DNA from: a virus
Lineage: Duplodnaviria > Heunggongvirae > Uroviricota > Caudoviricetes
Virus record (IMG/VR): IMGVR_UViG_3300030000_000409
Span: 10,284 to 74,283 of that record
Length of the DNA stretch: 64,000 nt
Reading direction: 5' to 3' (one strand)
In this document: piece by piece, positions 1 through 64,000 of the stretch
Layout: the number at the start of each line of letters is the position of its first letter
How positions within the stretch are numbered: the first letter of the stretch is position 1
Notes under the pieces: model-generated
Database searches by the model: none
Seen by the model: only the letters and a program-made list of their open reading frames with translations
Told to the model about the DNA's origin: nothing
Program-made: the position numbers and the translations under genes

Positions 1-1
1 A

Positions 2-478
2 TGGTATCAAGGTAAATCTGAAAGTGGTAATAGAGCTTTAGGCAATCGTAGTATTTTAGCCGATCCACGTAATCCCAATATTAAAAACATTATCAACACC
101 AGAATTAAACTACGTGAAGATTTTAGACCATTTGCTCCAAGCGTGTTAGAAGAACACTACAAAGAATTCTTTTTAACCAATCAGCCTAGTCCATTTATGT
201 CTCGTATTATGCCTGTTATTTCTAATAAAATTCCAGGAGTCACACATGTTGACAGAACAGCTAGAATACAAACAGTTTCAGTAGGAGACAATGAAAAATT
301 CCATAAACTTATATCTGAATTTTACAAAATAACTGGTATTCCGATGGTTTTAAATACTAGTTTCAATTGTCGAGAACCCATTGTTGAAACTCCCCGTGAT
401 GCAGTAAACACGTTCATTAAATGTGGTCTTGATATTTTAATTATCGACAACTATTTAATTGAGAAATATAATGATTGA
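2..478 (+). CDS. O-carbamoyltransferase (NodU/CmcH family), C-terminal part; 5' end lies outside the window
   Basis: Frame-2 translation from nt 2 gives ...GNRALGNRSILADPRNP...REDFRPFAPSV...TSFNCREPIVETPRDA. These are hallmark motifs of the NodU/CmcH/TobZ carbamoyltransferase C-terminal domain. The ORF track picks it up only from an internal Met at 143. Confidence 0.6.
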   Translation, partial: WYQGKSESGNRALGNRSILADPRNPNIKNIINTRIKLREDFRPFAPSVLEEHYKEFFLTNQPSPFMSRIMPVISNKIPGVTHVDRTARIQTVSVGDNEKFHKLISEFYKITGIPMVLNTSFNCREPIVETPRDAVNTFIKCGLDILIIDNYLIEKYND

Positions 479-1097
479 TTTTAAAAATGGTACAGTGTCA
501 TTAGAATTTTTTAGAAGAGTGCTAAAAGAAATAAAACACAAACCAGATAGACGACATACTCTTTTAGATTCGCTAAGTGACAATCAGTTTTCATCTAAAA
601 AGAGAATAGTTGAACTTATTGATAAACTGAATCTTAGCAAAGAAACAGAAGTAGTTATCTTTGGGTGTTGGTATGGTAGTGTATTAATACCGTTGCTATG
701 TAATGACTTCAAAAGAATTACGGGAATAGATAAAGATGATGATTCGATTAAGACATCCAAATCTAATCTTTTCAATGGGTTTCCACATATAGATTTTATA
801 ACAGATGATGTGTTCACGAGATACTTAGAAAGATATAAACGTACAAGTCTGATTATAAACTGTTCATGTGAAAATATGAGGCCAATGAAAGATTGGCCAT
901 GGTGGGGTGAACTGAAAACTAACAGTTATTTTGCACTTCAATCTACAAACATTGATATAACCGAAGATCAACGAAATTGTGTCTATTCAATGGACGAATT
1001 TAAGAATCAATTGCCAAAATCGTTTAAGATTTTGTATGAGGATGAACTTACTGATGATAGAGGGATAAGATATTCTCTAGTTGGACGAATCAATTAA
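459..1097 (+). CDS. class I SAM-dependent methyltransferase
   Basis: Motif I-like VVIFGCWYGSVLIPLL and motif II-like ITGIDKDDDSI. The start overlaps the carbamoyltransferase stop, so the two genes are likely co-transcribed. Confidence 0.5.
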   Translation: MRNIMIDFKNGTVSLEFFRRVLKEIKHKPDRRHTLLDSLSDNQFSSKKRIVELIDKLNLSKETEVVIFGCWYGSVLIPLLCNDFKRITGIDKDDDSIKTSKSNLFNGFPHIDFITDDVFTRYLERYKRTSLIINCSCENMRPMKDWPWWGELKTNSYFALQSTNIDITEDQRNCVYSMDEFKNQLPKSFKILYEDELTDDRGIRYSLVGRIN

Positions 1098-1122
1098 AGA
1101 AAGGTTTATAATCAGATTCTTT

Positions 1123-1130
1123 ATAAATAG
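1123..1130 (+). promoter_or_regulatory. T4-type late promoter TATAAATA
   Basis: Exact TATAAATA 29 nt upstream of the ORF at 1159. Confidence 0.35.
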
Positions 1131-1648
1131 ATTTCTAAGGTAACATCGAGGTTTATTTATGTCAACACGGTTTTTAATTGAGATGTCACACCCTAGAATA
1201 GTAAATCATGAAATGTTAGTTGCTACATTTATTCGAGATTGGAATAAGGATCAATGTTTTTATTATCCTGTCTACCAAATAGATAATAAAGCACTGATGA
1301 CTCATGTTTTATTGAAATTTTCTGGTGATGAATCCGTAACAGTTTTTGCACGAGCAAACATAAATTCAGATACTAAAGATTTTGAAAAATTACAATTGAA
1401 AAATTGGGATTTCATTCAAATCTGATAGTTAAAATGTTATAATACGTTATGTCTATTTAATAGGGTAAAAATGCAAACTTCTAAAATGTCGTTGAGTCAA
1501 TTTCTTATCGAGTCGGAAAGACAATGTAAGATTAAACGTGGACAAAATCCAGATATTGGTAGAAAAATTTGTTGGTTACTTCAACCACGAAAAAGCAATA
1601 ACCTGTCAAAAGCTAATAAATAAACAATATTTATTATAGGAGTCAAAG

Positions 1649-2158
1649 ATGAAAGTTCATGAATTATTTGAAGCTGCCCAAGGTTCACCTGGTCAAGATA
1701 AAAAACTTAAGGGTGGTGCATACTACAAACCACAATACAAAAGCGACATTAGTCAGATTCGTGGTTCAGTGCTAGATTGGATGGATGAATTAGGTTTCAC
1801 TCCTGAACATATTGCTGTTGCTGTTAAGGAAATTAAAGCATCAACACTGTTTAAAAAGTTGGAAGATGCTGGTTTGAAATATGATTCTGGAGCAAAACAG
1901 GAAAAATTGGGGACACTATCATTCAATGCTAAACGTGTCTGGGGAGGACGTGGTGGTTACATCGTTTATGCAAATGGTCAGTTACGTTCTAAAACTGGAT
2001 CATCTTGGTCTGATGCGGAAAACACAACACCGTTGAAAACACCAAAACCAAGGGTTCGTGCTGGTGACCCAATCAAATCTCTCAATATGATTTACACTGC
2101 AGCTTTGACAGAAATGCTCAACAAGTGGGAAAAATATAAAAAGGCTAATGCAAAATGA
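1649..2158 (+). CDS. putative capsid-targeted internal protein (CTS-like N-terminus MKVHELFE)
   Basis: The N-terminus MKVHELFEAA resembles the T4 capsid-targeting sequence MKTYQEFIAE, which carries L/I-x-E prohead-protease sites. The same N-terminal motif recurs in six other proteins in this window. Confidence 0.4.
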   Translation: MKVHELFEAAQGSPGQDKKLKGGAYYKPQYKSDISQIRGSVLDWMDELGFTPEHIAVAVKEIKASTLFKKLEDAGLKYDSGAKQEKLGTLSFNAKRVWGGRGGYIVYANGQLRSKTGSSWSDAENTTPLKTPKPRVRAGDPIKSLNMIYTAALTEMLNKWEKYKKANAK

Positions 2159-2299
2159 TTTCACTAATCATCCTGTGTATTGTTATTTTTATAGGTCTTT
2201 GGATCTCTTCTAAAAATCACCCATATGAGGATGAAATGGGAATCAAAATTGATCAAGAAGCCCCATACAAATTAGAACCTCCTGAAAATTGGAGTAATT

Positions 2300-2326
2300 A
2301 AAAAGGAGTCCTAGGACTCCTTTTTT
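2300..2326. terminator. bidirectional rho-independent terminator
   Basis: AAAAA-GGAGTCC-TA-GGACTCC-TTTTTT: a perfect palindrome flanked by an A-tract and a T-tract, between convergent genes 1649..2158 (+) and 2325..3059 (-). Confidence 0.7.
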
Positions 2327-3059
2327 AGTTTAGCTTCTTGTCTACCAACATTGAAGATTGCGGTATAAGATTTAATTTTGGTAATTGTGTTCTTAGTGAA
2401 GAAAATGTGTTATAATAACCTGATAAAGTAGATACTTTCAATCCACTAACATTAGGAATAACAACAGTATAAACTTCTTTTGTTGTAGGTGAAACAATTA
2501 CCTTAAACAATTTGTCAGGAATAAGAGTACCATCAGACATTTTCTTTTCTGGTTGAGATGTAAAAATTGGACCAGTAATTATAAAAGTTGTTTTCTTATT
2601 AAGTGTTAAGATTTGAGTTCTATGTTCTAATGATTTCCAAATTCCTCTATTATTGTTAAGTGGTTGAGGAACAATATTTGTTAAAAAGAAACTTTCATCT
2701 GCAGCAACTATGTCATCCGCAAAATCATCAAATGGTGCAAGATGCCCTTTATCGTAATCAGTTCCAACAAAGGTTGCATTACTTGCTTGGAGTGATGATG
2801 CAACATTTGGATCTGATCTAAAATGATCTCTTCGTTTAACGTTTTGGTTTTTAATATTGTCTTCTGTTAATTTTTCAGATGTCCAAAGAGGAGTTTTTCT
2901 AACTTTTGAATATCCAACAACATAACGTTTATGACAGATAATTGTAACAGGTTCAACAGATACTGGAAAAACTCCATTATAAACCAAATCATTACAAGTC
3001 TGCGCATGAACAGAAATACTTAAGAGTCCAATAAATAATATCAGTATATAATTTTTCAT
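2325..3059 (-). CDS. secreted DNA/RNA non-specific endonuclease (beta-beta-alpha-Me, Serratia NucA/EndA-like)
   Basis: N-terminal signal peptide MKNYILILFIGLLSISVHA|Q. Active-site-like DYDKGHLAP (the DRGH motif family) and downstream NN..RG.W residues. Confidence 0.6.
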   Translation of the reverse strand: MKNYILILFIGLLSISVHAQTCNDLVYNGVFPVSVEPVTIICHKRYVVGYSKVRKTPLWTSEKLTEDNIKNQNVKRRDHFRSDPNVASSLQASNATFVGTDYDKGHLAPFDDFADDIVAADESFFLTNIVPQPLNNNRGIWKSLEHRTQILTLNKKTTFIITGPIFTSQPEKKMSDGTLIPDKLFKVIVSPTTKEVYTVVIPNVSGLKVSTLSGYYNTFSSLRTQLPKLNLIPQSSMLVDKKLN

Positions 3060-3275
3060 TTAAAATTCCTATATTAAACGTATATTTATAACAACTCACA
3101 AAAGGAATACTGATTATGGAAATCTCAACAAGCCTGATAAACGGACTAGCAGTTGGTGTTGAATATGTTCAAGGATTTGAAGAAAATGATGATGATTTTG
3201 AACATATGTTGTTGATAAGCTTTTTTCTTATTTCGTTTATATTTGAATGGTCACCTTTTGATCCGGAGGAAATTG

Positions 3276-3764
3276 ATGAATGATAAATCTGAATCCCAGT
3301 TGTTGAAATACATTAGGTCAAATGAACGAGCTCAGTATGCTAATGCAATTATTTCAATAGTTGCATCATTTATTTGTGTTTATTGTGTGTTCGGTTTTGG
3401 TATTTCCCAATTTGTAATGGGTACTATTTTCACATACATGATGAGCAAAGTGATGAACTTTTTTACTTCTATGTATTTCAAAATTTTACTCATTGGTGGG
3501 TATTATGGAGATGGAACACCGGAACCAACTGAAAATCCAAGAGGCCTCCAAGAGGCAACATTCAATGTTGTTAAGACACCAGAATCAGCACTTGGTAAAT
3601 TTATGGATGTAGAATTCTTTGATTGGATTGATCTCAAAGATCAAGATGGAAAGATACAGAGATGGAAATTTATTGGTACTACAAACACCAACAATCCACA
3701 AGCACGATTGGGATCAAATACAATGATTATGCAGCCTGGATTACTTTATCAGGTTGAACAATAA
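3276..3764 (+). CDS. small membrane protein (2 TM), unknown function
   Basis: ATG at 3276 is preceded by GGAGG. Hydrophobic segments IISIVASFICVYCVFGFGISQFVMGTIFTYMM. Confidence 0.4.
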   Translation: MNDKSESQLLKYIRSNERAQYANAIISIVASFICVYCVFGFGISQFVMGTIFTYMMSKVMNFFTSMYFKILLIGGYYGDGTPEPTENPRGLQEATFNVVKTPESALGKFMDVEFFDWIDLKDQDGKIQRWKFIGTTNTNNPQARLGSNTMIMQPGLLYQVEQ

Positions 3765-3770
3765 ACCAAG

Positions 3771-3799
3771 TTTACAATAAATATTTCCTAGGTTATAAT
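3771..3799 (+). promoter_or_regulatory. sigma70-type promoter (TTTACA-17-TATAAT)
   Basis: -35 TTTACA at 3771-3776, exact 17-nt spacer, -10 TATAAT at 3794-3799. The predicted TSS is ~3806, immediately before the 5' strand of the long stem. Confidence 0.55.
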
Positions 3800-3807
3800 T
3801 TCTTTAT

Positions 3808-4159
3808 GAAAACGCAATAATCAATTTTCACAACAGTTAGAGTTGATTAACTAAATCTAGTAAAACCCCTGTTAGCTATTAGGTACGTGAGTTGAAAGAT
3901 AAGCAACCGAAATAGATACTTGCAATTTAAATTAAAATTGATATTTGTCAGTTAAGAATAAACTGATAGGAATTTCTGATCCTTCGTAACAAGATAACAA
4001 GAAATATTGTAGGAAGAAACCTAATAGGAAATACTGGGTAAGCCGAAACTTCCCGGTGTAGGTAGATTAAATCAAAATGATGGATTAAAATTTATCATTG
4101 TTAATAGACCGAAAATTCTCGACTTTGCTTTTTGTTGGGAAATTGATTATTGCGTTTTC
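3808..4159 (+). ncRNA. candidate structured ncRNA (~350 nt) closed by a 20-22 bp terminal stem; possible Y-RNA-like partner of the downstream Ro60
   Basis: 3808-3827 (GAAAACGCAATAATCAATTT) is the perfect reverse complement of 4140-4159 (AAATTGATTATTGCGTTTTC). Pairing extends by a U-G and a C-G (3828-3829 with 4138-4139). The interval has no convincing ORF and lies between a consensus promoter and the Ro60 start at 4202. Confidence 0.4.
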
Positions 4160-4201
4160 TCTTTGCTGTAATGTTGCAGCCGCTTTTAAAGGAAATCAAA
4201 A

Positions 4202-5812
4202 ATGTCAAACTTTTACGTTGATACCGTTGCGCCAAAAATCTCCAAGCAAGTAACTCCTCAAACTGAAAAAATTCCAGGTCGCGAATCAGAAATGGTTGCG
4301 AACAATGCTGGTGGTCAAGTTTTTGCTCTTGACATGTGGAGCTACTTGGATCGATTCTTGATTCTCGGAAGTGATAAACCTTCCTACTATGCAACTGCAC
4401 AGAAGTTGACAAAAGATGCAGCTAAAAATGTCTCAGTTTGTATCAGTGCAGACGGTGTGAAAACTGTTAATCGCATTGTTGAAATCTCTCAAGGTGGTCG
4501 TGCTCCTAAGAATGATTCAGCAGTATTTGCTCTTGCAATGTGTGCAGTTTCCGGTGATGCCGAAACTGTTGCTGCTGCTTATGATGCACTATCAAAGGTT
4601 GCACGAATCGGTACCCACTTGTTCCAATTCGTTGATGCAATAAATTCAATGGGTAAATGGAATGCTGCTGCTAAACGCGGTGTTGCTGCTTGGTATACTA
4701 AGCGTGATGAAACTCGTTTGGCTGTTCAACTCTTGAAATATCAATCACGTAATGGTTGGTCTCACCGTGATGTCTTGCGTCTTGCTCACATCAAGCCAAC
4801 AAACGAATCACAGTCAGCATTGTTCCGTTATGTAACCAAGGGTGCTGAAGGTGTCGAACAAGGAACCATTGTTCCACAACTTTTGATTGATTTCGAGACT
4901 TTGAAGCGTGGTGTAGATTCTAAGAAGGTGATCAGCATCATCGAATCTAACAAGGATATTTCATGGGAAATGATTCCTACTGAATTCCAAAAAGACGTAA
5001 ATGTTATGGCAACACTTATCCCTGGTATGGGTGTTACTGCACTGATTCGTAAGTTGGGTCAACTAACTTCTTTGGGTTTGGCTAAACCTCTTTCCACTGA
5101 ATTGAAAGCAATCGTTGATAAGTTGACTGATGTTGCTGCAATTAAGTCAGGACGTGTTCACCCAATCACTATCTTGAATGCATTTAACCAATACAAACAA
5201 GGTCATGGTGATAAAGGTTCATTGACTTGGACTCCATCTCAACATATTCTTGATGCATTGGATGCTGCATTTTACGATGCATTTCAGTTCATTGAATCAA
5301 CTGGTCAGGGTCACCTTATCGGTGTTGATTGTTCTGGTTCTATGTTTAGCTACCAATGTATCGGTGCTAGCAATATCACTGCCGCAGAAGCAGCTGCTGT
5401 AATGGCTTTGGCTGTTGCGAAACGTGAATCCAATTACTGGATCGGTGGATTCAACACTCGTATGGGTGAATTGAAGATTTCTCCATCTATGCGTCTTGAT
5501 GCAGTTCTGAATGTTATGCGTAAGTTCTCTTGGGGTGGAACTGATTGTTCTCTTCCAATGGAACATGCTATCCAACAGAAAATGAGCAACGTTAACAAGT
5601 TCATCGTCTTTACTGACAATGAAACTTATGCAGGTAAGCGTCAGCCTGTGCAAGCTTTGGCTGATTACCGTAAGCGCTATGTTCATGATGCTAAGTTGAT
5701 CGTATGTGGAACTTCGGTTACCAACTTTACGATTGCTGATCCTAAGGATCCAGGCATGTTGGATATTGCAGGATTTGATTCTGCTGTACCTCAGTTGATT
5801 CAGAGTTTTTGA
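4202..5812 (+). CDS. rsr: Ro60-like TROVE-domain protein with C-terminal vWA (MIDAS) domain
   Basis: LDRFLILGSDKPSYYATAQKL and DSAVFALAMCAV match conserved Ro60/Rsr TROVE segments (LxRFLxxGSExGTYY, PMLFALAIC). The C-terminal GVDCSGSM is a vWA DxSxS MIDAS motif. GCT/GGT/CGT/GTT-rich codon usage resembles highly expressed phage genes. Confidence 0.75.
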   Translation: MSNFYVDTVAPKISKQVTPQTEKIPGRESEMVANNAGGQVFALDMWSYLDRFLILGSDKPSYYATAQKLTKDAAKNVSVCISADGVKTVNRIVEISQGGRAPKNDSAVFALAMCAVSGDAETVAAAYDALSKVARIGTHLFQFVDAINSMGKWNAAAKRGVAAWYTKRDETRLAVQLLKYQSRNGWSHRDVLRLAHIKPTNESQSALFRYVTKGAEGVEQGTIVPQLLIDFETLKRGVDSKKVISIIESNKDISWEMIPTEFQKDVNVMATLIPGMGVTALIRKLGQLTSLGLAKPLSTELKAIVDKLTDVAAIKSGRVHPITILNAFNQYKQGHGDKGSLTWTPSQHILDALDAAFYDAFQFIESTGQGHLIGVDCSGSMFSYQCIGASNITAAEAAAVMALAVAKRESNYWIGGFNTRMGELKISPSMRLDAVLNVMRKFSWGGTDCSLPMEHAIQQKMSNVNKFIVFTDNETYAGKRQPVQALADYRKRYVHDAKLIVCGTSVTNFTIADPKDPGMLDIAGFDSAVPQLIQSF

Positions 5813-5853
5813 GGTTACTGACGATACCATTTAGGTGGTAGTTAACTTCTCAT

Positions 5854-5887
5854 ATGGGATATAGTGTAATGCTTTATCCCATTTTTT
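5854..5887 (+). terminator. rho-independent terminator after the Ro60 gene
   Basis: ATGGGATA-(13 nt loop)-TATCCCAT followed by TTTTTT. Confidence 0.6.
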
Positions 5888-6335
5888 ATAACTAGGAAAT
5901 AAAATGCTAGAACGTTTGTGTCTTTACATAAAGAACTTATTTGAATCTTGTGCAGAAATGTCAATTCACACTCAGATGTGGACTGATGGATATTCTGATT
6001 ATGAGATTGAACTTGCAATTAAAAATTATCGCAATGAAGAAAATGAATCCTAAAACGAAAAGTCCAAAAGAGAGATTGGTATTACCAACAACCCCTGAAA
6101 AACGTGCACTCACATTGCTTATTCAATTGTGGAGAGTTTATGATGCGGGTGGTATTTCAGTCGGAAGATGTTTTGAGTCAGTACTTCTTGAAGCAGCAAT
6201 AGATTTATTAGGTGAACCAGATCATGATGACATTGATAGAGCAGATTCAAAGGGTGCAGAGTTAGTCAATGAAACACGTGATTATTTGTCAGCTATCCGA
6301 TTGAAAGAATACAATGAAAAATGGGGGCTAGAAGC

Positions 6336-6860
6336 ATGAAAGATTTCAGTATTATCTGCGCAGTGTCTTTAGATGGAATCATTGGTGATTCTGAAACAAA
6401 TACAATTCCTTGGTATCTTCCAAGCGACCTAAAACATTTCAAAGCGTTAACTTTAGAAAAAACTGTTGTTATGGGATCACGTACCTTCAGAAGTATTGGT
6501 AGGCCACTGCCAAATAGAGACAATATTGTTATAAGTAGGACTCCATTTATCCAAGAAGGTGTTAAAGCAATCTATAGAAGTTTTGAAGATGTTCATCGCT
6601 ATGAACATGATGGATTTGTTGTGATTGGTGGTGAACATATTTACGGTGAAGCACTCAAACATTCACCATCTACAATGTTTATAACGGTTGTCAATTCTTT
6701 ACCAGATGGTGATGTAAGGTTTCCAATTGCGGGCAGGCGATTCCTTCAAGATTCCGTTTTGACTTCAACTAATATCAAATACACTTGTTCTGATAGGTCA
6801 GAATGGCTAAATGAAAATGGGATAGAATTCCAATATACAGAATTTAAAAGGGCACAATGA
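6336..6860 (+). CDS. frd: dihydrofolate reductase
   Basis: MKDFSIICAVSLDGIIG...IPWYLPSDLKHFKALTLEKTVVMGSRTFRSIGRPLPNRDNIV matches the DHFR signature. Start taken at the second ATG, which is preceded by GGGGG. Confidence 0.85.
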   Translation: MKDFSIICAVSLDGIIGDSETNTIPWYLPSDLKHFKALTLEKTVVMGSRTFRSIGRPLPNRDNIVISRTPFIQEGVKAIYRSFEDVHRYEHDGFVVIGGEHIYGEALKHSPSTMFITVVNSLPDGDVRFPIAGRRFLQDSVLTSTNIKYTCSDRSEWLNENGIEFQYTEFKRAQ

Positions 6861-7411
6861 AAATTTTTATTGACACAGAATTTACAGATTTCATAAATCA
6901 AGACTTAATTTCAATTGGTGCAGTTGCTGAAAACGGTGAAACATTTTATGGTGAAAATGCTGAGTTTAAGAGAGCTTGGTCTTCTCAATTTGTAAAAGAT
7001 AATATCTATCCACTACTTAACATGGATAAATTTGGTATGCGACGAGTCGAACTTGCATCTAGATTGTGGGCATGGATGGAAGAGTTTGATTGTGATATCA
7101 CCATTGTCGTTGATTATCTGGGTGATAGTGAATTACTTAATCATCTATTTCAAGATGACCATCCGAAAATACAAGAACATCATCTTATCAAGATGGTTAT
7201 TTGGAACAAATGTGCCAACTATTTTCTTCCCGAAAATGAAGAAAAGTTTAAATTAGTTTTTAACAAAATGACAAATGCATTTAAAACTCATCTAAATGAA
7301 TATTTTCTCGTTACCGGTGAGCACCCACATCATTCATTATCAGATGCTAAAGCAAATAGGGAAGCATATTTGAGAGTGTTTAAAGATTTTCAAAATAAAG
7401 TGTACTTCTAA
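6857..7411 (+). CDS. dexA: DEDDh-family 3'-5' exonuclease (T4 DexA-like)
   Basis: Exo I motif IFIDTEFTD, with downstream D and H-x4-D motifs (VVDYLGD, HHSLSD). Confidence 0.55.
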   Translation: MKIFIDTEFTDFINQDLISIGAVAENGETFYGENAEFKRAWSSQFVKDNIYPLLNMDKFGMRRVELASRLWAWMEEFDCDITIVVDYLGDSELLNHLFQDDHPKIQEHHLIKMVIWNKCANYFLPENEEKFKLVFNKMTNAFKTHLNEYFLVTGEHPHHSLSDAKANREAYLRVFKDFQNKVYF

Positions 7412-7445
7412 TATAAATCAGGTTATAATCTATCATGATCAATAA

Positions 7446-7823
7446 ATGGAGTTTGATGTGAAACGTTTTCTATTCTGTTTAGCAATGTTTTCTTCTTCTG
7501 TGTTTGCACAGAATGTGAATAACTATCTTCCTGGTGCAGGTGAACGTATTCCAGAATCAGCATCTGGTCCGGGTATCGTCTATACCCAACAAGTTGTTGG
7601 TAAGGTTATCAGTGTTGGAAGTCCAGTTTACAAGAATGTTCCAGTTGTTCAACAATGCGCAAATGGTTCAGTATGTGGGGTTGCATTTGATAACCAATTG
7701 ATTGGCTACAGTTTTGTTGTTGCCTACAAACATCTTCAAATGCAAGGGTTCATGACTCGACTTCCTCAAATTGGTGAAGACAGTATCATCATTGTTCGTA
7801 GTATTTATTATCCTACAAATTGA
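7446..7823 (+). CDS. secreted protein with signal peptide, unknown function
   Basis: MEFDVKRFLFCLAMFSSSVFA|QN signal peptide. Confidence 0.4.
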   Translation: MEFDVKRFLFCLAMFSSSVFAQNVNNYLPGAGERIPESASGPGIVYTQQVVGKVISVGSPVYKNVPVVQQCANGSVCGVAFDNQLIGYSFVVAYKHLQMQGFMTRLPQIGEDSIIIVRSIYYPTN

Positions 7824-7843
7824 TTGATTTTAAATGCCGGTGT

Positions 7844-8413
7844 TTATGAATCACTGGGCAGTGAGAATCCCACTCTAATAGATATAACTGCACCGTCTGA
7901 GTTCCTTCTTATATATAACGTACCTTCAACGTAACCACCCGCATAGTCACCGTATGATGTTCCTACAACATTAAGTGTAGAAGTAATTGGTACATAACCT
8001 GAATCATACCCATTACCAACACCCACATTAAAAACTACCCATCCACCCATACTCACTGTTGTGACAAATCGTGCTGAGTATGCTGATCCGACTCCTGCTA
8101 TTGGTGGTGTTATGTAATTAACTGAGCATGATAGTGTCCCATTAGTATAGATTGAAAGGGAACCGGATGATGTGCCATTTGTACCAGAATTAAAAGTTCC
8201 ACCTGCATCCACATATGAAAGGTTTGGATTAAAGCCGAAGGTTCCACTAGCAGAACTTTTACCCCATCCATCACTCATAGAAATTATTCCACTTGGTTTT
8301 CCGAATAGAGTTCTCACTGCAGTATCATTTAATGATATAGGAGTAGTTGAGCCTGCCCCCAGTTCTGTGTTGACTTGTGATAGTGATATAAGGCCAGAAG
8401 CAGGAAGTGTCAT
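7844..8413 (-). CDS. tail-fibre tip/adhesin paralog 3 (conserved N-terminus MTLPASGLISLSQVN, G/S/T/N/Y-rich variable C-terminus)
   Basis: Shares ~50-aa N-terminus with the two upstream genes and a divergent glycine-rich C-terminus. Lies directly downstream of the tail-fibre gene. Confidence 0.5.
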   Translation of the reverse strand: MTLPASGLISLSQVNTELGAGSTTPISLNDTAVRTLFGKPSGIISMSDGWGKSSASGTFGFNPNLSYVDAGGTFNSGTNGTSSGSLSIYTNGTLSCSVNYITPPIAGVGSAYSARFVTTVSMGGWVVFNVGVGNGYDSGYVPITSTLNVVGTSYGDYAGGYVEGTLYIRRNSDGAVISIRVGFSLPSDS

Positions 8414-8425
8414 AATTTATCTATT

Positions 8426-8956
8426 TTAAGCAATTGATACTTGATATGTACCACCAGCACCAAATCCAAACAATGAGTTGGTCCAAGTCCAAATACTATA
8501 GTTGTAAGCTGGATATGCTTCAAAAGTCGCACTTGATGTAAGTAATGTTTTATTATTAGCAGAAACAGATTTAACAAATGTTGAACTAACAACACCTATA
8601 AGCATTAAGAAACATACATTTGCTGTATAATACGCACCATCAGAAGTTTGATCAGCAAACCACACTATTTCAACTCCATTGAAATAGTGATTAGATAGTG
8701 AACCCATATTACCCCACGCATAAGGACTATATCCAACTCCAAGTCCACTGGACATGTTACCACCAGCAACCATAGTGTACCCGGTTCCAATGGCTGTACT
8801 TTTACCCCATCCATCACTAAGTGATATAATCCCACTAGGTTTACCAAATAATGTTCTTACCGAAGAATCATTTAATGAGCATGGCGAAGTAGCTGAATTA
8901 CCTAATTCAACGTTGACCTGTGAAATGGAAATTGTTCCTGAAGCTGGTAATGTCAT
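8426..8956 (-). CDS. tail-fibre tip/adhesin paralog 2
   Basis: N-terminus MTLPASGTISISQVNVELG..SLNDSSVRTLFGKPSGIISLSDGWGKS is conserved with paralogs 1 and 3; the C-terminus is variable. Confidence 0.5.
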   Translation of the reverse strand: MTLPASGTISISQVNVELGNSATSPCSLNDSSVRTLFGKPSGIISLSDGWGKSTAIGTGYTMVAGGNMSSGLGVGYSPYAWGNMGSLSNHYFNGVEIVWFADQTSDGAYYTANVCFLMLIGVVSSTFVKSVSANNKTLLTSSATFEAYPAYNYSIWTWTNSLFGFGAGGTYQVSIA

Positions 8957-8971
8957 AATTTATCCACTGTT

Positions 8972-9487
8972 TTAAGAAATTGATATTTGATAAGATGAAC
9001 CATTATTAAAAAGTGGTATTTGAGAAGTAGTCCAGCTCCACACGGTTAGTGACTCATATTGATAGTAAGTAGAAGAAGAAGAATATACCGTTGTACCAGC
9101 ATATAAAATTGAAGTAAAAAAATTCTGTGCAACTAAACCCAAAATTGTAAATTCAAGATAGTAGAGATTAGTCCCATTACCCATTGCACTAGTGTATAGG
9201 TCTACAACTGTTAAACCTTTGAATGTATCCGGTGATAAGCTACCTATAAGACCAAATGGTGGGTAAACATAACCTGTTCCATATCCATTAGTGCCTGCTA
9301 CTAAAGTGTGAGTTGACCCAGTTGAATTGCTTTTACCATATAGATTGAATAAACTTATGGCACCACTTTGTATACCTGCTAAATTTCTAACAACTGAATC
9401 ATTCAATGAAATTGTGGTGGTCGCCGCTTTACCAAGCTCAACATTCACTTGAGATAGTGAAATTAATCCAGATGCTGGTAACGTCAT
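8972..9487 (-). CDS. tail-fibre tip/adhesin paralog 1
   Basis: Conserved N-terminus MTLPASGLISLSQVNVELG; starts 2 nt after the tail-fibre stop. Confidence 0.5.
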   Translation of the reverse strand: MTLPASGLISLSQVNVELGKAATTTISLNDSVVRNLAGIQSGAISLFNLYGKSNSTGSTHTLVAGTNGYGTGYVYPPFGLIGSLSPDTFKGLTVVDLYTSAMGNGTNLYYLEFTILGLVAQNFFTSILYAGTTVYSSSSTYYQYESLTVWSWTTSQIPLFNNGSSYQISIS

Positions 9488-9488
9488 T

Positions 9489-12400
9489 TTATTTGTTCTT
9501 CAAAAGATCAATTTCAGCTTTGAGCTCTTTGATAGCTTCAATTAACAATGGCACTATCTTACTGTAATCAACAGTTTTAAATTTTTCACCGTCTAACTCA
9601 ATAGACTCAGTAACAATTTCTGGCATAATACTATTTACTTGATCTGCATTAATACCGTAATCATGTTTACCTGCTTTCATTTCAGTATGTTGGAAACCAT
9701 GCTTCCATGTAAATGTACCACCATCCAACTTAGAAATCATTTCAAGAGGATTTTGAATACGTGTGAAGTTTTCTTTTAATCTTGGATCAGAATATGCAGA
9801 TACGTTACCAGCAGCAACCGTATTTCCAGATGGGTCAGTGTACCATGACCAAGCTGCACGAGACCAACCACCAATACCAAAGTATCCATCTGCACGAACA
9901 CCCATCTTGATAGCATATGTATCATTGTAAAATGATAAACCAGCTAAATTAGTATCGCCAGCTCCAGATGCTCTACACACAAAAGAACCTGGTGATGTAT
10001 CATTGACAGCCATTCCAACACCACTTGTTCTACCAGTTATCAAGCTCGTCTGAGCAGTAGCGCTTAAGTATGTAGCAGTACCTGCATTTCCAGAAATGTT
10101 GGTTTGATCACCGGTATTAACACCAGATAGAGTAGTTATACCTAATTTAGTTTTAATCGTGGCGGCAGTTTCATCACCAGTATTGCTACCAGAAACTGCA
10201 TCAAGTTTAATTTTATCAGCAGCTGACATGAAACCGTTAATAGCGGTAGTTACTACAGCATGAGCAGCACCATTGGAACCAACGTGGGCCAATGGTGCAC
10301 TTGCAGCAATTGCGGCAGCTTGTGCACCATTAATGGCTGACGCTTGAGCTGTTGATACTGGCTTATTAACATCTGATATATTATCTACGTTACCTAATCC
10401 AACATCAGCCTTAACCAATGTTACTACACCTGTCTTACCAGCAACAGAATCAACTGCGCCAGAAGTAATGTAAACATAACTACTACCAGACCATCTGTAA
10501 GTCTTGTTGGTATCTAAAGCAACATAAATCTTACCTGATTCACCAGTTGCTGGGAATGCTGCTAAGTTGGCAGCTTCGATAACATCATCAACATAACTTG
10601 GCAACTGAGTTGTTGGAACTTTTCCAGTATTATCAAGTGTTGCAACTCCATTTAATGCGCCCAAAAGAGAACTTGCAACCCTACTAGTAGAATCAATAGC
10701 ATTAATTATTATGTCTGCTGAACCGTTAAAAGAAACCCCGTTGATAGTACGGGCTGTTTGCAACGTTGTTGCTGTTGCAGCGTTACCTGAAATAGTAGTC
10801 TGTATTTGGTGAACGTGATCTGCTCTAGCAGCAGTAGTACTAGTTCCAACAGCAGCAGTTCCATTATTTAATGGGGTTGTTGAAGAAAGACCGGTAATAG
10901 AATTAAATGATGTTCCAGTGATAGCTCCGGTAACTGCGAGTGAGCCAAGAGTTCCAAGAGATGTTATGTTAGGTTGTGCGGCAGTTTGAAGTGTACCAGC
11001 AAATCCAATAGCAGATAATATTCCAGTGCTAGGAATAAAAGAAAGTTTTGAATTTGAAACGTTCAATGTTTGATCGCCTGAAATATCACTCACCCATACT
11101 GGATAAACAGCAGTAGATGGAAGAACATCATTCGTTACATTAGATGCTGCAGATGAAGATGCAGAGACAGTTGATGTTGAGATACCAGTTACCAAACCCT
11201 TAGCATTAACTGTCACAATTGGAATTAATGTAGCAGAACCAAATGTTCCAACATTGGAATTTACTGTAGCCAATGTAGCATTTATTGTAGCATTTGCACT
11301 ACCATTAAATGATGCTGAACCAGATATATCAGCAGCTAATGTGATAGTTCTTGATGTTGCAAGTGCATTTGCAGTAGAAGCATTTCCAATTAAGCTAGCA
11401 GTTATTGTTCCAGCTGAAAAATTACCAGATGTATCTCTTGAAACTATAGTGGATGCAGTATTTACAGATGTTGCATTAGAGTCTATGATTATATTTCCAT
11501 TGACGCCATCAGGATTCGTTATGGATAATCCTACACCAGTAACAGCGACAGAACGAGAAGCACTAGCACCACTAGCTATTTTAACAATTAAACCATTTGA
11601 TGATAATCCAGTGACAGATGTAAGCAATGTGTTTAATGGTTGTGCATCAGTAATTCCATAACCTGTTAATGTGGTTGGAGTATTGACAATCGTTGACCAC
11701 GGTTGAGTTGAAGATGCAGAAATAACTCTACCGTAAATATCAACTGTTACATTTGAATAAAGTCCAGCAGATACACCAGTAGCTGCCAAATCAATAGTGT
11801 CAACATCAACGGTAATTCTTGAAGATGATGCAGTACCGACACTGAATGTATTACCAGATTTTGTTAAACCAGCACCAGCAACTAATTCACCAGGTCTACT
11901 GAACACTGAGAATGCTAATGGTGAAGTACCTAAAACTATGGTGCCATACGTTACTAAGATCCAAGAACTGTTTCCATTTAATGTTCCAGTTTCAACATAT
12001 ACAAGGTCACCAGCAGCAACTTCATTGGTTGGAGATCCATCAAAGTCAGTAGCTCTTGCCCATGCACCAGAAGAAACAACATAAACACCGTTTTCAGCAG
12101 CATTCGTTTGATCTTTTACCAATACACGTGTTCCAGAACCAGCAATAACACCATCTAAAGTTTGGATACCAGATAATGCAATATTTGCAGTTGTTGAAGT
12201 TAACACTGCTAAATGTGGTGACACACCAGCAGCAATATTATCAACGTAATCTTTTGTTGTTAAATGAGAACCAGATACTGGTGAAGCTCCAGTTACAGGA
12301 GAAGAGAATGTCCAGGAACCGGTAACTGTTTCATTTCCAGCAACTCTCGTAAGAACATTTGCATCTGCGATCTGTGATTCATTTATTGAAAGAGCTGCTT

Positions 12401-13064
12401 GGTGTTGTGTTACATTGTTAGAAGAGATTCTAGAATTATTAAATGTACCAGAAACTATAGCAGATGTATCAATGCTCGGTGAATTATTTGATGCTGAAGA
12501 AATTCTACCCTTTGAATCAACAGTGAATGATGGAATAGAAGAATTGGATCCATAAGTCCCTGCACTTACTCCACTAGCTGATAATGTGAGTGTTATAGAT
12601 GTTGAACCTGATCCAACACCATCACCTGAAATACTAATATTCTGGTTAGCTGAAAGATATGAATTTGTGTCTAGAGTCCAAGTATTGACTGCAATTTTCT
12701 TTAATGTACCAAAACTTCCAGAGAGTGCAGCAATGGAAGTAAGATCACCATCAAGTGATTGTGCATCTGTTATTCCATAACCAGCTAACGTTGTTGGTTT
12801 AGAACCACCTACAACTAGTCCCTTACTATTTACATTTACCAATGAATATGTACCAGCAGAAATCACGGCGGGCAACAACAATGTTAAATCAGAAGAAGCA
12901 CTCAATTGAGGAACCCATGATGCACCATTGTTAACAAAAAGTTGATCCAAATCTGACTTATAAAAAAGTTCTCCTATTTGTCCAATAGGTAAAACCGTAC
13001 CAGAAGAAACTGCTAAATTTGAAACCTCTGATCCATCTACCATTTTGATACTGTCGAATAACAT
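9489..13064 (-). CDS. tail fibre protein (1191 aa) with C-terminal intramolecular chaperone / peptidase S74 autoproteolytic domain
   Basis: Repeated fibre motifs (TLAGYGITDAQ twice) in a Gly/Ser/Thr-rich beta-rich sequence. The C-terminal ~100 aa, YSDPRLKENF...GGTFTWKHG...VDYSKIVPLLIEAIKELKAEIDLL, matches the S74 intramolecular chaperone consensus (SD.RLK.NI...F.WK...LL.EAIKEL). The cleavage Ser codon is near 9789-9791. Confidence 0.75.
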   Translation of the reverse strand: MLFDSIKMVDGSEVSNLAVSSGTVLPIGQIGELFYKSDLDQLFVNNGASWVPQLSASSDLTLLLPAVISAGTYSLVNVNSKGLVVGGSKPTTLAGYGITDAQSLDGDLTSIAALSGSFGTLKKIAVNTWTLDTNSYLSANQNISISGDGVGSGSTSITLTLSASGVSAGTYGSNSSIPSFTVDSKGRISSASNNSPSIDTSAIVSGTFNNSRISSNNVTQHQAALSINESQIADANVLTRVAGNETVTGSWTFSSPVTGASPVSGSHLTTKDYVDNIAAGVSPHLAVLTSTTANIALSGIQTLDGVIAGSGTRVLVKDQTNAAENGVYVVSSGAWARATDFDGSPTNEVAAGDLVYVETGTLNGNSSWILVTYGTIVLGTSPLAFSVFSRPGELVAGAGLTKSGNTFSVGTASSSRITVDVDTIDLAATGVSAGLYSNVTVDIYGRVISASSTQPWSTIVNTPTTLTGYGITDAQPLNTLLTSVTGLSSNGLIVKIASGASASRSVAVTGVGLSITNPDGVNGNIIIDSNATSVNTASTIVSRDTSGNFSAGTITASLIGNASTANALATSRTITLAADISGSASFNGSANATINATLATVNSNVGTFGSATLIPIVTVNAKGLVTGISTSTVSASSSAASNVTNDVLPSTAVYPVWVSDISGDQTLNVSNSKLSFIPSTGILSAIGFAGTLQTAAQPNITSLGTLGSLAVTGAITGTSFNSITGLSSTTPLNNGTAAVGTSTTAARADHVHQIQTTISGNAATATTLQTARTINGVSFNGSADIIINAIDSTSRVASSLLGALNGVATLDNTGKVPTTQLPSYVDDVIEAANLAAFPATGESGKIYVALDTNKTYRWSGSSYVYITSGAVDSVAGKTGVVTLVKADVGLGNVDNISDVNKPVSTAQASAINGAQAAAIAASAPLAHVGSNGAAHAVVTTAINGFMSAADKIKLDAVSGSNTGDETAATIKTKLGITTLSGVNTGDQTNISGNAGTATYLSATAQTSLITGRTSGVGMAVNDTSPGSFVCRASGAGDTNLAGLSFYNDTYAIKMGVRADGYFGIGGWSRAAWSWYTDPSGNTVAAGNVSAYSDPRLKENFTRIQNPLEMISKLDGGTFTWKHGFQHTEMKAGKHDYGINADQVNSIMPEIVTESIELDGEKFKTVDYSKIVPLLIEAIKELKAEIDLLKNK

Positions 13065-13118
13065 GCAAGACTCCTAGTTATATTAATTACTTGTATTTAT
13101 TGAATGATGCTAATTCTG

Positions 13119-13126
13119 TATAAATA
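13119..13126 (+). promoter_or_regulatory. T4-type late promoter TATAAATA
   Basis: Exact TATAAATA ~30 nt upstream of the 13153/13156 start. It heads the cluster of CTS-bearing genes. Confidence 0.45.
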
Positions 13127-13155
13127 CTACGTTATTACTATTCGGAAATCATGTG

Positions 13156-14037
13156 ATGCTTTCATTTAAATCTTTTCTTTTTGAGGGTGGGAATGCTGTT
13201 CAAAAATACAACGTATCAAGAGCAAATCCTGCTGATGTGAAGGCCTGTTTAGAATTTGTATCCAAGCATTTGGGTATACCATATGATGAAATTAAAAATG
13301 ACTTATTAGGTTCAACAGAACTAACATTTCTTGGTAAGAAAAAAGATAGCGGTGATGTTGATATTGCCTTTTCATTAGAACATGTTGATGTGAATGATGT
13401 TAACAAAAAGATGTTAGCTGCTGTAAATGGAGAAGGTACCTATAATGCAGGTACAAAAGTTGGATCTTATGCTGTCCCAGTAAATGGGAAGAAGATTCAG
13501 GTCGATTTAATGTTTGTGTCAAATAAAATTTGGGCTAAATGGATGTACCATTCTTCACAAGGTAATGGATCTGCTTATCCTGGTGTAGTTAGAAACATTT
13601 TACTTTTTACAACACTAGCACATACACAGACCCCTGGTAAAGATTTCGTGTTAAGAGACACTGAAGGTAAACCCGTCATACGTGCATCAAAGTCAATTAA
13701 TATGGATGCTGGTATGAAGAGACTTTTTAAGATGTCAAAAGTAAATTCAAAAACCGGTAAATACAATAAGTCAATTGACACAGTCGAACCATCTGAGATT
13801 GAATCACATTTGAAATCTATAGGAAAAAATATCCCATTTTCAAAGGATAGAGATTTCACTGACAAACCTGATGATGTTGCTAAATTTATTTTTGGAGATT
13901 CTGTTAAAGGAACAGATTTAATGACGGCAGAAAATGTCATTTCTCAGATTAAGAAACTGAAAAATGCAACTGAAATAATAAATGCATCAAAGAAAGAACT
14001 AACACGTCTCAATTTACCAATACCTAAAGAACTATGA
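13156..14037 (+). CDS. Pol-beta-superfamily nucleotidyltransferase-fold protein with CTS-like N-terminus (candidate packaged/injected enzyme)
   Basis: LGSTELTFLGKKKDSGDVDIAFS is the minimal NTase signature hG[GS]x9-13Dh[DE]h. N-terminus MLSFKSFLFE|GG has an L-x-E site. A GTG at 13153 is the alternative start. Confidence 0.45.
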   Translation: MLSFKSFLFEGGNAVQKYNVSRANPADVKACLEFVSKHLGIPYDEIKNDLLGSTELTFLGKKKDSGDVDIAFSLEHVDVNDVNKKMLAAVNGEGTYNAGTKVGSYAVPVNGKKIQVDLMFVSNKIWAKWMYHSSQGNGSAYPGVVRNILLFTTLAHTQTPGKDFVLRDTEGKPVIRASKSINMDAGMKRLFKMSKVNSKTGKYNKSIDTVEPSEIESHLKSIGKNIPFSKDRDFTDKPDDVAKFIFGDSVKGTDLMTAENVISQIKKLKNATEIINASKKELTRLNLPIPKEL

Positions 14038-14951
14038 AACTACATGAACTATTTGAAGGCATCAAAAAAGATGACCAATTCAAAAAAGATTTAGCACTAT
14101 TCATTAACAATTTGAACGCAATGATAAAAGCTAAGAAGCTACTTTTCAGGGGTTTAGATAACATGGGCATCAATATGAAATCCACATCTGTGGAAAATGG
14201 GGATGATTTAATTTGGAAAATTATAAAAGGTCGAGTAGATTCTATTAAGTCAGGAAATCGTGGTCCTAGAGAATCACTAACAGGAATAAATTTAATTTTG
14301 AATGTGACTACAAATTTCCCTTCATGGAGTAAAATACCTAAAAGAAAGTTTAGTACTAGTTGCACCAGTTCTGGATATGATGCTAGTTTTTTCGGTGATG
14401 TATTTGTTATTGTTCCCGCTGACAATGTTAAAAAATTCGCAATGTCAACAGGAGACTTTAATGAGTTGAGGATTAATAGTTCACCAATAATATCTTTAAC
14501 ACCAGCACTAAGTAATATTACTAAAACTTATATCGAAATAAATAATTTAAATATAAAGGAATTAGTTTCCTATGATCAATTTAAGGCTTTTTACAAGTGG
14601 GCTGATGCTAATTTATTAACACCTCCAACAAAACCATCTATTGGAAAAATAAATAAGTCGCATTATTCACTTACTACTGGTGCAGATGCAATATCATTTT
14701 TGAAAAACATGAAATGTTCTTCATTTGAAGAATTCTTTGAAGATAGGTTGTCACCATCAAAATTGGGAATATTAGAGTTTGATTCAATTGATGAACTTTT
14801 AAATAATCCAAAATCATCTAAGTCAAATGAGGTTTGGTTTGAGGGTGATTATTTACTCATCACTTCTGATTTCTTTGATAATTATTCTGGCATGAATCAA
14901 TCTGGTTTAACCACACAATTTTCAAAAATGATAAAACGGGTAATAGGGTAA
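14034..14951 (+). CDS. MKLHELFE-family paralog A (CTS-like N-terminus; possible Alt/Mod-like ADP-ribosyltransferase)
   Basis: N-terminus MKLHELFE, then LLFRGL (aromatic-Arg), PRESLTGINL and FSTSCTSSG (STS-like). Paralogous to the genes at 14955 and 15868. Confidence 0.4.
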   Translation: MKLHELFEGIKKDDQFKKDLALFINNLNAMIKAKKLLFRGLDNMGINMKSTSVENGDDLIWKIIKGRVDSIKSGNRGPRESLTGINLILNVTTNFPSWSKIPKRKFSTSCTSSGYDASFFGDVFVIVPADNVKKFAMSTGDFNELRINSSPIISLTPALSNITKTYIEINNLNIKELVSYDQFKAFYKWADANLLTPPTKPSIGKINKSHYSLTTGADAISFLKNMKCSSFEEFFEDRLSPSKLGILEFDSIDELLNNPKSSKSNEVWFEGDYLLITSDFFDNYSGMNQSGLTTQFSKMIKRVIG

Positions 14952-14954
14952 AAA

Positions 14955-15866
14955 ATGAAACTACATGAATTGTTTGAAGATCAGAATGGTGATCAAGATT
15001 TAATCGACATCTTAAGAAAGCACTGTCCCAATAACTTAAAAGCTATGGCTTCAGGAAGGGCCCCAATGTTGTGGAGGGGTATGAATTGGGATGCTAGTAT
15101 TGAAACTCCTAAATACAAGTGTGACACGGTTAGTACACAGAAAACAAAACGCGAATCGAAAACTGGATCAAATCTGATAATGAGTTTCTTTTCAACAAAC
15201 AAAGACTGGGTTGAATCAACTGTTAATAGATCACTTTCTACTTCCACTTCCTGTTCGTACGATTACGCTTCACAGTTTTCTGGTCCAACATGGTTGGTTA
15301 TTCCATTTGATAATGTCAAACGTTTCAGTTATACATATACGGATTTAAATTTAGTTGATGTAAATGATACCTCGCTTATTGATTTGAATCACCAAATGAA
15401 GGATATTTCTAATGCAATAGAAGGTTTTCGTCATTGGAATTATGATAAGCTAGATAAAGATATTGCTAGAATAGCGCATGCTGATATTTTTGATTATGAT
15501 ATTGGGTCTCACCATTATTCAACTGAAGAAATAAAAGAATTTTCAAATCAGCTTGAAAAAATATTTGTATTGTTAAAGAATACAAAGAAAAGAAAAACAC
15601 TAGCAGTAACAGATGCAGCAACTTTCAAAGATATGGAAGAAGAAATGAATGACTCCTCCATGTATCGTTGGATGTTAAATGAACTCTCTCCATCTGCATT
15701 AGGTATAAAGACATTTAATTCTATAACTCAAATTCCTAATCATGTTAAAAAAGCTGAAGTATGGTTTGATGGGGATTATTTTATTTTTAGCCCAGTAGCA
15801 TCTCAGTTAACAGCATCACAACCTTTTAATATAGAATGGTTCAAAGAAATAATTGCAAAGGTATAA
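14955..15866 (+). CDS. MKLHELFE-family paralog B
   Basis: MKLHELFE...MLWRGM...KRESKTGSNL...LSTSTSCSY, the same motif order as paralog A. Confidence 0.4.
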   Translation: MKLHELFEDQNGDQDLIDILRKHCPNNLKAMASGRAPMLWRGMNWDASIETPKYKCDTVSTQKTKRESKTGSNLIMSFFSTNKDWVESTVNRSLSTSTSCSYDYASQFSGPTWLVIPFDNVKRFSYTYTDLNLVDVNDTSLIDLNHQMKDISNAIEGFRHWNYDKLDKDIARIAHADIFDYDIGSHHYSTEEIKEFSNQLEKIFVLLKNTKKRKTLAVTDAATFKDMEEEMNDSSMYRWMLNELSPSALGIKTFNSITQIPNHVKKAEVWFDGDYFIFSPVASQLTASQPFNIEWFKEIIAKV

Positions 15867-15867
15867 T

Positions 15868-16800
15868 ATGAAGTTGTTTGAACTATTTGAACAGAAGAAT
15901 GATTTAGCATCAGCAATAAAACAACACAGTCCCGATAATTTTAGAGCATTGATATCAGGCAGTGCACCAGCATTATATCGCGGAGTACATAGTAGAGTAT
16001 TAGAAGAAGGAAATTTCAACTACGATATAGTTAAAGAAAGAACTCAACCCAGAGAATCAATGACAAGATCAAATTTATTTTTAGATTTTACATCTGAAAG
16101 TAAAAGTTGGAAATCATTGGGGGTTGACAGAGCATTTTCTACATTCGTTACGGTGAATGTAGAAAATGCTGAAATATTTGGTGATCCATTTTTAATCATT
16201 CCATTTGACAATGTTTCAACTTTTGCATCAACACGTGCAGATTTCAATTTAGTAACATTTGGTAAAAATAAAAATTCTATATCACAGATTTCTAGAACAA
16301 TAGGATTTGTTTGTACTACGGTTATTCAGTTTGGGCAAAAATCAGGTTTCTTCAATAAGGTTTTACCAAAGGATTTTATCAACGTTATTAAAAATGGATT
16401 TATAACAAAATTTAGGAACATTAAACATTTTACACAGGATGACATTAAAAAATTATCTGATTCACTTGGTGCACTTAAATCACTGCCATTTGATTTAGAG
16501 ATTGAAAAGTTAAAATCTAGTGGATCACAAGAGTTAGCCATTATTCATTTAGAAGATCTTCAGAGCCAATTATTTACTTTAGATAAGATGCTATCAGGTA
16601 AATCGTTAAATGATTGGTTACAATTTAACATGTCACCTAAAGCTGTAGGCGTAAAAGTTTTTGAACATTATCAGGATATTATCGTTTCAAAAAATGCTGA
16701 ACTTTGGTTTAGAGGACAGTATATAATGATAAATCATGAATCAATTAAAATTGAAAAGTTATATTCTTCTAAAGAATTTGAAAATCTGATGCAAGTTTAA
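15868..16800 (+). CDS. MKLHELFE-family paralog C
   Basis: MKLFELFE...ALYRGV...PRESMTRSNL...FSTFVTV. ATG at 15868 is preceded by AAGG. Confidence 0.4.
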   Translation: MKLFELFEQKNDLASAIKQHSPDNFRALISGSAPALYRGVHSRVLEEGNFNYDIVKERTQPRESMTRSNLFLDFTSESKSWKSLGVDRAFSTFVTVNVENAEIFGDPFLIIPFDNVSTFASTRADFNLVTFGKNKNSISQISRTIGFVCTTVIQFGQKSGFFNKVLPKDFINVIKNGFITKFRNIKHFTQDDIKKLSDSLGALKSLPFDLEIEKLKSSGSQELAIIHLEDLQSQLFTLDKMLSGKSLNDWLQFNMSPKAVGVKVFEHYQDIIVSKNAELWFRGQYIMINHESIKIEKLYSSKEFENLMQV

Positions 16801-16851
16801 CAGATATCAACTTCATAGTATAATGATCCAATAATAATTATTGGAGCGTCT

Positions 16852-17595
16852 ATGCTTGGTTTATCTCTAAGAACACACAATGTTCGAAATCTCTTTATTT
16901 CCATCCTTGAACAAAAACTCTTTACTTCTGTAAATCGAGAAGGGTCAATGACTGACCTGGTTGGTAATACAACAATCGAAATTGTTAATGCATCGTTCAT
17001 TGCAGATGAACCTTCAATCTTCGGTGAAGTCAATTTAGATTATGTCAGACGTGAAGAAGAATGGTATAATTCAATGTCACTTAACGTGAATGATATTCCA
17101 GGTGGAGCTCCAGCAGTCTGGAAAGCAGTGGCTGATGAAAATGGTTTTATCAATTCCAATTACGGTTGGGCTATCTATTCTCCAGATAATGGTTTTGATG
17201 AACTACCTCTCAACGAGAATAATGAATTAAACTCTCAGTACGGTTCCGTAGTAAAAGAACTCCGTAAAAATCCTGAATCACGTCGAGCAATGATGATCTA
17301 CACTCGACCTTCAATGTGGTTAGATTACAACAAGAATGGTCGTTCTGACTTCATGTGTACGAATGCAGTCCAATATCTGATACGTGGTGGCAAAATCCAT
17401 TCAATAGTTCAGATGCGCAGCAATGATGCAGTGTTCGGTTACAAAAATGATTGGGCATGGCAAAAACACGTACTTGACAAATTAGCAAATGATTTAAGTA
17501 TTCCATCTGGGAATATTTTCTGGAATGTTGGAAGTCTTCATGTATATTCAAGACATTACCACCTTGTTGATCCAATTAACTACAGTAGGAAATAA
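16852..17595 (+). CDS. 42: deoxycytidylate (pyrimidine dNMP) hydroxymethylase, T4 gp42-like
   Basis: Near-collinear similarity to T4 gp42 as recalled: TIEIVNASFIADEPSIFG, INSNYGWAIYS, RRAMMIYTRPSM, DFMCTNAVQYLIR, MRSNDAVFGYKNDWAWQKHVLDKL, IFWNVGSLHVYSRHY. Confidence 0.75.
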   Translation: MLGLSLRTHNVRNLFISILEQKLFTSVNREGSMTDLVGNTTIEIVNASFIADEPSIFGEVNLDYVRREEEWYNSMSLNVNDIPGGAPAVWKAVADENGFINSNYGWAIYSPDNGFDELPLNENNELNSQYGSVVKELRKNPESRRAMMIYTRPSMWLDYNKNGRSDFMCTNAVQYLIRGGKIHSIVQMRSNDAVFGYKNDWAWQKHVLDKLANDLSIPSGNIFWNVGSLHVYSRHYHLVDPINYSRK

Positions 17596-18623
17596 AAATG
17601 TGTGATTGTGGAACTTGCAACGACATCAAACGTTGGAAAGATGTCATTAAGAATGGTACCGTAGACGAACGTTTTGAAGTGTTCAATGAAATGTTTGGTC
17701 GCATTGAACTAGCAGAAACTGATCTTCTGTATTATCAATCCATTTTAAATGGATCATGGCCAAATGCTCAAAGCATTTTAGAAAGAAAATTGGCATTCAT
17801 AAAGGAGAAAAATGCACAGAATCTACCTCTCACGGACTAATCTCCTTGCTCTCCTTGCTAAGTTGGATAGTCAGAATGGTGAATTTGAACCAAATGCGAC
17901 ATCAATTATCAAGCATGATAAACAGGATCCAAGATTTGATCAGACACTTCCGATAGTTTGTGTTACTGCTATCGAAGATGAAATTTATTACGGTAAAAAA
18001 TCATGATAACTGCACCTCAACACGTCTATTTATCTCGGTGAAATCTCTTAACCTTGCTTTCAAAACTTGATAGGCACGCAAGTGGTGAAGATACATTGTG
18101 CACCATTATTAAATACGATGATACACATGCAAAGTATCCTCAGTCGTGCCCAGCAATTGTTGTCACCGCTATTGACGATGAAGAATATTATTCTACTCGA
18201 TCATTGGGTATACCCGGTGATGTTCACCCTTTAGATGATCCTGACACAAAATGAACCAACCAGACCCAAAACTCCACAAACTCATAAGTCTCTGTAAAAG
18301 TGCATTACGCATTTTAGCAGGGGCGGCATTACTGTCTCAAAGTTTTTATGCTTCTGGGTTACTGTTTATAATAGCAGAAATACTAGGTATCATTGAGGAA
18401 TTAGTATGAGTGAACAATTCAATTATGTGATAGCAGCTCCTTGGCCAAAAGGGGTGGGTGGTCTATGCACATTTAGTTCTTTCGGTGAAGTTCATTTCGG
18501 TGATTCAGATGATGCTCAAAATTCACTCGACTATGCAATACAACAAATCGAGAAAGATGTTGAACGTTATGATCATCAGCCTAAAGCACAAGATTTTAAA
18601 ATTTACAAAGTAGTATCGATTTA

Positions 18624-20363
18624 ATGAAATATCAAAAAGAAATTTTCCTAGCATTTGAACGGCTAGGGTTTAATCCACGAAAAGGACAAGCAGAAGCAGT
18701 CAACAAGGTTCTTGAAGCCTTCTTGGATGAGAACATGAAGAACGTTGTAATGTCTGCCCCAACTGGTACTGGTAAAAGTATCATTGGGGCAGCGACAGCA
18801 GAAGCATTGTCTATTGTTAGAGGTGTTGAACATAATGCTCCCAAGTCAAGCATCATGTTATGTTCAACAAATACTCTATCGAAACAGTATGATGAAACCT
18901 TTTCTGAACTAGCTAAGCACAACAAGTACATAATGATCAAGGGTGCAAATAATTATCCTTGTTCAGCACTTTCTCAGAATGGTGAAGAAGAAAATGCAGA
19001 AAGCTGTGCTTGGTATTCAATGGTCAAATCATCTGAATTTGCTGACACGATTTGCAATCATTGCGATAGGTGTGAATTCCTTAATGTCAAGAAACGAAAA
19101 AACACTATTCGACATCTAACAACAAACTATTCATATTTCTTTGTTGATAGGATGTACACTGGAAAGTTTGAAGAACGCGATTTGGTTGTATGGGATGAAG
19201 CTCACTTGATCAACGATTTGTTCAGTGAACACAATGCGATTTACTTCTCTCAAAAGAGAATGTTGGCAATTGCTAAAGAGCTTTCTGAAACACTTTCATT
19301 AGTCGAAACAGATATTGCGAAAACAGTAATGGCAATCGCAAATGACTGCACCAAAAAAGACAAAATTAATGAAACAAACTATCGTGCATATCTATTAGGA
19401 TTGCAGAAGGTTTACGAGTATGCAAAGACTAGAGGTGAAGCTGAAGCTGAAAAAGCATTGAGAGCTAACTCAATGAAACGATATACTAGCATGAACAAGT
19501 TTGTGCGAAAGTATGAAGGTTTGAGCTGTAAAATTTCTGATTTCTTTACATATGAATACGATCATGTATTTGAAAATAAAGAAGATGAAGAATCCTGTAG
19601 CGTAAAGCCAGTGTTTGTTGGAGCTATGATGGAAACCCTTCAATGTTCTAATCACAATCTGTTTATGTCTGCTACTATTTCTAAAAACTTTCTAGAACGT
19701 ACGCTTCAGTTAGTACCAGATAAAACCAAATTTATCAAATTGGAACCAACATTTCCTAGAGAAAATAAAGAGGTAGTGTTCTTTGATCCACTATCATTGA
19801 ATTTTACTTCTCTAAAAAATCCAGATACTGTGAAAGCACTGAGGAAAAATGTTTTCAAAATTGTAAATAAGCATGTCAATGAAGGTGATAGAGGTATCAT
19901 TTTGACACCATCATTCAAGCTTCAAAATGAGTTGGTTGATGAGATTAAATCATTAGCTACATCTGGTAAAATGAAGCTATTTGAACATGTTCAAGGAACC
20001 AAACTTGAAATAACACTAGCATCCTTTAAGTCCTATACTGGTGATTTACCAGCAGTTCTTATTTCTCCATCCATATTTGAAGGTATCGACTTACCTGGTA
20101 AGTTATCCAAATTTCAAATTTTAGTTAAGGCTCCCTTCCCATCTTTGGGTGACAAACGTATGAAGTATATTCTGGATAGATACCCAGATATCTATCAACA
20201 GATTATGATTATGAAAGCAGTTCAAGGCGCAGGCCGATCTGTTCGATCTGAAACTGATAGTGCTGTCACTTATTGCACAGATCAAAATTTGTCAAGAGCA
20301 TGGGGATCAAATGCTAACATTTGGCAAGATGAATTCAATACACGGTTTACGCGTTTTATTTAA
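18624..20363 (+). CDS. DinG/XPD (Rad3)-family SF2 helicase with FeS-cluster cysteines
   Basis: Walker A APTGTGKS, DEAH-type VVWDEAHL, and a four-Cys cluster (C..SC...CNHCDRC) between motifs I and II as in XPD/DinG. Confidence 0.6.
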   Translation: MKYQKEIFLAFERLGFNPRKGQAEAVNKVLEAFLDENMKNVVMSAPTGTGKSIIGAATAEALSIVRGVEHNAPKSSIMLCSTNTLSKQYDETFSELAKHNKYIMIKGANNYPCSALSQNGEEENAESCAWYSMVKSSEFADTICNHCDRCEFLNVKKRKNTIRHLTTNYSYFFVDRMYTGKFEERDLVVWDEAHLINDLFSEHNAIYFSQKRMLAIAKELSETLSLVETDIAKTVMAIANDCTKKDKINETNYRAYLLGLQKVYEYAKTRGEAEAEKALRANSMKRYTSMNKFVRKYEGLSCKISDFFTYEYDHVFENKEDEESCSVKPVFVGAMMETLQCSNHNLFMSATISKNFLERTLQLVPDKTKFIKLEPTFPRENKEVVFFDPLSLNFTSLKNPDTVKALRKNVFKIVNKHVNEGDRGIILTPSFKLQNELVDEIKSLATSGKMKLFEHVQGTKLEITLASFKSYTGDLPAVLISPSIFEGIDLPGKLSKFQILVKAPFPSLGDKRMKYILDRYPDIYQQIMIMKAVQGAGRSVRSETDSAVTYCTDQNLSRAWGSNANIWQDEFNTRFTRFI

Positions 20364-20374
20364 TAGGAGAGATT

Positions 20375-20695
20375 ATGAAAAAGAGTTTGATTAGTTTGGC
20401 AATGTTTATGTTTTGTGGTGCTGCATTTTCTGTGCAGTGGATGCCCATTGTCACTTTGGATGATGGAACAAAAGTATCAATTGATGTTACGAGCGTGACA
20501 AAACCCGCGGCTCGCCAACGTCAAGGAACGATTCGTTGGGATTCAACAGGTGATTCATCTACCATCGTTGTCAACTGTACCAATCACACTTTTCATGTAC
20601 CACCTGAACAATGGACAAAGATTCATTATCCATCTATTGCTGGTGGATTTGAAAACACAACCTGTGGTGTTCCAGATAGTAAGTTTGGATACTGA
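20375..20695 (+). CDS. small secreted protein (signal peptide), unknown
   Basis: MKKSLISLAMFMFCGAAFSVQW signal peptide. Confidence 0.4.
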   Translation: MKKSLISLAMFMFCGAAFSVQWMPIVTLDDGTKVSIDVTSVTKPAARQRQGTIRWDSTGDSSTIVVNCTNHTFHVPPEQWTKIHYPSIAGGFENTTCGVPDSKFGY

Positions 20696-21199
20696 TTCCA
20701 GATTTCTTTTATACGTGTATGACATATAATAATTTTTTAGGAGAATAATAATGCAAAAATTGAAATATAAACCATCAAAGGGACAGTATCGTCTTTATCT
20801 AACCAATGTTGAAGCTGAACTACTTGCTTTTTTACTACAACACGTTCGTCTCGGTAAAGGCGATGAATACAAAGAAGCAGCCCTGGACCTATGTCAAGCA
20901 TTTCGTGAAACAGATGAATTTGAATTCTCTGAGCTAGAGCATTACATGTCATTGAGCGTGAGTGATACTGAAAGTGAAGGACCAGGAATTACGGTAAGTG
21001 AACTACATCAGAATGAAAATGATCACGGCGATACATGTTGTGGTAAATGTTCAGGTGCTTGCAGTGATCAACATATCAGTATCTCAACACCAGGTGATAT
21101 TGAGTTTGTTACTGGATCACTTTTGACATCATCAGATATCATTGAAGAGATTAGGCGTCGCAAGCGTTTGTTGGAAGAAACTTCACGTCAACAGAATCT

Positions 21200-21781
21200 A
21201 TGATTACAAATTTTTTAATTGAGGGACTAGATAGATTAGGAAAGGATACCCTTATCGATGGATTATTAAATCGATATGGGTATGCTGAAGTCCATCATCG
21301 TAAGAAACCATTATCGCTTTCCTTTTACAACAATTTTGCTACTCCAAATCGTTCAGGTTTACAGCTTTATCAATCTTCGTGTTTCAAACATGACATGCAA
21401 TTATTGAAAGTTTCTGAATTATGTGGTATTAAAAATATCTTCAATCGTGCATGGTTGGGTGAAGCTGTTTATTCAAATCTCTACCGAGGATATGACGGCA
21501 ATTACGTCTTTGAATTGGAAAATGAATGTGATCTTCACAAATTACAATCAACTCGACTGATTCTTTTAATTGAAGATTTTAATACTTCCAAACACTTTGT
21601 TGATGATGGTGACTCATTTGACATTTCTAAACGTGTTGAGGAACAGGACATGTTCGTTAGAGCGTTTGATAAATCATTGATCAAAGATAAACGAATTGTA
21701 TGTGTCACTGATTTTAGGACCGGTCAATTCAAAAGCAAAGAACAAATACTTGAAGAAGTAACAATGGAGATTACCACTTGA
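21200..21781 (+). CDS. 1: deoxynucleoside monophosphate kinase, T4 gp1-like (hm-dCMP/dNMP kinase)
   Basis: IEGLDRLGKDTLIDGL parallels the T4 gp1 P-loop LSGVKRSGKDTTADFI. Start and stop overlap the neighbouring genes, consistent with one operon. Confidence 0.5.
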   Translation: MITNFLIEGLDRLGKDTLIDGLLNRYGYAEVHHRKKPLSLSFYNNFATPNRSGLQLYQSSCFKHDMQLLKVSELCGIKNIFNRAWLGEAVYSNLYRGYDGNYVFELENECDLHKLQSTRLILLIEDFNTSKHFVDDGDSFDISKRVEEQDMFVRAFDKSLIKDKRIVCVTDFRTGQFKSKEQILEEVTMEITT

Positions 21782-22992
21782 AAGTAGCAGTAATTAAATT
21801 GGGGTCCCGCATTTCTTTTAATGCCAATGATACATCCGGGGCAAACGGTGAAGCTCGAAGTATCTGTAAAATGTTGAAGCTTGGTGGAGCCGAAGTTCAT
21901 ATTTACACAAAAATATTGAAGAAAGATAATCTTATCGAAGATTATCATTGGCATTCTTTAAACACTGTAGAAGCATCTAAAGTAAGTGATATTGAAGAAC
22001 GTATTTTTGTTGATAAATATTCAAGCACTTATATTGAACACCGTAAAATTCAATTAGTTGGTGACCTATCTAATATGGATGCATTGGTTGTACTAAATGG
22101 AACAGTTCAATTTTATGGTGGTGAGGAAGATCCAGAACAATTGTTGAATTATTTTATCATCAACAACTTCAAGGGTAAAGTGTTCTACATTTACTGTGAT
22201 CCAGAACTTACATTGAAGCAGGTATGGCCTTCAGTTTCAAAGAAGCCTTGGGCTAGTAACTGGTCACAATCTGATCTTGAGATAACCCGTACAGATATCG
22301 TTTATTTAAGTCAACCACATAATGTTAACCACATTTTAGATGACCTTAAAAAGAACGAAGTTATTCCTCGAGAAATTATTCACTACCCTTTTGAACAGTT
22401 TCCGTGTTTGAATGAACAACTCCCATTCAATCCATCTCCTGAAGTTGATCTATCTTATGGTGGAACAATGCGTGGTGGTAAACGTGAAAAGAAGATGGCA
22501 AGATTTTACTTTGGACATACTTCAGAACTTTCTGTTGAAATGTTCGGTAAGATTAAAGAGGAAGATTTCAACCCTAAAAATATCTTCGGTTTAACAACAC
22601 CAACATTTTCTGGTCCAGTCAAGTACGATGACATGCTTCCTAAAATGAATAAGTCGATGGCACATTGTGTTATCGGTGATCCATATTATGAAAAGATTGA
22701 AGATATGGCACAACGTTGCTATGAATCTATCTGGTCAAATGTTGTGACTTTCATTGACAGTGACATGGATAAGTTACGACGAGTGTATGGTAAAGATAGA
22801 GTTTTGTCTGATTTTCTTTATGTCACAGATCGTCAAGAGCTAGCAGAAAAGATTCTTCTACTCAAGGAAGATAATGATCTAAGAAAACAAATTCTTCAAG
22901 ATCAACTAAAGGCGGTGAACTTCAATCCTGAAAAATACTGTACAGATTTTGTTAACCTTATTAAACTTTTTGCATCACTAAAATATGATTAA
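21778..22992 (+). CDS. bgt: DNA beta-glucosyltransferase (hmC-DNA beta-glucosyltransferase)
   Basis: Collinear with T4 beta-gt as recalled: MKVAVIKLGSRISFN vs MKIAIINMGNNVINF; KVFYIYCDPELTLKQVWPSVSKKPWA vs KIYYLFTDIRLPFSQSWPNVKNRPWA; DLSYGGTMRGGKREKKM vs DVIYGGSFRSGQRESKM; CVIGDPYYE vs LIIGDKNYN. TTG start with GGAG 9 nt upstream. Confidence 0.75.
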   Translation: MKVAVIKLGSRISFNANDTSGANGEARSICKMLKLGGAEVHIYTKILKKDNLIEDYHWHSLNTVEASKVSDIEERIFVDKYSSTYIEHRKIQLVGDLSNMDALVVLNGTVQFYGGEEDPEQLLNYFIINNFKGKVFYIYCDPELTLKQVWPSVSKKPWASNWSQSDLEITRTDIVYLSQPHNVNHILDDLKKNEVIPREIIHYPFEQFPCLNEQLPFNPSPEVDLSYGGTMRGGKREKKMARFYFGHTSELSVEMFGKIKEEDFNPKNIFGLTTPTFSGPVKYDDMLPKMNKSMAHCVIGDPYYEKIEDMAQRCYESIWSNVVTFIDSDMDKLRRVYGKDRVLSDFLYVTDRQELAEKILLLKEDNDLRKQILQDQLKAVNFNPEKYCTDFVNLIKLFASLKYD

Positions 22993-23452
22993 ACTTACAA
23001 TTGGTACTAGAGTTCAAACCTCATTCACTCCTATTGACATGTATGAACTTGTTGTCACAGGTATGAGCGGTGATGGTGATCACTATGAAAAAACTTCTGA
23101 TTATGGTGATCAAGAACAGATAGCTGAATGGATTAATATTCTTAATGCCGTCTCTGGTTTAGGATGGAATGCACGATGTTGTGATGATGACGCGGTTTTT
23201 GCTGCTATTTCAAAGCGTGCTGAAGAATTGGAAACTGACCCCGAAGAAGCGGTAGATTGGTATTCTGATATGGTTGGTAGTGATATCACCTCAAATGACG
23301 GATTACATGCAATGTTTACTGGTGCAGAAGTATTCTGGTATGATCCAGATGGTGAAAAATTTAATGTGAACGTTGAAGGGTTAATCACCCCCGCCTGATT
23401 GAATTTCCCGTAAATACAACGTGCCCGGATTTCGGGAGATAAGGAGAAAAAT

Positions 23453-25312
23453 ATGAAGATAGTTATTTGTTCAGGTGGTACAGGTTCAATTGCATTACAA
23501 ACAGGATTGTACAAAACGTTCCAAGATATTGATGGGGTCGATATCAAAATTTTGATTAATGCATATGACAATGGTAAGTCAACGGGTGATGTTAGACGGG
23601 TTGCTGGAGGTAAAATTCTTGGACCTTCAGATATGCGCAAAAATCAAACCACGCGTTTATCTTTAGAAAATATCAAGTCACCATGGTTAAGCTATCTTGA
23701 TATTCGTTTTACTGAAGAGTCAACTAAAGCTAAACAGTACTGCGAAGAACAGACTGACATTCTTAGAAGTCAAATTACTGATGACATTTCAGAAGTGTAT
23801 GAAGCTATTGACATTTATTTCAAGAAACATTCTGCAGAAAAAATTAACTATACGGATTTTGCTCTAGCTAATATCGTTTATGCAGGCTTATCTATTAAGC
23901 ACAATAATTCACTTCGTATGGCAGGAAGTGTCATGGCTAGATTGATGGGAATTAGTGACAACGTTATTCTCAATGACGACACATCATTGTTTTTAGGAGC
24001 AATCTCTAAGTCAGGTGAACACGTTTCTGATGAAGGTGATATTGTTGCTTGGGGTAAAAAAGATGACCCATTTGTGAATGTCTATTTTACTGATACTGAA
24101 GGATATAGTTTCAAACCAATTTTGTGTGATGAAGCACGAGATGCTTTGATTGATGCTGATCTAATTATTCTTTCTTCTGGAACATTTTGGGCTTCATTGA
24201 TGCCTACTTATGTCAGTATTGGTTTTAAAGAAGCCATGGCACAGACAAAGGCAAAGGTGCTAATGGTTATGAATCGTTTCCCTGATACAGATAGTCCAGG
24301 TCAAACGGGTACGGAAATTATCAATGCACTGGTGCCAAGCATCTTTAAAGAAAAGCAGATTACGATTGTTGCAGACTCGTCTGGTTCTCCACAGATGAAT
24401 GCATTTGAGAAAGATATTTTTAATCTCATTGATAGGTTGTATGTTGACAATTTAATGATGACTGGAGAAACTTCGCCATCTGACATGAAGAAACATAATC
24501 CTATTAAGCTAGCACGACTTGTTGGTGTTGCTTATTTCGGTGATGCTTTAACATCATCTCATTTTATGTTTGATTATGATGACACGTTAGTTGGTAGAGG
24601 TAATAAATTGCCTAAATCATCTAGAGTCAATATTGTTGAACTTAACAGATTGAATTCAAAATTAAAGAACAGTTTATCAATATGCACTGGGAACAGTATC
24701 AAGGCAATCGATTTAAATATTGGTGAATGGCATGTTGATCTTATTAGAAGTATAAATATTTTTGCAGATGGTGGAGTAAATAATTACACTTATCTAGAAG
24801 ATACATCAAGCACCGATGACAATAATAGAAAGATAACATTTAATGGATGTGTAAACGATTCATACATTATTCCAGAAGAAGTTATTAATCAATTGGTTTG
24901 GCGTTTAAGAGATGCTGGAATTCAATTCTACAAAATTGAAATCCGCGGCGGTGTTATGATTTCTATTAAGCCTATTGAACAGGAATATAGAAAACCAATT
25001 CTGACATTAGTCAAGATGATCTTAGCAGAATTTGTGAACATCGAATTGGTAGCTAAATTATCTGGTAGGACCACTATTGAAATAGCTCATAAAGATATTT
25101 CAAAAGCTGATGCACTTAGAAGCATTCTTCAACAACCCAATGTTACAAGTATCACATATGTGGGAGATGAATTGCTAAGTGGTAATGATTCACCCATCGC
25201 AATGTTAGCTCAACAGGATAGTAGAATTAAAACTCTAAATGTATCATCTCCTTCTCAGACAGCATTTTTCCTAAAAACGCTGTCACGTGGAAAGTCATCA
25301 TACTCTTTATAA
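23453..25312 (+). CDS. CofD/YvcK(UPF0052)-family transferase fused to a C-terminal HAD-superfamily phosphatase domain
   Basis: N-terminal MKIVICSGGTGSIALQTGL...INAYDNGKSTGDVRR...GPSDMRKN matches CofD/YvcK motifs (SGGTGT.KLL.GL; DDGGSSG.LR; PGD.RN). C-terminal FMFDYDDTLV (HAD motif I, DxDxT) and YVGDELLSGND (motif IV). Strong AAGGAG RBS. Confidence 0.6.
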   Translation: MKIVICSGGTGSIALQTGLYKTFQDIDGVDIKILINAYDNGKSTGDVRRVAGGKILGPSDMRKNQTTRLSLENIKSPWLSYLDIRFTEESTKAKQYCEEQTDILRSQITDDISEVYEAIDIYFKKHSAEKINYTDFALANIVYAGLSIKHNNSLRMAGSVMARLMGISDNVILNDDTSLFLGAISKSGEHVSDEGDIVAWGKKDDPFVNVYFTDTEGYSFKPILCDEARDALIDADLIILSSGTFWASLMPTYVSIGFKEAMAQTKAKVLMVMNRFPDTDSPGQTGTEIINALVPSIFKEKQITIVADSSGSPQMNAFEKDIFNLIDRLYVDNLMMTGETSPSDMKKHNPIKLARLVGVAYFGDALTSSHFMFDYDDTLVGRGNKLPKSSRVNIVELNRLNSKLKNSLSICTGNSIKAIDLNIGEWHVDLIRSINIFADGGVNNYTYLEDTSSTDDNNRKITFNGCVNDSYIIPEEVINQLVWRLRDAGIQFYKIEIRGGVMISIKPIEQEYRKPILTLVKMILAEFVNIELVAKLSGRTTIEIAHKDISKADALRSILQQPNVTSITYVGDELLSGNDSPIAMLAQQDSRIKTLNVSSPSQTAFFLKTLSRGKSSYSL

Positions 25313-25324
25313 GGATAATCAAAA

Positions 25325-26107
25325 ATGGCAACTGATATAACAGCCGATCTTTACATTATTGCAGCAGGTAAAGGAACACGCATGGGTAATAAGTTGCCAA
25401 AAGCACTTATCCCATTCAATGGAGAACCATGTTTAACACACACACTTAAAAACATAGGACAACATTTCAGAAATGTTTTTGTTGTTATAAATGAAGATAT
25501 TCAAGATGTGTGGGATAGATACAAGTCAGAAATTTCACTTAGTAGTCACCCATTCTCAATGAATGTTCAGTTTATTCCTATCAAATCTGGTTTGGGAGAT
25601 GGACATGCTACCTTAATGGCTCTTGAAAAAGCGCCCGCTATAGCAACATTATCTCCAGAAATAGTAGTATGTTGGGGTGATGTTTATTTTCATCAACCAG
25701 AAATAATTACTGAACTTCTTAGCATGAAGATGTCTTCTAATGGAATAGTTCCAGCTCTACTTGAACAAAATCCGTATGTTACTTTGTTGGTTGATGATAC
25801 TCTAAACTGTATGTCAGCGGATTTCTCAAAATACGGTGAGCAACACCCAAGTGGTTTTCATGATCAATCAGTCTTCAGACTGAAGTATGATGTGACTGTT
25901 GCTGCTCTTTCAAGACTTCATAAAGCATTTTGGAAAAATGGAAGATATGCAACCCCTGGTGGCGAGCTTTCACTGTTGTATATTTTCCATTACTTGTACA
26001 ATCTAGAATGCCCAGTAACAGTATATGAAACTAGTCACTCGACAAAATCTTTTAACACTGACACAGAAGTCAAATTAATACGCGAGGAAATTTTAAATGA
26101 CAAATAG
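25325..26107 (+). CDS. sugar-phosphate/NDP-X nucleotidyltransferase (GlmU/MobA/IspD/CofC-like NTP_transferase fold)
   Basis: LYIIAAGKGTRMGNKLPKALIPF is the canonical NTP-transferase N-terminal motif (h.AAG.GTRM....PK.L). Confidence 0.6.
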   Translation: MATDITADLYIIAAGKGTRMGNKLPKALIPFNGEPCLTHTLKNIGQHFRNVFVVINEDIQDVWDRYKSEISLSSHPFSMNVQFIPIKSGLGDGHATLMALEKAPAIATLSPEIVVCWGDVYFHQPEIITELLSMKMSSNGIVPALLEQNPYVTLLVDDTLNCMSADFSKYGEQHPSGFHDQSVFRLKYDVTVAALSRLHKAFWKNGRYATPGGELSLLYIFHYLYNLECPVTVYETSHSTKSFNTDTEVKLIREEILNDK

Positions 26108-26759
26108 ACAACAGCCCATTCTAATCACATTGACAGCCCCATCTTGTGGAGGTAAAAGTTATCTTCTTAACTACATACGTGACATTGCAAAAATGCCATG
26201 TTTGATCTCAACCACTACAAGACCTCCTCGAGCAAATGAAGTTGAAGGAGTTGATTATTATTTCATCACCGAAGAACAGTCTATTCAGTTAGCAGTTATG
26301 GATCAATTTGCTGAATTAGCAATCTATAACGGTGTTCGATATGGGGTGACACGTAAAGAACTTAAAGAAAAACTTTCATCTGGTTATGCATTCCTGATTA
26401 TCGAACCAGGTGGTCTCGAAGGGTACGTTCAATCTGCTATTGATATGGGTGCGAAGCATCTTAAGTACTACATCCATACTGATCCAGAAACACGCATTGA
26501 AAGATTCTATGATCGCGTGAACAAAGACGTTACAAAATTATTCGGAAAAACTCTTGATCGTGAATATACGAAACTCGATTTAGAAAGTGATACTAAGGAA
26601 ATAATTCATGCATCACTGACAAGGTTCAGAAATATGCTAACAACGGAAATGACATGGGGCAGTGATTACCAATGGGACAGAATACTATTTGGTACAACAT
26701 TTCCAGAAGAAAATTTACAAATCATTCAAAATGATATTAGGGAATTGATTAAAAGCTGA
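26097..26759 (+). CDS. guanylate-kinase-like P-loop kinase
   Basis: P-loop LTAPSCGGKSYLLNYI and STTTRPPRANEVEGVDYYFITEEQ match GMP-kinase motifs (GPSG.GKSTL; TTR.PR.GE..G.DY.FV), plus IYNGVRYGVT. Start overlaps the upstream stop. Confidence 0.6.
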   Translation: MTNRQQPILITLTAPSCGGKSYLLNYIRDIAKMPCLISTTTRPPRANEVEGVDYYFITEEQSIQLAVMDQFAELAIYNGVRYGVTRKELKEKLSSGYAFLIIEPGGLEGYVQSAIDMGAKHLKYYIHTDPETRIERFYDRVNKDVTKLFGKTLDREYTKLDLESDTKEIIHASLTRFRNMLTTEMTWGSDYQWDRILFGTTFPEENLQIIQNDIRELIKS

Positions 26760-26807
26760 CAGTCTATTAAATAAATAAATCATCAAATAACACATAAAGG
26801 ATAACAC

Positions 26808-27236
26808 ATGACAAATACTACTCCCTCTTTCTGGCCAGCTGATATTGAAGATATGCACACTAAATTCGGTGTGAATAAAGTTGTTGCTACTCTCGATAAA
26901 GAACAACTCAAAACATATTTGAAGTTTCGTCTTGACATGGTCCAAGAAGAAGTAACTGAAGCAATGAGTGCATTCGCATCTGGAGATGCAGATGGTGTCG
27001 TTGATGCTTTGATTGACAATATCGTTTTTGCTATTGGTACATTGGATGTTTTCGGAATTGATCCATATGCTGCTTGGAATGAAGTCCATTCAAAGAATAT
27101 GGAAAAATCACCAGGTGTAAAAGCTGGTCGTCCAAATCCATACGGATTCCCTGACCTTATTAAGCCACCGTCATGGCAGGCGCCGGTTCATTTAGATAAT
27201 CTAGGGTTGTTATCTAAAGTATTCCCACAGGAGTAA
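26808..27236 (+). CDS. MazG/HisE-like all-alpha NTP pyrophosphohydrolase (possible dCTPase, a gp56 functional analogue)
   Basis: LKFRLDMVQEEVTEAMSA...DADGVVDALIDNIVFAIGT...WNEVHSKNMEK fits the EE..E/D..DA.D/EVH.SNM.K pattern of phage MazG-like dNTP pyrophosphatases. Confidence 0.5.
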   Translation: MTNTTPSFWPADIEDMHTKFGVNKVVATLDKEQLKTYLKFRLDMVQEEVTEAMSAFASGDADGVVDALIDNIVFAIGTLDVFGIDPYAAWNEVHSKNMEKSPGVKAGRPNPYGFPDLIKPPSWQAPVHLDNLGLLSKVFPQE

Positions 27237-27399
27237 TCATGAATAACCAGGGAGCATCTGCTAAAAAATTCTTATAATGGGACTCCCTGTGTCTGGTAAA
27301 TGCAAATGAAGTATTAAGCGGTAGTTGCTGCCATTTATTGAGTTGAATAGATAATCCAATAAATAAATTATCTATCAATTATCGAGAGCTATTCACATT

Positions 27400-29367
27400 A
27401 TGAAACTACTAGCATTTGCAAATGCACAACATGAACTGAAAGAAGCTTCAGTCAAATCTGAGAATGTCCATCTTGCAATGGACAAAATGATTAAATTCAT
27501 TCAAAAGAAACTTGATGTGAAATTATTAAAGGTACCAGGTGTAGAACATTTTAACAATTCCAGCGACCACGGTTATGGAGTACGTTACATTTTCTCTGGT
27601 TCAACAAAATGTTTAAGATTTAATTGGGCATCTGATGGTCAAGCTGGAAAGTCAAATGAAATTGTGTCAGTTGATATTTTCAATGGAAAAACTTCACACC
27701 CAAATTTCAATGTACATTGTAAAGGAATTTCCTTTGTAAGAGCCCTGCCTGTTATTATTGACATAATTGGTTCACCTTCTTTAGGAAAAGTAACTGCTTT
27801 CCCTGTTAATCCAACTGAAGCAATTTCAGAATCTTTTCTGATTGAAGTCGCACGTGATGCTTTTACTGCTGAACGTGCACTAACTGACTTCCTAAAAAGA
27901 TTAGGAGCAGGTAACGCATTGACGAGATCAGATTTTATCGGATCATATCACATTGTTAATGTTGGTATTTTCGATACCATCATGCGCGATTTCAAAGATT
28001 CTTTTAGTATCTCAGGCAAACGCGTATCAATAAAAGTAGGTTCAAATTTGGGTGATCTGAAAGAATCAATCCTTTCAAAGTCGGGATCTGTAATTGTAAC
28101 CGCTGGTGGTACAGATGAAAATTATTTGAAGACTCCTCAAGAAGATGAACTTGCTGAGGAAGAAGGAAGTGACCACGTTCCATATAGTGATGCATTAGAA
28201 CATCTTGAAGGTCTAGTTACTGGTACTATCAAGGGAGCATTCAATGCTTTGTTTGTTGCTGGTAAAGGTGGATGTTTTTCAGGTGACACAAAGATCAACA
28301 TTGTTGTGAATGATTTAGTTCATACTGTTACGTTTTTTGAAATTGAACAAAGGGTAAAACAGTCATATGGTTTAGCTAGCCTTTTGTTGAATGAGTTTTA
28401 TAAGATGGATGACGTAAAAGTTGAGACTCCAACCGGTTATTTGGACGTTTTGAGCTTTGTTAAGAAATCTGGTACAAAAGCTGTTGTGACTTTTCAATCT
28501 GGAATAGTTCATGAATGTCTTTCCAACCATCTTTATATCAATACCTCCGGTCATGCTGTTGCTGTCTATAATTTATATCCTGGTTCTCCAATAAGAATGA
28601 GGGATGGTACGTTAGATTTTATTAAATCAGTTGCGTTGACTGATGAACCAATGTTAGCATTCGATTTATCTGTTAGCGGTATCGATAGCATTTATGTTAC
28701 GACTGATGGTATTCAATCTCACAACACTGGTAAAACAACCATTGTTGAAAAGGTTTTACATTCACATGGATTGACAGATGGAAACGGTTATTACAAAAAT
28801 ACTGGTTCAGCGTCCGCAATCGGGATTTATCAATCTCTTTACAAAAATAGAAACAGCATTATTCTATTCGATGATTGTGATGGAGCACTATCTGATACAG
28901 ATGCACGCAATCTTATTAAAGCAGCAACTGACACAAAGAAGAATAGAAAAATCGTATGGAATAAAAGAACATCTGGTAGCTATGACCCAAATGACATGAA
29001 TGCTGCTTTGTATGCTGAAGATCCAGATAGATTTCCTACACACTTTGAATTTACTGGTCGTGTTATTTTTATTTCTAACTTACCACTTTCAAAATTGGAT
29101 CCAGATGGTGCTATTAGAACACGTGCCTTCGTGATTAACATCAACCCAACTGATGATGAAATGTACGAACACATGGAAAAAATTCTTCATAACATCCGTC
29201 TTGAAGAAGGTCTTTCTCTATCAAAAGACGAAAGAGAAAACGTGTTTAAGGTTGTCAAAACATCCAAGCGTAAGGGTGATGTATCAATTAGAAAATTGGT
29301 TAGAGCTTTAAATCTAGCAGCAACACACGCACCAGGTTGGGAAAAACTTGTGGACCTGTACGCCTGA
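27400..29367 (+). CDS. SF3/AAA-like P-loop NTPase (655 aa precursor) interrupted by a mini-intein in its Walker A loop
   Basis: After intein removal the Walker A reads VAGKGG|TGKTTIVEKV (GxxGxGKT). Walker B RNSIILFDDCDGAL and motif C-like VIFISNLP. Paralogous to 36796..37764. Confidence 0.65.
   Translation: MKLLAFANAQHELKEASVKSENVHLAMDKMIKFIQKKLDVKLLKVPGVEHFNNSSDHGYGVRYIFSGSTKCLRFNWASDGQAGKSNEIVSVDIFNGKTSHPNFNVHCKGISFVRALPVIIDIIGSPSLGKVTAFPVNPTEAISESFLIEVARDAFTAERALTDFLKRLGAGNALTRSDFIGSYHIVNVGIFDTIMRDFKDSFSISGKRVSIKVGSNLGDLKESILSKSGSVIVTAGGTDENYLKTPQEDELAEEEGSDHVPYSDALEHLEGLVTGTIKGAFNALFVAGKGGCFSGDTKINIVVNDLVHTVTFFEIEQRVKQSYGLASLLLNEFYKMDDVKVETPTGYLDVLSFVKKSGTKAVVTFQSGIVHECLSNHLYINTSGHAVAVYNLYPGSPIRMRDGTLDFIKSVALTDEPMLAFDLSVSGIDSIYVTTDGIQSHNTGKTTIVEKVLHSHGLTDGNGYYKNTGSASAIGIYQSLYKNRNSIILFDDCDGALSDTDARNLIKAATDTKKNRKIVWNKRTSGSYDPNDMNAALYAEDPDRFPTHFEFTGRVIFISNLPLSKLDPDGAIRTRAFVININPTDDEMYEHMEKILHNIRLEEGLSLSKDERENVFKVVKTSKRKGDVSIRKLVRALNLAATHAPGWEKLVDLYA
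28273..28725 (+). mobile_element. mini-intein (151 aa, no endonuclease domain) inserted in the P-loop
   Basis: Begins CFSGDTKI (block A C-x-x-D-T-x-I) and ends ...TDGIQSHN, followed by the +1 Thr. Excising it restores a perfect Walker A, GKGGTGKTT. The intein-free paralog reads GEGGLGKTF at the same position. Confidence 0.7.
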
Positions 29368-29388
29368 TGGAATAAATCAGCACTTTCT

Positions 29389-29396
29389 TATAAATA
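29389..29396 (+). promoter_or_regulatory. T4-type late promoter TATAAATA
   Basis: Exact TATAAATA ~29 nt upstream of the Seg-like endonuclease ATG. Confidence 0.4.
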
Positions 29397-29424
29397 CTCC
29401 TATCTAAATAATAGGAGTATTTTT

Positions 29425-30279
29425 ATGTCTGAAAATAGAAGAGCATCCCAAAGAACATATCACATTATCTATAGAACTACATGTGATATTACGGGTAAAT
29501 GGTATATTGGGATGCACAGCACTGATAAACTTGATGATGGATATTTAGGTTCCGGAATGCACTTATGGAGATCAATTGATAAGTATGGTAAAGATCACCA
29601 TAGAGTTGAAATAATAGAATATCTTTCTGATAGAAAATCTTTATCAGAAAGAGAAAGAGAACTTCTAAAAGAAGCAAAAAAAGATCCACTATGTATGAAT
29701 ATTGCTTGGGGAGGTGAAGGATATTATGATCGTCCTCCTACAACCGAAGAAACTGCTGCTAAACTTTCTAAAGCATCTAAGAATTATGTTCGTACAAAAG
29801 AATGGTATGAAAAAGCTGTTGCTACTAGAATGGCAAATGACGGTTATAATGTTACAAGTGAGACAAAAGAAAAGATTAGAACTGCTCTTACTGGAAAAAC
29901 TCTTACAGAAGAACATAAGCAAAAAATTTCTATTGGTGGTACTGGACAAAAGAGAACAGAAGAAACTTGTAAGAATATTTCCAAAGCTCTTAAGGGAAAA
30001 AAGTTCAAATCTGGATTGGATAGAAAACCAGTATCTAAAGAAACACGAGAAAACACAAGTAAAATTCGTATGGGGCAAAAGCTAACAGAAGAGCAACGTC
30101 AACAGCGGGCATTGAATAAATTGAAACGTATTGAGCTCGGTATTCAAAAAGCAAATGTGCGTCCAACTAAAAAGTGTACGGTTGATGGTATCAAAATTTA
30201 TGCATCTGTTAGAGAGATGGTGAAGGAACTTGGCTCAGGTAAAAATGGAACACATTCTCCTTCATTTAGATTTATTTAG
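29425..30279 (+). CDS. GIY-YIG homing endonuclease (Seg-like) with NUMOD3-type DNA-binding repeats
   Basis: YHIIYRTTCDITGKWYIGMHST...GYLGSG is a GIY-YIG core. Downstream are repeated ..TEE.K.KIS.ALKGK.. modules (NUMOD3-like). Confidence 0.7.
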   Translation: MSENRRASQRTYHIIYRTTCDITGKWYIGMHSTDKLDDGYLGSGMHLWRSIDKYGKDHHRVEIIEYLSDRKSLSERERELLKEAKKDPLCMNIAWGGEGYYDRPPTTEETAAKLSKASKNYVRTKEWYEKAVATRMANDGYNVTSETKEKIRTALTGKTLTEEHKQKISIGGTGQKRTEETCKNISKALKGKKFKSGLDRKPVSKETRENTSKIRMGQKLTEEQRQQRALNKLKRIELGIQKANVRPTKKCTVDGIKIYASVREMVKELGSGKNGTHSPSFRFI

Positions 30280-30299
30280 TTTATGATAAATTTGTGTCG

Positions 30300-30308
30300 T
30301 GATATAAT
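30300..30308 (+). promoter_or_regulatory. early promoter, extended -10 (TGaTATAAT)
   Basis: tgaTATAAT, 7 nt upstream of the ORF at 30315. Confidence 0.45.
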
Positions 30309-31103
30309 TATTTCATGAAATTTTTCACTTCACTAATTAATAAAATGTTTGTTAAAAAAGATGCAGAACGCGAATTTGTTCTAGACCCGGTGACGTCTAG
30401 TGATAGAGCTTTTATTTCCAAGCATATACCCCAAAATAATGCAGATATAACTTGGTCTGGAATGCAAGATGAGAAATACGTTCTACCAACTAATGTCACT
30501 GCATATTATGGAAAAGGTCGAATAAACTTTTTCAAACATAAAGGGCAATTAACTGCTGATGTTGGTTTTTATAACTCAAGTTATGATGCACAACATCCTC
30601 ATATATCTCCAATCACAATCTTTGAAGAGAAAATTTCTACTGATGAAGATATGATTAAACTTAAGGAGATGATAGCATGAGTGAAATAGACACAACGTGG
30701 CATGGTAGCAAACAAGATTTGAATTGGTATGAGCTTTACAAAAGCAATTCAGTAAAAGTAAAAACTAAAAATCATTCTGGTATTGGTGGTCAACCACGTG
30801 GAACATACACCATTAGAAGTATGAAGAAGGTAAGTCCATCTAAAGCAGATTTCACAATTAATTTTGATGGTGGACAGGTAACAGCATCAGTTGATTTAGA
30901 CAATCCCCAAATGGTAGTTGATAAAAAATATGACACTGTGCTTGCGTTCAAATTCTACAGTGGAGATATGCCAATCACAGCGCGTCAAGCATTCAATCTT
31001 TTTCAGATTAGATCAACAAAAGATTTGATTAAGCATAATGTCAGTGTATAATCACTCTATCTTAAATTATTAAGATTTTTATTTTGAAAAGGAGTTAGAA
31101 TTA

Positions 31104-31385
31104 ATGTTTCTTTTAGTAATCTTGGAAGTGTTTCTGGTTATCGGTGTCGTTCTGATACTGTTAACTCAGATCATTATGCCAATGCTATTTGGCACACGAT
31201 TGTTTCCATTGTTCAGGAATTCTGAACTGAAAAAGAAGGTCGAGGAAACACGACATCAAGTTGAAGACTTGAAAGACCAAAATGAACAACTTGATGTTCT
31301 CTCTGGTCTACTTGCAGAGCGCAAGGCTCTCGAGGAACAAATTGCAAAAATCGAAAATCAATCAACTGAAAATGGAGTTAAATAA
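31104..31385 (+). CDS. small membrane protein with coiled-coil tail
   Basis: N-terminal TM MFLLVILEVFLVIGVVLILL followed by an acidic coiled-coil; precedes the SPFH gene. Confidence 0.35.
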   Translation: MFLLVILEVFLVIGVVLILLTQIIMPMLFGTRLFPLFRNSELKKKVEETRHQVEDLKDQNEQLDVLSGLLAERKALEEQIAKIENQSTENGVK

Positions 31386-32623
31386 TGATCGCAAATAAGA
31401 AGTTTGTTTTGGGTGCTATTGCTGCCGCTGCTACTGTTGTCACCTTGGTGCTTTCACCGATGCTTGTTGAAAACGTTGATGCCGGTAACATCACTGTTAT
31501 TCAATCCCCGGTTTCTGGTGACTTGACTGTTTACTTTGATGGTGGTTGGAAGTGGCAAGGTTTTGGTAAGGTAACGACTTATCCTCGTCGTGATATTTTT
31601 GATTTCAGCATCAAGAAAGCCGAGGGTGCCGATAAAGCTGTTCCAGGTGATGAATCTGACAAGTCTATCCCAACTCGTTTTAATGATGGTGGTAATGGTA
31701 GCATCTCTGGTACCATGAACTGGCAAATGCCTTTGAAGGCTGATAGTGTTATTGCTTTGCACAAGGATTTCGGTTCTGTAGCAGCAATTGAACAGCAATT
31801 GATTCGTACTGCTATGCAGAAAGTTGTTTACAACGTTGGTCCAACAATGTCGTCTACCGAATCTTCTGCTGAAAAACGTCCAGAAATTCCAAAGTATGTT
31901 GATGACCAATTGATTCATGGTCCCTACTTGACGAAGACTGTTCAAATGATTCAACAAGACCCCGTGACTGGAAAAGATAAGCAAGTTGCAGTAGTGCAAA
32001 TTGCTATGAGTGACAATGGTCAACCACTCCGTGAATCCAAATCTCAGATTACTGAGTATGGCATCATGCTTCAACCAGTGTCTATCAATCAAATCCGATA
32101 CAACAAGATTGTTGAAGATCAAATTGCTCAACGCCAAATTGCAACAACCCAAGTTCAAATTTCTATTGCGAATGCTCGAAAAGCTGAACAAGAAGCAATC
32201 ACTACTGAGCAACAAGGTAAGGCAAATGCTGCAAAAGCTAAGTGGGAACAAGAAGTTGAAAATGCTAAGACCATCGCTGATGCACAAGCAAAGATCATTA
32301 TTGCTGATGCTAACGTAAAGGAAGCCGAAGCATTCAAGAAGTCTGAAACTCTCCGCGGTGAAGGTGAAGCTGCTCGTAAGCGGTTGGTTATGGAAGCCGA
32401 CGGTCAATTGGACAAGAAGCTTGAAGCTATTGTGAAGATCAACTCGCTTTATGCTGATGCAATCAAGTCTGCTCAACCCGGCGCATGGAGTCCTTCTGTT
32501 GTTATGGGTGGTTCTTCTGGTACAAATGGTGGTCAAAATGCTTCAACTTTGGTTGATCTCATGACTGCTAAAACTGCCAAGGAAATTGGATTGGATCTTT
32601 CTGTCCGCACAGGTAAGAAGTAA
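31385..32623 (+). CDS. SPFH/band-7 (prohibitin/HflK-stomatin-like) membrane protein
   Basis: N-terminal TM helix, then an SPFH-like core (NITVIQSP...LTVYFDGGW...) and a long Ala/Glu/Lys/Gln-rich coiled-coil (KAEQEAITTEQQGKANAAKAKWEQEVENAK...). Confidence 0.5.
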   Translation: MIANKKFVLGAIAAAATVVTLVLSPMLVENVDAGNITVIQSPVSGDLTVYFDGGWKWQGFGKVTTYPRRDIFDFSIKKAEGADKAVPGDESDKSIPTRFNDGGNGSISGTMNWQMPLKADSVIALHKDFGSVAAIEQQLIRTAMQKVVYNVGPTMSSTESSAEKRPEIPKYVDDQLIHGPYLTKTVQMIQQDPVTGKDKQVAVVQIAMSDNGQPLRESKSQITEYGIMLQPVSINQIRYNKIVEDQIAQRQIATTQVQISIANARKAEQEAITTEQQGKANAAKAKWEQEVENAKTIADAQAKIIIADANVKEAEAFKKSETLRGEGEAARKRLVMEADGQLDKKLEAIVKINSLYADAIKSAQPGAWSPSVVMGGSSGTNGGQNASTLVDLMTAKTAKEIGLDLSVRTGKK

Positions 32624-32642
32624 TTCTTAACTAACTAAAAAG

Positions 32643-32672
32643 AGAGGAGTACAATTTTGTACTCCTCTTGTT
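32643..32672 (+). terminator. hairpin terminator after the SPFH gene
   Basis: AGAGGAGTACA-ATTT-TGTACTCCTCT, an 11-bp stem. Confidence 0.45.
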
Positions 32673-32688
32673 GCATAAGGAGATAATT

Positions 32689-33675
32689 ATGGGTGGTTGG
32701 TCAAACGTCATAACACAAAGTTCAAAAATCCTACCAAGTGATATTCCTTTGGTCGTGGATGTACTTAAGACATTTGAAAATGAGTTCAATGAATTTATTG
32801 ATAGGGATCATCATCAACCTATCAAGTTTGGAAATGTTGTAGGTTCAACAGCGTATTTTGAGAGGGATTTAATAGAAAATCCAACAAAGGAATACGGCGA
32901 CATTGATGTCATTTTTGTTATTCCTAGAATGTGGCAAATGACTGAGAGTGCAAACACCACATTATATAGGCAGCTAATTGAAAACTTTATTCATACCACC
33001 ACCCCAATTTATTTGTTAGCAGATGATACAGTAAATGGTGCAAATATAATTTTCATCATTAACGGGAAATTTATCCAAATAGATTTCATCACTACATTTC
33101 CAGAATATGAGAAATGGGCGACCTTTAGGATGACTCCAGAATACGGTCTTAAAGGTATATTCATGGGATTCCTTTTTGCGTCTTTGGCTGAAGTTCTCTA
33201 TTTGAGTATTGGAACATCAGGGATCCAAGCTAAATTTGCTGAAGGAAAATTGATTCCATTTAAGAAGAGAAAATTTGATACCACAGAACATGTCACCAGT
33301 TCTATTGAATATTTTGCTGTTGATATTGTTACTTTTTTCTCTTATCTCAAAAATATAAACCCAAATGTGTGCACAGAGTTATTGGATAATCCCAACATGC
33401 ACGAAATATCTTTTAAGAATTTGGTATCTATGATCATTGGTATTGGAAAATCCTTAGAGCTAAATGGTTTATTTGGTGTTGGTAATCTAAGCCATATTAA
33501 AAACCATGATGACTACATCACACAAATTGTTTCTGTGTTTAATAGAAAGGCTGATGAATCTGCAAATGCTTCTAAGTTCAACAAAGCATCAACAGAAGAA
33601 GCAATCAACAAAGCAAATGCAACTAAGAAACTAATTACTGAGAAATCAAAAGAATTAGTGAAATTACTGGCATAA
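32689..33675 (+). CDS. Pol-beta-superfamily nucleotidyltransferase-fold protein, unknown specificity
   Basis: GNVVGSTAYFERDLIENPTKEYGDIDVIFVIP (GS...h[DE]h[DE]h). ATG at 32689 with AAGGAG RBS; the ORF track's upstream TTG is less likely. Confidence 0.4.
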   Translation: MGGWSNVITQSSKILPSDIPLVVDVLKTFENEFNEFIDRDHHQPIKFGNVVGSTAYFERDLIENPTKEYGDIDVIFVIPRMWQMTESANTTLYRQLIENFIHTTTPIYLLADDTVNGANIIFIINGKFIQIDFITTFPEYEKWATFRMTPEYGLKGIFMGFLFASLAEVLYLSIGTSGIQAKFAEGKLIPFKKRKFDTTEHVTSSIEYFAVDIVTFFSYLKNINPNVCTELLDNPNMHEISFKNLVSMIIGIGKSLELNGLFGVGNLSHIKNHDDYITQIVSVFNRKADESANASKFNKASTEEAINKANATKKLITEKSKELVKLLA

Positions 33676-33687
33676 TCATAGATTCTA

Positions 33688-33696
33688 TGATATAAT
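33688..33696 (+). promoter_or_regulatory. early promoter, extended -10
   Basis: tgaTATAAT upstream of a 52-aa basic ORF (33731..33889). Confidence 0.4.
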
Positions 33697-33920
33697 TACT
33701 TTATCGATTAATCAACCTGGAGTATTTAAAATGGCATCAGCATTTGTTTCCCGTTCACCAGCCCCTCAATCCAAAGAACAAAAGAAGATTTCTTCTTTGG
33801 CTCAACGCCCAAGCAAAGCAGCAAATGAACGTGCTAAATCCGGTAAATGTGTTGTTCTTTATCGCAAACCAGATATGGTTCCTGCATAATGAAAATAACC
33901 TGGTAAATTAATGAGATTCA

Positions 33921-33929
33921 TGATATAAT
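33921..33929 (+). promoter_or_regulatory. early promoter, extended -10
   Basis: tgaTATAAT 5 nt before the ATG at 33935, so this would be a leaderless or very short-leader transcript. Confidence 0.4.
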
Positions 33930-33934
33930 ACATC

Positions 33935-34264
33935 ATGAATCAAATTATCAAAAAACGCAAACGTCGCTCAGATAGGCTTCATATTTTATATATGCTGCAA
34001 AATCTGGTGACGTTAGAGTCGTATGTTGGTGTTGCAGTATGCATAGACCGATCTGGTAAAGAGACTTTAGCTGCTAGATGGTCAAGGCATGTAGGACGAG
34101 CATTTAACCAAGACAAGAGCTGGAAACTTTGTGAGTCTATAAGGAACTACGGGCCAGAAGTATTTCACAAAGAGATCATTACTTTTGTCAGAGGAAAAGA
34201 AGCTGCATTTGCTCTTGAGACAGAAATTCGCAAACTTGATAAACCGGAACTGAACACACTATGA
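33935..34264 (+). CDS. small GIY-YIG-domain protein
   Basis: RLHILYMLQNLVTLESYVGVA...RWSRHVGRAFN...E follows the GIY-x10-YIG ... R..H ... N pattern. Confidence 0.45.
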   Translation: MNQIIKKRKRRSDRLHILYMLQNLVTLESYVGVAVCIDRSGKETLAARWSRHVGRAFNQDKSWKLCESIRNYGPEVFHKEIITFVRGKEAAFALETEIRKLDKPELNTL

Positions 34265-34465
34265 ATGATCTAAACCACATCCCAGTAAAAATGCATCAAG
34301 ATGTTATTGCTGTTTATTGGCAGATGCTTCGTGAATGTGAAAATAAAGCCCATGATGGAAATGATCCAATTCTTAAACACATGGTTGAATGCTGGTATCA
34401 TCAGTGGAATGAATTTGCACAAGACAACAAAAAGCCAGTTTGGGTTGAAAAATATCTGTAACCTG

Positions 34466-34474
34466 TGATATAAT
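34466..34474 (+). promoter_or_regulatory. early promoter, extended -10
   Basis: tgtgaTATAAT upstream of 34504. Confidence 0.45.
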
Positions 34475-34503
34475 ATCTTCTATCAAATGATAGAAAGATT
34501 GTT

Positions 34504-35144
34504 ATGAAACCAAGAGCCATTTTGAAACAAGACGTTCTTCCCGGTTTTACTCTTTTTACCCCAACTAAAGGGTATGAGAGAATCAAAACGATGTCTGTTG
34601 AAGAAGGTATCTATTTCATTAAACATTATGACAGTACCAAATTAGTGTCTCTTGAAGGACCAGATGGTAAACCTCTATTGATTAAAGATTTGATGGACCC
34701 ACAGGCCGGTCGAATTAAATTATTCAAACGTGGTAAAACAACCTGCATTGGTTGTGGAATCCAAGGGAATCATTTTATGTTGAGCGACACATAAATGATA
34801 AGCGTGACGTTTTCACTTTGAATCTGTATGGAATTAATTCATATGGTAAAGAAGTATTGATGACATGGGATCACATCATTCCAAAATCGCTTAATGGAAG
34901 CAACTCAGCTGAAAATGCGCAATGTATGTGTGCATCATGTAATTCAAGAAAAGGAAACGTTCTTGAACTGTCTGAGATTTTGAAGATTGTTGCTAACCCT
35001 AAAATATTGAAGATGTATTCTTGGAATGCAAATCCAATTGCTAGTCAGACTAGTATTTTGGATACAGTTACGAAAATGAAAAAGACCGTTGAAATTATCT
35101 CAACTCAAATTAGGAACAATGACAGATGCTTAATAAATCATTAA
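34504..35144 (+). pseudogene. HNH homing endonuclease split by an apparent frameshift (Cys-x2-Cys N-terminal part in frame 1, HNH core in frame 3)
   Basis: Frame 1 ends ...KTTCIGCGIQGNHFMLSDT* at 34796. Frame 3 (open from 34737, TTG at 34752) encodes WDHIIPKSLNGSNSAENAQCMCASCNSRKGN, an HNH motif. There is no canonical slippery heptamer at the junction. Confidence 0.5.
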
Positions 35145-36379
35145 AATGTTTTTCACAACTTTTTGTTGGTAGGAGATCATCTGGATCAGATGATGTTTTG
35201 GCTTTCGCTACACCATACGAAACCAATGCCCAAGGGTTGAAGCGACAAGAAACCGTAAAATCGTGGATGCGATGCTACGATGAAAACAGTGAACAATACA
35301 AGAAACGCGTTTCTATTGTTGACAATGTTCCACGTACTGGATTCAAGGTCACCGATGACATTAAAAGGGTCTATTGGGGCAGTGGCAATGTCGTGTTTCG
35401 GGTGATGGATCCAGATGGTTGGGAAATCGAAATTCAATCAAACAATCTCATGACATTGATAAGTGAAGTTGGTATCAATAAAGGTGGTGAAATTCCTGGT
35501 AAATGTATTTGGGTTAGAGATGGCGCATTGAATATTCTCCTTCACGAAAATAGTGAAGAGTTTAAAAACTTGATGATGAATGCTGAATCAATTTCAAATA
35601 TCAAGAAATCCGATAGGGTCATTGGCTCAACATATCGTCTTAAAAATGGGTATGTGGGACAATATTTGGGTGAATGTTGGGTACAGGCATTGAGTAATGA
35701 AGGTAGTGAAAAAGGTAATTACACTACCATTTTGCTTAATGGAAAAGAAAATGTGGCACTTAAGGAAGACCATCATTTTGTTCAGCAGAAATATGAAGCT
35801 ATTTTCTTCGCTGATGAAAATGCTATCAGGTTTTATAAAACAGCCAACGTTATTGAACGCCTAGATGAAAAGGTAATTGATAAAGAAGATGCAATTTCAT
35901 TCATCAATAGCATCTACACTAAAAAATATGCTGTTACTAATTACAATCACACGATCTTACGTGCTGTTCAATGTAAGATTGATAATCCTGTTATTTCATT
36001 ATGTGATGTTACAGATGACGATGTTAAACAACTTAGCAAGAAAGTAACTGAATCATTTAAATTCCGCAAATCATTGTTTTATTTTCTACGAGGTGCTGAT
36101 GTAGTTAAAGTACATGATAATGGAGAATATAGTTGGGGCGCACAATATGGACATCAGAATTTACTGTGTAATACCCCAGCTATCATCACTGAAAAACATA
36201 TCACTTCAATGCACATCGATGAATGGTATTCAGCACGCAGCTCTGGAATTAAGGATAATCAACGTCATAATGCTACTATCATTGAGAGTTATGAAAATGT
36301 CAAACAGGCTCAAGAAGCATTCTTAGAATTGGTCATCAACAAAAAGCTGAAAATAATTAAAGTGGTGGAGAAACAATGA
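35126..36379 (+). CDS. hypothetical protein (417 aa), no recognisable motifs
   Basis: Long ORF; its stop overlaps the start of the downstream AbrB-like gene (ATGA). Confidence 0.4.
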   Translation: MLNKSLKCFSQLFVGRRSSGSDDVLAFATPYETNAQGLKRQETVKSWMRCYDENSEQYKKRVSIVDNVPRTGFKVTDDIKRVYWGSGNVVFRVMDPDGWEIEIQSNNLMTLISEVGINKGGEIPGKCIWVRDGALNILLHENSEEFKNLMMNAESISNIKKSDRVIGSTYRLKNGYVGQYLGECWVQALSNEGSEKGNYTTILLNGKENVALKEDHHFVQQKYEAIFFADENAIRFYKTANVIERLDEKVIDKEDAISFINSIYTKKYAVTNYNHTILRAVQCKIDNPVISLCDVTDDDVKQLSKKVTESFKFRKSLFYFLRGADVVKVHDNGEYSWGAQYGHQNLLCNTPAIITEKHITSMHIDEWYSARSSGIKDNQRHNATIIESYENVKQAQEAFLELVINKKLKIIKVVEKQ

Positions 36380-36738
36380 GTACCTTTACTGTCGAATTAG
36401 AAGTTAATGACAATGGCGATTTCATATTGCCTATTCCACAAGAGATTATCGAGAAACTAAACCTTAAGGTTGGTGATTCCATTTATTGGGAACACACTGA
36501 TAATGGAATTGCTCTTAACAAATGTAAAGGCAAATCCAAGGAATATCAATGTGTCTATCTTGACTCCAGGTACACCCTCTGGCATGATGAACATGAACCT
36601 ATTCTGTTCGAGACTGATGATCTCTCAGAGGCAATCGGTTATGTCTATGAACGATTTATGAAAGAACATAAAAGTATAGCAGTCTGGCAGCCATCGGCAA
36701 AACACTACAGAGAACATTATTTTACTGAAATACCCTGA
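36376..36738 (+). CDS. AbrB/MazE/SpoVT-type swapped-hairpin domain protein with C-terminal extension
   Basis: FILPIPQEIIEKLNLKVGDSIYWEHTDNGIAL matches the ..IPKEIREKLGIKEGD.L....E.G.I.L pattern of AbrB/MazE-family DNA-binding domains. Confidence 0.45.
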   Translation: MSTFTVELEVNDNGDFILPIPQEIIEKLNLKVGDSIYWEHTDNGIALNKCKGKSKEYQCVYLDSRYTLWHDEHEPILFETDDLSEAIGYVYERFMKEHKSIAVWQPSAKHYREHYFTEIP

Positions 36739-36753
36739 TTACTCGAAAAGCTG

Positions 36754-36762
36754 TGATATAAT
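36754..36762 (+). promoter_or_regulatory. early promoter, extended -10
   Basis: tgtgaTATAAT upstream of 36796. Confidence 0.45.
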
Positions 36763-36795
36763 AAACACTTATCAAATTTACTCTTAAGTTAAAAA

Positions 36796-37764
36796 ATGTC
36801 AAATACAGCACTTCTTTCCCTTGATAGTCGCACAAACAAATGGACAGCAATTTATGCTGGTCAAGTGGTAGCAGCATCTTTCAGTAAGGACTATGTTGTT
36901 AACGGTATTAAAGAAGGTCGATGCGGTAAAGCCAAAAAGCTGAATGTGACAAACGTTCGAGAATTTGGAACCCCCGTTTTTGAACTTGATGCACCAACCA
37001 TTGAATCCTCTGAACGTTTTAACATCAATGAACGTTTTGATTTTCTTTCTGATTTTGTCAGAATGGTTGCTACTGGAACTTCACCTTCTCTCATTGTTAC
37101 GGGTGAAGGTGGTCTGGGTAAAACATTCACAGTCAACAAAACGTTGGTTAAATGTGGAATGAAGAAGATCGATTCTGTCACTTCTGATGGAACCCCTACT
37201 GAAGTATGTGCTCACGGTGGAGATTCAAAATCCTACGTTGTCATTAAAGGCTTCTCTACAGCTAAAGGTCTCTACCGAATCCTTTATGAAAACCGCAAGC
37301 GAATCATTATTTTTGATGATTGCGATGATGTTCTGAAGAACCCAACTGCACTGCTTATTCTTAAAGGTGCATTGGATAGTTATGAAGAACGTGTTGTTGA
37401 TTGGCGGTCTGAAGGTTTCATGGATGATGGTCTCCCTCGGTCCTTCATGTTTGAAGGTGGAGTTATCTTCATCAGCAATCTTCCTATCTATAAAGTTGAT
37501 CAAGCAATCCGCTCTCGTGCAATCTGTGTTGATGTGTCAATGACTGTTGATCAGAAAATCGAACGTATGGGTAACATCATCAAGTCTGGTGATTTTCTCC
37601 CAGATCACAGCGATGAGACTAAAGAAGCTGCTCTCGCATTCCTCACTCGGATGCGGAATGAAGCGAAGGAACTTTCTCTTCGTACTTTGATCTCTGTCAC
37701 GAAGGTTGCAAGTCTCGGAGATAACTGGGAACGTCGAGCAGAATACCTGTTGACTTCTGTCTAA
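36796..37764 (+). CDS. SF3/AAA-like P-loop NTPase, intein-free paralog of 27400..29367
   Basis: Walker A TGEGGLGKTFTV, Walker B KRIIIFDDCDDV, motif C-like GGVIFISNLP, plus RSRA. Collinear with the C-terminal half of the intein-containing ATPase. Confidence 0.6.
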   Translation: MSNTALLSLDSRTNKWTAIYAGQVVAASFSKDYVVNGIKEGRCGKAKKLNVTNVREFGTPVFELDAPTIESSERFNINERFDFLSDFVRMVATGTSPSLIVTGEGGLGKTFTVNKTLVKCGMKKIDSVTSDGTPTEVCAHGGDSKSYVVIKGFSTAKGLYRILYENRKRIIIFDDCDDVLKNPTALLILKGALDSYEERVVDWRSEGFMDDGLPRSFMFEGGVIFISNLPIYKVDQAIRSRAICVDVSMTVDQKIERMGNIIKSGDFLPDHSDETKEAALAFLTRMRNEAKELSLRTLISVTKVASLGDNWERRAEYLLTSV

Positions 37765-37804
37765 AAATAAAAATCACATAACCCAACACTAAACTTGGGT
37801 TATG

Positions 37805-37813
37805 TGATATAAT
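37805..37813 (+). promoter_or_regulatory. early promoter, extended -10, overlapping a hairpin
   Basis: tgtgaTATAAT. An 11-bp hairpin CACATAACCCA..TGGGTTATGTG overlaps the TG/-10 region. The conserved leader ..TTGAAAGTTCAAAATG follows. Confidence 0.5.
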
Positions 37814-38797
37814 AAATCATCTCAATAAATTTTGAAAGTTCAAAATGTTTGCTAATCAATTTGTTCGTGTCACGAATGGTTTTACTGATCGTCAACGGCA
37901 GGCTGCCGAACTTCTTATTGCAGGAGTTGCCTTTCAAGAAGATGGTAAAACTTGGCATGTTATTAGCCATGATGGTGATGAAATTGGTAAGATGAGCACG
38001 TTCATTGTGAGTGAAACAACTCACATGTTGAAAAAGGCTGGATTGAAACTGAATAACTCGGAGTTCTACAGAGGCCCACATGCCCACCCCTGCCCGCCCT
38101 TTCCTGGTGCACAAGTTGTTACTTTTGCACATAATGGATTTCCACGAGATGAGATGGAAACAATGATGAATCGTCGGTTCAAACGACCACTGACACTTAT
38201 GTAAAAGGAATTTTTATGACAGAAGTATATGCTCCATTTATTGCGGCCATGAAGAAGTTCGCCGAGGCACAGGAATTGATGTCTCGGGGTCCAGGTGATT
38301 TCTATGTTAAGCAAATGGTGGGGGCTTACATTTATTTGATGGAGAATTTTGCTCCATTCAAAGCAGGTGACAAAGTGGTTCTAGTTAAACTACTGTCTCC
38401 ATTTCCTAGCGGTTGGGCACATTGTAAACACTTTATCAAAATTGGGGCAAAGTGTGAGGTACGTCATATCATCTGCGATGAAAATGGATTTATCGTAGAA
38501 GTAATGTTTGACGATGAAAGTTGGGTTGACAGCGCAGGTGGAATAAATCCAGTCGAAGAATTCAATAAACATACTTTCACTTTTAGAAGTGATTCGTTTT
38601 GTGAAGATTTCTAAAGGTGACTCAGATGAATGATATATGTGCATGCTTAGGTCCCAGAGATGATGAACCGTATTGTATGTGTGAAATGATTAGACGCGGT
38701 TTAAAGACCTCGAAAGATTATGAATGGTCTCAAGAAGAAAAGGACCGTCTTACACTAGCACTGAACGGAATTTTTAATAAAAGAGAACAGAAAAAGA

Positions 38798-39580
38798 ATG
38801 AAATTTCTAATCCAACATAACCTCATGAATGAGCAGCAACTTCACCAATCTGAAGTTGCAGTTAAACCTTATCCCCACGAATTTGTTGGGGTGATTCCGT
38901 TTTCGCGAGAGATAACATCCAATGAACCACTTGTAGGAAAGGAATTTATTCCTTATGGTTCAACTTTGCTAATCACCCTCGGTGCACAATTCGGATGGCG
39001 AGGACTGCATTTTGATTTGACACAGATGAATTATCGGAATTTTTTGAAACATCATCCTGATATGTTGAATGACAATGTGATGACCGTTGAGAATGCTGTT
39101 GAGTGGTTGAAACATGTTCGACCAGAGACAGAAATTTTTACCCGCCCTAGTGAAGATTTGAAACAGTACTCTGGTCAAGTCATGACTGCCGGAGAAATTC
39201 TCCCTTGGTTCCAATCAATGATGGATGCAGTTGGTGGTGGATCGTATTACATGGCCCCAGAGACTGAAGTAGTTCTATCTTCACCGAAGAATGTTGATGC
39301 TGAATGGCGCTGGTTTATTGTTGGTGGAAAAATCATTGATGGTTCAATGTATCGTGCTCACAATCAGCTTCGTAAACTCCATGAAGATGACCAGACAGTT
39401 ATAGATGAGGCTCAGGCCTTAGCAGATAAATGGGTGCCTGATCAATGTGTAGTTATGGACACAGCTTTGGTCGAGGACACCGTGAAGGTCATCGAATTTA
39501 ACTGCATCAACTCGAGTGGCATGTACGACAATGACGTAAACAAAATCTTTAAGGCACTCTGGGAATATCATGAGAAATAA
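38798..39580 (+). CDS. ATP-grasp-fold protein (putative ligase)
   Basis: C-terminal DTVKVIEFNCINSSGMY resembles the ATP-grasp (.VIEVNSSPG.) motif. The rest of the fold cannot be verified by eye. Confidence 0.35.
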   Translation: MKFLIQHNLMNEQQLHQSEVAVKPYPHEFVGVIPFSREITSNEPLVGKEFIPYGSTLLITLGAQFGWRGLHFDLTQMNYRNFLKHHPDMLNDNVMTVENAVEWLKHVRPETEIFTRPSEDLKQYSGQVMTAGEILPWFQSMMDAVGGGSYYMAPETEVVLSSPKNVDAEWRWFIVGGKIIDGSMYRAHNQLRKLHEDDQTVIDEAQALADKWVPDQCVVMDTALVEDTVKVIEFNCINSSGMYDNDVNKIFKALWEYHEK

Positions 39581-39867
39581 ATATCAAGCACGGTGTTTCG
39601 TTTGTCAACGTCTTGTTCACGTGGGTGAGGGTGAGACAAACATGTTCAATGGGCAATGGCTTACTCGACATGCTGATGATCCCAACTGTGTCCGCGTAGC
39701 CCAGCGACCACAAGAAACCCAACAACACATGTATTACAAATCAGTTGAAGAAGAATTGAGTGATGCGGAATTGATGGAAATGTGTTCGGCTTCCGATTTC
39801 GAAGACCTTATGGGTATCGGTTGGGAAAGATAATCAAAAATAACCCAAGTTTACTTGGGAAGTAGTG

Positions 39868-39873
39868 TATAAT
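39868..39873 (+). promoter_or_regulatory. early promoter -10 with upstream hairpin and conserved leader
   Basis: gtgTATAAT. The hairpin CCCAAGT-TTA-ACTTGGG lies upstream, and the leader ..TTGAAAGTTAAAAATG resembles those at 37845 and 45906. Confidence 0.45.
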
Positions 39874-40328
39874 ATATCATCTTAACAAATCTTGAAAGTT
39901 AAAAATGACCGATTATTTTGTTATTTTCCACAAAGAAACAACACACAAACTGAAATGCACAAAAGCAAGTAAATCGTCCTATTCGACGGTTGGTGCAGCT
40001 CGAGCTGCCTTGACTCGGGCAAAACGTGCTGGCCAAGCTGATGACAACTATGTTGTTGATACTGTTGCTAATTTCTCGAAACTGGAAAAAACTCATCAAG
40101 TTCGCAATTTGATGACAGGGCAACTTGTTAGCCAATCAGTGAATACTCCACGTTGTTGTGATGTAAGTTCTGAATTGTATTGGAGTATGTAATGAAATCT
40201 CTTGAGATTTTTCTGTGGAATTTTGGATATGAATGTCTTCAAATTCTTTCAGTTTTCCTTCTCATGACGATTATCTACGTCATCAAAGAGAATGTGTGTA
40301 AAACCCTAATCAAGGAATTGGTTAATAA

Positions 40329-40577
40329 ATGAAGAAACTTTTGCTATGTGTTCCGTTCTTGTTGGTCGGGTGTGGTGTTCATACACCTTCTCAACCAGAA
40401 GTCAAAATTGTTCAAGATCAATGTATCCGTGAAAGGGTTTTCCTGTCTTGTTTGACGATCATGAACCAAAATAAACAAAAGGTTGATGTACCAAATGAGG
40501 TGGTCAAAGAATGTTCAACTCAAGCATACTACATCAGTCAGCGGACTGAAACTGTTGTTGATAAGTTGTGTAAATAA
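40329..40577 (+). CDS. small lipoprotein (lipobox LLVGC)
   Basis: MKKLLLCVPFLLVGC|GV is a signal peptidase II lipobox. Confidence 0.5.
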   Translation: MKKLLLCVPFLLVGCGVHTPSQPEVKIVQDQCIRERVFLSCLTIMNQNKQKVDVPNEVVKECSTQAYYISQRTETVVDKLCK

Positions 40578-42429
40578 TTTTTAGAAAGAAAATATCATGT
40601 TGGAAAAAATTGCTGCTATCGCTGGTCTACGTTTCAATGAAGCTGATACATTCAATATGGCAAAACTTCAGCGAATTGCTGATTTGGTTCCTAAAGAGTT
40701 TCCTGTTGGAAGTGAAGGTTTTCCCCATGTGGTAGAAACTGCAGTGAAATGGGAAGACAACATGGGTGTCTACATGTTTCAAGAAATGGCAAATGCTTTG
40801 ATGGCAGAACCTGCAGAACGTGTATTACTCATCAAATCTTCTCCTAAGGGAGAACGTATTAAGGTAGCAGCAGCTAATGGAATTCGATATTCCTTCGGTC
40901 CTATTTGGAATGATTCCATCAAGAAGGGTAAAGGTATTGCTTTTGTTGAAGCAAATCGTGCAAAATTGAATCATCAAGCTGGTATGTTGGGTATCTTGAC
41001 TCCAGAACAATTGGATATTGCAGTACTTGCTACTCAAATGGTTCCTCTATTGGGATAATATCATGTATTTATACACCCCAAATAAGCAGCTATTAGCAGT
41101 TTATTTAGAAACAAAAAAGATTCCATATACAGGTACGTATATGCTTGTTTCTTCTTGGTTGCATTCATCTGATCATTCATATGTTGCAACGTTTGATAGG
41201 TATTGGACAAAAACTAAATTCTTCAGTGAGCAAAAAGTGAGCATGATTCCTGTAAATGGAACTCTTTATCCTGTTGAATGTTTTGAAGAGACAGAAGTAT
41301 GACACCGGAACATGAACGATATGCTTGGCTTCGAGATGGTAAATCACATTGGAGTGGTTGGGGTGGATCTGCTCCATTCGTTATGAGTCCAAATCGTTCA
41401 AGGCTATATGCAATTGCTGTAGTTCGGGCTGCAGCCCTCGATGCTGAAATTGATGCAGATATTATCAACACGACAGTTGAAAATCTACATGCTGAAAACG
41501 CAATTATTGAACGAGAACTTATGCCACCACCCATCGACCGGTACAGTGATGAATACTCAGATGCGCTTTATAAGTTGGCTCAGTCTGAATTGGGGTGGAC
41601 AGATGAAAGAACTTTGATTGCAATGAACTTTGGAAAAAGGAGCGAATGATGGATGATACATTTTGCAAACAGCTAACAGCTAATGATGCCCGCTCATTGA
41701 GTCTGAATTCAGTACAAACACAAGAACGGTATATTGATGTGCGTAATTACATCAATGAGGGTATTTACAATGTTGCCTTTGGTAAGGGTGGTGAACTAGG
41801 TGGTGAAAGAGAGTACACATGTGATAAGGATGTTTCTAAAATGTTTGCTAAACATTTGTCAGAGCATTTTACGTCACTTGGATTCAACACTACTATTTAC
41901 CAAAAGTGCGGGCCAAATGTGAATACTATTCGAGTTTCTTGGTAAGCTATGAACACTGTAGACAAAATTATTCTGGAAGCTTCTTCATTACCTCCAAAAA
42001 CCAAGGGGGAAAAGGGGTTTCGACAAGTATGGTTTACTCGACCAGAAATGAAAGCTGCTATTTTAGCAACTGTTAACAAACTATTGGAACAAAAAGGTTC
42101 TGAACAGTTTACTGTTGAAGATCAACGTAAACTATTCTTTAAGGAGAATTGAAATGATGAATGCAAACACTGCACGGGCAATGACGATGGAAGGCCAACG
42201 TCAACAACGAATCAAGGATCAAGAGACACTTGATAAGATTGAAAATGCTATTAAAGTAGCTGCACTTAAGGGTGATACTAAAGTAACGTACAATATCAAT
42301 TTCTCTCGAGTAAGTGAGATAGCTGAGATTTTAGAAAACGAGGGATACACTACCTCAATTTTTAATTCTGGGCGCAATGAGCAATCATTTAACATTTCCT
42401 GGGAATCAATTCCAGCTAGGGAGTTTTAA

Positions 42430-42828
42430 ATGCTAAAAAATGCAGTATGTCTGTTACAACCATTCGGTGATAAGTATCTTTCTATTTCTCGTAGACACAA
42501 TCCTTTTAAAATGGGTCTTGTTGGAGGAAAAGTGGATGGAGATGAGACCTTAGAGGAGGCTTTAGTTAGAGAAACATTAGAGGAAACAGGAATGATTCTT
42601 GATCCTACTAAGCTCACTAAGCTTTATACTGGAATCTGCGATGGAGAACAAGTTTTCTTGGTTACTACATTTCTTGGTGTTTACAAAGACACTAAAGACA
42701 TCAGTAGACTGACACCTGAAGAAGGAATGATCATCAGTTTACTTACTGAAGAACAACTCTGCGATCCTAGCATTTCTCCATTCGCAGAATACAATGTACT
42801 TGTTTTCGAACAGTTGAAAAATATTTGA
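42430..42828 (+). CDS. NUDIX hydrolase
   Basis: Nudix box GGKVDGDETLEEALVRETLEETG (G.5E.7REUXEEXGU). Confidence 0.7.
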   Translation: MLKNAVCLLQPFGDKYLSISRRHNPFKMGLVGGKVDGDETLEEALVRETLEETGMILDPTKLTKLYTGICDGEQVFLVTTFLGVYKDTKDISRLTPEEGMIISLLTEEQLCDPSISPFAEYNVLVFEQLKNI

Positions 42829-42876
42829 AAATAATTGCATTTATTTACCGGAAACTGTGTACTTTTGAGAAAACTA

Positions 42877-42885
42877 TGGTATAAT
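42877..42885 (+). promoter_or_regulatory. early promoter, extended -10
   Basis: tggTATAAT upstream of 42961. Confidence 0.45.
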
Positions 42886-42960
42886 TACTACATCAACCAA
42901 TAAAAAACAAATTGTTGGTTGATAAAAAACTTTTTTATAACCTTTGATGAAAGAAATACG

Positions 42961-43359
42961 ATGTCTAAATCTCTTACTGTTGCTCAATTGGTCTCTTACG
43001 CTCTGACCGTTAACACTTCTTTGACTTCTGATGAAGCTCTGAAGATGATCCGGACCCAAAAGCTGCGTTCCTACACCCGTGTTGCTGAAGCTGTTAAGGC
43101 TGCAATGGTTCCTGTTGCTGTTAAGACTGCAAAGTCCAAAACCGGTCCTCGCGGCTTCACCTTCGGTCCAGTGTTCAAGGCTGCTGTTGCTACCGCTTCT
43201 GGTGTTGCTGTTAAGCCTTCTAATCGTGCAAAGCTTGTTCAACTGGCTGCAAAGTTCAATGTTGAAATCGACGATTCCTTCAATGAAGTTGAAATCGCTA
43301 CCAAGATCGCAGCTTCTGCAGAATTCTCCAACGAATTCGCAACTGCTCTCAATGCCTAA
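42961..43359 (+). CDS. small Ala/Lys/Val-rich protein with high-expression codon usage (possible nucleic-acid-binding protein)
   Basis: MSKSLTVAQL...AVKTAKSKTGPRGFTFGPVFKAAVATASGVAVK. GCT/GTT/AAG/CGT codon bias is distinct from its neighbours. It sits between a strong promoter and a terminator. Confidence 0.4.
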   Translation: MSKSLTVAQLVSYALTVNTSLTSDEALKMIRTQKLRSYTRVAEAVKAAMVPVAVKTAKSKTGPRGFTFGPVFKAAVATASGVAVKPSNRAKLVQLAAKFNVEIDDSFNEVEIATKIAASAEFSNEFATALNA

Positions 43360-43387
43360 ATTCTGACCTTAAAGAGGTCATAAATAA

Positions 43388-43417
43388 AGGGTATCATTTG
43401 ATACCCTTTATTGTTTC
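43388..43417 (+). terminator. rho-independent terminator
   Basis: AGGGTATCA-TT-TGATACCCT followed by TTATTGTTT. A second hairpin, TGACCT..AGGTCA, lies at 43364-43380. Confidence 0.6.
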
Positions 43418-43429
43418 TGGAGATATTTT

Positions 43430-43996
43430 ATGTCAGTATTTTTTACATCCGATTTGCATCTGTACCATAAGAACGTAATTACGTTCTGTAATAGACCATG
43501 GAAAAATGAAGTGGATATGAATCAAGGTCTATTACAGAACTGGAACTCAAAGGTTGGGCAAGATGACACTATCTATATTTTGGGGGATGTGTTCTTTTGT
43601 GGGATGACTGAAGCCATCAATTTCATCCAGCGACTAAATGGACAAAAATTACTGGTATATGGAAATCATGATAAGGTAATTCGTAATAATGTTCGTCTTC
43701 AACAAGAGTTTGAAATTCTCCCTGAGCTTCATCAAACTTATATAGAAGGTGTGCATGTGAGTATGAGTCATTATCCTCTTCTGTCTTGGAATAAAGCGCA
43801 TCACGGTGCTTTCATGTTGCATGGACATGTTCATAGCTCAAAAACTACTGATGGTCGTGTTCGTAGATATGACGTTGGTGTAGATGCAAATAACTATGCA
43901 CCTGTTGCATGGGAAGAAATTAAGAGGGTCCTTGAAAAGATTGAACCCAGAGATGGTGATCCTACTCGTTCAGCACGAGGTGCTAAAGCAGATTAA
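43430..43996 (+). CDS. calcineurin-like metallophosphoesterase
   Basis: FTSDLHLYH ... YILGDVFF ... VYGNHD ... GHVH: metallophosphoesterase motifs I-IV. Confidence 0.65.
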   Translation: MSVFFTSDLHLYHKNVITFCNRPWKNEVDMNQGLLQNWNSKVGQDDTIYILGDVFFCGMTEAINFIQRLNGQKLLVYGNHDKVIRNNVRLQQEFEILPELHQTYIEGVHVSMSHYPLLSWNKAHHGAFMLHGHVHSSKTTDGRVRRYDVGVDANNYAPVAWEEIKRVLEKIEPRDGDPTRSARGAKAD

Positions 43997-44417
43997 TAAA
44001 CTGCTTAATTCCTGGGTGTAATGGTTTTGGCCATTCACCCTTTTTTATCCACCGGAAATCGACATTCTCCCAATTCAATTCTGGCTCAAATTCTTCTGGA
44101 ACAGTTCCTACGAAATTGTGATAAATGAAATCTATTTTACTGTCATCGAAAGTAAATATTGGTTTCAGGTTTATCTGACCATCATACCCGGCTTCCTCGA
44201 ATAGTTCTCTTTTAGCTGCTTGTTCGGGAGTCTCTCTTTCATCTATTTCACCTCCAAATCCTGCCCAGGTCAATGGAGAAGAAACATGTCTACAACGTAG
44301 GGTGAATAGATATCGTTCTGTCTTTTCACAATATGGTATAACACCAGCTCCTCTAAACTGTATGACTATCTCCGATAGTTCTTCTATTTCTCTTATTAAG
44401 AAGTCTTTAAAATTCAT
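43983..44417 (-). CDS. NUDIX hydrolase
   Basis: Nudix box GGEIDERETPEQAAKRELFEEAG. Confidence 0.7.
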   Translation of the reverse strand: MNFKDFLIREIEELSEIVIQFRGAGVIPYCEKTERYLFTLRCRHVSSPLTWAGFGGEIDERETPEQAAKRELFEEAGYDGQINLKPIFTFDDSKIDFIYHNFVGTVPEEFEPELNWENVDFRWIKKGEWPKPLHPGIKQFINLL

Positions 44418-45099
44418 GATTTATTTCTAATAGTTTAAAAAGATCGTTTACGAAAGTAGTGCCATTATCAATTCTGACCCCAATATAACTATCACCTGTC
44501 AACAGAATATCTTCGTATCCAATTTTAAGGACATGAGTTAACCCCTTAGCATCATCAATATTTTGTGGGTTTAAACCACCAATCTCTTTAGCAAGAAAAT
44601 CAATCTTTTCTTCATGAGTGGTAGATTCATCACGAATTATTCTGTATCCACTTAATGCGCTAATTTCATGGAAAGAATAACCTGTTGTAACTCTAGTAAA
44701 TACTGTTACATCCCATCCATCTTTTGGGAATATCACATATACATTACCCCAATCATCAGCCAAATCTATATTCGTAGTACAGAAAATAGCATTCTTTCTA
44801 GTAGCTCTCAATCCTAGTTTTAAAAAAGCATCATGAAGAATCTCATGAAATTCAGGTTTCATTTCAACTGGGCGTCTATCAGGTCTTATTCCTGTGATGA
44901 TAACCTTTTTGCTTTCTCCTCTAAGACCACGATACAAAAAATCTCTAGCCTGTTTATAAGCTTCCACCGCGTCTTTACAGTTATGCTTAATTGTTTCAGC
45001 TAATTTTTCAATATCATTTATCTTTGTGATACCTGAATCTTCATCAGGGTTAGCAAGATCATGAACTTTATATCTATCTAAAATTTCGTATACTTTCAT
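44407..45099 (-). CDS. MKVYEILD-family paralog (member of the MK[LV][HY]E[LI][FL][ED] family)
   Basis: MKVYEILDRY...FLYRGL...IRPDRRPVEM...NAIFCTTN. Paralogous to the adjacent upstream gene and, more distantly, to the 14034/14955/15868 genes. Confidence 0.4.
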   Translation of the reverse strand: MKVYEILDRYKVHDLANPDEDSGITKINDIEKLAETIKHNCKDAVEAYKQARDFLYRGLRGESKKVIITGIRPDRRPVEMKPEFHEILHDAFLKLGLRATRKNAIFCTTNIDLADDWGNVYVIFPKDGWDVTVFTRVTTGYSFHEISALSGYRIIRDESTTHEEKIDFLAKEIGGLNPQNIDDAKGLTHVLKIGYEDILLTGDSYIGVRIDNGTTFVNDLFKLLEINHEF

Positions 45100-45770
45100 T
45101 TTATTCCTAATATTTTTAACGTTTCACGTGAGAAAGGAGATGAATATCTTAAACCTAAATATTTTGAACCTGTTATTAAAATGTCAACATAATTCGAATT
45201 GATAATATTTGATAAATGACTTGAAGATGAAAATTGTAATGGTGTCTTTTTGAGTAATTGTTCTTTGATGTATTCTACTTGTTTAGTTTCATCTTCTTCA
45301 AATTCCATTATTGCATCATCAACGACCCTCATAGCATAATTGAAAACATAATCAGTTCTAATGTCTTTAAAAATTGTTCCAGACCAACCATCCTTAACAA
45401 AGATTATATATGGCTCACCCCAACTATTAGCAACATATTTATCACTAGAGCAAAAGATAGAATTGGTTCTATTTGCTTTTAAGCCTATCAAATCAAAAGC
45501 TTTTGTTAATAATTTTTGATTGTTCGGCCCCATGTAAAGTGGTTTTCTATCCGGTCTTATGTGGGCACCTATAATATCAGCATCTTTTTCCTCTTTGATA
45601 CCTCTAAATAATCTTCCGTGACTATTGCTGTATGCATCAACAAATGTTTTATATTCTCTTTTTAAGAGCTCAGCTGCCTGTTCAGGACTATGAATTGCCA
45701 TAATTGAAGAGTCAGTTGGGTTCTTAAGATTGTGTGCAAGATATGGATCTAAAATTTCGTATACTTTCAT
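45096..45770 (-). CDS. MKVYEILD-family paralog
   Basis: MKVYEILDPY...RLFRGI...IRPDRKPLYM...NSIFCSSD. Confidence 0.4.
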   Translation of the reverse strand: MKVYEILDPYLAHNLKNPTDSSIMAIHSPEQAAELLKREYKTFVDAYSNSHGRLFRGIKEEKDADIIGAHIRPDRKPLYMGPNNQKLLTKAFDLIGLKANRTNSIFCSSDKYVANSWGEPYIIFVKDGWSGTIFKDIRTDYVFNYAMRVVDDAIMEFEEDETKQVEYIKEQLLKKTPLQFSSSSHLSNIINSNYVDILITGSKYLGLRYSSPFSRETLKILGIK

Positions 45771-45867
45771 GTGCTCTCCATTTGATAGATTATTTATTCA
45801 AAATAGTTATTTTTCAAACTGATTCGTGTTAAAAGAAAATAAATTGTACATTTAACTTGAATCAGTG

Positions 45868-45873
45868 TATAAT
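45868..45873 (+). promoter_or_regulatory. early promoter -10 with conserved leader
   Basis: gtgTATAAT and the leader ..CAGAAAGTTCAAAATG. Confidence 0.4.
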
Positions 45874-45905
45874 TACTTATCTTCAAATTATTCAGAAAGT
45901 TCAAA

Positions 45906-46076
45906 ATGACTACAGTTGCAGAAATCACCAAAGAATCTCGTGACATCTATTCCAAAATGACCAAGTCTCAACTGTATAAAGAGTTGATGGATTACGGTGT
46001 TAACCCCACTGGTATGACTGAATCCGAAGCAATCACGACTTTGGTTGATTTGGATGTCAAAGCTTTCACCCACTAA
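45906..46076 (+). CDS. small protein (56 aa) missed by the ORF track
   Basis: ATG preceded by the conserved early leader GAAAGTTCAAAATG. Complete ORF MTTVAEITKESRDIYSKMTKSQLYKELMDYGVNPTGMTESEAITTLVDLDVKAFTH. The 95-aa minus-strand ORF listed here is probably spurious. Confidence 0.4.
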   Translation: MTTVAEITKESRDIYSKMTKSQLYKELMDYGVNPTGMTESEAITTLVDLDVKAFTH

Positions 46077-48182
46077 ATCATGATTCATAGTTACGGTCAA
46101 ATTTCTGAAGAAGAAAGGATTGCCTTTGAAGCTATTGTCAACGAGACAACAGTAGCTTTCAAAGCAGAATTTCAAGCACTTCTGAAAAAGTATAAATGTG
46201 AAATGGGAGTAGCTACTTCTTCACGTGCATATGAAACGTGTGTTGATGGTGTGGAGTTCACCTTCGACGGAATTTATGAAGAGGGCAAAGTTATTCGACC
46301 GTACTTTGACATTAATGTTGGTACTTTTGCAAACGGTGATTGCGTTTAAACTTTTAGGATGAAATGATGAACGAACGTATCAAAGCCTTAATTAAGCAGT
46401 GTTCAGATTATGATCATCACTCTGGTAAAACAGATTTTGATAAGGAACGGTTCGCAGAACTGATCGTTCACGAGTGCATTCTACTGTCTCAGCAAAATGC
46501 AGATATGTTACAGCTTACTATGCCAGATGCTGCATATGGTATTCTTAGCAACAATCAAAGTCTCCGCGAACATTTTGGAGTGAAATGATGAAAATCACAT
46601 ATGAAACTACAACAACATTAAATCAAGAACAGTTGTTTTCTATTATGAAGGAATATCTTGAAAAGAAGACTGACAAACGATTAGCCAACTTTTCTTGGAA
46701 AGATACTGATGCTGGCATGACTTGTACATTAGAGTTTTGCTCTGAGACCAAGGAGTTGAATGATGAATGAGGATCTGATTGAGTCGCTTGCTAAACAAGC
46801 TGTTGCTTATGCTGATTCTATCCACACTGAAAAATATACAGTGTATATGGAAAACTACAACACTAAGTTCGCAGAACTTATAGCCAACGCCACATGCAAC
46901 ATCATTCTTCATTACACTGATGTGGATGAAGGTGTTGGTGTTGCGAAGAAACATTTTGGGATTGAATGATGAAAACATATGATGAAATTATCACCTTTAT
47001 GGTGAATGATGCTGAAGGAGCAAAACAACTTCGTTATTCGGAGTGGGCTGCTATTTTGGTAATTTCAGAAATTTATGGTAAACCATATTCTCACATCAAA
47101 AATGATATTGATGAAATTCTAAAGAAGAATGAAGTAGACCGCAAGACAGGCAGAAAAGCACAGGTAAAGTTGGAAAATTATCAACGTCACCTTGCTAATT
47201 TATCAAAAGGCAATAGTATTTCAGGGTAAAAAACATGAATGAACTTTTTGTTGAACTAGCAAAACAGGTTTATGTTTCTGGTGAACCTCAAAAGAACAAA
47301 GGTGAACAAGAATATCTTTGGTACGATTTCCGTGAGGATAATCTGAAAAGGTTCACAGAACTTCTTATTAGGGAAGCAGCAAAAGCGCTGTGGACTGAAG
47401 AATGTCTTACTAGTGATCTTGCATTGGAAGAATTCAGTCGCAACGTACAGAAAATTAACAAACATTTTGGAATTATTTAAAAGGAAATATGATGAAAGAA
47501 CTTAATCTCAATAAGAACAGTTTGCATTTTAAAATTGCAGCGATGGTTGGATATATTCCACGTACCAAACATGTTGACCGCAGTGGTGACGAGGATTATT
47601 GTGGTAACAATCCAGATATCTGTACTTACATCAATTTTGTTTTTCGTGGTATCATTGTTCTCTTGTTGTGTGGAATTGTGATAGCTTTCTTTGGTCATAT
47701 TTTGGCTCATATGTTTTTAGGAATCATTTACAGTTTCATTATGGGTGAATGGTTTTTCACCGACATGGGTGAAGCAGCAATTATTATTTTTGGTAGTATT
47801 AGTGCTGGTGTTTGTATCTTTTTCGGAACCAAAAAATATACTGAGTGGAGTTATAACCGTAGGATTGAAAAACGTAAAGCAGATAAAGACGTAGAAGAAG
47901 TTAAGGATTCATTTATCAAACATGCTTATCTGAGTTGGAAAGGGAAATATTGTGTGAACATTAAATTCACAGAGTAAAATAGATGTGATCTGAAATGCAT
48001 CATCAAATACTTTCTGAACGTATACTTGATAGTAGAGAAACACAGATGGTCTACAATGAAATCTGTGTTTTTAATTTACATCATTTTGCAGTGTATCATT
48101 CTCAAGAATTTTCCGAGTACTACTTTAATCACAAAGGTAAACAATATCGTTTAATTTATGACCACTCAGGTGACCGTTTTTG

Positions 48183-48191
48183 TGATATAAT
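48183..48191 (+). promoter_or_regulatory. early promoter, extended -10, inside the coding sequence
   Basis: tgtgaTATAAT within ORF 47995..48255, 45 nt upstream of the 48236 ORF. Confidence 0.35.
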
Positions 48192-49608
48192 ATATGAAGG
48201 TGAATATTACAAAAAACCCAATGTTCAATTAGAAAGTGAAAACTATGTCATGTAATGTATTGATTATCGGATATGTAATCTCCGTGATTACTTGTTTGAG
48301 TATGTTGTTAAGTCTCAAAAAATGTGCACGTGAAGATGTGAACTTAGAACAACTCATTTGGATTACCTTCATGTCAATTTGTCCAATTGTTAATTCGACG
48401 ATTGTTGCATCTATTACTGTTGGATCATTGTTGTATGCTGTAGGATTTGTGATGGAAACGTGTTTCCAAAATACAAATCATTAAATTGTGGGACTCGTAT
48501 TGTATTCAAATGGAGCGACAAAGAATGAAAAAGAAACCAATCCAATTTTCTGAAAAAGTCAATAGAATCAGATTTACATTGCCTGATGGAAATGTTATCA
48601 TGAACAGAAATGTCGAGGATTGGGTTATTGAACAACATTCATTTGATCCAGAATTTATTCCATACACCCTTCGTATGGATGCTAATATAAAGGGGGTCAA
48701 ATTGGTCAGTTTTACGGTTGATAGCAAGGCGTATCTTGTCGATGCCAAAGTTGAATGGCGTTAAGTTTTTAAAAGGATGTGAATTATGATTAAACGTTTT
48801 ATTATTTCTGTTGCAATTATGTGTGCAACAGTTTCGTCAATGGCTACTACATTGGATGTTTCAAATTTGTCAAAAGAACAAATTGATCAAGTGACAGCTC
48901 AAGTTAAAGCTCTCAAAGATACCTCAGCACCAAATGTATCAGCACAAATCCGACAAGAAGCAACTGCTTGGGGTGAACTAGGTGGAAATATCGGTAAAGC
49001 GATGGTCGGTGCAGCAAAAGAAATTGGTGTTGCAGCAAATGAATTTTCTCAAACCGATTTGGGTAAAGTAGTCACCGTTATTGTTGTCTACAAATTGATC
49101 GGTTTGACGTTGACGAAACTTGTCATTGGTTGTTGCGTTATGTTGTTCGGCTGCCCATTCTCGATTTGGATACTACGCACGACTTTTGGTACACGTAAGA
49201 CCTACGAATATAAACCATATCTTTTTGGTATGTGGAATCGAAAGATTGTAACTTCTTCAAATGAAGACAGTGACTTCACTGTATTTCGAGTGATTATTGG
49301 TTGTGTTGCAATGATTCTGACGTTCATTGTCGGTTTAAATGTCATTTTTTGATTAGGTGATTTAAATGTTGCTACTTTATATTCATTTAGTCACCGTCAT
49401 AATTTCATTGATATATTACATTGCTTCTGAGTGGTATAATGGGAATGATATATCAATTGAAACATTGATTGAAATGACTATCATATCGTGTGTACCAGTT
49501 CTAAACATTGTGACAATATTCACCTTAGATGGTCGGATTAAACACTTTTTTACAAACTTATTAAATCCTAAAAAGATTATTATTAAGGGTCGTAAAAATG
49601 AAAATTCA

Positions 49609-49617
49609 TGATATAAT
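49609..49617 (+). promoter_or_regulatory. early promoter, extended -10
   Basis: tgaTATAAT upstream of 49629. Confidence 0.4.
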
Positions 49618-49918
49618 ATCAACATAAAATGTTTTCTTTTTTAAAACGCAAACCTAAAGTCGATTATACACATTGGGATATCCATGCTTTGGCTAGGGTC
49701 TTAGATCCTAAAGCGTGGGAACAATTTGATTCTCTCCCAATCGATATTAGAACCGGAAAGAAACCATATTATAGCAGTTTTGCACCAGTTCAATGTTCTT
49801 TTGCTATGGCAATTAATGCATTGAAATCTGGTGTAAAGGCAACTAAGCATCATTTGTGGAACAATGAAGAACTAATTGCACACATCAACAACACCAAATG
49901 TAAAAACTGAAGGAACAC

Positions 49919-50374
49919 ATGATGAAAAAAGGCGAAATGCTTTCCCGGATGATTGTTATTGCAACAAATGCCCACGCTGGACAATTTGATAAAGCGGGCA
50001 AGCCATACATTCTACACCCACTACGGGTGATGTCATTCATCAAAGAAGATGATGAAGAACTCCAATGTATTGCTGTTGGTCATGATTTGTTTGAAGACAC
50101 CAAAGTCACGAAACAAGACCTCCGTGATGAAGGTATCTCAGAACGTGTTATCAATGGTATTTGGTGCATGACAAAGCTTCCTGGAGAAACACTAGAAGAA
50201 TACAAAGCTCGTGTGTTTTCGAATGAAGATTCAATGAAAGCCAAGAAGGCAGACCTACGTCACAACAGTGATATTCGTCGGCTAAAGGGTGTCACTGCAA
50301 AGGACTTTGAACGTACTGCAAAGTATATGCAGTTCTACGCAGAAATTGAAGAAAAACTGAAGGAAATGCAATGA
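49919..50374 (+). CDS. small alarmone hydrolase (RelA/SpoT-type HD domain, Mesh1-like)
   Basis: ATNAHAGQFDKAGKPYILHPLRV and AVGHDLFEDT match the SpoT/Mesh1 hydrolase motifs (H.GQ.R.SG.PYI.HPL.V; HD..ED). Confidence 0.6.
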   Translation: MMKKGEMLSRMIVIATNAHAGQFDKAGKPYILHPLRVMSFIKEDDEELQCIAVGHDLFEDTKVTKQDLRDEGISERVINGIWCMTKLPGETLEEYKARVFSNEDSMKAKKADLRHNSDIRRLKGVTAKDFERTAKYMQFYAEIEEKLKEMQ

Positions 50375-50588
50375 TACATTTCTTCAAAGATTTCACTTTC
50401 AAAAGCATCAAAGCAGAATTCACACGACTTTCTTTTAAAGGAAAGTGCATAGTTCCTATTCGTGTTGTGGTACTTTTTCCACTCGTGTTTATAATTTTCC
50501 TTTCAAATTTTATCAATGATTGTCTAAATGACATCTTCAACTTTGTTGATACTTTTCTTGACACGAATCAGTAAAATAATCAGAATTG

Positions 50589-50597
50589 TGATATAAT
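50589..50597 (+). promoter_or_regulatory. early promoter, extended -10
   Basis: tgtgaTATAAT upstream of 50629. Confidence 0.45.
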
Positions 50598-52476
50598 AAT
50601 ATCATTCCAGAACTTAGAAAGTTATCAAATGAAAACCCCATATCTGATTCAACGTGCAAAAATTAATACCCCACTTGCACCTAAAGATACTCGGCTTTCT
50701 AAAGCTGTATCTTTTGACTATATGGGGTCTTCTGAATTTGAATTTGGTGCTTTACCTGCATCATTCCGTCAAATCGAGATAGTTGCTGATTCTTGGACAT
50801 GTCGAATTGTTCCGGATATTACTGATGGTGAAATCCCGTTGCGTGTTTGGTCTTCTCTATCTGATAGCGATTTTGAGACGTACGTTGGTTACCTAAAATT
50901 GTTTAGAGCTGGGGGTCTTAAGATGCCCTACACGAAAGAAGGTGTACATTTTGAAATCGATCGTGCATATTCACGATATGACTACACAGATTTTTGGTGG
51001 GATATTGATAATCACGTGATGTTTGGCTTTAAGAAGGAATTTATGAAGCGAGTTGGTGATTATGTTGCTTCTAGCATTCAATACATGAATGAGAAAAAGA
51101 ATGGATAAATGTCTAATAAATATGGTTCAACAGTCGGGTGGTTATCTCGAGTTGACACCAGGGCGAGTCGATAACGATTTGGCATTCAACGAACGTGTTG
51201 TTTTCCCAAATGCAAAATCGATGCACATGTTTATGGAATCGATCTCATCTGCTATCGCAGAAGTGTGCGATTATGAAGCAGATAAATATTTGACTCTTCG
51301 AAAAAATGAAATGGATTTCAGTGAGAAGAATATTTATGCTGAGGGAGAGGCTGCTTGCAAAACAATTAAGCGTAAAGTAAATTTGCTTTTTAAGGACTAA
51401 TGATGGAAAAGAAACCAGAAGGTTATATCGTTTATTGGACATCAATGTTTGCTGGAACAAAGAAGGGTTGGACCACCCCTAAATTCAAAGCGAACATGAA
51501 GACCATTAAGACTGAGGAATCAGCAATCGCATTGTGTAATACTCTGCATGATGCTAAGGATAATGGGACACCCTATATGTCTCGATCAGTGTTTCATGTG
51601 GGTGGTTATTTTAAATTGGGAGAAAAACATGGCGTATGAAGATGTAATCAACATGCTTAAAGAAAAAGCAAGAACGGAATGTTTCTACGACGATGAAGAT
51701 GAAGATGTCACTGTTGATGATTATGCTGGTGGCAATGTTGATGATGCATTTAGTACGGGTGAAAATGCTGGAGAAGTAACTTTGGCCCGCACTGTACTCA
51801 CACATCTTGGAATTGATTGGAAGAACTAACATGACCATAGTGAAGCAAATCCCCATTGATAAAGATGGTAAGGTAGTTAAAACGTTTTATTACCCTAATG
51901 ATTGGCAATATTCTTATGTTGATACTCAGAAAGCTGTTGGGTGGAAAGATAATGTTCCCGTTAATCTCATCTTGACATATAAACATATCACCTCTGGTGG
52001 CGGGTATGCTTTCAAGTTTGCATTTGCAGATAATAATGGCGAAACTTGGGAAGTGACTGGTAATGATTTTGAAGAGTTTGTGCCTCTTATGGTCAATGGA
52101 GTTATCTCTTCAACTTTCATTGTTACTAAAATTCGAGATTACTATCACTTGAAGCTTTTTGATCCAAAGAAGGACAAGAAAATGATTGATAATCCACATA
52201 AATTGAAATATCAGAATCAAATGGAAAAGATTAACTTTAAACATAATGAAAATAACTAACACTACCCGTCAATTCAGCAACGAAACATTCCGACTAGAAC
52301 TCAAAGCAGAGCTTACTATCGGTCTTGAAGAAATTCAAGATAGTATGGTGATGCTATCTGCCGATGAATATGCATTGATTCTCGGTAAAGAATTACTAAA
52401 GCAATTAAATGAGGGATTCCCGATCTTTAAAAAGTCTCTATCAAGCTAAATAAAATTTCATATCAGGTTAAAAGCA

Positions 52477-52485
52477 TGATATAAT
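52477..52485 (+). promoter_or_regulatory. early promoter, extended -10
   Basis: tgaTATAAT upstream of topo II gene 39. Confidence 0.45.
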
Positions 52486-52491
52486 ATAGAC

Positions 52492-54483
52492 ATGCTTAAT
52501 CTAAAGGACGAACAAATGGTAAAAACAAAAACAGTAGAAGAAAAGTTCCGTAAGCTTAATGAAGTGGAACACGTTCTTCTACGTCCAGGTCGGTATATTG
52601 GAGCTATCACTCCTCATACCGAAGATACTTTCGTATTTGATATTGCTACAAAGGCAATGGTCAAACGTTCAGTCACCTACAACCCTGGTTTCTTGAAACT
52701 CTTCGATGAAGTCATCTCCAATTCTGTTGACTTCTCTAAAACTCCTGAAGGAAAACATGTTGACACTATCCGTGTTGATGTTGATCAAGCTAAGGGTGAA
52801 ATTTCTATCTATGACAATGGTGGTATTCCAGTTCTGAAACACAAGGAATACGATCAATGGGTTCCAGAAATGATTTTCGAATTGCGGGCTGGTTCAAACT
52901 TTGATGACACTGATGAATCAATGTTGACTGGTCAAAACGGTGAAGGTGCTGCTCTCACCAACATTTTCTCTACCAAATTCTTGGTTGAAACCTGTGATGG
53001 TAAGAATAAATTCAAAATGGCTTTTGAAGACAATTCTCAAACCCGTCGTACAGCAAAAGTTGTACCGGCTGAAGGTGCTAAGGGTCATACTCGAATCACC
53101 TACAATCCAGACTTTGAAAAGTTAACCTGCACATTCACCGATGACAACATGTTGATGCTTTTGAAACGTGTTGTTGATGTTGCCGGGGTGAACAATCATC
53201 TGAAGGTATATTGGAATGGTGAACGCATCATGACTCGTACTTTCAAGGACTACGTAGAACTCTATACGGGTGCTGAAGGTGAATATGCTTATGACGAAAC
53301 TGAAAACTGGAAAGTCGCAGTTTCAGCTTCAGAAGATGGATTCCAACAAATCTCTTTTGTGAACGGTACTAATACCAAAGAAGGTGGTACTCACATTCTC
53401 TATGCAGGTATGCAAATTTGGGAACGTATCCGTGAATACATCAAGAAGAAACACAAAATTGATGTGAAGCCTTCTGAATTGCGTCAGCATATGACTCTAT
53501 TCATTGATTGTTCTATTGTGAATCCTCGTTACTCCAGTCAAACAAAAGAAAATTTGATGACTGAAGTTAAGGACTACAAGACTTCTTGGGATGTTCCAGA
53601 TAAGATGATCAACAAAATCATCAAGTCATCCATCATTCAAGACATTATTGATTGGGCTGAAACTAAAGCAAAACAGGAAGAATTGAAAGAGCTTCGCAAA
53701 CTCAACAAGGACACTAACAAAGCGGATCCTCGTCGAGTTGAAAAATTCTGTGATGCACATGAAAAACATCATCGTGAAAAGTGCATCTTGTTCTTGGCTG
53801 AAGGTGATTCTGCTGCTAAGTCTCTGTTTGCTGCTCGAGGAAAAACTCCATACATTGGTACTTATCCTCTGCGTGGTAAGCTGTTGAATATTCGTGAGAA
53901 GGAAATCAGTAGGGTTCTCGGTCTCGATAAGAAAAAGGATGGTAAGGTTGCTCCTAACGAAATTCAAAAAATCTTGACAATTATCGGTCTTCGTATCGGT
54001 GAACCAGTTAAGTCGTTGAAAGAATTACGTTTCGGTAAGGTCGCATTTGCTACTGATGCTGACGTTGATGGTTCCCACATTGCTGGTTTGTTAATGAATC
54101 TGTTTGAAGTCTTCTGGCCTGAACTGTTTGATCTCGGATTTATCCATATCTTGCGTACCCCAGTTGTCAAGGTTGTCTTGAAAAACAAAGAGGTAATGGA
54201 ATTCTTTACTGAACGAGAATTCAAGGAATGGGTACACAAGACTGGTGAAAAGACAAAAGGTTGGTCACACCGTTATTACAAGGGGTTGGGAACAACTAAG
54301 ACTGTTGACTTTGTCCCGTACATGGAAAATTTGAATGAGTACCTATTCCAAATTACCATGGACAGTGATGAAGACAAAGCATCAATCGATCTCGCCTTTA
54401 ATGGTGAACGTGCAGATGATCGTAAGGTTTGGCTTGAAACCCAAGCTGGTAATTTTGAAGACCATATTGTTGGAGCAATTTAA
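52492..54483 (+). CDS. 39: DNA topoisomerase II large subunit (GyrB-like; gp39 with gp60 region fused)
   Basis: N-terminal GHKL ATPase (LLRPGRYIGA, NSVDF, IYDNGGIPV, LTGQNGEGAALTNIFS) and TOPRIM (LFLAEGDSAAKS, FATDADVDGSHI). At 663 aa it exceeds T4 gp39, consistent with an unsplit 39/60. Confidence 0.8.
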   Translation: MLNLKDEQMVKTKTVEEKFRKLNEVEHVLLRPGRYIGAITPHTEDTFVFDIATKAMVKRSVTYNPGFLKLFDEVISNSVDFSKTPEGKHVDTIRVDVDQAKGEISIYDNGGIPVLKHKEYDQWVPEMIFELRAGSNFDDTDESMLTGQNGEGAALTNIFSTKFLVETCDGKNKFKMAFEDNSQTRRTAKVVPAEGAKGHTRITYNPDFEKLTCTFTDDNMLMLLKRVVDVAGVNNHLKVYWNGERIMTRTFKDYVELYTGAEGEYAYDETENWKVAVSASEDGFQQISFVNGTNTKEGGTHILYAGMQIWERIREYIKKKHKIDVKPSELRQHMTLFIDCSIVNPRYSSQTKENLMTEVKDYKTSWDVPDKMINKIIKSSIIQDIIDWAETKAKQEELKELRKLNKDTNKADPRRVEKFCDAHEKHHREKCILFLAEGDSAAKSLFAARGKTPYIGTYPLRGKLLNIREKEISRVLGLDKKKDGKVAPNEIQKILTIIGLRIGEPVKSLKELRFGKVAFATDADVDGSHIAGLLMNLFEVFWPELFDLGFIHILRTPVVKVVLKNKEVMEFFTEREFKEWVHKTGEKTKGWSHRYYKGLGTTKTVDFVPYMENLNEYLFQITMDSDEDKASIDLAFNGERADDRKVWLETQAGNFEDHIVGAI

Positions 54484-54691
54484 TGGATACACGTACGCCT
54501 TTCCCCATTAATTCTGATTACACGACCCAAGTTCGGATTATTGCTCTTCATTATGCTGTGAGAGTAACTGCTGATTTTGAACAGCCCCGAAATGGCAGTC
54601 ATTATCGACCGGGTTCTACTTGTGAGAGTAAAGAAGTTATTTCTCTAGCAAAAGATTTTGAAAAATATATCAACGGTACTAAATAACAGGG

Positions 54692-54697
54692 TATAAT
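54692..54697 (+). promoter_or_regulatory. promoter -10 (TATAAT)
   Basis: gggTATAATAAT 6 nt upstream of gene 52. Confidence 0.35.
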
Positions 54698-54702
54698 AAT
54701 AC

Positions 54703-56076
54703 ATGATCGCAAAAACACAACCCAAACAGTCTGATGTCGGTAATCTTCGTACTCGTCGAATGCCAGCCCGACATTTTTTCAATTCTGCTTTTAAAGAGTT
54801 CTCTCTTTATGACAATGTTCGTTCTATTCCTAAGTTGACTGATGGTCTAAAACCATCTCAACGAAAGGCTATTTACGGTACTTTTCTCCGAGGAGAAAAT
54901 GCTGGTCTTCTGTCTGTTGAACGACTTTCTGCAGCTTGTGCAGCTTCAACCGATTATCACCATGGTATCGGTTCAATGCAATCAACCATTGTTGGTTTAG
55001 CAGTTGACTATCCTGGTGCAAACAACATGAATATCTTTTTGCCAGAAGGGCAATTTGGTTCTCGATTGACTTCAGAAGCTGCTGCACCACGTTACATTGA
55101 AACGAAATTCTCTCCAAATTTCCGTGCACTGTTTCCAAAAGCAGATGATGGTATTTTGGTTCACAATGAAACCGATGGAGAAAAAATTGAACCAAAAACG
55201 TATCTTCCTATTCTGCCAATCTCGTTGATCAATGGTGCAGAAGGTACCGGTACAGGACATGCATGTTTGATTAAGGCCTACAATCCAAAAGACGTTGCTG
55301 CTGCTTGTGTCAATGTACTTCTTGGTAAGAAGCTAAAACCTGGAACGTTGACTCCTTGGTATCGAGGATTCAGTGGAAAGATTGAACGTGTTCAAGAAAC
55401 TGGTCAAGTTGTGATTACCGGTAAACTCGAAGTTGTCAACACCACAACTATCAAAATTACCGAACTACCAATTGGTATGTATCTTGACCAATATTTGGAA
55501 CATTTGTCCAAGTTGGAAGAAGCAGAAGTCATCAAGGATTTTGAAAATAAATCTGTTGAAGAAGGTTTTGAATTTATCGTTACTGCACCACGTAGTACTA
55601 CAGCTCTACCACTTGATGAGCTTTACAAAAAGTTCAAATTGATTTCGCGTGACACAGAAAACTTTACACTTTGGACTCCTGAGGGAACTCTGAAACGTTA
55701 TGAGTCAGCAGAAGCAATCATTGAAACTTTTGTTGAATGGCGGGCAGGTCTCTATGAAGTTCGGCGATTGAAGCTTATCGATGAAAGTGAAGAATCAATC
55801 CGTTGGTTGTCTGAAAAACTCCGATTCATCATGTTCTATCTTGCAAACAGTGATCAGTTCAAGAACAAAAAGAAAGATGATTTGATTGCACTCTTGTTGA
55901 AAAACGAGTTTGTGGATTATGATCGTTTGCTTCAAATGCAAATTTGGACATTGACCCGAGATAAGATTGAGGATCTGAAGAACCAAATCACGGAAGAAAA
56001 GAAGAATCTGTCTACTCTCAAGGCTGATACTGCAGCTGCAATGTATACGCGGGAATTGAAAGAATTCAAAGGTTGA
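54703..56076 (+). CDS. 52: DNA topoisomerase II medium subunit (GyrA-like; gp52)
   Basis: LKPSQRKAIYG (the GyrA-like DGLKPVQR region), HHG, and LPEGQFGSRL..AAPRYIETKFS follow the GyrA/gp52 breakage-reunion motifs. Confidence 0.75.
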   Translation: MIAKTQPKQSDVGNLRTRRMPARHFFNSAFKEFSLYDNVRSIPKLTDGLKPSQRKAIYGTFLRGENAGLLSVERLSAACAASTDYHHGIGSMQSTIVGLAVDYPGANNMNIFLPEGQFGSRLTSEAAAPRYIETKFSPNFRALFPKADDGILVHNETDGEKIEPKTYLPILPISLINGAEGTGTGHACLIKAYNPKDVAAACVNVLLGKKLKPGTLTPWYRGFSGKIERVQETGQVVITGKLEVVNTTTIKITELPIGMYLDQYLEHLSKLEEAEVIKDFENKSVEEGFEFIVTAPRSTTALPLDELYKKFKLISRDTENFTLWTPEGTLKRYESAEAIIETFVEWRAGLYEVRRLKLIDESEESIRWLSEKLRFIMFYLANSDQFKNKKKDDLIALLLKNEFVDYDRLLQMQIWTLTRDKIEDLKNQITEEKKNLSTLKADTAAAMYTRELKEFKG

Positions 56077-56506
56077 CCGAGTTCGGAATTTTTAAAAAGG
56101 ATTAAATAAATGAAAAGCTTTTTTACTCTAGTATGTAGTTATTTACTGACACCATTTCTATTAGCCATGTATTGGTACACGAATCATTTCGGTTTCATTT
56201 TCGTGTATGACATGTTGCTTTTTGTTCTCTCCGTTTTGATGTTCTTTATAAGCGGTATTCTGTTTTTGGTGAGAGATCAAATATCGGCATTGAATAACAG
56301 CTCACAGTTGGCTTTAGACCAACTGAAAAAGATTAATGAACAGCCTTGGTGGAAAACATATATCACTTACGTTTACTGGATTGTTCCTTTTATGTATTTG
56401 GTTTATCTTGAATTTTATGGAAGTACTGTTCTTCTCTTGATGTATGTCTGTGGTGCACTCATTTTAAAAGCTGTTATCAAAATGGTTGTTGTCAAAATTA
56501 CTGAAA

Positions 56507-57199
56507 ATGAATCAAGTAAGAGCTAGGAAAGTCCTGGGAGTGAAAGCCGGTGATCCATATGAGATTATTAAATCAAGATATCGATCACTTGCTATGCAAC
56601 ATCATCCAGATCGAAAAGGTGGGGATGGTGAGAAATTCAAAGAGGTAAATAAGGCGTATGAGATTTTAGCTACCTCTTTGGATGATCCTAATATCAGACC
56701 TAATAATCTGATTGTAAAGGTTTCACTTAATGAAGCATTTACCGGCGGTTCAACTAGTGTAGTTCTTGATGGTGTGGTACGCACTGTTGATTATCCAATC
56801 CTTGAAAAACCATATACAGTTTTAGAGTATACATTCAATGAGGTAAAATACACTCTAGCATTTATTGTTGAAGCTAGTTCTATTACATGGGATTCAGGTG
56901 AATTCCGAGAACGAACTAAAGGTGACATATCAACAACAGTAGATGTATCACCATTCACATTGATAATGGGTGGGTGGTTTAAATATACTGGGTTTGATTT
57001 GAGTGAATCCAAACTGTACATCCCTGCAGGGTGTGCATCTGGTAGTATCCTTACTGTTAAAAATAAGGGCTATTGGAAAAACGTTGATGAGAATACTAGA
57101 GGAGATTGTTTTCTCCGTATAGTACCGATGATAAAAAAATTAGAAGAATATTCATCGGAAGAAATCAATGCATTCAAAGAAAGACTTAATTCAGTTTGA
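56507..57199 (+). CDS. J-domain (DnaJ-like) protein
   Basis: DPYEIIKSRYRSLAMQHHPDRKGGDGEKFKEVNKAYEIL is a J domain with the HPD tripeptide. Confidence 0.6.
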   Translation: MNQVRARKVLGVKAGDPYEIIKSRYRSLAMQHHPDRKGGDGEKFKEVNKAYEILATSLDDPNIRPNNLIVKVSLNEAFTGGSTSVVLDGVVRTVDYPILEKPYTVLEYTFNEVKYTLAFIVEASSITWDSGEFRERTKGDISTTVDVSPFTLIMGGWFKYTGFDLSESKLYIPAGCASGSILTVKNKGYWKNVDENTRGDCFLRIVPMIKKLEEYSSEEINAFKERLNSV

Positions 57200-57701
57200 T
57201 TATTATGGACTAAGAAAAGTAATTAGTGGCGGTCAATGCGGCTCTGATAGGGGCGGCATTGAAGCTGCTAAAAATTTCGGAATAGAAACTGGTGGTACTG
57301 CACCAGCAGGTTGGAGAACTTGGTATGGACCAGCTCCAGAACTGAAAGAGTTCGGACTAACAGAACATCGATCTTCAGAATATCCCCCAAGAACAGAATC
57401 AAACGTCCGTCAATCTGATGGTACATTGATTGTTGCTTCTAATTTAAATTCTCCGGGTATAACACTTACCAGAAACTTATGCAATAAGTTTAGTCGACCA
57501 TTTTTCAGTGTTCGACCGGCAGATGGTTTCTCACCAAATGACGTAGTGTCTTTTTTGGTATCTCACAATATTTCTGTGTTGAATGTTGCTGGGAATAGAG
57601 ACAAAAATCCAAGCATTACTACGCATTTGGATTTCACACAGAAATTATTGACACAGGTTTTTGAAATTATGGCTGATAACAAGCTGATTATCAAACCATA
57701 A
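57168..57701 (+). CDS. SLOG/YpsA-like Rossmann-fold protein (LOG/DprA-like superfamily)
   Basis: ISGGQCGSDRGGIEAAKNFGIETGGTAPAGW matches GGQ.G.DR.A..AA...G....G..P.G of the YpsA/molybdenum-cofactor-carrier-like SLOG proteins. Confidence 0.45.
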   Translation: MHSKKDLIQFDYYGLRKVISGGQCGSDRGGIEAAKNFGIETGGTAPAGWRTWYGPAPELKEFGLTEHRSSEYPPRTESNVRQSDGTLIVASNLNSPGITLTRNLCNKFSRPFFSVRPADGFSPNDVVSFLVSHNISVLNVAGNRDKNPSITTHLDFTQKLLTQVFEIMADNKLIIKP

Positions 57702-57733
57702 ATATCGAATATTATACATAAAGGATAAAAAAT

Positions 57734-58654
57734 ATGGAAGAACAGTATCTAGCTTTACTAAAAGATGTAAATGAAAACGGAGAAGATAGGAATGATAGAA
57801 CTGGAGTAGGTACACGTTCTTTATTCGGTCGTCAGATTAGGGGAGACATCTCTAAATATTTCCCACTCATGACATCAAAATTTACTGCATTTCGCCCCAT
57901 CCTCGGTGAAGCACTTTGGTTTATCGAAGGAAGCAGTGATGAACGTCGTCTTGCAGAAATTACATACGGAACACGAGATGAATCTCGTACAACGATTTGG
58001 ACACCAAATGCAAATGCACCATATTGGAAACCTAAAGCAAGGTACAATGGTCACTTAGGTGATGTCTACGGTGTGCAGTGGCGACATTGGAAACATACCA
58101 CATTTATCAGTGCTTCTGATTCGCTATCACATGAAGGTGGTGGGATGACATACTTTGGTGCAAAGGTACTAATCGAAGAACACGATCAGATTAAAAAGAT
58201 CATTGAAACGATTAAGACAAATCCAACAGATCGCCGAATGGTTCTAACAGCATTCAATGTTGGTGAATTGGACAATATGGCACTTCCACCTTGCCATATG
58301 TTTGCGAACTTTAATGTGAGTTCGAAGGGAAAATTAAACTGTTTGGTTTATATGAGGTCAGTGGACACGGCACTTGGATTGCCATTCAACATTGCATCGT
58401 ATTCACTAATAACGCACATGATTGCACAAGTAACAAATTTAGAAGTTGGTGAATTAATTATGTCATTGGGGGATACTCACATTTACAAAAATCATCTTGA
58501 TGGTGTAAATGAGATGCTTACTAGAACTCCATTTGAACCACCAGTATTAAAAATTAATCCTGAGGTAACTGATATTGATGATTTCAAAATGAGTGATTTT
58601 GAAATCGTTGGATATAAATACCATCCAAAAATTAAATTTGATATGGCAGTCTGA
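57734..58654 (+). CDS. td: thymidylate synthase
   Basis: RTGVGTRSLFG, PLMTSKF, ALPPCHMFANFNV (catalytic Cys), YMRSVDTALGLPFNIASYSL, SLGDTHIYKNH. The ORF is continuous, so no intron. Confidence 0.9.
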   Translation: MEEQYLALLKDVNENGEDRNDRTGVGTRSLFGRQIRGDISKYFPLMTSKFTAFRPILGEALWFIEGSSDERRLAEITYGTRDESRTTIWTPNANAPYWKPKARYNGHLGDVYGVQWRHWKHTTFISASDSLSHEGGGMTYFGAKVLIEEHDQIKKIIETIKTNPTDRRMVLTAFNVGELDNMALPPCHMFANFNVSSKGKLNCLVYMRSVDTALGLPFNIASYSLITHMIAQVTNLEVGELIMSLGDTHIYKNHLDGVNEMLTRTPFEPPVLKINPEVTDIDDFKMSDFEIVGYKYHPKIKFDMAV

Positions 58655-58674
58655 TTTACCACCGTGTCATCTCC

Positions 58675-58682
58675 TATAAATA
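58675..58682 (+). promoter_or_regulatory. T4-type late promoter TATAAATA
   Basis: TATAAATA then AAAGGAG RBS, then the ATG at 58703. Confidence 0.45.
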
Positions 58683-58702
58683 AACTTAAAGGAGATGACA
58701 AT

Positions 58703-59500
58703 ATGCTAATTTATAAAATCACAAACTTGATCAATAATAAAATTTATATAGGGAAACATAACAGAAATGATTTAGGATATTATTTTGGATCTGGAACTCT
58801 ATTAAAACGTGCAATTAAAAAGTATGGTAAAGAAAATTTTAAAATAGAAATATTAGAGAAAAATATACTTACTGAAGATGAATGTAGCATTGCAGAAAAA
58901 CATTATATCAGTGAATTAAATTCTTTAGATAAGACTGTCGGTTATAATATTGCTATTGGTGGAGAAGGAGGAGATACTTTTTCTAATAATCCAAACAAAG
59001 AAAGTATAAGAAAGAAAATAAGTGATAAAGGAAAATTAATACAACCTTTAATTCAATCTTCTGATATAGTGAGGGACAAAAAACGACAAACCTCTTACGC
59101 TAACAACATAAATGTTGGAAGGACTCATGATCATGAAACTAGAAAAAGATGTGCTTCAAATTCTAATCCATCAGAACAGACTAAAAATAAAATTAGAGAA
59201 AGTAATAAACGTGGTAATGGGATAAGTTTAACAGGTAAAGTAGTAAGAAATAAATGTAAAACTGTTTCAATTCCAAAAAGACATATTACAGATGAACATA
59301 GAAACAATTTATCAAAAAGTCTTAAAAATTTCTGGGATAAAAATGTTCCAACAAATGCAGTTAAAGTTAGTATTGAAGGTAAAGAATATGATTCTTTACA
59401 GGAAGCATCTTTGACACTTAATATAAATCTAAGTACACTTAGAAATAGACTTAAATCAAAAAACCCGCTTTTTCTATCTTGGTTTAGAAAAAGCACATAA
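58703..59500 (+). CDS. free-standing GIY-YIG homing endonuclease immediately downstream of td
   Basis: MLIYKITNLINNKIYIGKHN...GYYFGSG (GIY-YIG), ..GYNIAIGGEGG, and C-terminal NUMOD-like repeats. Start set at the ATG with RBS; the ORF track's GTG at 58664 is upstream of it. Confidence 0.7.
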   Translation: MLIYKITNLINNKIYIGKHNRNDLGYYFGSGTLLKRAIKKYGKENFKIEILEKNILTEDECSIAEKHYISELNSLDKTVGYNIAIGGEGGDTFSNNPNKESIRKKISDKGKLIQPLIQSSDIVRDKKRQTSYANNINVGRTHDHETRKRCASNSNPSEQTKNKIRESNKRGNGISLTGKVVRNKCKTVSIPKRHITDEHRNNLSKSLKNFWDKNVPTNAVKVSIEGKEYDSLQEASLTLNINLSTLRNRLKSKNPLFLSWFRKST

Positions 59501-60298
59501 TTAAAGGAGATATGGCAGTATGACACACACAGATATTTTTTACCCCAAAGATGCTTTCTCAGAAGAAATGCTCCAATCCATACCTAAAAAGGTATGTGCT
59601 TGGTTGCTAAATATTGGATATGAATTAGATGAACCCGGCGAATATTCTAATTTGTCTTGGTCTTTTGGAATAGACAATGGATATATCACATTTGAAGATG
59701 AAGAAAGAAATATCCAAATATCATGGAATAACAACGATGAAGGTGAATTAGATGCAATCTATTCTAATAGTGAAAAATTGGAAATGGTTGCTAGTGAACT
59801 TGATTTCTTTGCTAGATTAGAAGAAGACATTTATGCCATTCTTGAACTTTGTGAAGATGATGAAGACCGATAATGAAATCTTTAGGCACTTTAGACCGGT
59901 ATATTATGATAAATCTAAGCACGTAATTCTTCCTGAGACGTGTGGCGGTGTATCATTTCTGTTATCACCAATCGAACAGAGCAAATATGAATATTGGGTT
60001 TATATTTGCCCTCTTAAAATATCATTTTCGTCTAAGCAAGCAATTTCTACACTCCGAAAAGTTAAAGAAGATATTGATCCATGGGGATCAATAATAATGG
60101 ACGGTAGAAAAATCATCGATCTACTATTGGAAGATTGTAGGTTTAGAGAATTTTTGTTTCCAACCAGCATAAATAATCTGATTGAAGATATTTCAGACTC
60201 GGCACTTCGTGCACAGACACTATTTGAATCACGTGTAAATCAAGTAAGAGACGCAAGCAAATACTATAAATAATCCATATTAGCATTATGGGTATAGT

Positions 60299-61996
60299 AT
60301 GAAATTCTTACAAATTCTGAATGAAGCAAGTACACTTCAAGTAAGCGATCTAAAAAAGGTTATCACAAAAGACAAAAAAGTGTCTATGATTCTGTCAAAG
60401 GATGTTAAGCTAGAAGACATCACCGATAAAGAAGGGTTTCTTTCTACCTTAAAGTTCTACATATTCAATAATGAAAATGTAAGAATGTTTGTTAAGTCTC
60501 GTCATGATATTAAAGACGTCAATAAATTTGAATTTGATGATTTAAAAAAGAAACGAGCTTCAGATCTCACTCAGAGTGATTTAGATATTATAGGAGACTT
60601 CCTTAGAGTTTTATTTAAGGAACACACATCTGTATCTAAAAATACTTTATCTCCTGACGCTAAGAGAGAACTTAGGGATTGGGTCAATGGCGATAATCGT
60701 TATCATGCTTTATCTGGATGGGCAATAAAAGAATTGCAATCTGTTCCAGGGTTAAAACCTTCTAAGAGAATTTTGGTTTATAGAGGGTTGTTGTTTTCTG
60801 AATCAAGTCTAAAAATATCAAAATCTTATGATGGTACTTTGGAAGTTGGTCAAGGTCAGAAGTTCCTAAAATCAATCAAAGATGGTAGTCGTGAAGTAGA
60901 TTTGTCTTGGGAAAGACCATCAAGTTGGACAACAAGTAAAGAAATTGCTGAACGGTTTGCACAATACGGACCAGCATCATCTCAAAACGGTGCAATGATG
61001 CAATGGCTTGGAAGAATGTCTAGTAAGAAAGCTATTGATGGTGCTTTGGGATATGTCATATCTACATTTGTTAATCCAGAAGATGTGATAATCGATTTTT
61101 CTAAAATTGCATTATCAGGTGCTAAGCATGGAGATGAAGGTGAAGTGATTATAAAAGCTGGCACTATTAAGGCACGAATTGTTAAAAAATACACAGTTGA
61201 AGGTGAAGTTGATCCAGACGAAAAGGCAGCTGACACATCAAAAGTTACAGAGACATTTGATGCTCTAACAAAATTTGTATCTGAGAATGGTTTACCGTCT
61301 GACTTGGCAGCTATTAAATCTACTATGTCAAAGACTAGAGATATTTATGGATCAAATGCTAGTGCACTTTGTTCTTATCCGGATTTGATTGTTCCGTTGA
61401 TGAAAAATTCTACTACAACAACTGTGATTCATTTGATGGATAAGTATATCGATTTCTTCAATAGTACTTTTAAAAATGTCACCAAAGACGATTTAAAAAT
61501 TGATAAATATATGAGTACTGATGAAGAGTTTGTAAAGAAACTTCAAGCTTTATCAACAGTTTATTCTACCTTTACTGGTACTGTCACTCATTCAAAATTT
61601 GTCGGTGCTGACAATCAAAAGGGTAAAGGACAAATAAACAAATTATCTGCTGAAGAATTTAGAGCAACAATTTCCTCATCCGATCTTGCTGGCATGCAGA
61701 ATGAATATTTGAAATTAGGATACTTTAAAGATGAAAGTAGAGAATTTATAAGTCTGGGTAACAGTCTAAAAATAGAAATACCATCATCATTTAAAGTGAT
61801 GGGAGCAGCAAAACAAAAACCTTACATTGATGAAGTCATCAATGCATTTTTTGAAAAATATTCTATTGAGTCACCTGGTGATTCATTAGAAAAATTTAAA
61901 TCATTAATCAACTTACTAAGAAAAGCATATAGAAATTATTCGATGATAGACACTTTAAGTGACACTATTGGAGAATTAATGCAATTTCAAATTTAA
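60299..61996 (+). CDS. large MKFLQILNE-family protein; possible Alt-like ADP-ribosyltransferase (R / S-T-S / E-x-E candidates)
   Basis: N-terminus MKFLQILNE belongs to the same family as MKLHELFE. Has ILVYRG (aromatic-Arg), SWTTS, and GDEGEVIIK resembling an E-x-E-[VI]-[IL] ARTT motif. Confidence 0.3.
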   Translation: MKFLQILNEASTLQVSDLKKVITKDKKVSMILSKDVKLEDITDKEGFLSTLKFYIFNNENVRMFVKSRHDIKDVNKFEFDDLKKKRASDLTQSDLDIIGDFLRVLFKEHTSVSKNTLSPDAKRELRDWVNGDNRYHALSGWAIKELQSVPGLKPSKRILVYRGLLFSESSLKISKSYDGTLEVGQGQKFLKSIKDGSREVDLSWERPSSWTTSKEIAERFAQYGPASSQNGAMMQWLGRMSSKKAIDGALGYVISTFVNPEDVIIDFSKIALSGAKHGDEGEVIIKAGTIKARIVKKYTVEGEVDPDEKAADTSKVTETFDALTKFVSENGLPSDLAAIKSTMSKTRDIYGSNASALCSYPDLIVPLMKNSTTTTVIHLMDKYIDFFNSTFKNVTKDDLKIDKYMSTDEEFVKKLQALSTVYSTFTGTVTHSKFVGADNQKGKGQINKLSAEEFRATISSSDLAGMQNEYLKLGYFKDESREFISLGNSLKIEIPSSFKVMGAAKQKPYIDEVINAFFEKYSIESPGDSLEKFKSLINLLRKAYRNYSMIDTLSDTIGELMQFQI

Positions 61997-62009
61997 TCAG
62001 AGGTAGTAT

Positions 62010-63089
62010 ATGAATATGTCTCAGGCAGAGGTGCGCGAATTTTCCAATAAAATAGCATCCTACGTTTTCTCAAAATTTATTTTGGTTGAAATGACAAATA
62101 ATAGGGGCAAGAATTTTAAATCAACAAAAGTATATCAGTTGAGATTCAAACCTTCAACAGATCATCTTAACATTCCTATTACACGAGACAGAATTGCTGA
62201 AGCACTATATGATGTATTTGGTGCTTCAGATATTCAGATAAACTTAAACTCAATAAATTCAAGCAAATATTCTAGCGTATCATTTAGAAAGGACGGTGTT
62301 GATTTTGATATCGTCTTTGCAGCTGGTGGGAACGTTGGTGAAAAACTAGAAAAGAAATTAGTAAATGATTTGAGAAATTTAGTAAAAGGCAAGCCTTCAT
62401 CTCAAATGGCAGTTGATGCCCTTAGTGCGCTTAATGAAATTCATCATGATATAACCAGTGATACTATTGAAGAGGTAATTCCTAGAGTAGGAATTACTAA
62501 ACGCAGCAGAACAACATCACCAGAAGAAAGTGGTAAAATAATTGCAGACTTTTTTATCAAATTAAAATCTGGAAAAGTTTACAACATTTCACTTAAGGCA
62601 GCAAATGGAAAAACTGTTGCTAGTTTCGGATTAGATAATGCATTCAATTCAGATTTTACCGTCAACCAATATTCACGTCACTGGATTGATTGGGTTGAAC
62701 CATTCAACCTTGATATCGACACAATAACAAAAGGCTTAAATGATTATGGTAATGTATCTGATGATGGTGGAATAGTAACACATCTTCCTACTAACTGTAA
62801 TATGACAGCTATCAAAAACATTATCAGACAGATGTGGGGATCAAATTACACATATCTCAAACAAACTGCTAGTGGGTTTGATTGTATGACAGTTGATGAA
62901 ACATTTTTAAACAAGGTTACAGATTATCTTCGTGTATCTAGAATTGTGTATCCATCTTGTGACCGTAAATCAACGACTATCATTCTTCACAATGATTTTA
63001 TTACTATGCGTATTGAACTTAGAGATGCAAAGGGAGGAATTAAACCTACTCAGATTCAGCTTCAGGTGTCTAAAACATCCAATAAATAA
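62010..63089 (+). CDS. hypothetical protein (359 aa)
   Basis: Long ORF with plausible start context; no confident motif. Confidence 0.35.
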   Translation: MNMSQAEVREFSNKIASYVFSKFILVEMTNNRGKNFKSTKVYQLRFKPSTDHLNIPITRDRIAEALYDVFGASDIQINLNSINSSKYSSVSFRKDGVDFDIVFAAGGNVGEKLEKKLVNDLRNLVKGKPSSQMAVDALSALNEIHHDITSDTIEEVIPRVGITKRSRTTSPEESGKIIADFFIKLKSGKVYNISLKAANGKTVASFGLDNAFNSDFTVNQYSRHWIDWVEPFNLDIDTITKGLNDYGNVSDDGGIVTHLPTNCNMTAIKNIIRQMWGSNYTYLKQTASGFDCMTVDETFLNKVTDYLRVSRIVYPSCDRKSTTIILHNDFITMRIELRDAKGGIKPTQIQLQVSKTSNK

Positions 63090-64000
63090 GATTAATCAAT
63101 AAATACTTTATTCGTCAACAACCTAAGGACAGGAGAAAATGCCAAAAACAGAAGAATACTTGCATCATCAACCACGTAAAGTTGAGAAGAAGAAACGCAA
63201 ACCTCAAAACTTTAATGAAGATTCTGATTCTAGAAAAACACGTATTAATTTCAAAAGTTACATTCGTGAGATTAGAGAACAAGAATTATTGGATGATGAA
63301 CTCTTTGACGACATGGATGATTAAGGATACACTAAATGTTAATAGTTCCCGTATATAAAGACATCATCGAAACATTAGATGGTGGAAAATATAGAGTAGT
63401 TGAATATACCAACTATAAAGAAGGTGGGCCAGCAGTCTATGCTAAATCATCTACCTCTAAAGAATTGGTATTGGTATACTTTTTTGATATTGCTTCAGTG
63501 AATGGAACTAAAGTTGAATTCCAACGCGGTAGTAAAATCTTTAAGGCATTAGGTAAGATCGAAAGACCTTTTCCTTTACCACAACCAGATGATAAATTGG
63601 TGGTGTTGAATAAACATTCATCAGCTGACCAAGAAGGAAAAGAAACCTGTACGGTTGACACCCTCAAATTGAAATCTAAAAATTTAGGAATCAATAAAGG
63701 ATTGTTCATCAAGGATACAGAAGGAAAATATTACAGGTTAAATCAGATTTTGGATATCGATCCATCCTTAGGTGGATATTCATTTGATAGAACTAAATTT
63801 TTATCATACTATAAAGACTATACTGGAGTTTAAAAAATGGGCAAAATGCTTGGAAATGATATTGTTACACAAGAAGAATTTGATGCATATAATGCGGAAC
63901 ATGTAAATGCTCATGGTGATATACAGACTGCTCTTAACGAGTTGAAACAATTATCAGAAAAAACTAACAAACGAATCGATAATGCAATTACTACAGCATC

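Follow-up and report, generated by a model that had tools for sequence, protein, structure and literature searches.

What would an enzyme of the CofD/YvcK family do among the genes by which a phage makes and glucosylates 5-hydroxymethylcytosine (hmC)? We present here an analysis of the gene run at positions 20751-27236 of a 64,000-nucleotide stretch of phage DNA (the window), in which an earlier note had seen a candidate pathway of DNA hypermodification. The observation itself was confirmed and its interpretation was supported in part: the linkage to hmC and beta-glucosyltransferase (Bgt) genes and the likeness to CofC/CofD stood, while the roles given to the guanylate kinase and to the phosphatase did not. 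The best reading of the locus is a cassette for DNA hypermodification in an uncultured jumbo phage, whose DNA would then probably carry a sugar decoration not known before. Our literature search returned no paper in which a CofD/YvcK enzyme is connected with the modification of phage DNA, in agreement with a remark made earlier.

Gene run and hmC synthesis

According to the ORF list of the window, the run consists of eight genes (Table 1), all co-oriented on the plus strand, with neighbours overlapping by 4, 4, 8 and 11 nt and the remaining gaps of 12-54 nt. This tight packing makes translational coupling, as proposed before, probable.

Table 1. Features of the cassette and related genes in the window
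Feature	Position	Strand	Basis or remark
gp42-type dCMP hydroxymethylase	16852..17595	+	PDB 1b49 match
150-aa protein, no family	20751..21203	+	accompanies dNMP kinase
Thymidylate-kinase-like dNMP kinase, 193 aa	21200..21781	+	phrog_761
T4 beta-glucosyltransferase-like GT-B DNA glycosyltransferase, 404 aa	21778..22992	+	PF09198, PDB 1bgt
137-aa protein, no assigned role	22985..23398	+	poorly conserved
CofD-HAD fusion, 619 aa	23453..25312	+	CofD + HAD-IIB domains
CofD/YvcK-fold domain, aa 1 to ~360 of fusion	23453..24532	+	PF01933
HAD-IIB domain, aa ~366-619 of fusion	24548..25312	+	Hydrolase_3 / HAD-SF-IIB
Putative sugar-1-phosphate nucleotidylyltransferase (NDP-sugar pyrophosphorylase; NTPt), 260 aa	25325..26107	+	NTP_transf_3, AF2 model
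Guanylate kinase, 220 aa	26097..26759	+	PF00625, phrog_1815
MazG-like NTP pyrophosphohydrolase, 142 aa	26808..27236	+	PF01503, phrog_671
Canonical ThyA, separate gene	57734-58651

The hydroxymethylase recognized earlier upstream of the run is indeed a close homologue of T4 gp42 (PDB 1b49, T4 dCMP hydroxymethylase, E = 6.7e-75). It has the catalytic Cys, and Asp at the positions of ThyA D169 and N177 (MRSNDAVFGYKND), and judging by its residues it is of the dCMP type; it differs from 5-hydroxy-dCMP synthases, whose signature is D169N (PMC13326640). Its predicted role is to supply 5-hydroxymethyl-dCMP and thus the acceptor hydroxyl. All homologues found of this thymidylate-synthase-like (TS-like) protein share its catalytic Cys and the Asp that specifies dCMP. 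The 404-aa product was correctly named a beta-glucosyltransferase: it matches T4-Gluco-transf (PF09198, Pfam, 1.2e-17) and PDB 1bgt (7.5e-35), and the T4 catalytic/UDP-binding set of D100, R191, R195, R269 and E272 is conserved in it. The E22 equivalent is conserved as well, in an alignment whose T4 reference sequence matches the PDB alignment over residues 55-332.

The 193-aa kinase, previously called gp1-like, is not demonstrably so; it is thymidylate-kinase-like, with the P-loop EGLDRLGKDT, a match only to phrog_761 'thymidylate kinase' (PHROG, 1.7e-6) and no sequence match in PDB, and its substrate is presumably hmdCMP/dTMP. Its gene adjoins the Bgt-like gene in most related loci. The 150-aa protein, which gave no family match in Pfam/PHROG domain searches, has homologues in the loci L004, L037 and L040, there too upstream of the kinase, and in contigs devoid of the CofD-HAD and NTPt genes small proteins at its position carry a motif similar by eye, in unaligned sequences; it goes with the dNMP kinase, not with that gene pair. 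The 137-aa protein (a homologue in L004 only, 57% identity, and one faint PHROG match) is probably outside the core.

The guanylate-kinase-like protein (PF00625, 1.5e-12; phrog_1815, 1e-27) keeps its name but loses the non-canonical substrate that had been suggested for it. Its P-loop and GMP-binding motif TTRPPRANEVEGVDYYF align with those of guanylate kinases, and the gene still lies beside Bgt in five sister contigs without CofD-HAD and NTPt; therefore it does not appear to be a pathway-specific kinase. It probably serves ordinary nucleotide metabolism, outside the sugar module, and in several loci with the pair it is missing from the sequence that was retrieved. The MazG-like NTPase, identified as such before, was recovered with PF01503 (PRA-PH, 5.3e-10), phrog_671 (7.5e-21) and weak PDB matches to MazG-like DR2231. 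Conserved in the closer clade only, it may by analogy be a dCTPase, the functional counterpart of T4 gp56.

CofD-HAD protein and NTPt

The CofD/YvcK-HAD fusion described in the earlier note has both domains. The CofD domain (PF01933, Pfam, 3.1e-17, aa 3-298 of 619) is a true CofD/YvcK fold and not an unrelated Rossmann protein, and its sequence resembles YvcK-type proteins more than CofD proper. Across very distant members 34 residues, mostly polar, are invariant. The second domain (Hydrolase_3 / HAD-SF-IIB match, aa 371-582) does not resemble the generic, terminal phosphatase envisaged at first: below E = 0.001 its profile matches only HAD-type phosphomannomutases (PMM) and alpha-phosphoglucomutase (alpha-PGM), and it keeps residues aligned with PMM2 R123 and R141 as well as the GxxT/S and K motifs. 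Among HAD-IIB proteins, it looks most like the PMM/alpha-PGM type.

The NTPt (NTP_transf_3, Pfam, 1e-13) has a GlmU-like motif, AAGKGTRMGNKLPKAL. Its AF2 model (pLDDT 87) matches GlmU, UGPase, RmlA, MurU and HddC over the full length with query-normalised TM of ~0.7, which points to the full sugar-1-phosphate nucleotidylyltransferase fold. Thus, of the former description as GlmU/MobA/CofC-type, the nucleotidyltransferase identity and the likeness to GlmU hold, and the MobA-type does not, as those enzymes have a small architecture.

Distribution in phages and bacteria

Synteny was followed in 25 IMG/VR phage loci with a CofD-HAD protein, a few duplicate contigs among them. The T4 Bgt-like gene lies directly upstream in 24 of the 25 and NTPt directly downstream in 23, and a dCMP-type thymidylate-synthase homologue is nearby in 20, so the expected linkage to hmC synthesis and bgt was found. 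The order Bgt-like/CofD-HAD/NTPt persists to ~30% protein identity and recurs in Ralstonia jumbo phage RsoM2USA and the uncultured 462-kb phage LR756500; the arrangement is kept far above chance level. The pair (CofD-HAD and NTPt) is present in 29/34 Bgt-like loci. The five sister contigs that lack it retain the TS-like gene, kinase, Bgt and guanylate kinase, and the pair is therefore an optional extra layer. Two Bgt positions near the E22 equivalent, S20 and G21, do not vary among 19 phages that carry the pair and are different in the five pair-less ones, where the second is Val, as in T4. This may hint at altered donor specificity, though weakly, because the pair-less set may be one lineage.

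The CofD-like gene and NTPt occur together also in bacterial Wzx/GT2/GT8 polysaccharide loci, and those of Steroidobacteraceae are 46-53% identical to the phage proteins. In nearly every phage or bacterial locus examined NTPt adjoins the CofD-like gene, and the two are fused in P0347, P0348 and P0353, a pattern that mirrors CofC/CofD. Direct fusions of the CofD-like domain with GT2 glycosyltransferases occur in SAR86, Bryobacterales and P0380. None of the neighbours scanned in the first two is a HAD gene, and the 34 invariant residues are unchanged there; the CofD-like activity would therefore be independent of HAD and, given the GT2 fusions, physically tied to the glycosyltransferase step. 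The partner glycosyltransferases of the bacterial pair differ in family (GT2, GT8, GT1) with no universal orthologue, as would suit a module for decoration or supply better than a single, dedicated pairing of glycosyltransferase and donor. In neither phage nor bacterial loci is there an isomerase, epimerase or dehydratase that regularly goes with the pair, and the sugar would therefore come straight from a central hexose phosphate. We infer that bacterial surface-polysaccharide loci were the source from which the phage took the two-gene module. The homologues in these bacterial loci, which come in part under what the earlier note had considered adverse to its proposal, do not replace the phage linkage to hmC.

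Candidate pathway and alternatives

In the pathway we favour, the gp42-type enzyme, dNMP kinase, guanylate kinase and MazG-like NTPase would lead to hydroxymethyl-dCTP and so to 5-hmC in DNA, and the Bgt-like GT-B enzyme would add a sugar to the hydroxymethyl group; both steps are well supported. The module recruited from bacteria would, as inferred from fold and sequence, make NDP-hexose: the PMM-like HAD-IIB domain would convert hexose-6-phosphate to hexose-1-phosphate, and the GlmU/RmlA-like NTPt this to NDP-hexose. By CofD-type chemistry, the CofD/YvcK-fold domain would then use NDP-hexose, the hydroxyl of the Bgt-installed sugar attacking the sugar-proximal phosphate and NMP leaving, to give a phosphodiester-linked hexose-1-phosphate on glucosyl-hmC. 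If a sugar is first added and then decorated, a physical tie of the CofD-like domain to a glycosyltransferase, as in the GT2 fusions, is what one would expect. That the module acts in the hmC DNA pathway is very probable, and production of an NDP-sugar by HAD and NTPt is rather probable. Phospho-sugar transfer by the CofD-like domain after the glycosyltransferase, the least certain step, is proposed tentatively, and the whole scheme that includes it has somewhat less than an even chance. To our knowledge, the sole established chemistry of the CofD family (CofD/FbiA) is the transfer of phospho-X from NDP-X, and YvcK/GlmR binds UDP-sugars (PMC7525490, PMC10128056); both points were counted in favour of the scheme. 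Counted against it were that we know of no sugar-1-phosphate transfer by any CofD/YvcK-family protein, and that the best-studied YvcK homologue is described as a UDP-GlcNAc-binding regulator or accessory uridyltransferase.

The main alternative, which we regard as unlikely, is that the pair only makes an unusual NDP-sugar for the Bgt-like enzyme, leaving one non-glucose sugar on hmC. The CofD-like domain would then act before NTPt, e.g. as an anomeric phosphotransferase giving a sugar bisphosphate that HAD trims to sugar-1-phosphate, in the order kinase, HAD, NTP-transferase of the heptose and UDP-arabinofuranose routes. Published heptosyl-hmC phage cassettes have the same architecture, with a HAD-APH bifunctional enzyme, a cytidylyltransferase and a T4-betaGT-like glycosyltransferase all needed (bioRxiv 10.1101/2023.12.21.572611), and AfhE/AfhF, whose route to UDP-arabinofuranose passes through a bisphosphate and employs a HAD phosphatase, provide a precedent (PMC13326640). 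A bisphosphate substrate would likewise be compatible with the cap arginines of PMM type, and the PMM-like HAD could equally be a sugar-bisphosphate phosphatase with the CofD-like domain as bisphosphate maker. The identity between bacterial and phage pairs, despite unrelated partner glycosyltransferases, is simpler if both handle soluble substrates only, and the S20/G21 co-variation weakly suggests a changed donor; all these points but the fit of the arginines were counted against phospho-sugar transfer as well. On the other hand, phosphorylation of a sugar is not known for any member of the CofD family, the relay would be broken in the HAD-less SAR86/Bryobacterales loci, where the CofD-like active-site residues are nevertheless unchanged, and no sugar-modifying enzyme goes consistently with the pair. 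Hosts usually already make NDP forms of central hexose phosphates.

It is quite improbable that the product is ordinary glucosyl-hmC from the phage's own UDP-glucose, with HAD as phosphoglucomutase, a GalU-like NTPt, the YvcK-like domain as UDP-sugar sensor and host galU/pgm dispensable. The intact T4 UDP-binding and catalytic residues checked in Bgt, the resemblance of HAD to alpha-PGM and PMM and of NTPt to UGPase and GlmU, and the regulator YvcK/GlmR, which binds UDP-GlcNAc (PMC7525490), would agree with it, and a ~340 kb genome with every cytosine glucosylated would need much UDP-glucose. Yet 34 invariant, mostly polar residues and GT2 fusions would be less usual in a sensor than in a catalytic domain, bacterial polysaccharide loci need no special UDP-glucose cassette, and sister phages manage without the pair. 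The scheme of the earlier note, in which the guanylate-kinase-like enzyme phosphorylates a non-nucleotide X, NTPt makes NDP-X (non-sugar, as for CofC), the CofD-like domain places phospho-X on hmC or glucose and HAD dephosphorylates, draws on the CofC/CofD-like pairing with its occasional fusion, the true CofD fold and the single co-oriented run. It is very unlikely given the canonical GMP-binding motif, the distribution of the guanylate kinase in pair-less and pair-carrying phages, the large fold of NTPt and the PMM-like HAD. Least likely of all is a non-DNA target, i.e. a host or phage glycan, altered for instance for superinfection exclusion or in virion-protein glycosylation, with the hmC neighbourhood incidental. 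All bacterial homologues do lie in surface-polysaccharide loci, and jumbo phages are reported to carry glycan-synthesis clusters (PMC7824862). However, the window ORFs scanned (Pfam, E <= 1e-4) include no lipid-carrier, flippase or other glycosyltransferase gene, and the place of the pair between the Bgt-like and nucleotide-metabolism genes is kept across clades to ~30% identity.

Gene organization of the cassette and synthesis of the modified base

The cassette (20751-27236, plus strand) consists of eight tightly packed ORFs; four neighbour pairs overlap by 4, 4, 8 and 11 nt, and the remaining intergenic gaps are 12-54 nt long. ORF calls and family searches thus bear out the co-oriented, compact gene run described in the earlier note. 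Scanning for promoters and terminators gave no signal above the shuffled expectation. The window also encodes T4-type topoisomerase II subunits and a tail-fibre-like protein, and Pfam additionally detected DHFR and two NUDIX proteins.

No nucleotide-level relatives were obtained when the region was compared by megablast with the phage collection, and relatives were found at the protein level only. For the 619-aa protein joining a CofD-like domain to a HAD-IIB domain (CofD-HAD, or the fusion), these are the Ralstonia jumbo phage RsoM2USA (344 kb; gp1, 38% identity), the uncultured 462-kb phage LR756500 and many metagenomic contigs of 290-370 kb. Copies 100% identical to the nucleotidyltransferase encoded next to it (NTPt; together, the pair) occur on JGI, ENA and Logan metagenome contigs. 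The source of the window is an uncultured jumbo phage.

Features of the window, with strand and supporting match where available
Feature	Coordinates	Strand	Basis
NodU/CmcH/TobZ-family carbamoyltransferase, C-terminal part, cut by left edge	2-475		Carbam_trans_C, E = 9.8e-61
Non-specific DNA/RNA endonuclease (cargo)	2325-3059	-	
Ro60/TROVE-vWA RNA-binding protein (cargo)	4202-5812		
Three tandem paralogues (305, 303, 315 aa)	14034-16800		
T4 gp42 close homologue	16852-17595		PDB 1b49, E = 6.7e-75
dNMP kinase, thymidylate-kinase-like, 193 aa	21200-21781	+	family searches
T4 beta-glucosyltransferase homologue (Bgt-like)	21778-22992	+	PF09198, 1.2e-17
CofD-HAD, 619 aa: N-terminal CofD-family, C-terminal HAD-IIB	23453-25312	+	PF01933, 3.1e-17
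NTPt, NTP_transf_3/IspD/GlmU-like nucleotidyltransferase	25325-26107	+	family searches
Guanylate-kinase-like protein	26097-26759	+	family searches
MazG-like NTPase	26808-27236	+	family searches
P-loop protein, 655 aa	27400-29367		
GIY-YIG-type homing-endonuclease-like gene	29425-30279		
R2K-clade ATP-grasp protein (cargo)	38798-39577		
Circularly permuted YpsA SLOG-family protein, adjoins ThyA (cargo)	57168-57698		
Canonical thymidylate synthase (ThyA), separate gene	57734-58651		
GIY-YIG-type homing-endonuclease-like gene	58664-59497		

The gp42-type protein, with motifs FMCTN and MRSNDAVFGYKND, keeps the catalytic Cys and has Asp at the positions of both D169 and N177 of E. coli ThyA. It agrees with T4 gp42 dCMP hydroxymethylase in close homology, in the Cys and in the Asp at the N177 position, and these residues identify dCMP as the substrate. 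The catalytic Cys and both Asp residues are kept in all thymidylate-synthase-like (TS-like) proteins found across the related loci. Synthesis of 5-hydroxymethylcytosine (hmC) by the gp42-type route is shown by homology, and since a canonical thymidylate synthase is encoded separately, the phage DNA almost certainly contains 5-hmC. A 5-hydroxy-dCMP synthase, recognized by Lee et al. 2026 by its D169N signature (PMC13326640), was also considered for this gene and ruled out, because D169 is retained.

The Bgt-like protein scored 64.5 bits against PF09198 (cutoff 27) and aligned to 1bgt with 7.5e-35; the T4 catalytic base D100 and the UDP-binding residues R191, R195, R269 and E272 are all conserved, and they are invariant in 14 relatives. 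E22 of T4 is also kept, as judged from an alignment to a T4 sequence of which residues 55-332 agree with the PDB alignment. Homology thus shows the protein to be a Bgt-type DNA glycosyltransferase, and in related loci its genes co-locate with gp42-type genes. The window protein carries at about aa 72-98 a private insertion of ~27 aa, absent from 13 relatives and T4 Bgt.

For the 193-aa kinase the sole family match was the PHROG 'thymidylate kinase', and a PDB sequence search of a set presumably including the T4 gp1 structure gave no match at E <= 1, so the 'gp1-like' label used in the earlier note had to be abandoned. The guanylate-kinase-like protein scored 48 bits against PF00625 (cutoff 25.2) and possesses a P-loop; its TTRPPRANEVEGVDYYF aligns with guanylate kinases, with the GMP-binding motif TTRxPRxxExxGxDYxF. 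Its C-terminal half is diverged and the NCBIfam equivalog score was 66 against 160. The gene had been suggested to encode a kinase of the modification pathway, which is contradicted by the preserved GMP-binding motif and by its presence in sister contigs devoid of the pair.

With the T4 hmC pathway the window shares homologues of gp42 and Bgt, and an NTP pyrophosphatase and dNMP kinases placed in one gene run. It differs in the thymidylate-kinase-like rather than gp1-like kinase and in the MazG-like NTPase. T4 uses UDP-glucose of the host and encodes neither a mutase nor a nucleotidyltransferase nor a CofD-like enzyme.

The CofD-HAD fusion and its nucleotidyltransferase partner

The N-terminal domain has the CofD fold and matches PF01933 above the gathering score, which confirms the CofD/YvcK-family assignment made earlier from the sequence. 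No CofD equivalog was obtained from NCBIfam, whose two matches, CofD_related/YvcK and 'GAK system CofD-like', scored far under their cutoffs. Against TIGR01826 (YvcK) the domain scored 62 bits, below the cutoff of 196 for that family, and its nearest PDB relatives are still of the YvcK type; the motifs GGGTG, DxGxSTG and PxDxR[KN] are common to the domain and YvcK/GlmR. A search of the BFVD viral structures retrieved a phage HAD but nothing of the CofD-like kind. Three Staphylococcus and Listeria records of the phage collection (OR849923.1, OR844990.1, OR847622.1) gave weak matches of 25-27% identity to the CofD-like half only, and these look like host yvcK-type genes within the records and not a phage cassette.

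Obligate pairing of a CofD-family protein with a nucleotidyltransferase is shared with F420 biosynthesis, in which CofC/CofD (FbiD/FbiA) pair an NTP-transferase with a 2-phospho-L-lactate / enolpyruvyl-phosphate transferase. In contrast to that system, the phage domain is nearer the YvcK type by sequence and is fused to a phosphomannomutase (PMM)-like HAD, its partner NTPt has a fold of sugar-1-phosphate nucleotidylyltransferases, the surrounding genes are those for Bgt and nucleotide metabolism in phages and for polysaccharides in bacteria, and the deazaflavin Fo cannot be the acceptor. No F420 genes were found among the window ORFs scanned with Pfam or the gene neighbours inspected. Genes for cell-wall regulation, which accompany yvcK, are not part of the CofD-HAD context, and unlike YvcK/GlmR of Firmicutes (UPF0052) the phage and bacterial CofD-like proteins are fused to HAD, GT2 or NTPt. 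GlmR is described as a GlmS regulator and accessory uridyltransferase, and YvcK/GlmR proteins bind UDP-sugars (PMC7525490, PMC10128056).

The C-terminal domain has HAD-IIB catalytic motifs I-IV (DxDxT, S/T, K, GDxxxND), all invariant, and a C2B cap. It matched phosphomannomutase 6i5x (14.4, 22% identity), trehalose-6-phosphate phosphatase 6upb (14.1) and the atypical alpha-phosphoglucomutase 4bnd (13.8). A profile built on the HAD domain alone reached at E < 0.001 only PMM/alpha-phosphoglucomutase (alpha-PGM)-type entries of the PDB (7myv, 3.6e-10; 4bnd, 6.3e-9; PMM2, 1.5e-7), with phosphatases appearing only at E > 0.04, which lends no support to the terminal phosphatase assumed in the earlier note. 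Residues aligned to R123 and R141 of PMM2 are invariant and the GxxT/S...K motif is conserved; the equivalent of R134, one of three phosphate-binding arginines of PMM, is missing. Against Pfam the isolated domain matched Hydrolase_3 only, PMM not being reached for the window protein, and one relative scored 19.8 bits against PMM (cutoff 22.4). PMM and alpha-PGM are the nearest enzymes, and the domain's sequence would fit a mutase and a bisphosphate phosphatase alike.

The NTPt model (pLDDT 87) matched over its full length the GlmU N-domain, UGPase, RmlA, MurU and HddC, with Foldseek E = 6.5e-16 to 1e-11 and query-normalised TM of 0.66-0.77 to GlmU, UGPase and RmlA. The N-terminus reads AAGKGTRMGNKLPKAL, as in GlmU, and the GxGTRxxxxxPK signature is present. 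The modelled structure accordingly has the sugar-1-phosphate nucleotidylyltransferase fold of the GlmU N-domain, RmlA and GalU type. Taken together, the PMM/alpha-PGM-type and GlmU/UGPase/RmlA matches recall ManB/ManC-like logic, from which the window differs in the Pfam PMM result and the absent R134 equivalent, the mutase role being putative.

Distribution of the pair in phages and bacteria

The association of the fusion with Bgt and gene 42 types, raised before from the window alone, was borne out in the IMG/VR loci (n = 25, some being duplicate contigs): a Bgt-like gene lies directly upstream of CofD-HAD in 24/25, NTPt directly downstream in 23/25, and a TS-like gene within 10 kb in 20/25. 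The Bgt-like, CofD-HAD, NTPt arrangement is maintained down to ~30% fusion identity, and in RsoM2USA and LR756500 the cassette genes are present as in the IMG/VR loci. A reverse search from Bgt-like proteins yielded 34 loci, with the pair present in 29. The IMG/VR contigs L074, L076, L081, L082 and L083 (150-336 kb) had no CofD-HAD or NTPt within 8-kb flanks and keep the TS-like, helicase, dNMP kinase, Bgt-like and guanylate-kinase-like genes. Since these five contigs combine Bgt-like and guanylate kinase genes without the pair, the pair forms an optional module that has been inserted between the genes for Bgt and guanylate kinase, the latter being independent of it. In L004, the closest related contig, a SIR2-family gene (7519-8217) absent from the window is located between the dNMP kinase and Bgt-like genes.

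Among species-representative bacterial genomes the fusion was found in MAGs of Lachnospiraceae, Oscillospiraceae, Erysipelotrichaceae, Bacteroidales, Acidiphilium, Steroidobacteraceae, SAR86 and Bryobacterales, and an NTPt homologue adjoins it in almost every bacterial locus. Searched with a profile at E <= 1e-30, 1.84 billion cluster representatives gave at least 324 fusion clusters at the 50% identity level; full-length fusions of 550-680 aa make up most of the matches listed. GT2, GT8, Wzx-type flippases, acyltransferases and epimerases predominated among 106 neighbouring bacterial proteins surveyed with Pfam; the loci concerned are of the surface-polysaccharide kind. No universal cognate glycosyltransferase was found beside the bacterial pair, the best cluster occurring in 7/19 loci. 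One Steroidobacteraceae contig encodes a pair sharing 46% and 53% identity with the window proteins, and the gene that comes next specifies a GT1 EryCIII-like glycosyltransferase. Identity of the pair with the CDP-2-glycerol genes gtp1-3 of S. pneumoniae (through Gtp3) was considered and dropped, as Bentley et al. contains no family information and a term search was empty.

Several architectures were noticed: GT2 - CofD-like in SAR86, CofD-like - GT2 in Bryobacterales, GT2 - CofD-like - HAD in protein P0380 and CofD-like - NTP_transf_3 in P0347, P0348 and P0353. Bacterial fusions of the CofD-like domain with GT2 or the nucleotidyltransferase include, besides these four P-numbered proteins, those at 7044-9236 of L026 and 4889-6955 of L029, and some fusions are without the HAD domain. 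In the SAR86 and Bryobacterales loci NTPt is adjacent and there was no HAD gene among the neighbours scanned; 34 invariant residues are common to their HAD-less CofD-like domains and those of phages. Therefore the constant unit is NTPt plus the CofD-like domain, physically tied to a glycosyltransferase, HAD being an accessory found in one large subfamily.

Possible reaction of the pair and accompanying genes

According to the scheme that we favour, drawn from folds and conserved residues, the PMM-like HAD domain would convert hexose-6-phosphate to hexose-1-phosphate, or trim a bisphosphate to the 1-phosphate, NTPt would make NDP-hexose from it, and the CofD-like domain would move hexose-1-phosphate from NDP-hexose onto a hydroxyl group of the sugar that the glycosyltransferase had put in place. 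Glucosyl-hmC would thereby acquire a hexose in phosphodiester linkage, and the mass calculated from elemental formulae for such a nucleoside is ~661.17 Da. To our knowledge, transfer of phospho-X from NDP-X is the only reaction type established in the CofD family, and we favour it for this reason and because YvcK/GlmR relatives bind UDP-sugars, the CofD-like domain is always next or fused to an enzyme making NDP-X, it is found fused to GT2 and persists without HAD, and sister phages keep Bgt and dispense with the pair. In its broad form the proposal makes the YvcK/CofD-fold domain a new class of sugar-1-phosphate (phosphoglycosyl) transferase, giving phosphodiester-linked hexose on glucosyl-hmC in jumbo phages and sugar-phosphate side groups on bacterial surface polysaccharides; we put it forward tentatively, judging it somewhat more doubtful than probable.

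The main competing explanation limits the cassette to supplying Bgt with an unusual NDP-sugar, in which case the CofD-like domain would be a phosphotransferase acting at an earlier step. Such a layout, with a bifunctional HAD fusion, a nucleotidyltransferase and a T4-betaGT-like enzyme beside a modified-base gene, is known from the published HAD-APH and cytidylyltransferase cassette for heptosyl-hmC ('contig 53'; bioRxiv 10.1101/2023.12.21.572611) and from a second phage cassette, AfhE/AfhF, which together with arabinose-5-phosphate isomerase provides UDP-arabinofuranose for 5-hydroxycytosine. The window differs from both: the HAD is PMM-type, its partner is CofD/YvcK-like instead of an APH-type or other kinase, and the base comes from a gp42-type enzyme and not from methyltransferase plus TET or a 5-hydroxy-dCMP synthase. 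Donor supply is also consistent with the high similarity of phage and bacterial pair proteins despite their unrelated partner glycosyltransferases. Bgt residues S20 and G21, beside the E22 equivalent, covary with the pair: S-G is invariant in 19 pair-carrying phages and replaced by A/S-V in 5 pair-less ones (T-V in T4), which is weak evidence because the five may be a single lineage. In a duller form of this explanation, the cassette may serve for self-supply of UDP-glucose and the YvcK-like domain may be regulatory.

A phosphate-linked sugar on a hypermodified base, as predicted by the phosphoglycosyl transfer that we favour, is found in DNA of Bacillus phage SP-15, where dihydroxypentyluracil carries glucose and phosphodiester-linked glucuronate; the base there is a uracil derivative. 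We know of no other classical precedent for a sugar joined via phosphate to a hypermodified phage base. Bacillus phages of our phage collection, which may not include SP-15, had no CofD-HAD homologue.

Glycosylation of phage hmC with a dedicated, phage-encoded nucleotide-sugar supply is already established. New is the core enzyme family, the CofD/YvcK-fold and PMM-like HAD fusion having no assigned function anywhere, and possibly also the linkage chemistry. The literature searched contained no report tying CofD/YvcK proteins to phage DNA modification, in agreement with the earlier note, and nothing relevant on them in a polysaccharide context. Both jumbo phages and bacterial polysaccharide loci, among them those of gut Firmicutes and SAR86, carry the fusion. 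If true, the proposal would mean DNA hypermodification of a chemical type so far assigned to no enzyme, and the YvcK-like branch would for the first time have a clear catalytic function. Solving the cassette would explain the DNA modification of widespread uncultured jumbo phages related to RsoM2USA, provide an enzyme for new DNA or glycan decorations and help to clarify what YvcK/GlmR-type proteins do biochemically, which has long been debated. It can be tested, as one cultured phage (RsoM2USA) carries the cassette and an E. coli hmC reconstitution platform is published. The RsoM2USA paper lists gp2 as beta-glucosyltransferase and gp1 without assigned function, and reports no DNA-modification data.

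Sugar hydroxyls are O-carbamoylated by carbamoyltransferases of the NodU/CmcH/TobZ family, so that a role of the enzyme at the left edge of the window in decorating the sugar on the DNA is conceivable; its gene is ~20 kb away from the cassette, and none of the loci retrieved encodes a homologue. The three tandem paralogues just upstream of the gp42-type gene are each 26-28% identical to one L004 gene (912-1838) and represent a local triplication of a gene without known function.

The P-loop protein contains a 150-aa insertion (aa 293-442, ~28276-28725), absent in the L004, L033, L038 and L048 homologues, whose first residue is Cys (GKGG|CFSGDT) and whose last two are His-Asn, with Thr as the next residue (SHN|TGKTT). 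It resembles a mini-intein that interrupts the Walker A motif; Pfam detected no intein domain in this protein. Homologues in L040-L042 have a ~1.1 kb insertion at the identical site. One GIY-YIG-type gene directly follows the putative intein-bearing gene and the other directly follows the canonical thymidylate synthase; one of the two has NUMOD3 repeats and the other a weak SegE_GIY-YIG match.

Follow-up and report, generated by a model that had tools for sequence, protein, structure and literature searches.

An in-frame insert within the Walker A motif of a phage ATPase gene

The window, by which we mean the whole 64,000-nt stretch of phage DNA analysed, contains on its plus strand a single open reading frame (27400..29367, 655 aa) that encodes the precursor of an AAA+ ATPase of the T4 NrdC.10 family (PHROG 1250). 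The reading frame is interrupted by a 151-aa segment (28273..28725, plus strand, residues 292-442 of the product) that we interpret as a mini-intein. The putative N-extein (27400..28272, plus strand, residues 1-291) ends with the first half of the Walker A motif, GKGG (28261..28272). The C-extein (28726..29364, plus strand, residues 443-655) opens with the +1 Thr (28726..28728) as part of TGKTT (28726..28740), carries the Walker B motif IILFDDCD (28858..28881) and the motif FISNLP (29062..29085), and includes the lid domain. The insert thus reads CFSGDTKI...TDGIQSHN between GKGG and TGKTT, and its deletion in silico gives a 504-aa product with the motif GKGGTGKT.

We identified 104 homologues of the host ATPase, and about 96 of them have an uninterrupted G[KRAP]GG[TVSI]GKT exactly at the position of the insert. 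The original prediction of an insert with intein termini in the Walker A loop, whose excision restores the P-loop of these homologues, therefore holds, and the segment is not an ordinary insertion domain common to the family. Five homologues (P0002, P0003, P0008, P0009, and P0101) carry a homologous insert of 150-158 aa at the same codon boundary, beginning with Cys, ending with His-Asn and followed by TGKT. Alignment of the DNA with four intein-less alleles (L003, L011, L012, and L014) shows a clean in-frame insertion of 453 bp with exact junctions. The GC content of the intein (0.351) is in line with that of its flanks (0.367 and 0.369). The identical allele is found on seven contigs, the three listed of which come from three separate ENA/JGI samples, and no further copy of this intein family was detected in the six frames of the window. 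Megablast of 27400..30300 against GenBank phages gave no match; all known occurrences of the phage are thus metagenomic.

Sequence and predicted fold of the insert

The five other inserts show 34-49% identity, and yet C1, S3, T6, C82, H86, D131, T143, D145, G146, H150, N151, and the +1 Thr are invariant in all six inteins. Cys1 (28273..28275) opens block A, CFSGDT, whose C-x-S-x-x-T pattern is likewise conserved in six of six. Block B normally follows the pattern TxxH, in which the His is essential and the Thr is usual. The His (His86, 28528..28530) is present and aligns with the block-B His of gp41-1, the best match in the PDB by sequence, but the Thr position is occupied by Leu throughout the clade of the window's intein (Ala in P0101). 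Block F, a(Y/F)DLSV, contains the invariant Asp131 (28663..28665), and block G, T-x-DG-x-x-H150-N151 (His150-Asn151, 28720..28725), is invariant as well. Blocks F and G are thus recovered, and block B has its His and lacks its Thr.

Curated models, a match to which is an operational rather than a defining mark of inteins, do not recognise the insert. The Pfam model Intein_splicing (PF14890) aligns far below its cut-off (E = 0.97, 9.7 bits against 35.8), NCBIfam gives no match at E <= 0.01, and searches of Pfam, NCBIfam, and PHROGs with the intein alone returned nothing usable. We attribute this to a blind spot of the models, which the missing matches reflect for this intein clade, because the TerL, UvsW, and gp41 relatives matched by a profile of the six inteins are also missed by Pfam at this segment. 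The profile itself matched 938 proteins at E <= 1e-3 in a library of 1.84 billion proteins. Sampled full-length relatives are located in the Walker A motif of T4-type TerL, UvsW, DnaB/gp41-like, and ClpX-like ATPases, with Cys1 at one junction and His-Asn followed by Thr or Ser at the other. Cys1 is present in 22 of 22 contiguous relatives found with the profile. The first residue of the C-extein is Thr443 in the window, and among relatives it is Thr in 96, Ser in 38, and Cys in 8. The antepenultimate residue is Ser in the window, as opposed to His in the closest contiguous relatives; the SHN ending is shared with L017 and many terminase relatives.

Comparison of related alleles shows that the intein is under purifying selection. 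The dN of the intein is 0.17 for L002/L092 and 0.435 for L001/L002, while dS is saturated or about 3.2; because of this saturation dN/dS could be estimated for a single pair, for which it is 0.13.

An AlphaFold model predicted from the six-sequence alignment (pLDDT 95.8, pTM 0.87) consists mainly of beta structure, with a single helix (residues 21-32) and no extra domain. In a Foldseek search of the PDB with this model, the best 50 matches are all inteins or bacterial intein-like domains (probability 1.00, TMq up to 0.85), indicating the horseshoe-like HINT fold. The top matches are VidaL (6vgv, 1.1e-8), PhoRadA (TMq 0.85), and gp41-1 (6qaz); solved inteins share only 15-20% sequence identity with the insert. 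No nuclease family was matched within the insert in Pfam, PHROGs, or NCBIfam. At 151 aa, and with a model that comprises the HINT core and one helix, the element is, as originally proposed, a mini-intein without a homing-endonuclease domain between blocks B and F.

The host ATPase and its intein-free paralogue

The match of the precursor to PHROG 1250 covers only residues 444-651 (E = 1.8e-27) and ends at the intein, and tblastn recovered nrdC.10 genes of T4-like phages. The predicted model of the spliced 504-residue protein combines Walker A and Walker B motifs, an alpha/beta core, and a helical lid, and its fold matches are all AAA+ ATPases (NorQ/CbbQ, RFC, Cdc6/ORC, NSF-D2, and dynein, with about 130-290 positions aligned). 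The host had been described as SF3/AAA-like. The AAA+ part of that description stands, but we found no SF3-type fold or motifs and reject an SF3 helicase identity in favour of a generic AAA+ fold within the T4 NrdC.10 family. The description of the family as uncharacterised is accurate, as no member has an assigned function. For the N-extein there is no Pfam match and nothing recognisable among the fold-search matches, and a profile of the spliced ATPase gave only chance-level matches to PDB sequences (e.g., a kinesin P-loop, E = 0.01).

A short intein-free paralogue of 322 aa, the size of T4 NrdC.10, is encoded 7.5 kb downstream (36796..37764, plus strand; PHROG 1250, 2e-52). It has an intact GEGGLGKT (37102..37125) as well as IIIFDDCD and VIFISNLP, and is 31% identical to the core of the spliced ATPase (E = 2e-28), as expected from the earlier description of a related second copy. 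The further suggestion that this paralogue could act as a template for homing did not survive. At 31% protein identity there is no usable DNA homology, the best DNA match around the insertion point covering 32 nt at 78%. The +1 residue would be Leu, which is unable to serve as a splicing nucleophile.

The region downstream of the ATPase gene

A gene for a free-standing GIY-YIG/NUMOD3 homing endonuclease, overlooked in the earlier reading of this DNA, lies directly downstream of the ATPase gene (29425..30279, plus strand; phrog_314 'homing endonuclease', 6.4e-39; TIGR01453, 6e-13; weak NUMOD3 and GIY-YIG matches in Pfam). Between the two genes (29389..29422, plus strand), a late-promoter-like box (TATAAATA, 29389..29396) overlaps the 5' arm of a 12-bp hairpin (MFE -16 kcal/mol, z = -4.7), and the 3' arm of the hairpin contains the Shine-Dalgarno sequence of the endonuclease gene, AGGAG. 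An early promoter had been assigned to each ATPase copy, but sigma-70-like matches occur in 27000..30500 at the frequency expected by chance (13 against 12.7). Nor is there an excess of CTAAATA, a late motif of the cyanophage type (11 observed, 13 expected).

We tabulated the co-occurrence of the GIY-YIG gene and the intein over more than 80 loci. All six combinations of intein state (mini, empty, or split) and presence or absence of the GIY-YIG gene occur among relatives. The mini-intein is found with the gene in the window and without it in L002; the empty site with it in L003 and L011 and without it in L010, L012-L016, and L020; and the split intein with it in L017-L019 and without it in L005 and L006. 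GIY-YIG orthologues thus adjoin intein-less alleles and are absent beside one intein-bearing allele. We reject a linkage between the two elements, which assort independently; the GIY-YIG gene is a neighbouring but independent mobile element.

Split relatives at the same codon

In L005, L006/L007, and L017-L019 the gene is split at the codon where the window carries its intein, and a Vsr-like (DUF559) open reading frame lies between the halves. The N-gene ends in an intein N-fragment of 23-38 aa, the DUF559/Vsr-like frame follows (4932..5987 in L017), and the first ~134 aa of the C-gene correspond by homology to residues ~18-151 of the intein in the window. The three N-fragments (23, 33, and 38 aa) all begin with Ser1, whereas Cys1 is present in 28 of 28 contiguous relatives examined, and the +1 residue of the split forms is Thr. 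Each of the three split forms keeps the Cys that precedes the block-B His, and the N-fragment of L005 has a further Cys at position 5. The gene in the window shows no such fracture: the intein is in one piece within a single open reading frame, and there is no Vsr-like gene. The same site in related phages is therefore empty, occupied by a mini-intein with Cys1, or occupied by a Ser1 intein split near its N-terminus.

Protein splicing as the favoured explanation

Taken together, the sequence and the predicted model make it very probable that residues 292-442 form a mini-intein of the class-1 type, which separates the fourth Gly from the Thr at the GKGG-TGKT junction in the Walker A motif of a phage AAA+ ATPase. 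Class-1 protein splicing follows a standard four-step scheme. Here, Cys1 would carry out an N-S acyl shift on the carbonyl of Gly291, assisted by the block-B His86, and the resulting thioester would be attacked by Thr+1 to form a branched intermediate. Cyclisation of Asn151, aided by His150 and the block-F Asp131, would then release an intein of ~17 kDa, and an O-N shift would complete the 504-aa ATPase with an intact P-loop. ATPase activity would depend on this reaction, since no functional Walker A motif can exist in the precursor before splicing. Lacking a nuclease, the intein is probably kept by vertical inheritance, and within this gene family it may also be transferred between co-infecting relatives via recombination, possibly initiated by a nuclease acting in trans.

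The failure of curated intein models and the loss of the block-B Thr could instead point to a decayed HINT relic that no longer splices, or to an ordinary insertion domain. The segment would then stay in the mature protein, or this copy of the ATPase gene would be a pseudogene whose loss the paralogue at 36796..37764 could in principle cover. We consider this highly improbable. The residues C1, H86, D131, H150, N151, and T+1 are invariant in spite of the divergence of the inserts, and nonsynonymous change is far below synonymous change. A retained domain of 151 aa would wreck nucleotide binding at GxxGxGKT, yet the exteins stay highly conserved (65-77% for the C-extein), and the paralogue lacks the N-terminal domain of 290 aa. 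Moreover, the two-gene relatives split at the same site can give an intact ATPase only by trans-splicing. Since an intein in the catalytic P-loop necessarily keeps the precursor inactive, splicing might also be conditional, e.g., under redox control via Cys1 and Cys82 (an invariant residue four positions ahead of the block-B His), and serve as a post-translational switch of the ATPase during infection. A functional reason has been proposed for why inteins cluster in P-loops (PMC4760082). Such a switch is nevertheless very unlikely, as most orthologues lack the intein, near-identical phages differ only in its presence, and Cys82 is retained in the Ser1 split forms, in which a Cys1-Cys82 disulfide is impossible.

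How the mini-intein arose and how it moves are less certain. It is possible, though we hold it only tentatively, that it is a re-fused fractured gene, i.e., that an ancestor was split after ~20 residues by a Vsr-like (DUF559) gene that was later precisely deleted. The arrangement at the same codon in L005, L006, and L017-L019 is consistent with such an ancestor. The intein parts of the split loci also come nearest in sequence to the window's intein (53-55% identity, compared with 45-50% for other contiguous inteins), the split point falls in a loop (about residues 13-20 of the window's copy), and L017 has the same unusual GIQSHN ending. In 99 of 149 representative relatives the intein C-part lies at the N-terminus of the protein, although some of these may be reading frames cut at contig ends. 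Split and contiguous inteins are interleaved in a neighbour-joining tree, which is unbootstrapped and gives no direction. The reverse course, in which the mini-intein was the substrate invaded by the Vsr-like nuclease, is equally possible, and re-fusion needs an additional Ser-to-Cys change because of the difference at residue 1 between split and contiguous forms. We regard it as unlikely that the GIY-YIG endonuclease (29425..30279) mobilises the mini-intein in trans, in an equivalent of collaborative homing. The two are ~700 bp apart, and free-standing endonucleases of T4-like phages typically cleave a neighbouring gene (PMC2988022). Against this stand the six combinations of intein and endonuclease, and the coexistence of the empty site with the endonuclease in L003 and L011 makes the uninterrupted P-loop site an unlikely target. 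Recombination at the site is nonetheless visible in the intein-bearing L001 and the empty L093, whose DNA is 96-97% identical and which differ by three extein residues. Outward from the junction, mismatches per 100 bp on the 3' side number 17, 7, 1, 1, 2, 6, and 5, compared with ~2.5 on the 5' side (binomial p = 3e-5). This gradient looks like a co-conversion tract and shows that recombination moved, or removed, a nuclease-less intein. No intein-less relative of the window's own phage close enough for such an analysis was found.

Implications for annotation and intein biology

The NrdC.10-like AAA+ ATPases can be added to the host families of inteins. Because this clade is missed by the Pfam and NCBIfam intein models, genes such as the one in the window are called oversized hypothetical proteins without a P-loop, and their split versions three unrelated open reading frames. 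The closely related empty, contiguous, and fractured alleles make it possible to study how inteins are gained, lost, and broken up. The split relatives (N-fragments of 23-38 aa, Ser1, Thr+1, with VidaL as the best structural neighbour) are candidate tools for thiol-independent trans-splicing, for which the contiguous intein of the window offers a natural fused reference. More speculatively, and on balance improbably, the NrdC.10-like gene of large T4-like phages may keep every stage of an intein/endonuclease life cycle at one codon, with the window's mini-intein either still mobile through a nuclease in trans or re-fused. If so, the family would be a natural system for testing the entry of endonucleases into inteins, and their exit, at a non-canonical site.

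Comparison with known systems

The P-loop is a recognised hotspot of intein insertion (PMC4760082), and the window's intein is an ordinary example of a well-known type of element that changes nothing in the understanding of inteins. Like the P-loop inteins of phage ATPases (gp41-1, TerL, and UvsW/UvsX, e.g., VidaL), it has a small HINT domain without a nuclease, a Walker A insertion site, and a junction of Cys or Ser1 with His-Asn followed by Thr or Ser; VidaL and gp41-1 are among its three best structural matches. It differs from them in its host, an NrdC.10-like AAA+ ATPase (PHROG 1250), a family that we did not find reported as an intein host in a non-exhaustive literature search, and in its splice point, between GG and TGKT, three residues upstream of the junction between GK and Thr or Ser in most terminase and helicase relatives. 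It is also contiguous, unlike gp41-1 and VidaL, which occur naturally in split form.

T4 NrdC.10 is known as a conserved hypothetical '36.7 kDa protein' with a weak AAA ATPase match (PMC1524935). Both the C-extein and the paralogue match PHROG 1250 and T4-like nrdC.10 genes at ~30% identity, and the paralogue equals the T4 protein in size, but the copy with the intein is longer by an N-terminal domain of ~255-290 aa that matches no family or recognisable fold.

The defunct I-TevIII intron of T4 owes its mobility to mobE (PMC2790892). The window resembles such trans or collaborative homing (PMC2790892, PMC2988022) in that a nuclease-less splicing element adjoins a free-standing homing endonuclease gene, and recombination footprints are seen beside the insertion site in the related pair L001/L093. 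Unlike in that system, the window-type intein and the GIY-YIG gene assort independently, and there is no known cleavage site.

In fractured genes, a free-standing endonuclease gene, either Vsr-like (EDxHD, I-Bth0305I-type) or GIY-YIG, separates the two parts of a naturally split intein (Dassa et al. 2009, PMC2677866; PMC3239194). The orthologues L005, L006/L007, and L017-L019 have exactly this layout, except that their break lies near the N-terminus (an 'atypical' split) rather than at the canonical site of endonuclease insertion between blocks B and F. The likeness to split inteins with short N-fragments belongs to these relatives, which are not cysteine-free overall; the intein of the window is contiguous, uses Cys1 rather than Ser1, and is without a Vsr-like gene.

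A polymorphic mini-intein in the Walker A motif

The intein-bearing ATPase gene (27400..29367, forward strand) is a single uninterrupted frame of 655 amino acids. It carries a 151-residue insert, CFSGDTKI...TDGIQSHN (amino acids 292-442; DNA 28273..28725, forward strand), with GKGG before it and TGKTT after it, and removal of the insert leaves a 504-amino-acid protein with GKGGTGKT. The original prediction had described this insert and the motifs of a paralogue exactly to the base, and the paralogue is indeed present as a 322-amino-acid ORF (36796..37764) with GEGGLGKT, IIIFDDCD and VIFISNLP. We identified 104 homologues of the ATPase in a search of 5.8 billion proteins. The motif G[KRAP]GG[TVSI]GKT is unbroken in about 96 of them (476-616 amino acids). 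Five homologues besides the query (P0002, P0003, P0008, P0009 and P0101; 647-676 amino acids) have an insert of 150-158 amino acids at the same boundary, starting CLS... and ending ...HHN before TGKT, and two others (P0086 and P0103) end a few residues into an insert. DNA alignment of the window with four empty alleles, i.e., genes lacking the insert, shows a codon-for-codon match on both sides and a clean insertion of 453 bp. The insert is thus a presence/absence polymorphism and not a chance motif.

Comparison of six inteins that are 34-49% identical showed invariant residues in block A (C1, S3 and T6), block B (H86, with C82 upstream also invariant), block F (D131, inside a(Y/F)DLSV) and block G (T143, D145, G146, H150 and N151), and all six have Thr at position +1. 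The canonical blocks that had been anticipated are therefore present as regards A, F, G, the block-B His and the +1 Thr, but members of this clade have Leu or Ala in place of the customary block-B Thr. The six-sequence alignment was used for an AlphaFold model (mean pLDDT 95.8, pTM 0.87), which consists almost wholly of beta-strands, has a single helix (residues 21-32) and leaves no space for a nuclease domain, in agreement with a mini-intein devoid of a homing endonuclease. A Foldseek search of the PDB placed only inteins and bacterial intein-like domains in its top 50, led by VidaL (6vgv, E = 1.1e-8), Pyrococcus RadA (TMq 0.85) and gp41-1 (6qaz); gp41-1 is also the sole family matched by phmmer among PDB sequences (E = 0.041, with the block-B His aligned). 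The insert is a mini-intein, as correctly identified in the original prediction. The intein and its flanks have the same GC content (0.351 in the intein), and the identical allele is recorded on seven contigs, which come from at least three separate ENA and JGI samples.

The nonsynonymous divergence of intein pairs is low (0.17 for L002/L092 and 0.435 for L001/L002) compared with a synonymous divergence that is saturated or about 3.2, and dN/dS is 0.13 for the only pair where the ratio can be estimated, indicating that the intein is under purifying selection. At nonsynonymous positions its rate of change is nevertheless about 2-3 times that of the exteins.

With the insertion and its boundaries, the catalytic residues, the fold, the selection and the AAA+ host established, splicing would be expected to follow the established class-1 chemistry. 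Cys1 would perform the N-S acyl shift with the assistance of His86, Thr+1 the trans-esterification, and Asn151 would cyclise, assisted by His150 and Asp131; an O-N shift would then yield the 504-amino-acid ATPase with its P-loop intact. A precursor that retains the intein should lose proper nucleotide binding. It is unlikely that the phage exploits the timing of splicing.

The host ATPase and its phage

The ATPase belongs to PHROG 1250 ("unknown function"), which matches amino acids 444-651 of the precursor, ending exactly at the intein, and amino acids 70-319 of the paralogue. A tblastn search found the family in over 1200 genomes of T4-like phages (about 30% identity), where the genes are annotated as nrdC.10, "36.7 kDa protein" or, wrongly, "thioredoxin". 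The nrdC.10 product was noted long ago as having a weak AAA match and an unknown role (PMC1524935). Some homologues carry about 90-120 additional amino acids in or on the N-terminal domain (L005 ~580..800, the N-gene of L006, P0056, P0058, P0076, P0081 and P0098), which accounts for the homologues of 556-616 amino acids with an intact Walker A.

The window encodes topoisomerase II subunits, a beta-glucosyltransferase, a long-tail-fibre-like protein and a DNA helicase, and megablast against GenBank phages gave no match. Based on the surrounding genes, the window derives from a large T4-like myovirus known from metagenomes alone; related contigs reach 340-380 kb. A conserved block upstream of the ATPase (21778..27236, also in L001 and L003) encodes a T4-type beta-glucosyltransferase, a CofD-like protein (619-637 amino acids), an NTP_transf_3 nucleotidyltransferase, a guanylate kinase and a MazG/PRA-PH-like pyrophosphatase, and might be a nucleotide or DNA-modification cluster.

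Mobile elements at the ATPase locus

The description of the locus in the original prediction holds for the gene and its insert but overlooked a free-standing GIY-YIG/NUMOD3 homing endonuclease gene (29425..30279, forward strand; phrog_314, 6.4e-39; TIGR01453, 6e-13) that begins 58 bp past the ATPase stop codon. Orthologues that are 53-62% identical occupy the same intergenic position in some relatives whatever their intein state (L003 7577..8410, L011 and L017 7097..7927). The gene is preceded by a perfect 12-bp hairpin (29392..29403/29411..29422; -16 kcal/mol, z = -4.7), whose 5' arm shares bases with a T4-type late-promoter box, TATAAATA (29389..29396), and whose 3' arm contains the Shine-Dalgarno sequence AGGAG. 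In the classic T4 arrangement (I-TevI, e and soc), the ribosome-binding site is hidden in read-through transcripts, whereas late transcripts begin inside the hairpin and are hence translatable. The box and hairpin show this arrangement. The window contains nine copies of TATAAATA (1122, 3083(-), 13119, 24751, 29389, 41066(-), 58613, 58675 and 60265) against 4.9 expected, a number reached in 7 of 100 shuffles. Several are followed 25-35 nt later by an ORF start (3059-, 13153, 29425 and 60299), consistent with T4-like late promoters. The early promoters proposed for the two ATPase copies were not borne out: sigma-70-like matches number 13 in 27000..30500 versus 12.7 in shuffles, and the best one upstream of 27400 scores 9/12. 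An HNH endonuclease ORF (34752..35144; Pfam HNH_5, 1.6e-9) lies 5 kb downstream, and the stretch between the two paralogues seems rich in selfish nuclease genes. A 109-amino-acid ORF (33935..34264) resembles, by eye, a truncated GIY-YIG protein and has no Pfam match.

The paralogue had been put forward as a template for intein homing. The two proteins are only 31% identical over the core, the best DNA match near the site is 32 nt at 78%, and the prospective +1 residue is Leu, which is unable to attack the thioester. These features rule it out. The GIY-YIG gene could also be considered as a partner of the intein. Contiguous inteins occur with this gene (the window) and without it (L002), as do empty sites (with, L003 and L011; without, L010, L012-L016 and L020) and split inteins (with, L017-L019; without, L005 and L006). 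Because all six combinations exist, the intein and the GIY-YIG gene are independent mobile elements, and since some relatives have both an empty P-loop and the endonuclease gene, the enzyme is unlikely to target the uninterrupted site.

L001 (5932..7995, mini-intein, P0002) and L093 (2373..3974, empty, P0031) share 96-97% DNA identity, and all but 3 of their 497 extein residues are the same. From the junction outward, mismatches per 100 bp are 5, 2, 2, 2, 2, 0, 3, 4, 2 and 3 on the 5' side, and 17, 7, 1, 1, 2, 6 and 5 on the 3' side. The first 200 bp thus account for 24 of the 39 downstream mismatches (binomial p = 3e-5), the excess being mostly at third codon positions. Co-conversion from a divergent donor would be expected to leave such a gradient, which comes from this pair, as no close empty relative of the window was found. 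The nuclease-less intein has, as this pair shows, been recently gained or lost in at least one lineage. Similarly, L005 (split, no GIY-YIG) and L003 (empty, with GIY-YIG) share about 88% identity, and the junctions of both elements are exact. L093 also has a 145-amino-acid ORF (1899..2336) directly upstream of the ATPase that is missing in L001 (~5971), a further small indel polymorphism at this locus.

A phage P-loop intein clade overlooked by curated models

The comparison with Pfam intein models that had been proposed as a check returned Intein_splicing at E = 0.97, i.e., no detection, and NCBIfam models gave no match. Both collections are blind to the whole P-loop clade (window 28273..28725, P0113, P0120, P0138, P0141 and P0179), and in relatives with several inteins Pfam marks only the others. 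Automated annotation therefore overlooks such elements, which adds to their interest.

An exhaustive search of 1.84 billion representative proteins with the six-intein profile recovered 938 proteins at E <= 1e-3, of which 113 reach E <= 1e-10. Every full-length match inspected interrupts a Walker A, most commonly as ...GK/C...HN/(T or S), with ...GG/C...HN/TGKT in the same ATPase family as in the window and ...RQ/C...HN/SGKS in some terminases (slashes mark intein ends). The host proteins, by Pfam, include the T4-type terminase large subunit, UvsW-like and DnaB/gp41-like helicases and a ClpX-like AAA protein. Among 149 representatives, 22 are contiguous, all with Cys1, and 99 have the C-terminal ~110-135 intein residues at the very protein start; the latter are ORFs that are either split in nature or truncated at the 5' end. 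Thr is the commonest +1 residue (96 cases), followed by Ser (38) and Cys (8). P-loops are a documented hotspot for inteins (PMC4760082), and the window intein, given its relatives in Walker A motifs, belongs to this large known phage population: the class is known, the host family new with respect to the papers searched.

Fractured relatives and known split inteins

The chief interest lies in the relatives, with their three allelic states, their Ser1/Thr+1 split forms with short N-fragments and their footprints of recent transfer. We retrieved 80 further loci from IMG/VR by family alignment, plus the contigs of individual proteins, and found the same site empty, occupied by a contiguous mini-intein or fractured. 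In the fractured loci (L005 76..3398; L006 3974..7494; L007; L017-L019 4001..7041), the ATPase is broken at the GKGG/TGKT codon. The upstream ORF ends in GKGG followed by S(I/V/F)SG.T..N.... and a stop, leaving intein N-fragments of 23, 38 and 33 amino acids, all with Ser1. The middle ORF (351-449 amino acids) has a DUF559/Vsr-type nuclease domain. The third starts with about 134 amino acids homologous to residues ~18-151 of the window intein, ends this portion with ...ADGIQ(H/S)HN before TGKT, and then runs on as the C-extein. The nearest relatives of the window intein are these split forms (53-55% identity), and in unbootstrapped neighbour-joining trees of inteins and of exteins, which are indicative only, split and contiguous forms are interleaved. 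Position 1 is Cys in 28 of 28 contiguous relatives examined and Ser in 3 of 3 split N-fragments recovered, a very small sample. The atypically split Ser1/Thr+1 forms are possible tools for thiol-independent trans-splicing.

The layout of L005, L006/L007 and L017-L019 matches the "fractured gene" arrangement that Dassa et al. (PMC2677866) described, complete with a Vsr-like endonuclease, an enzyme family characterised in PMC3239194. The break near the intein N-terminus in these same loci is likewise that of the atypically split inteins (PMC10189870).
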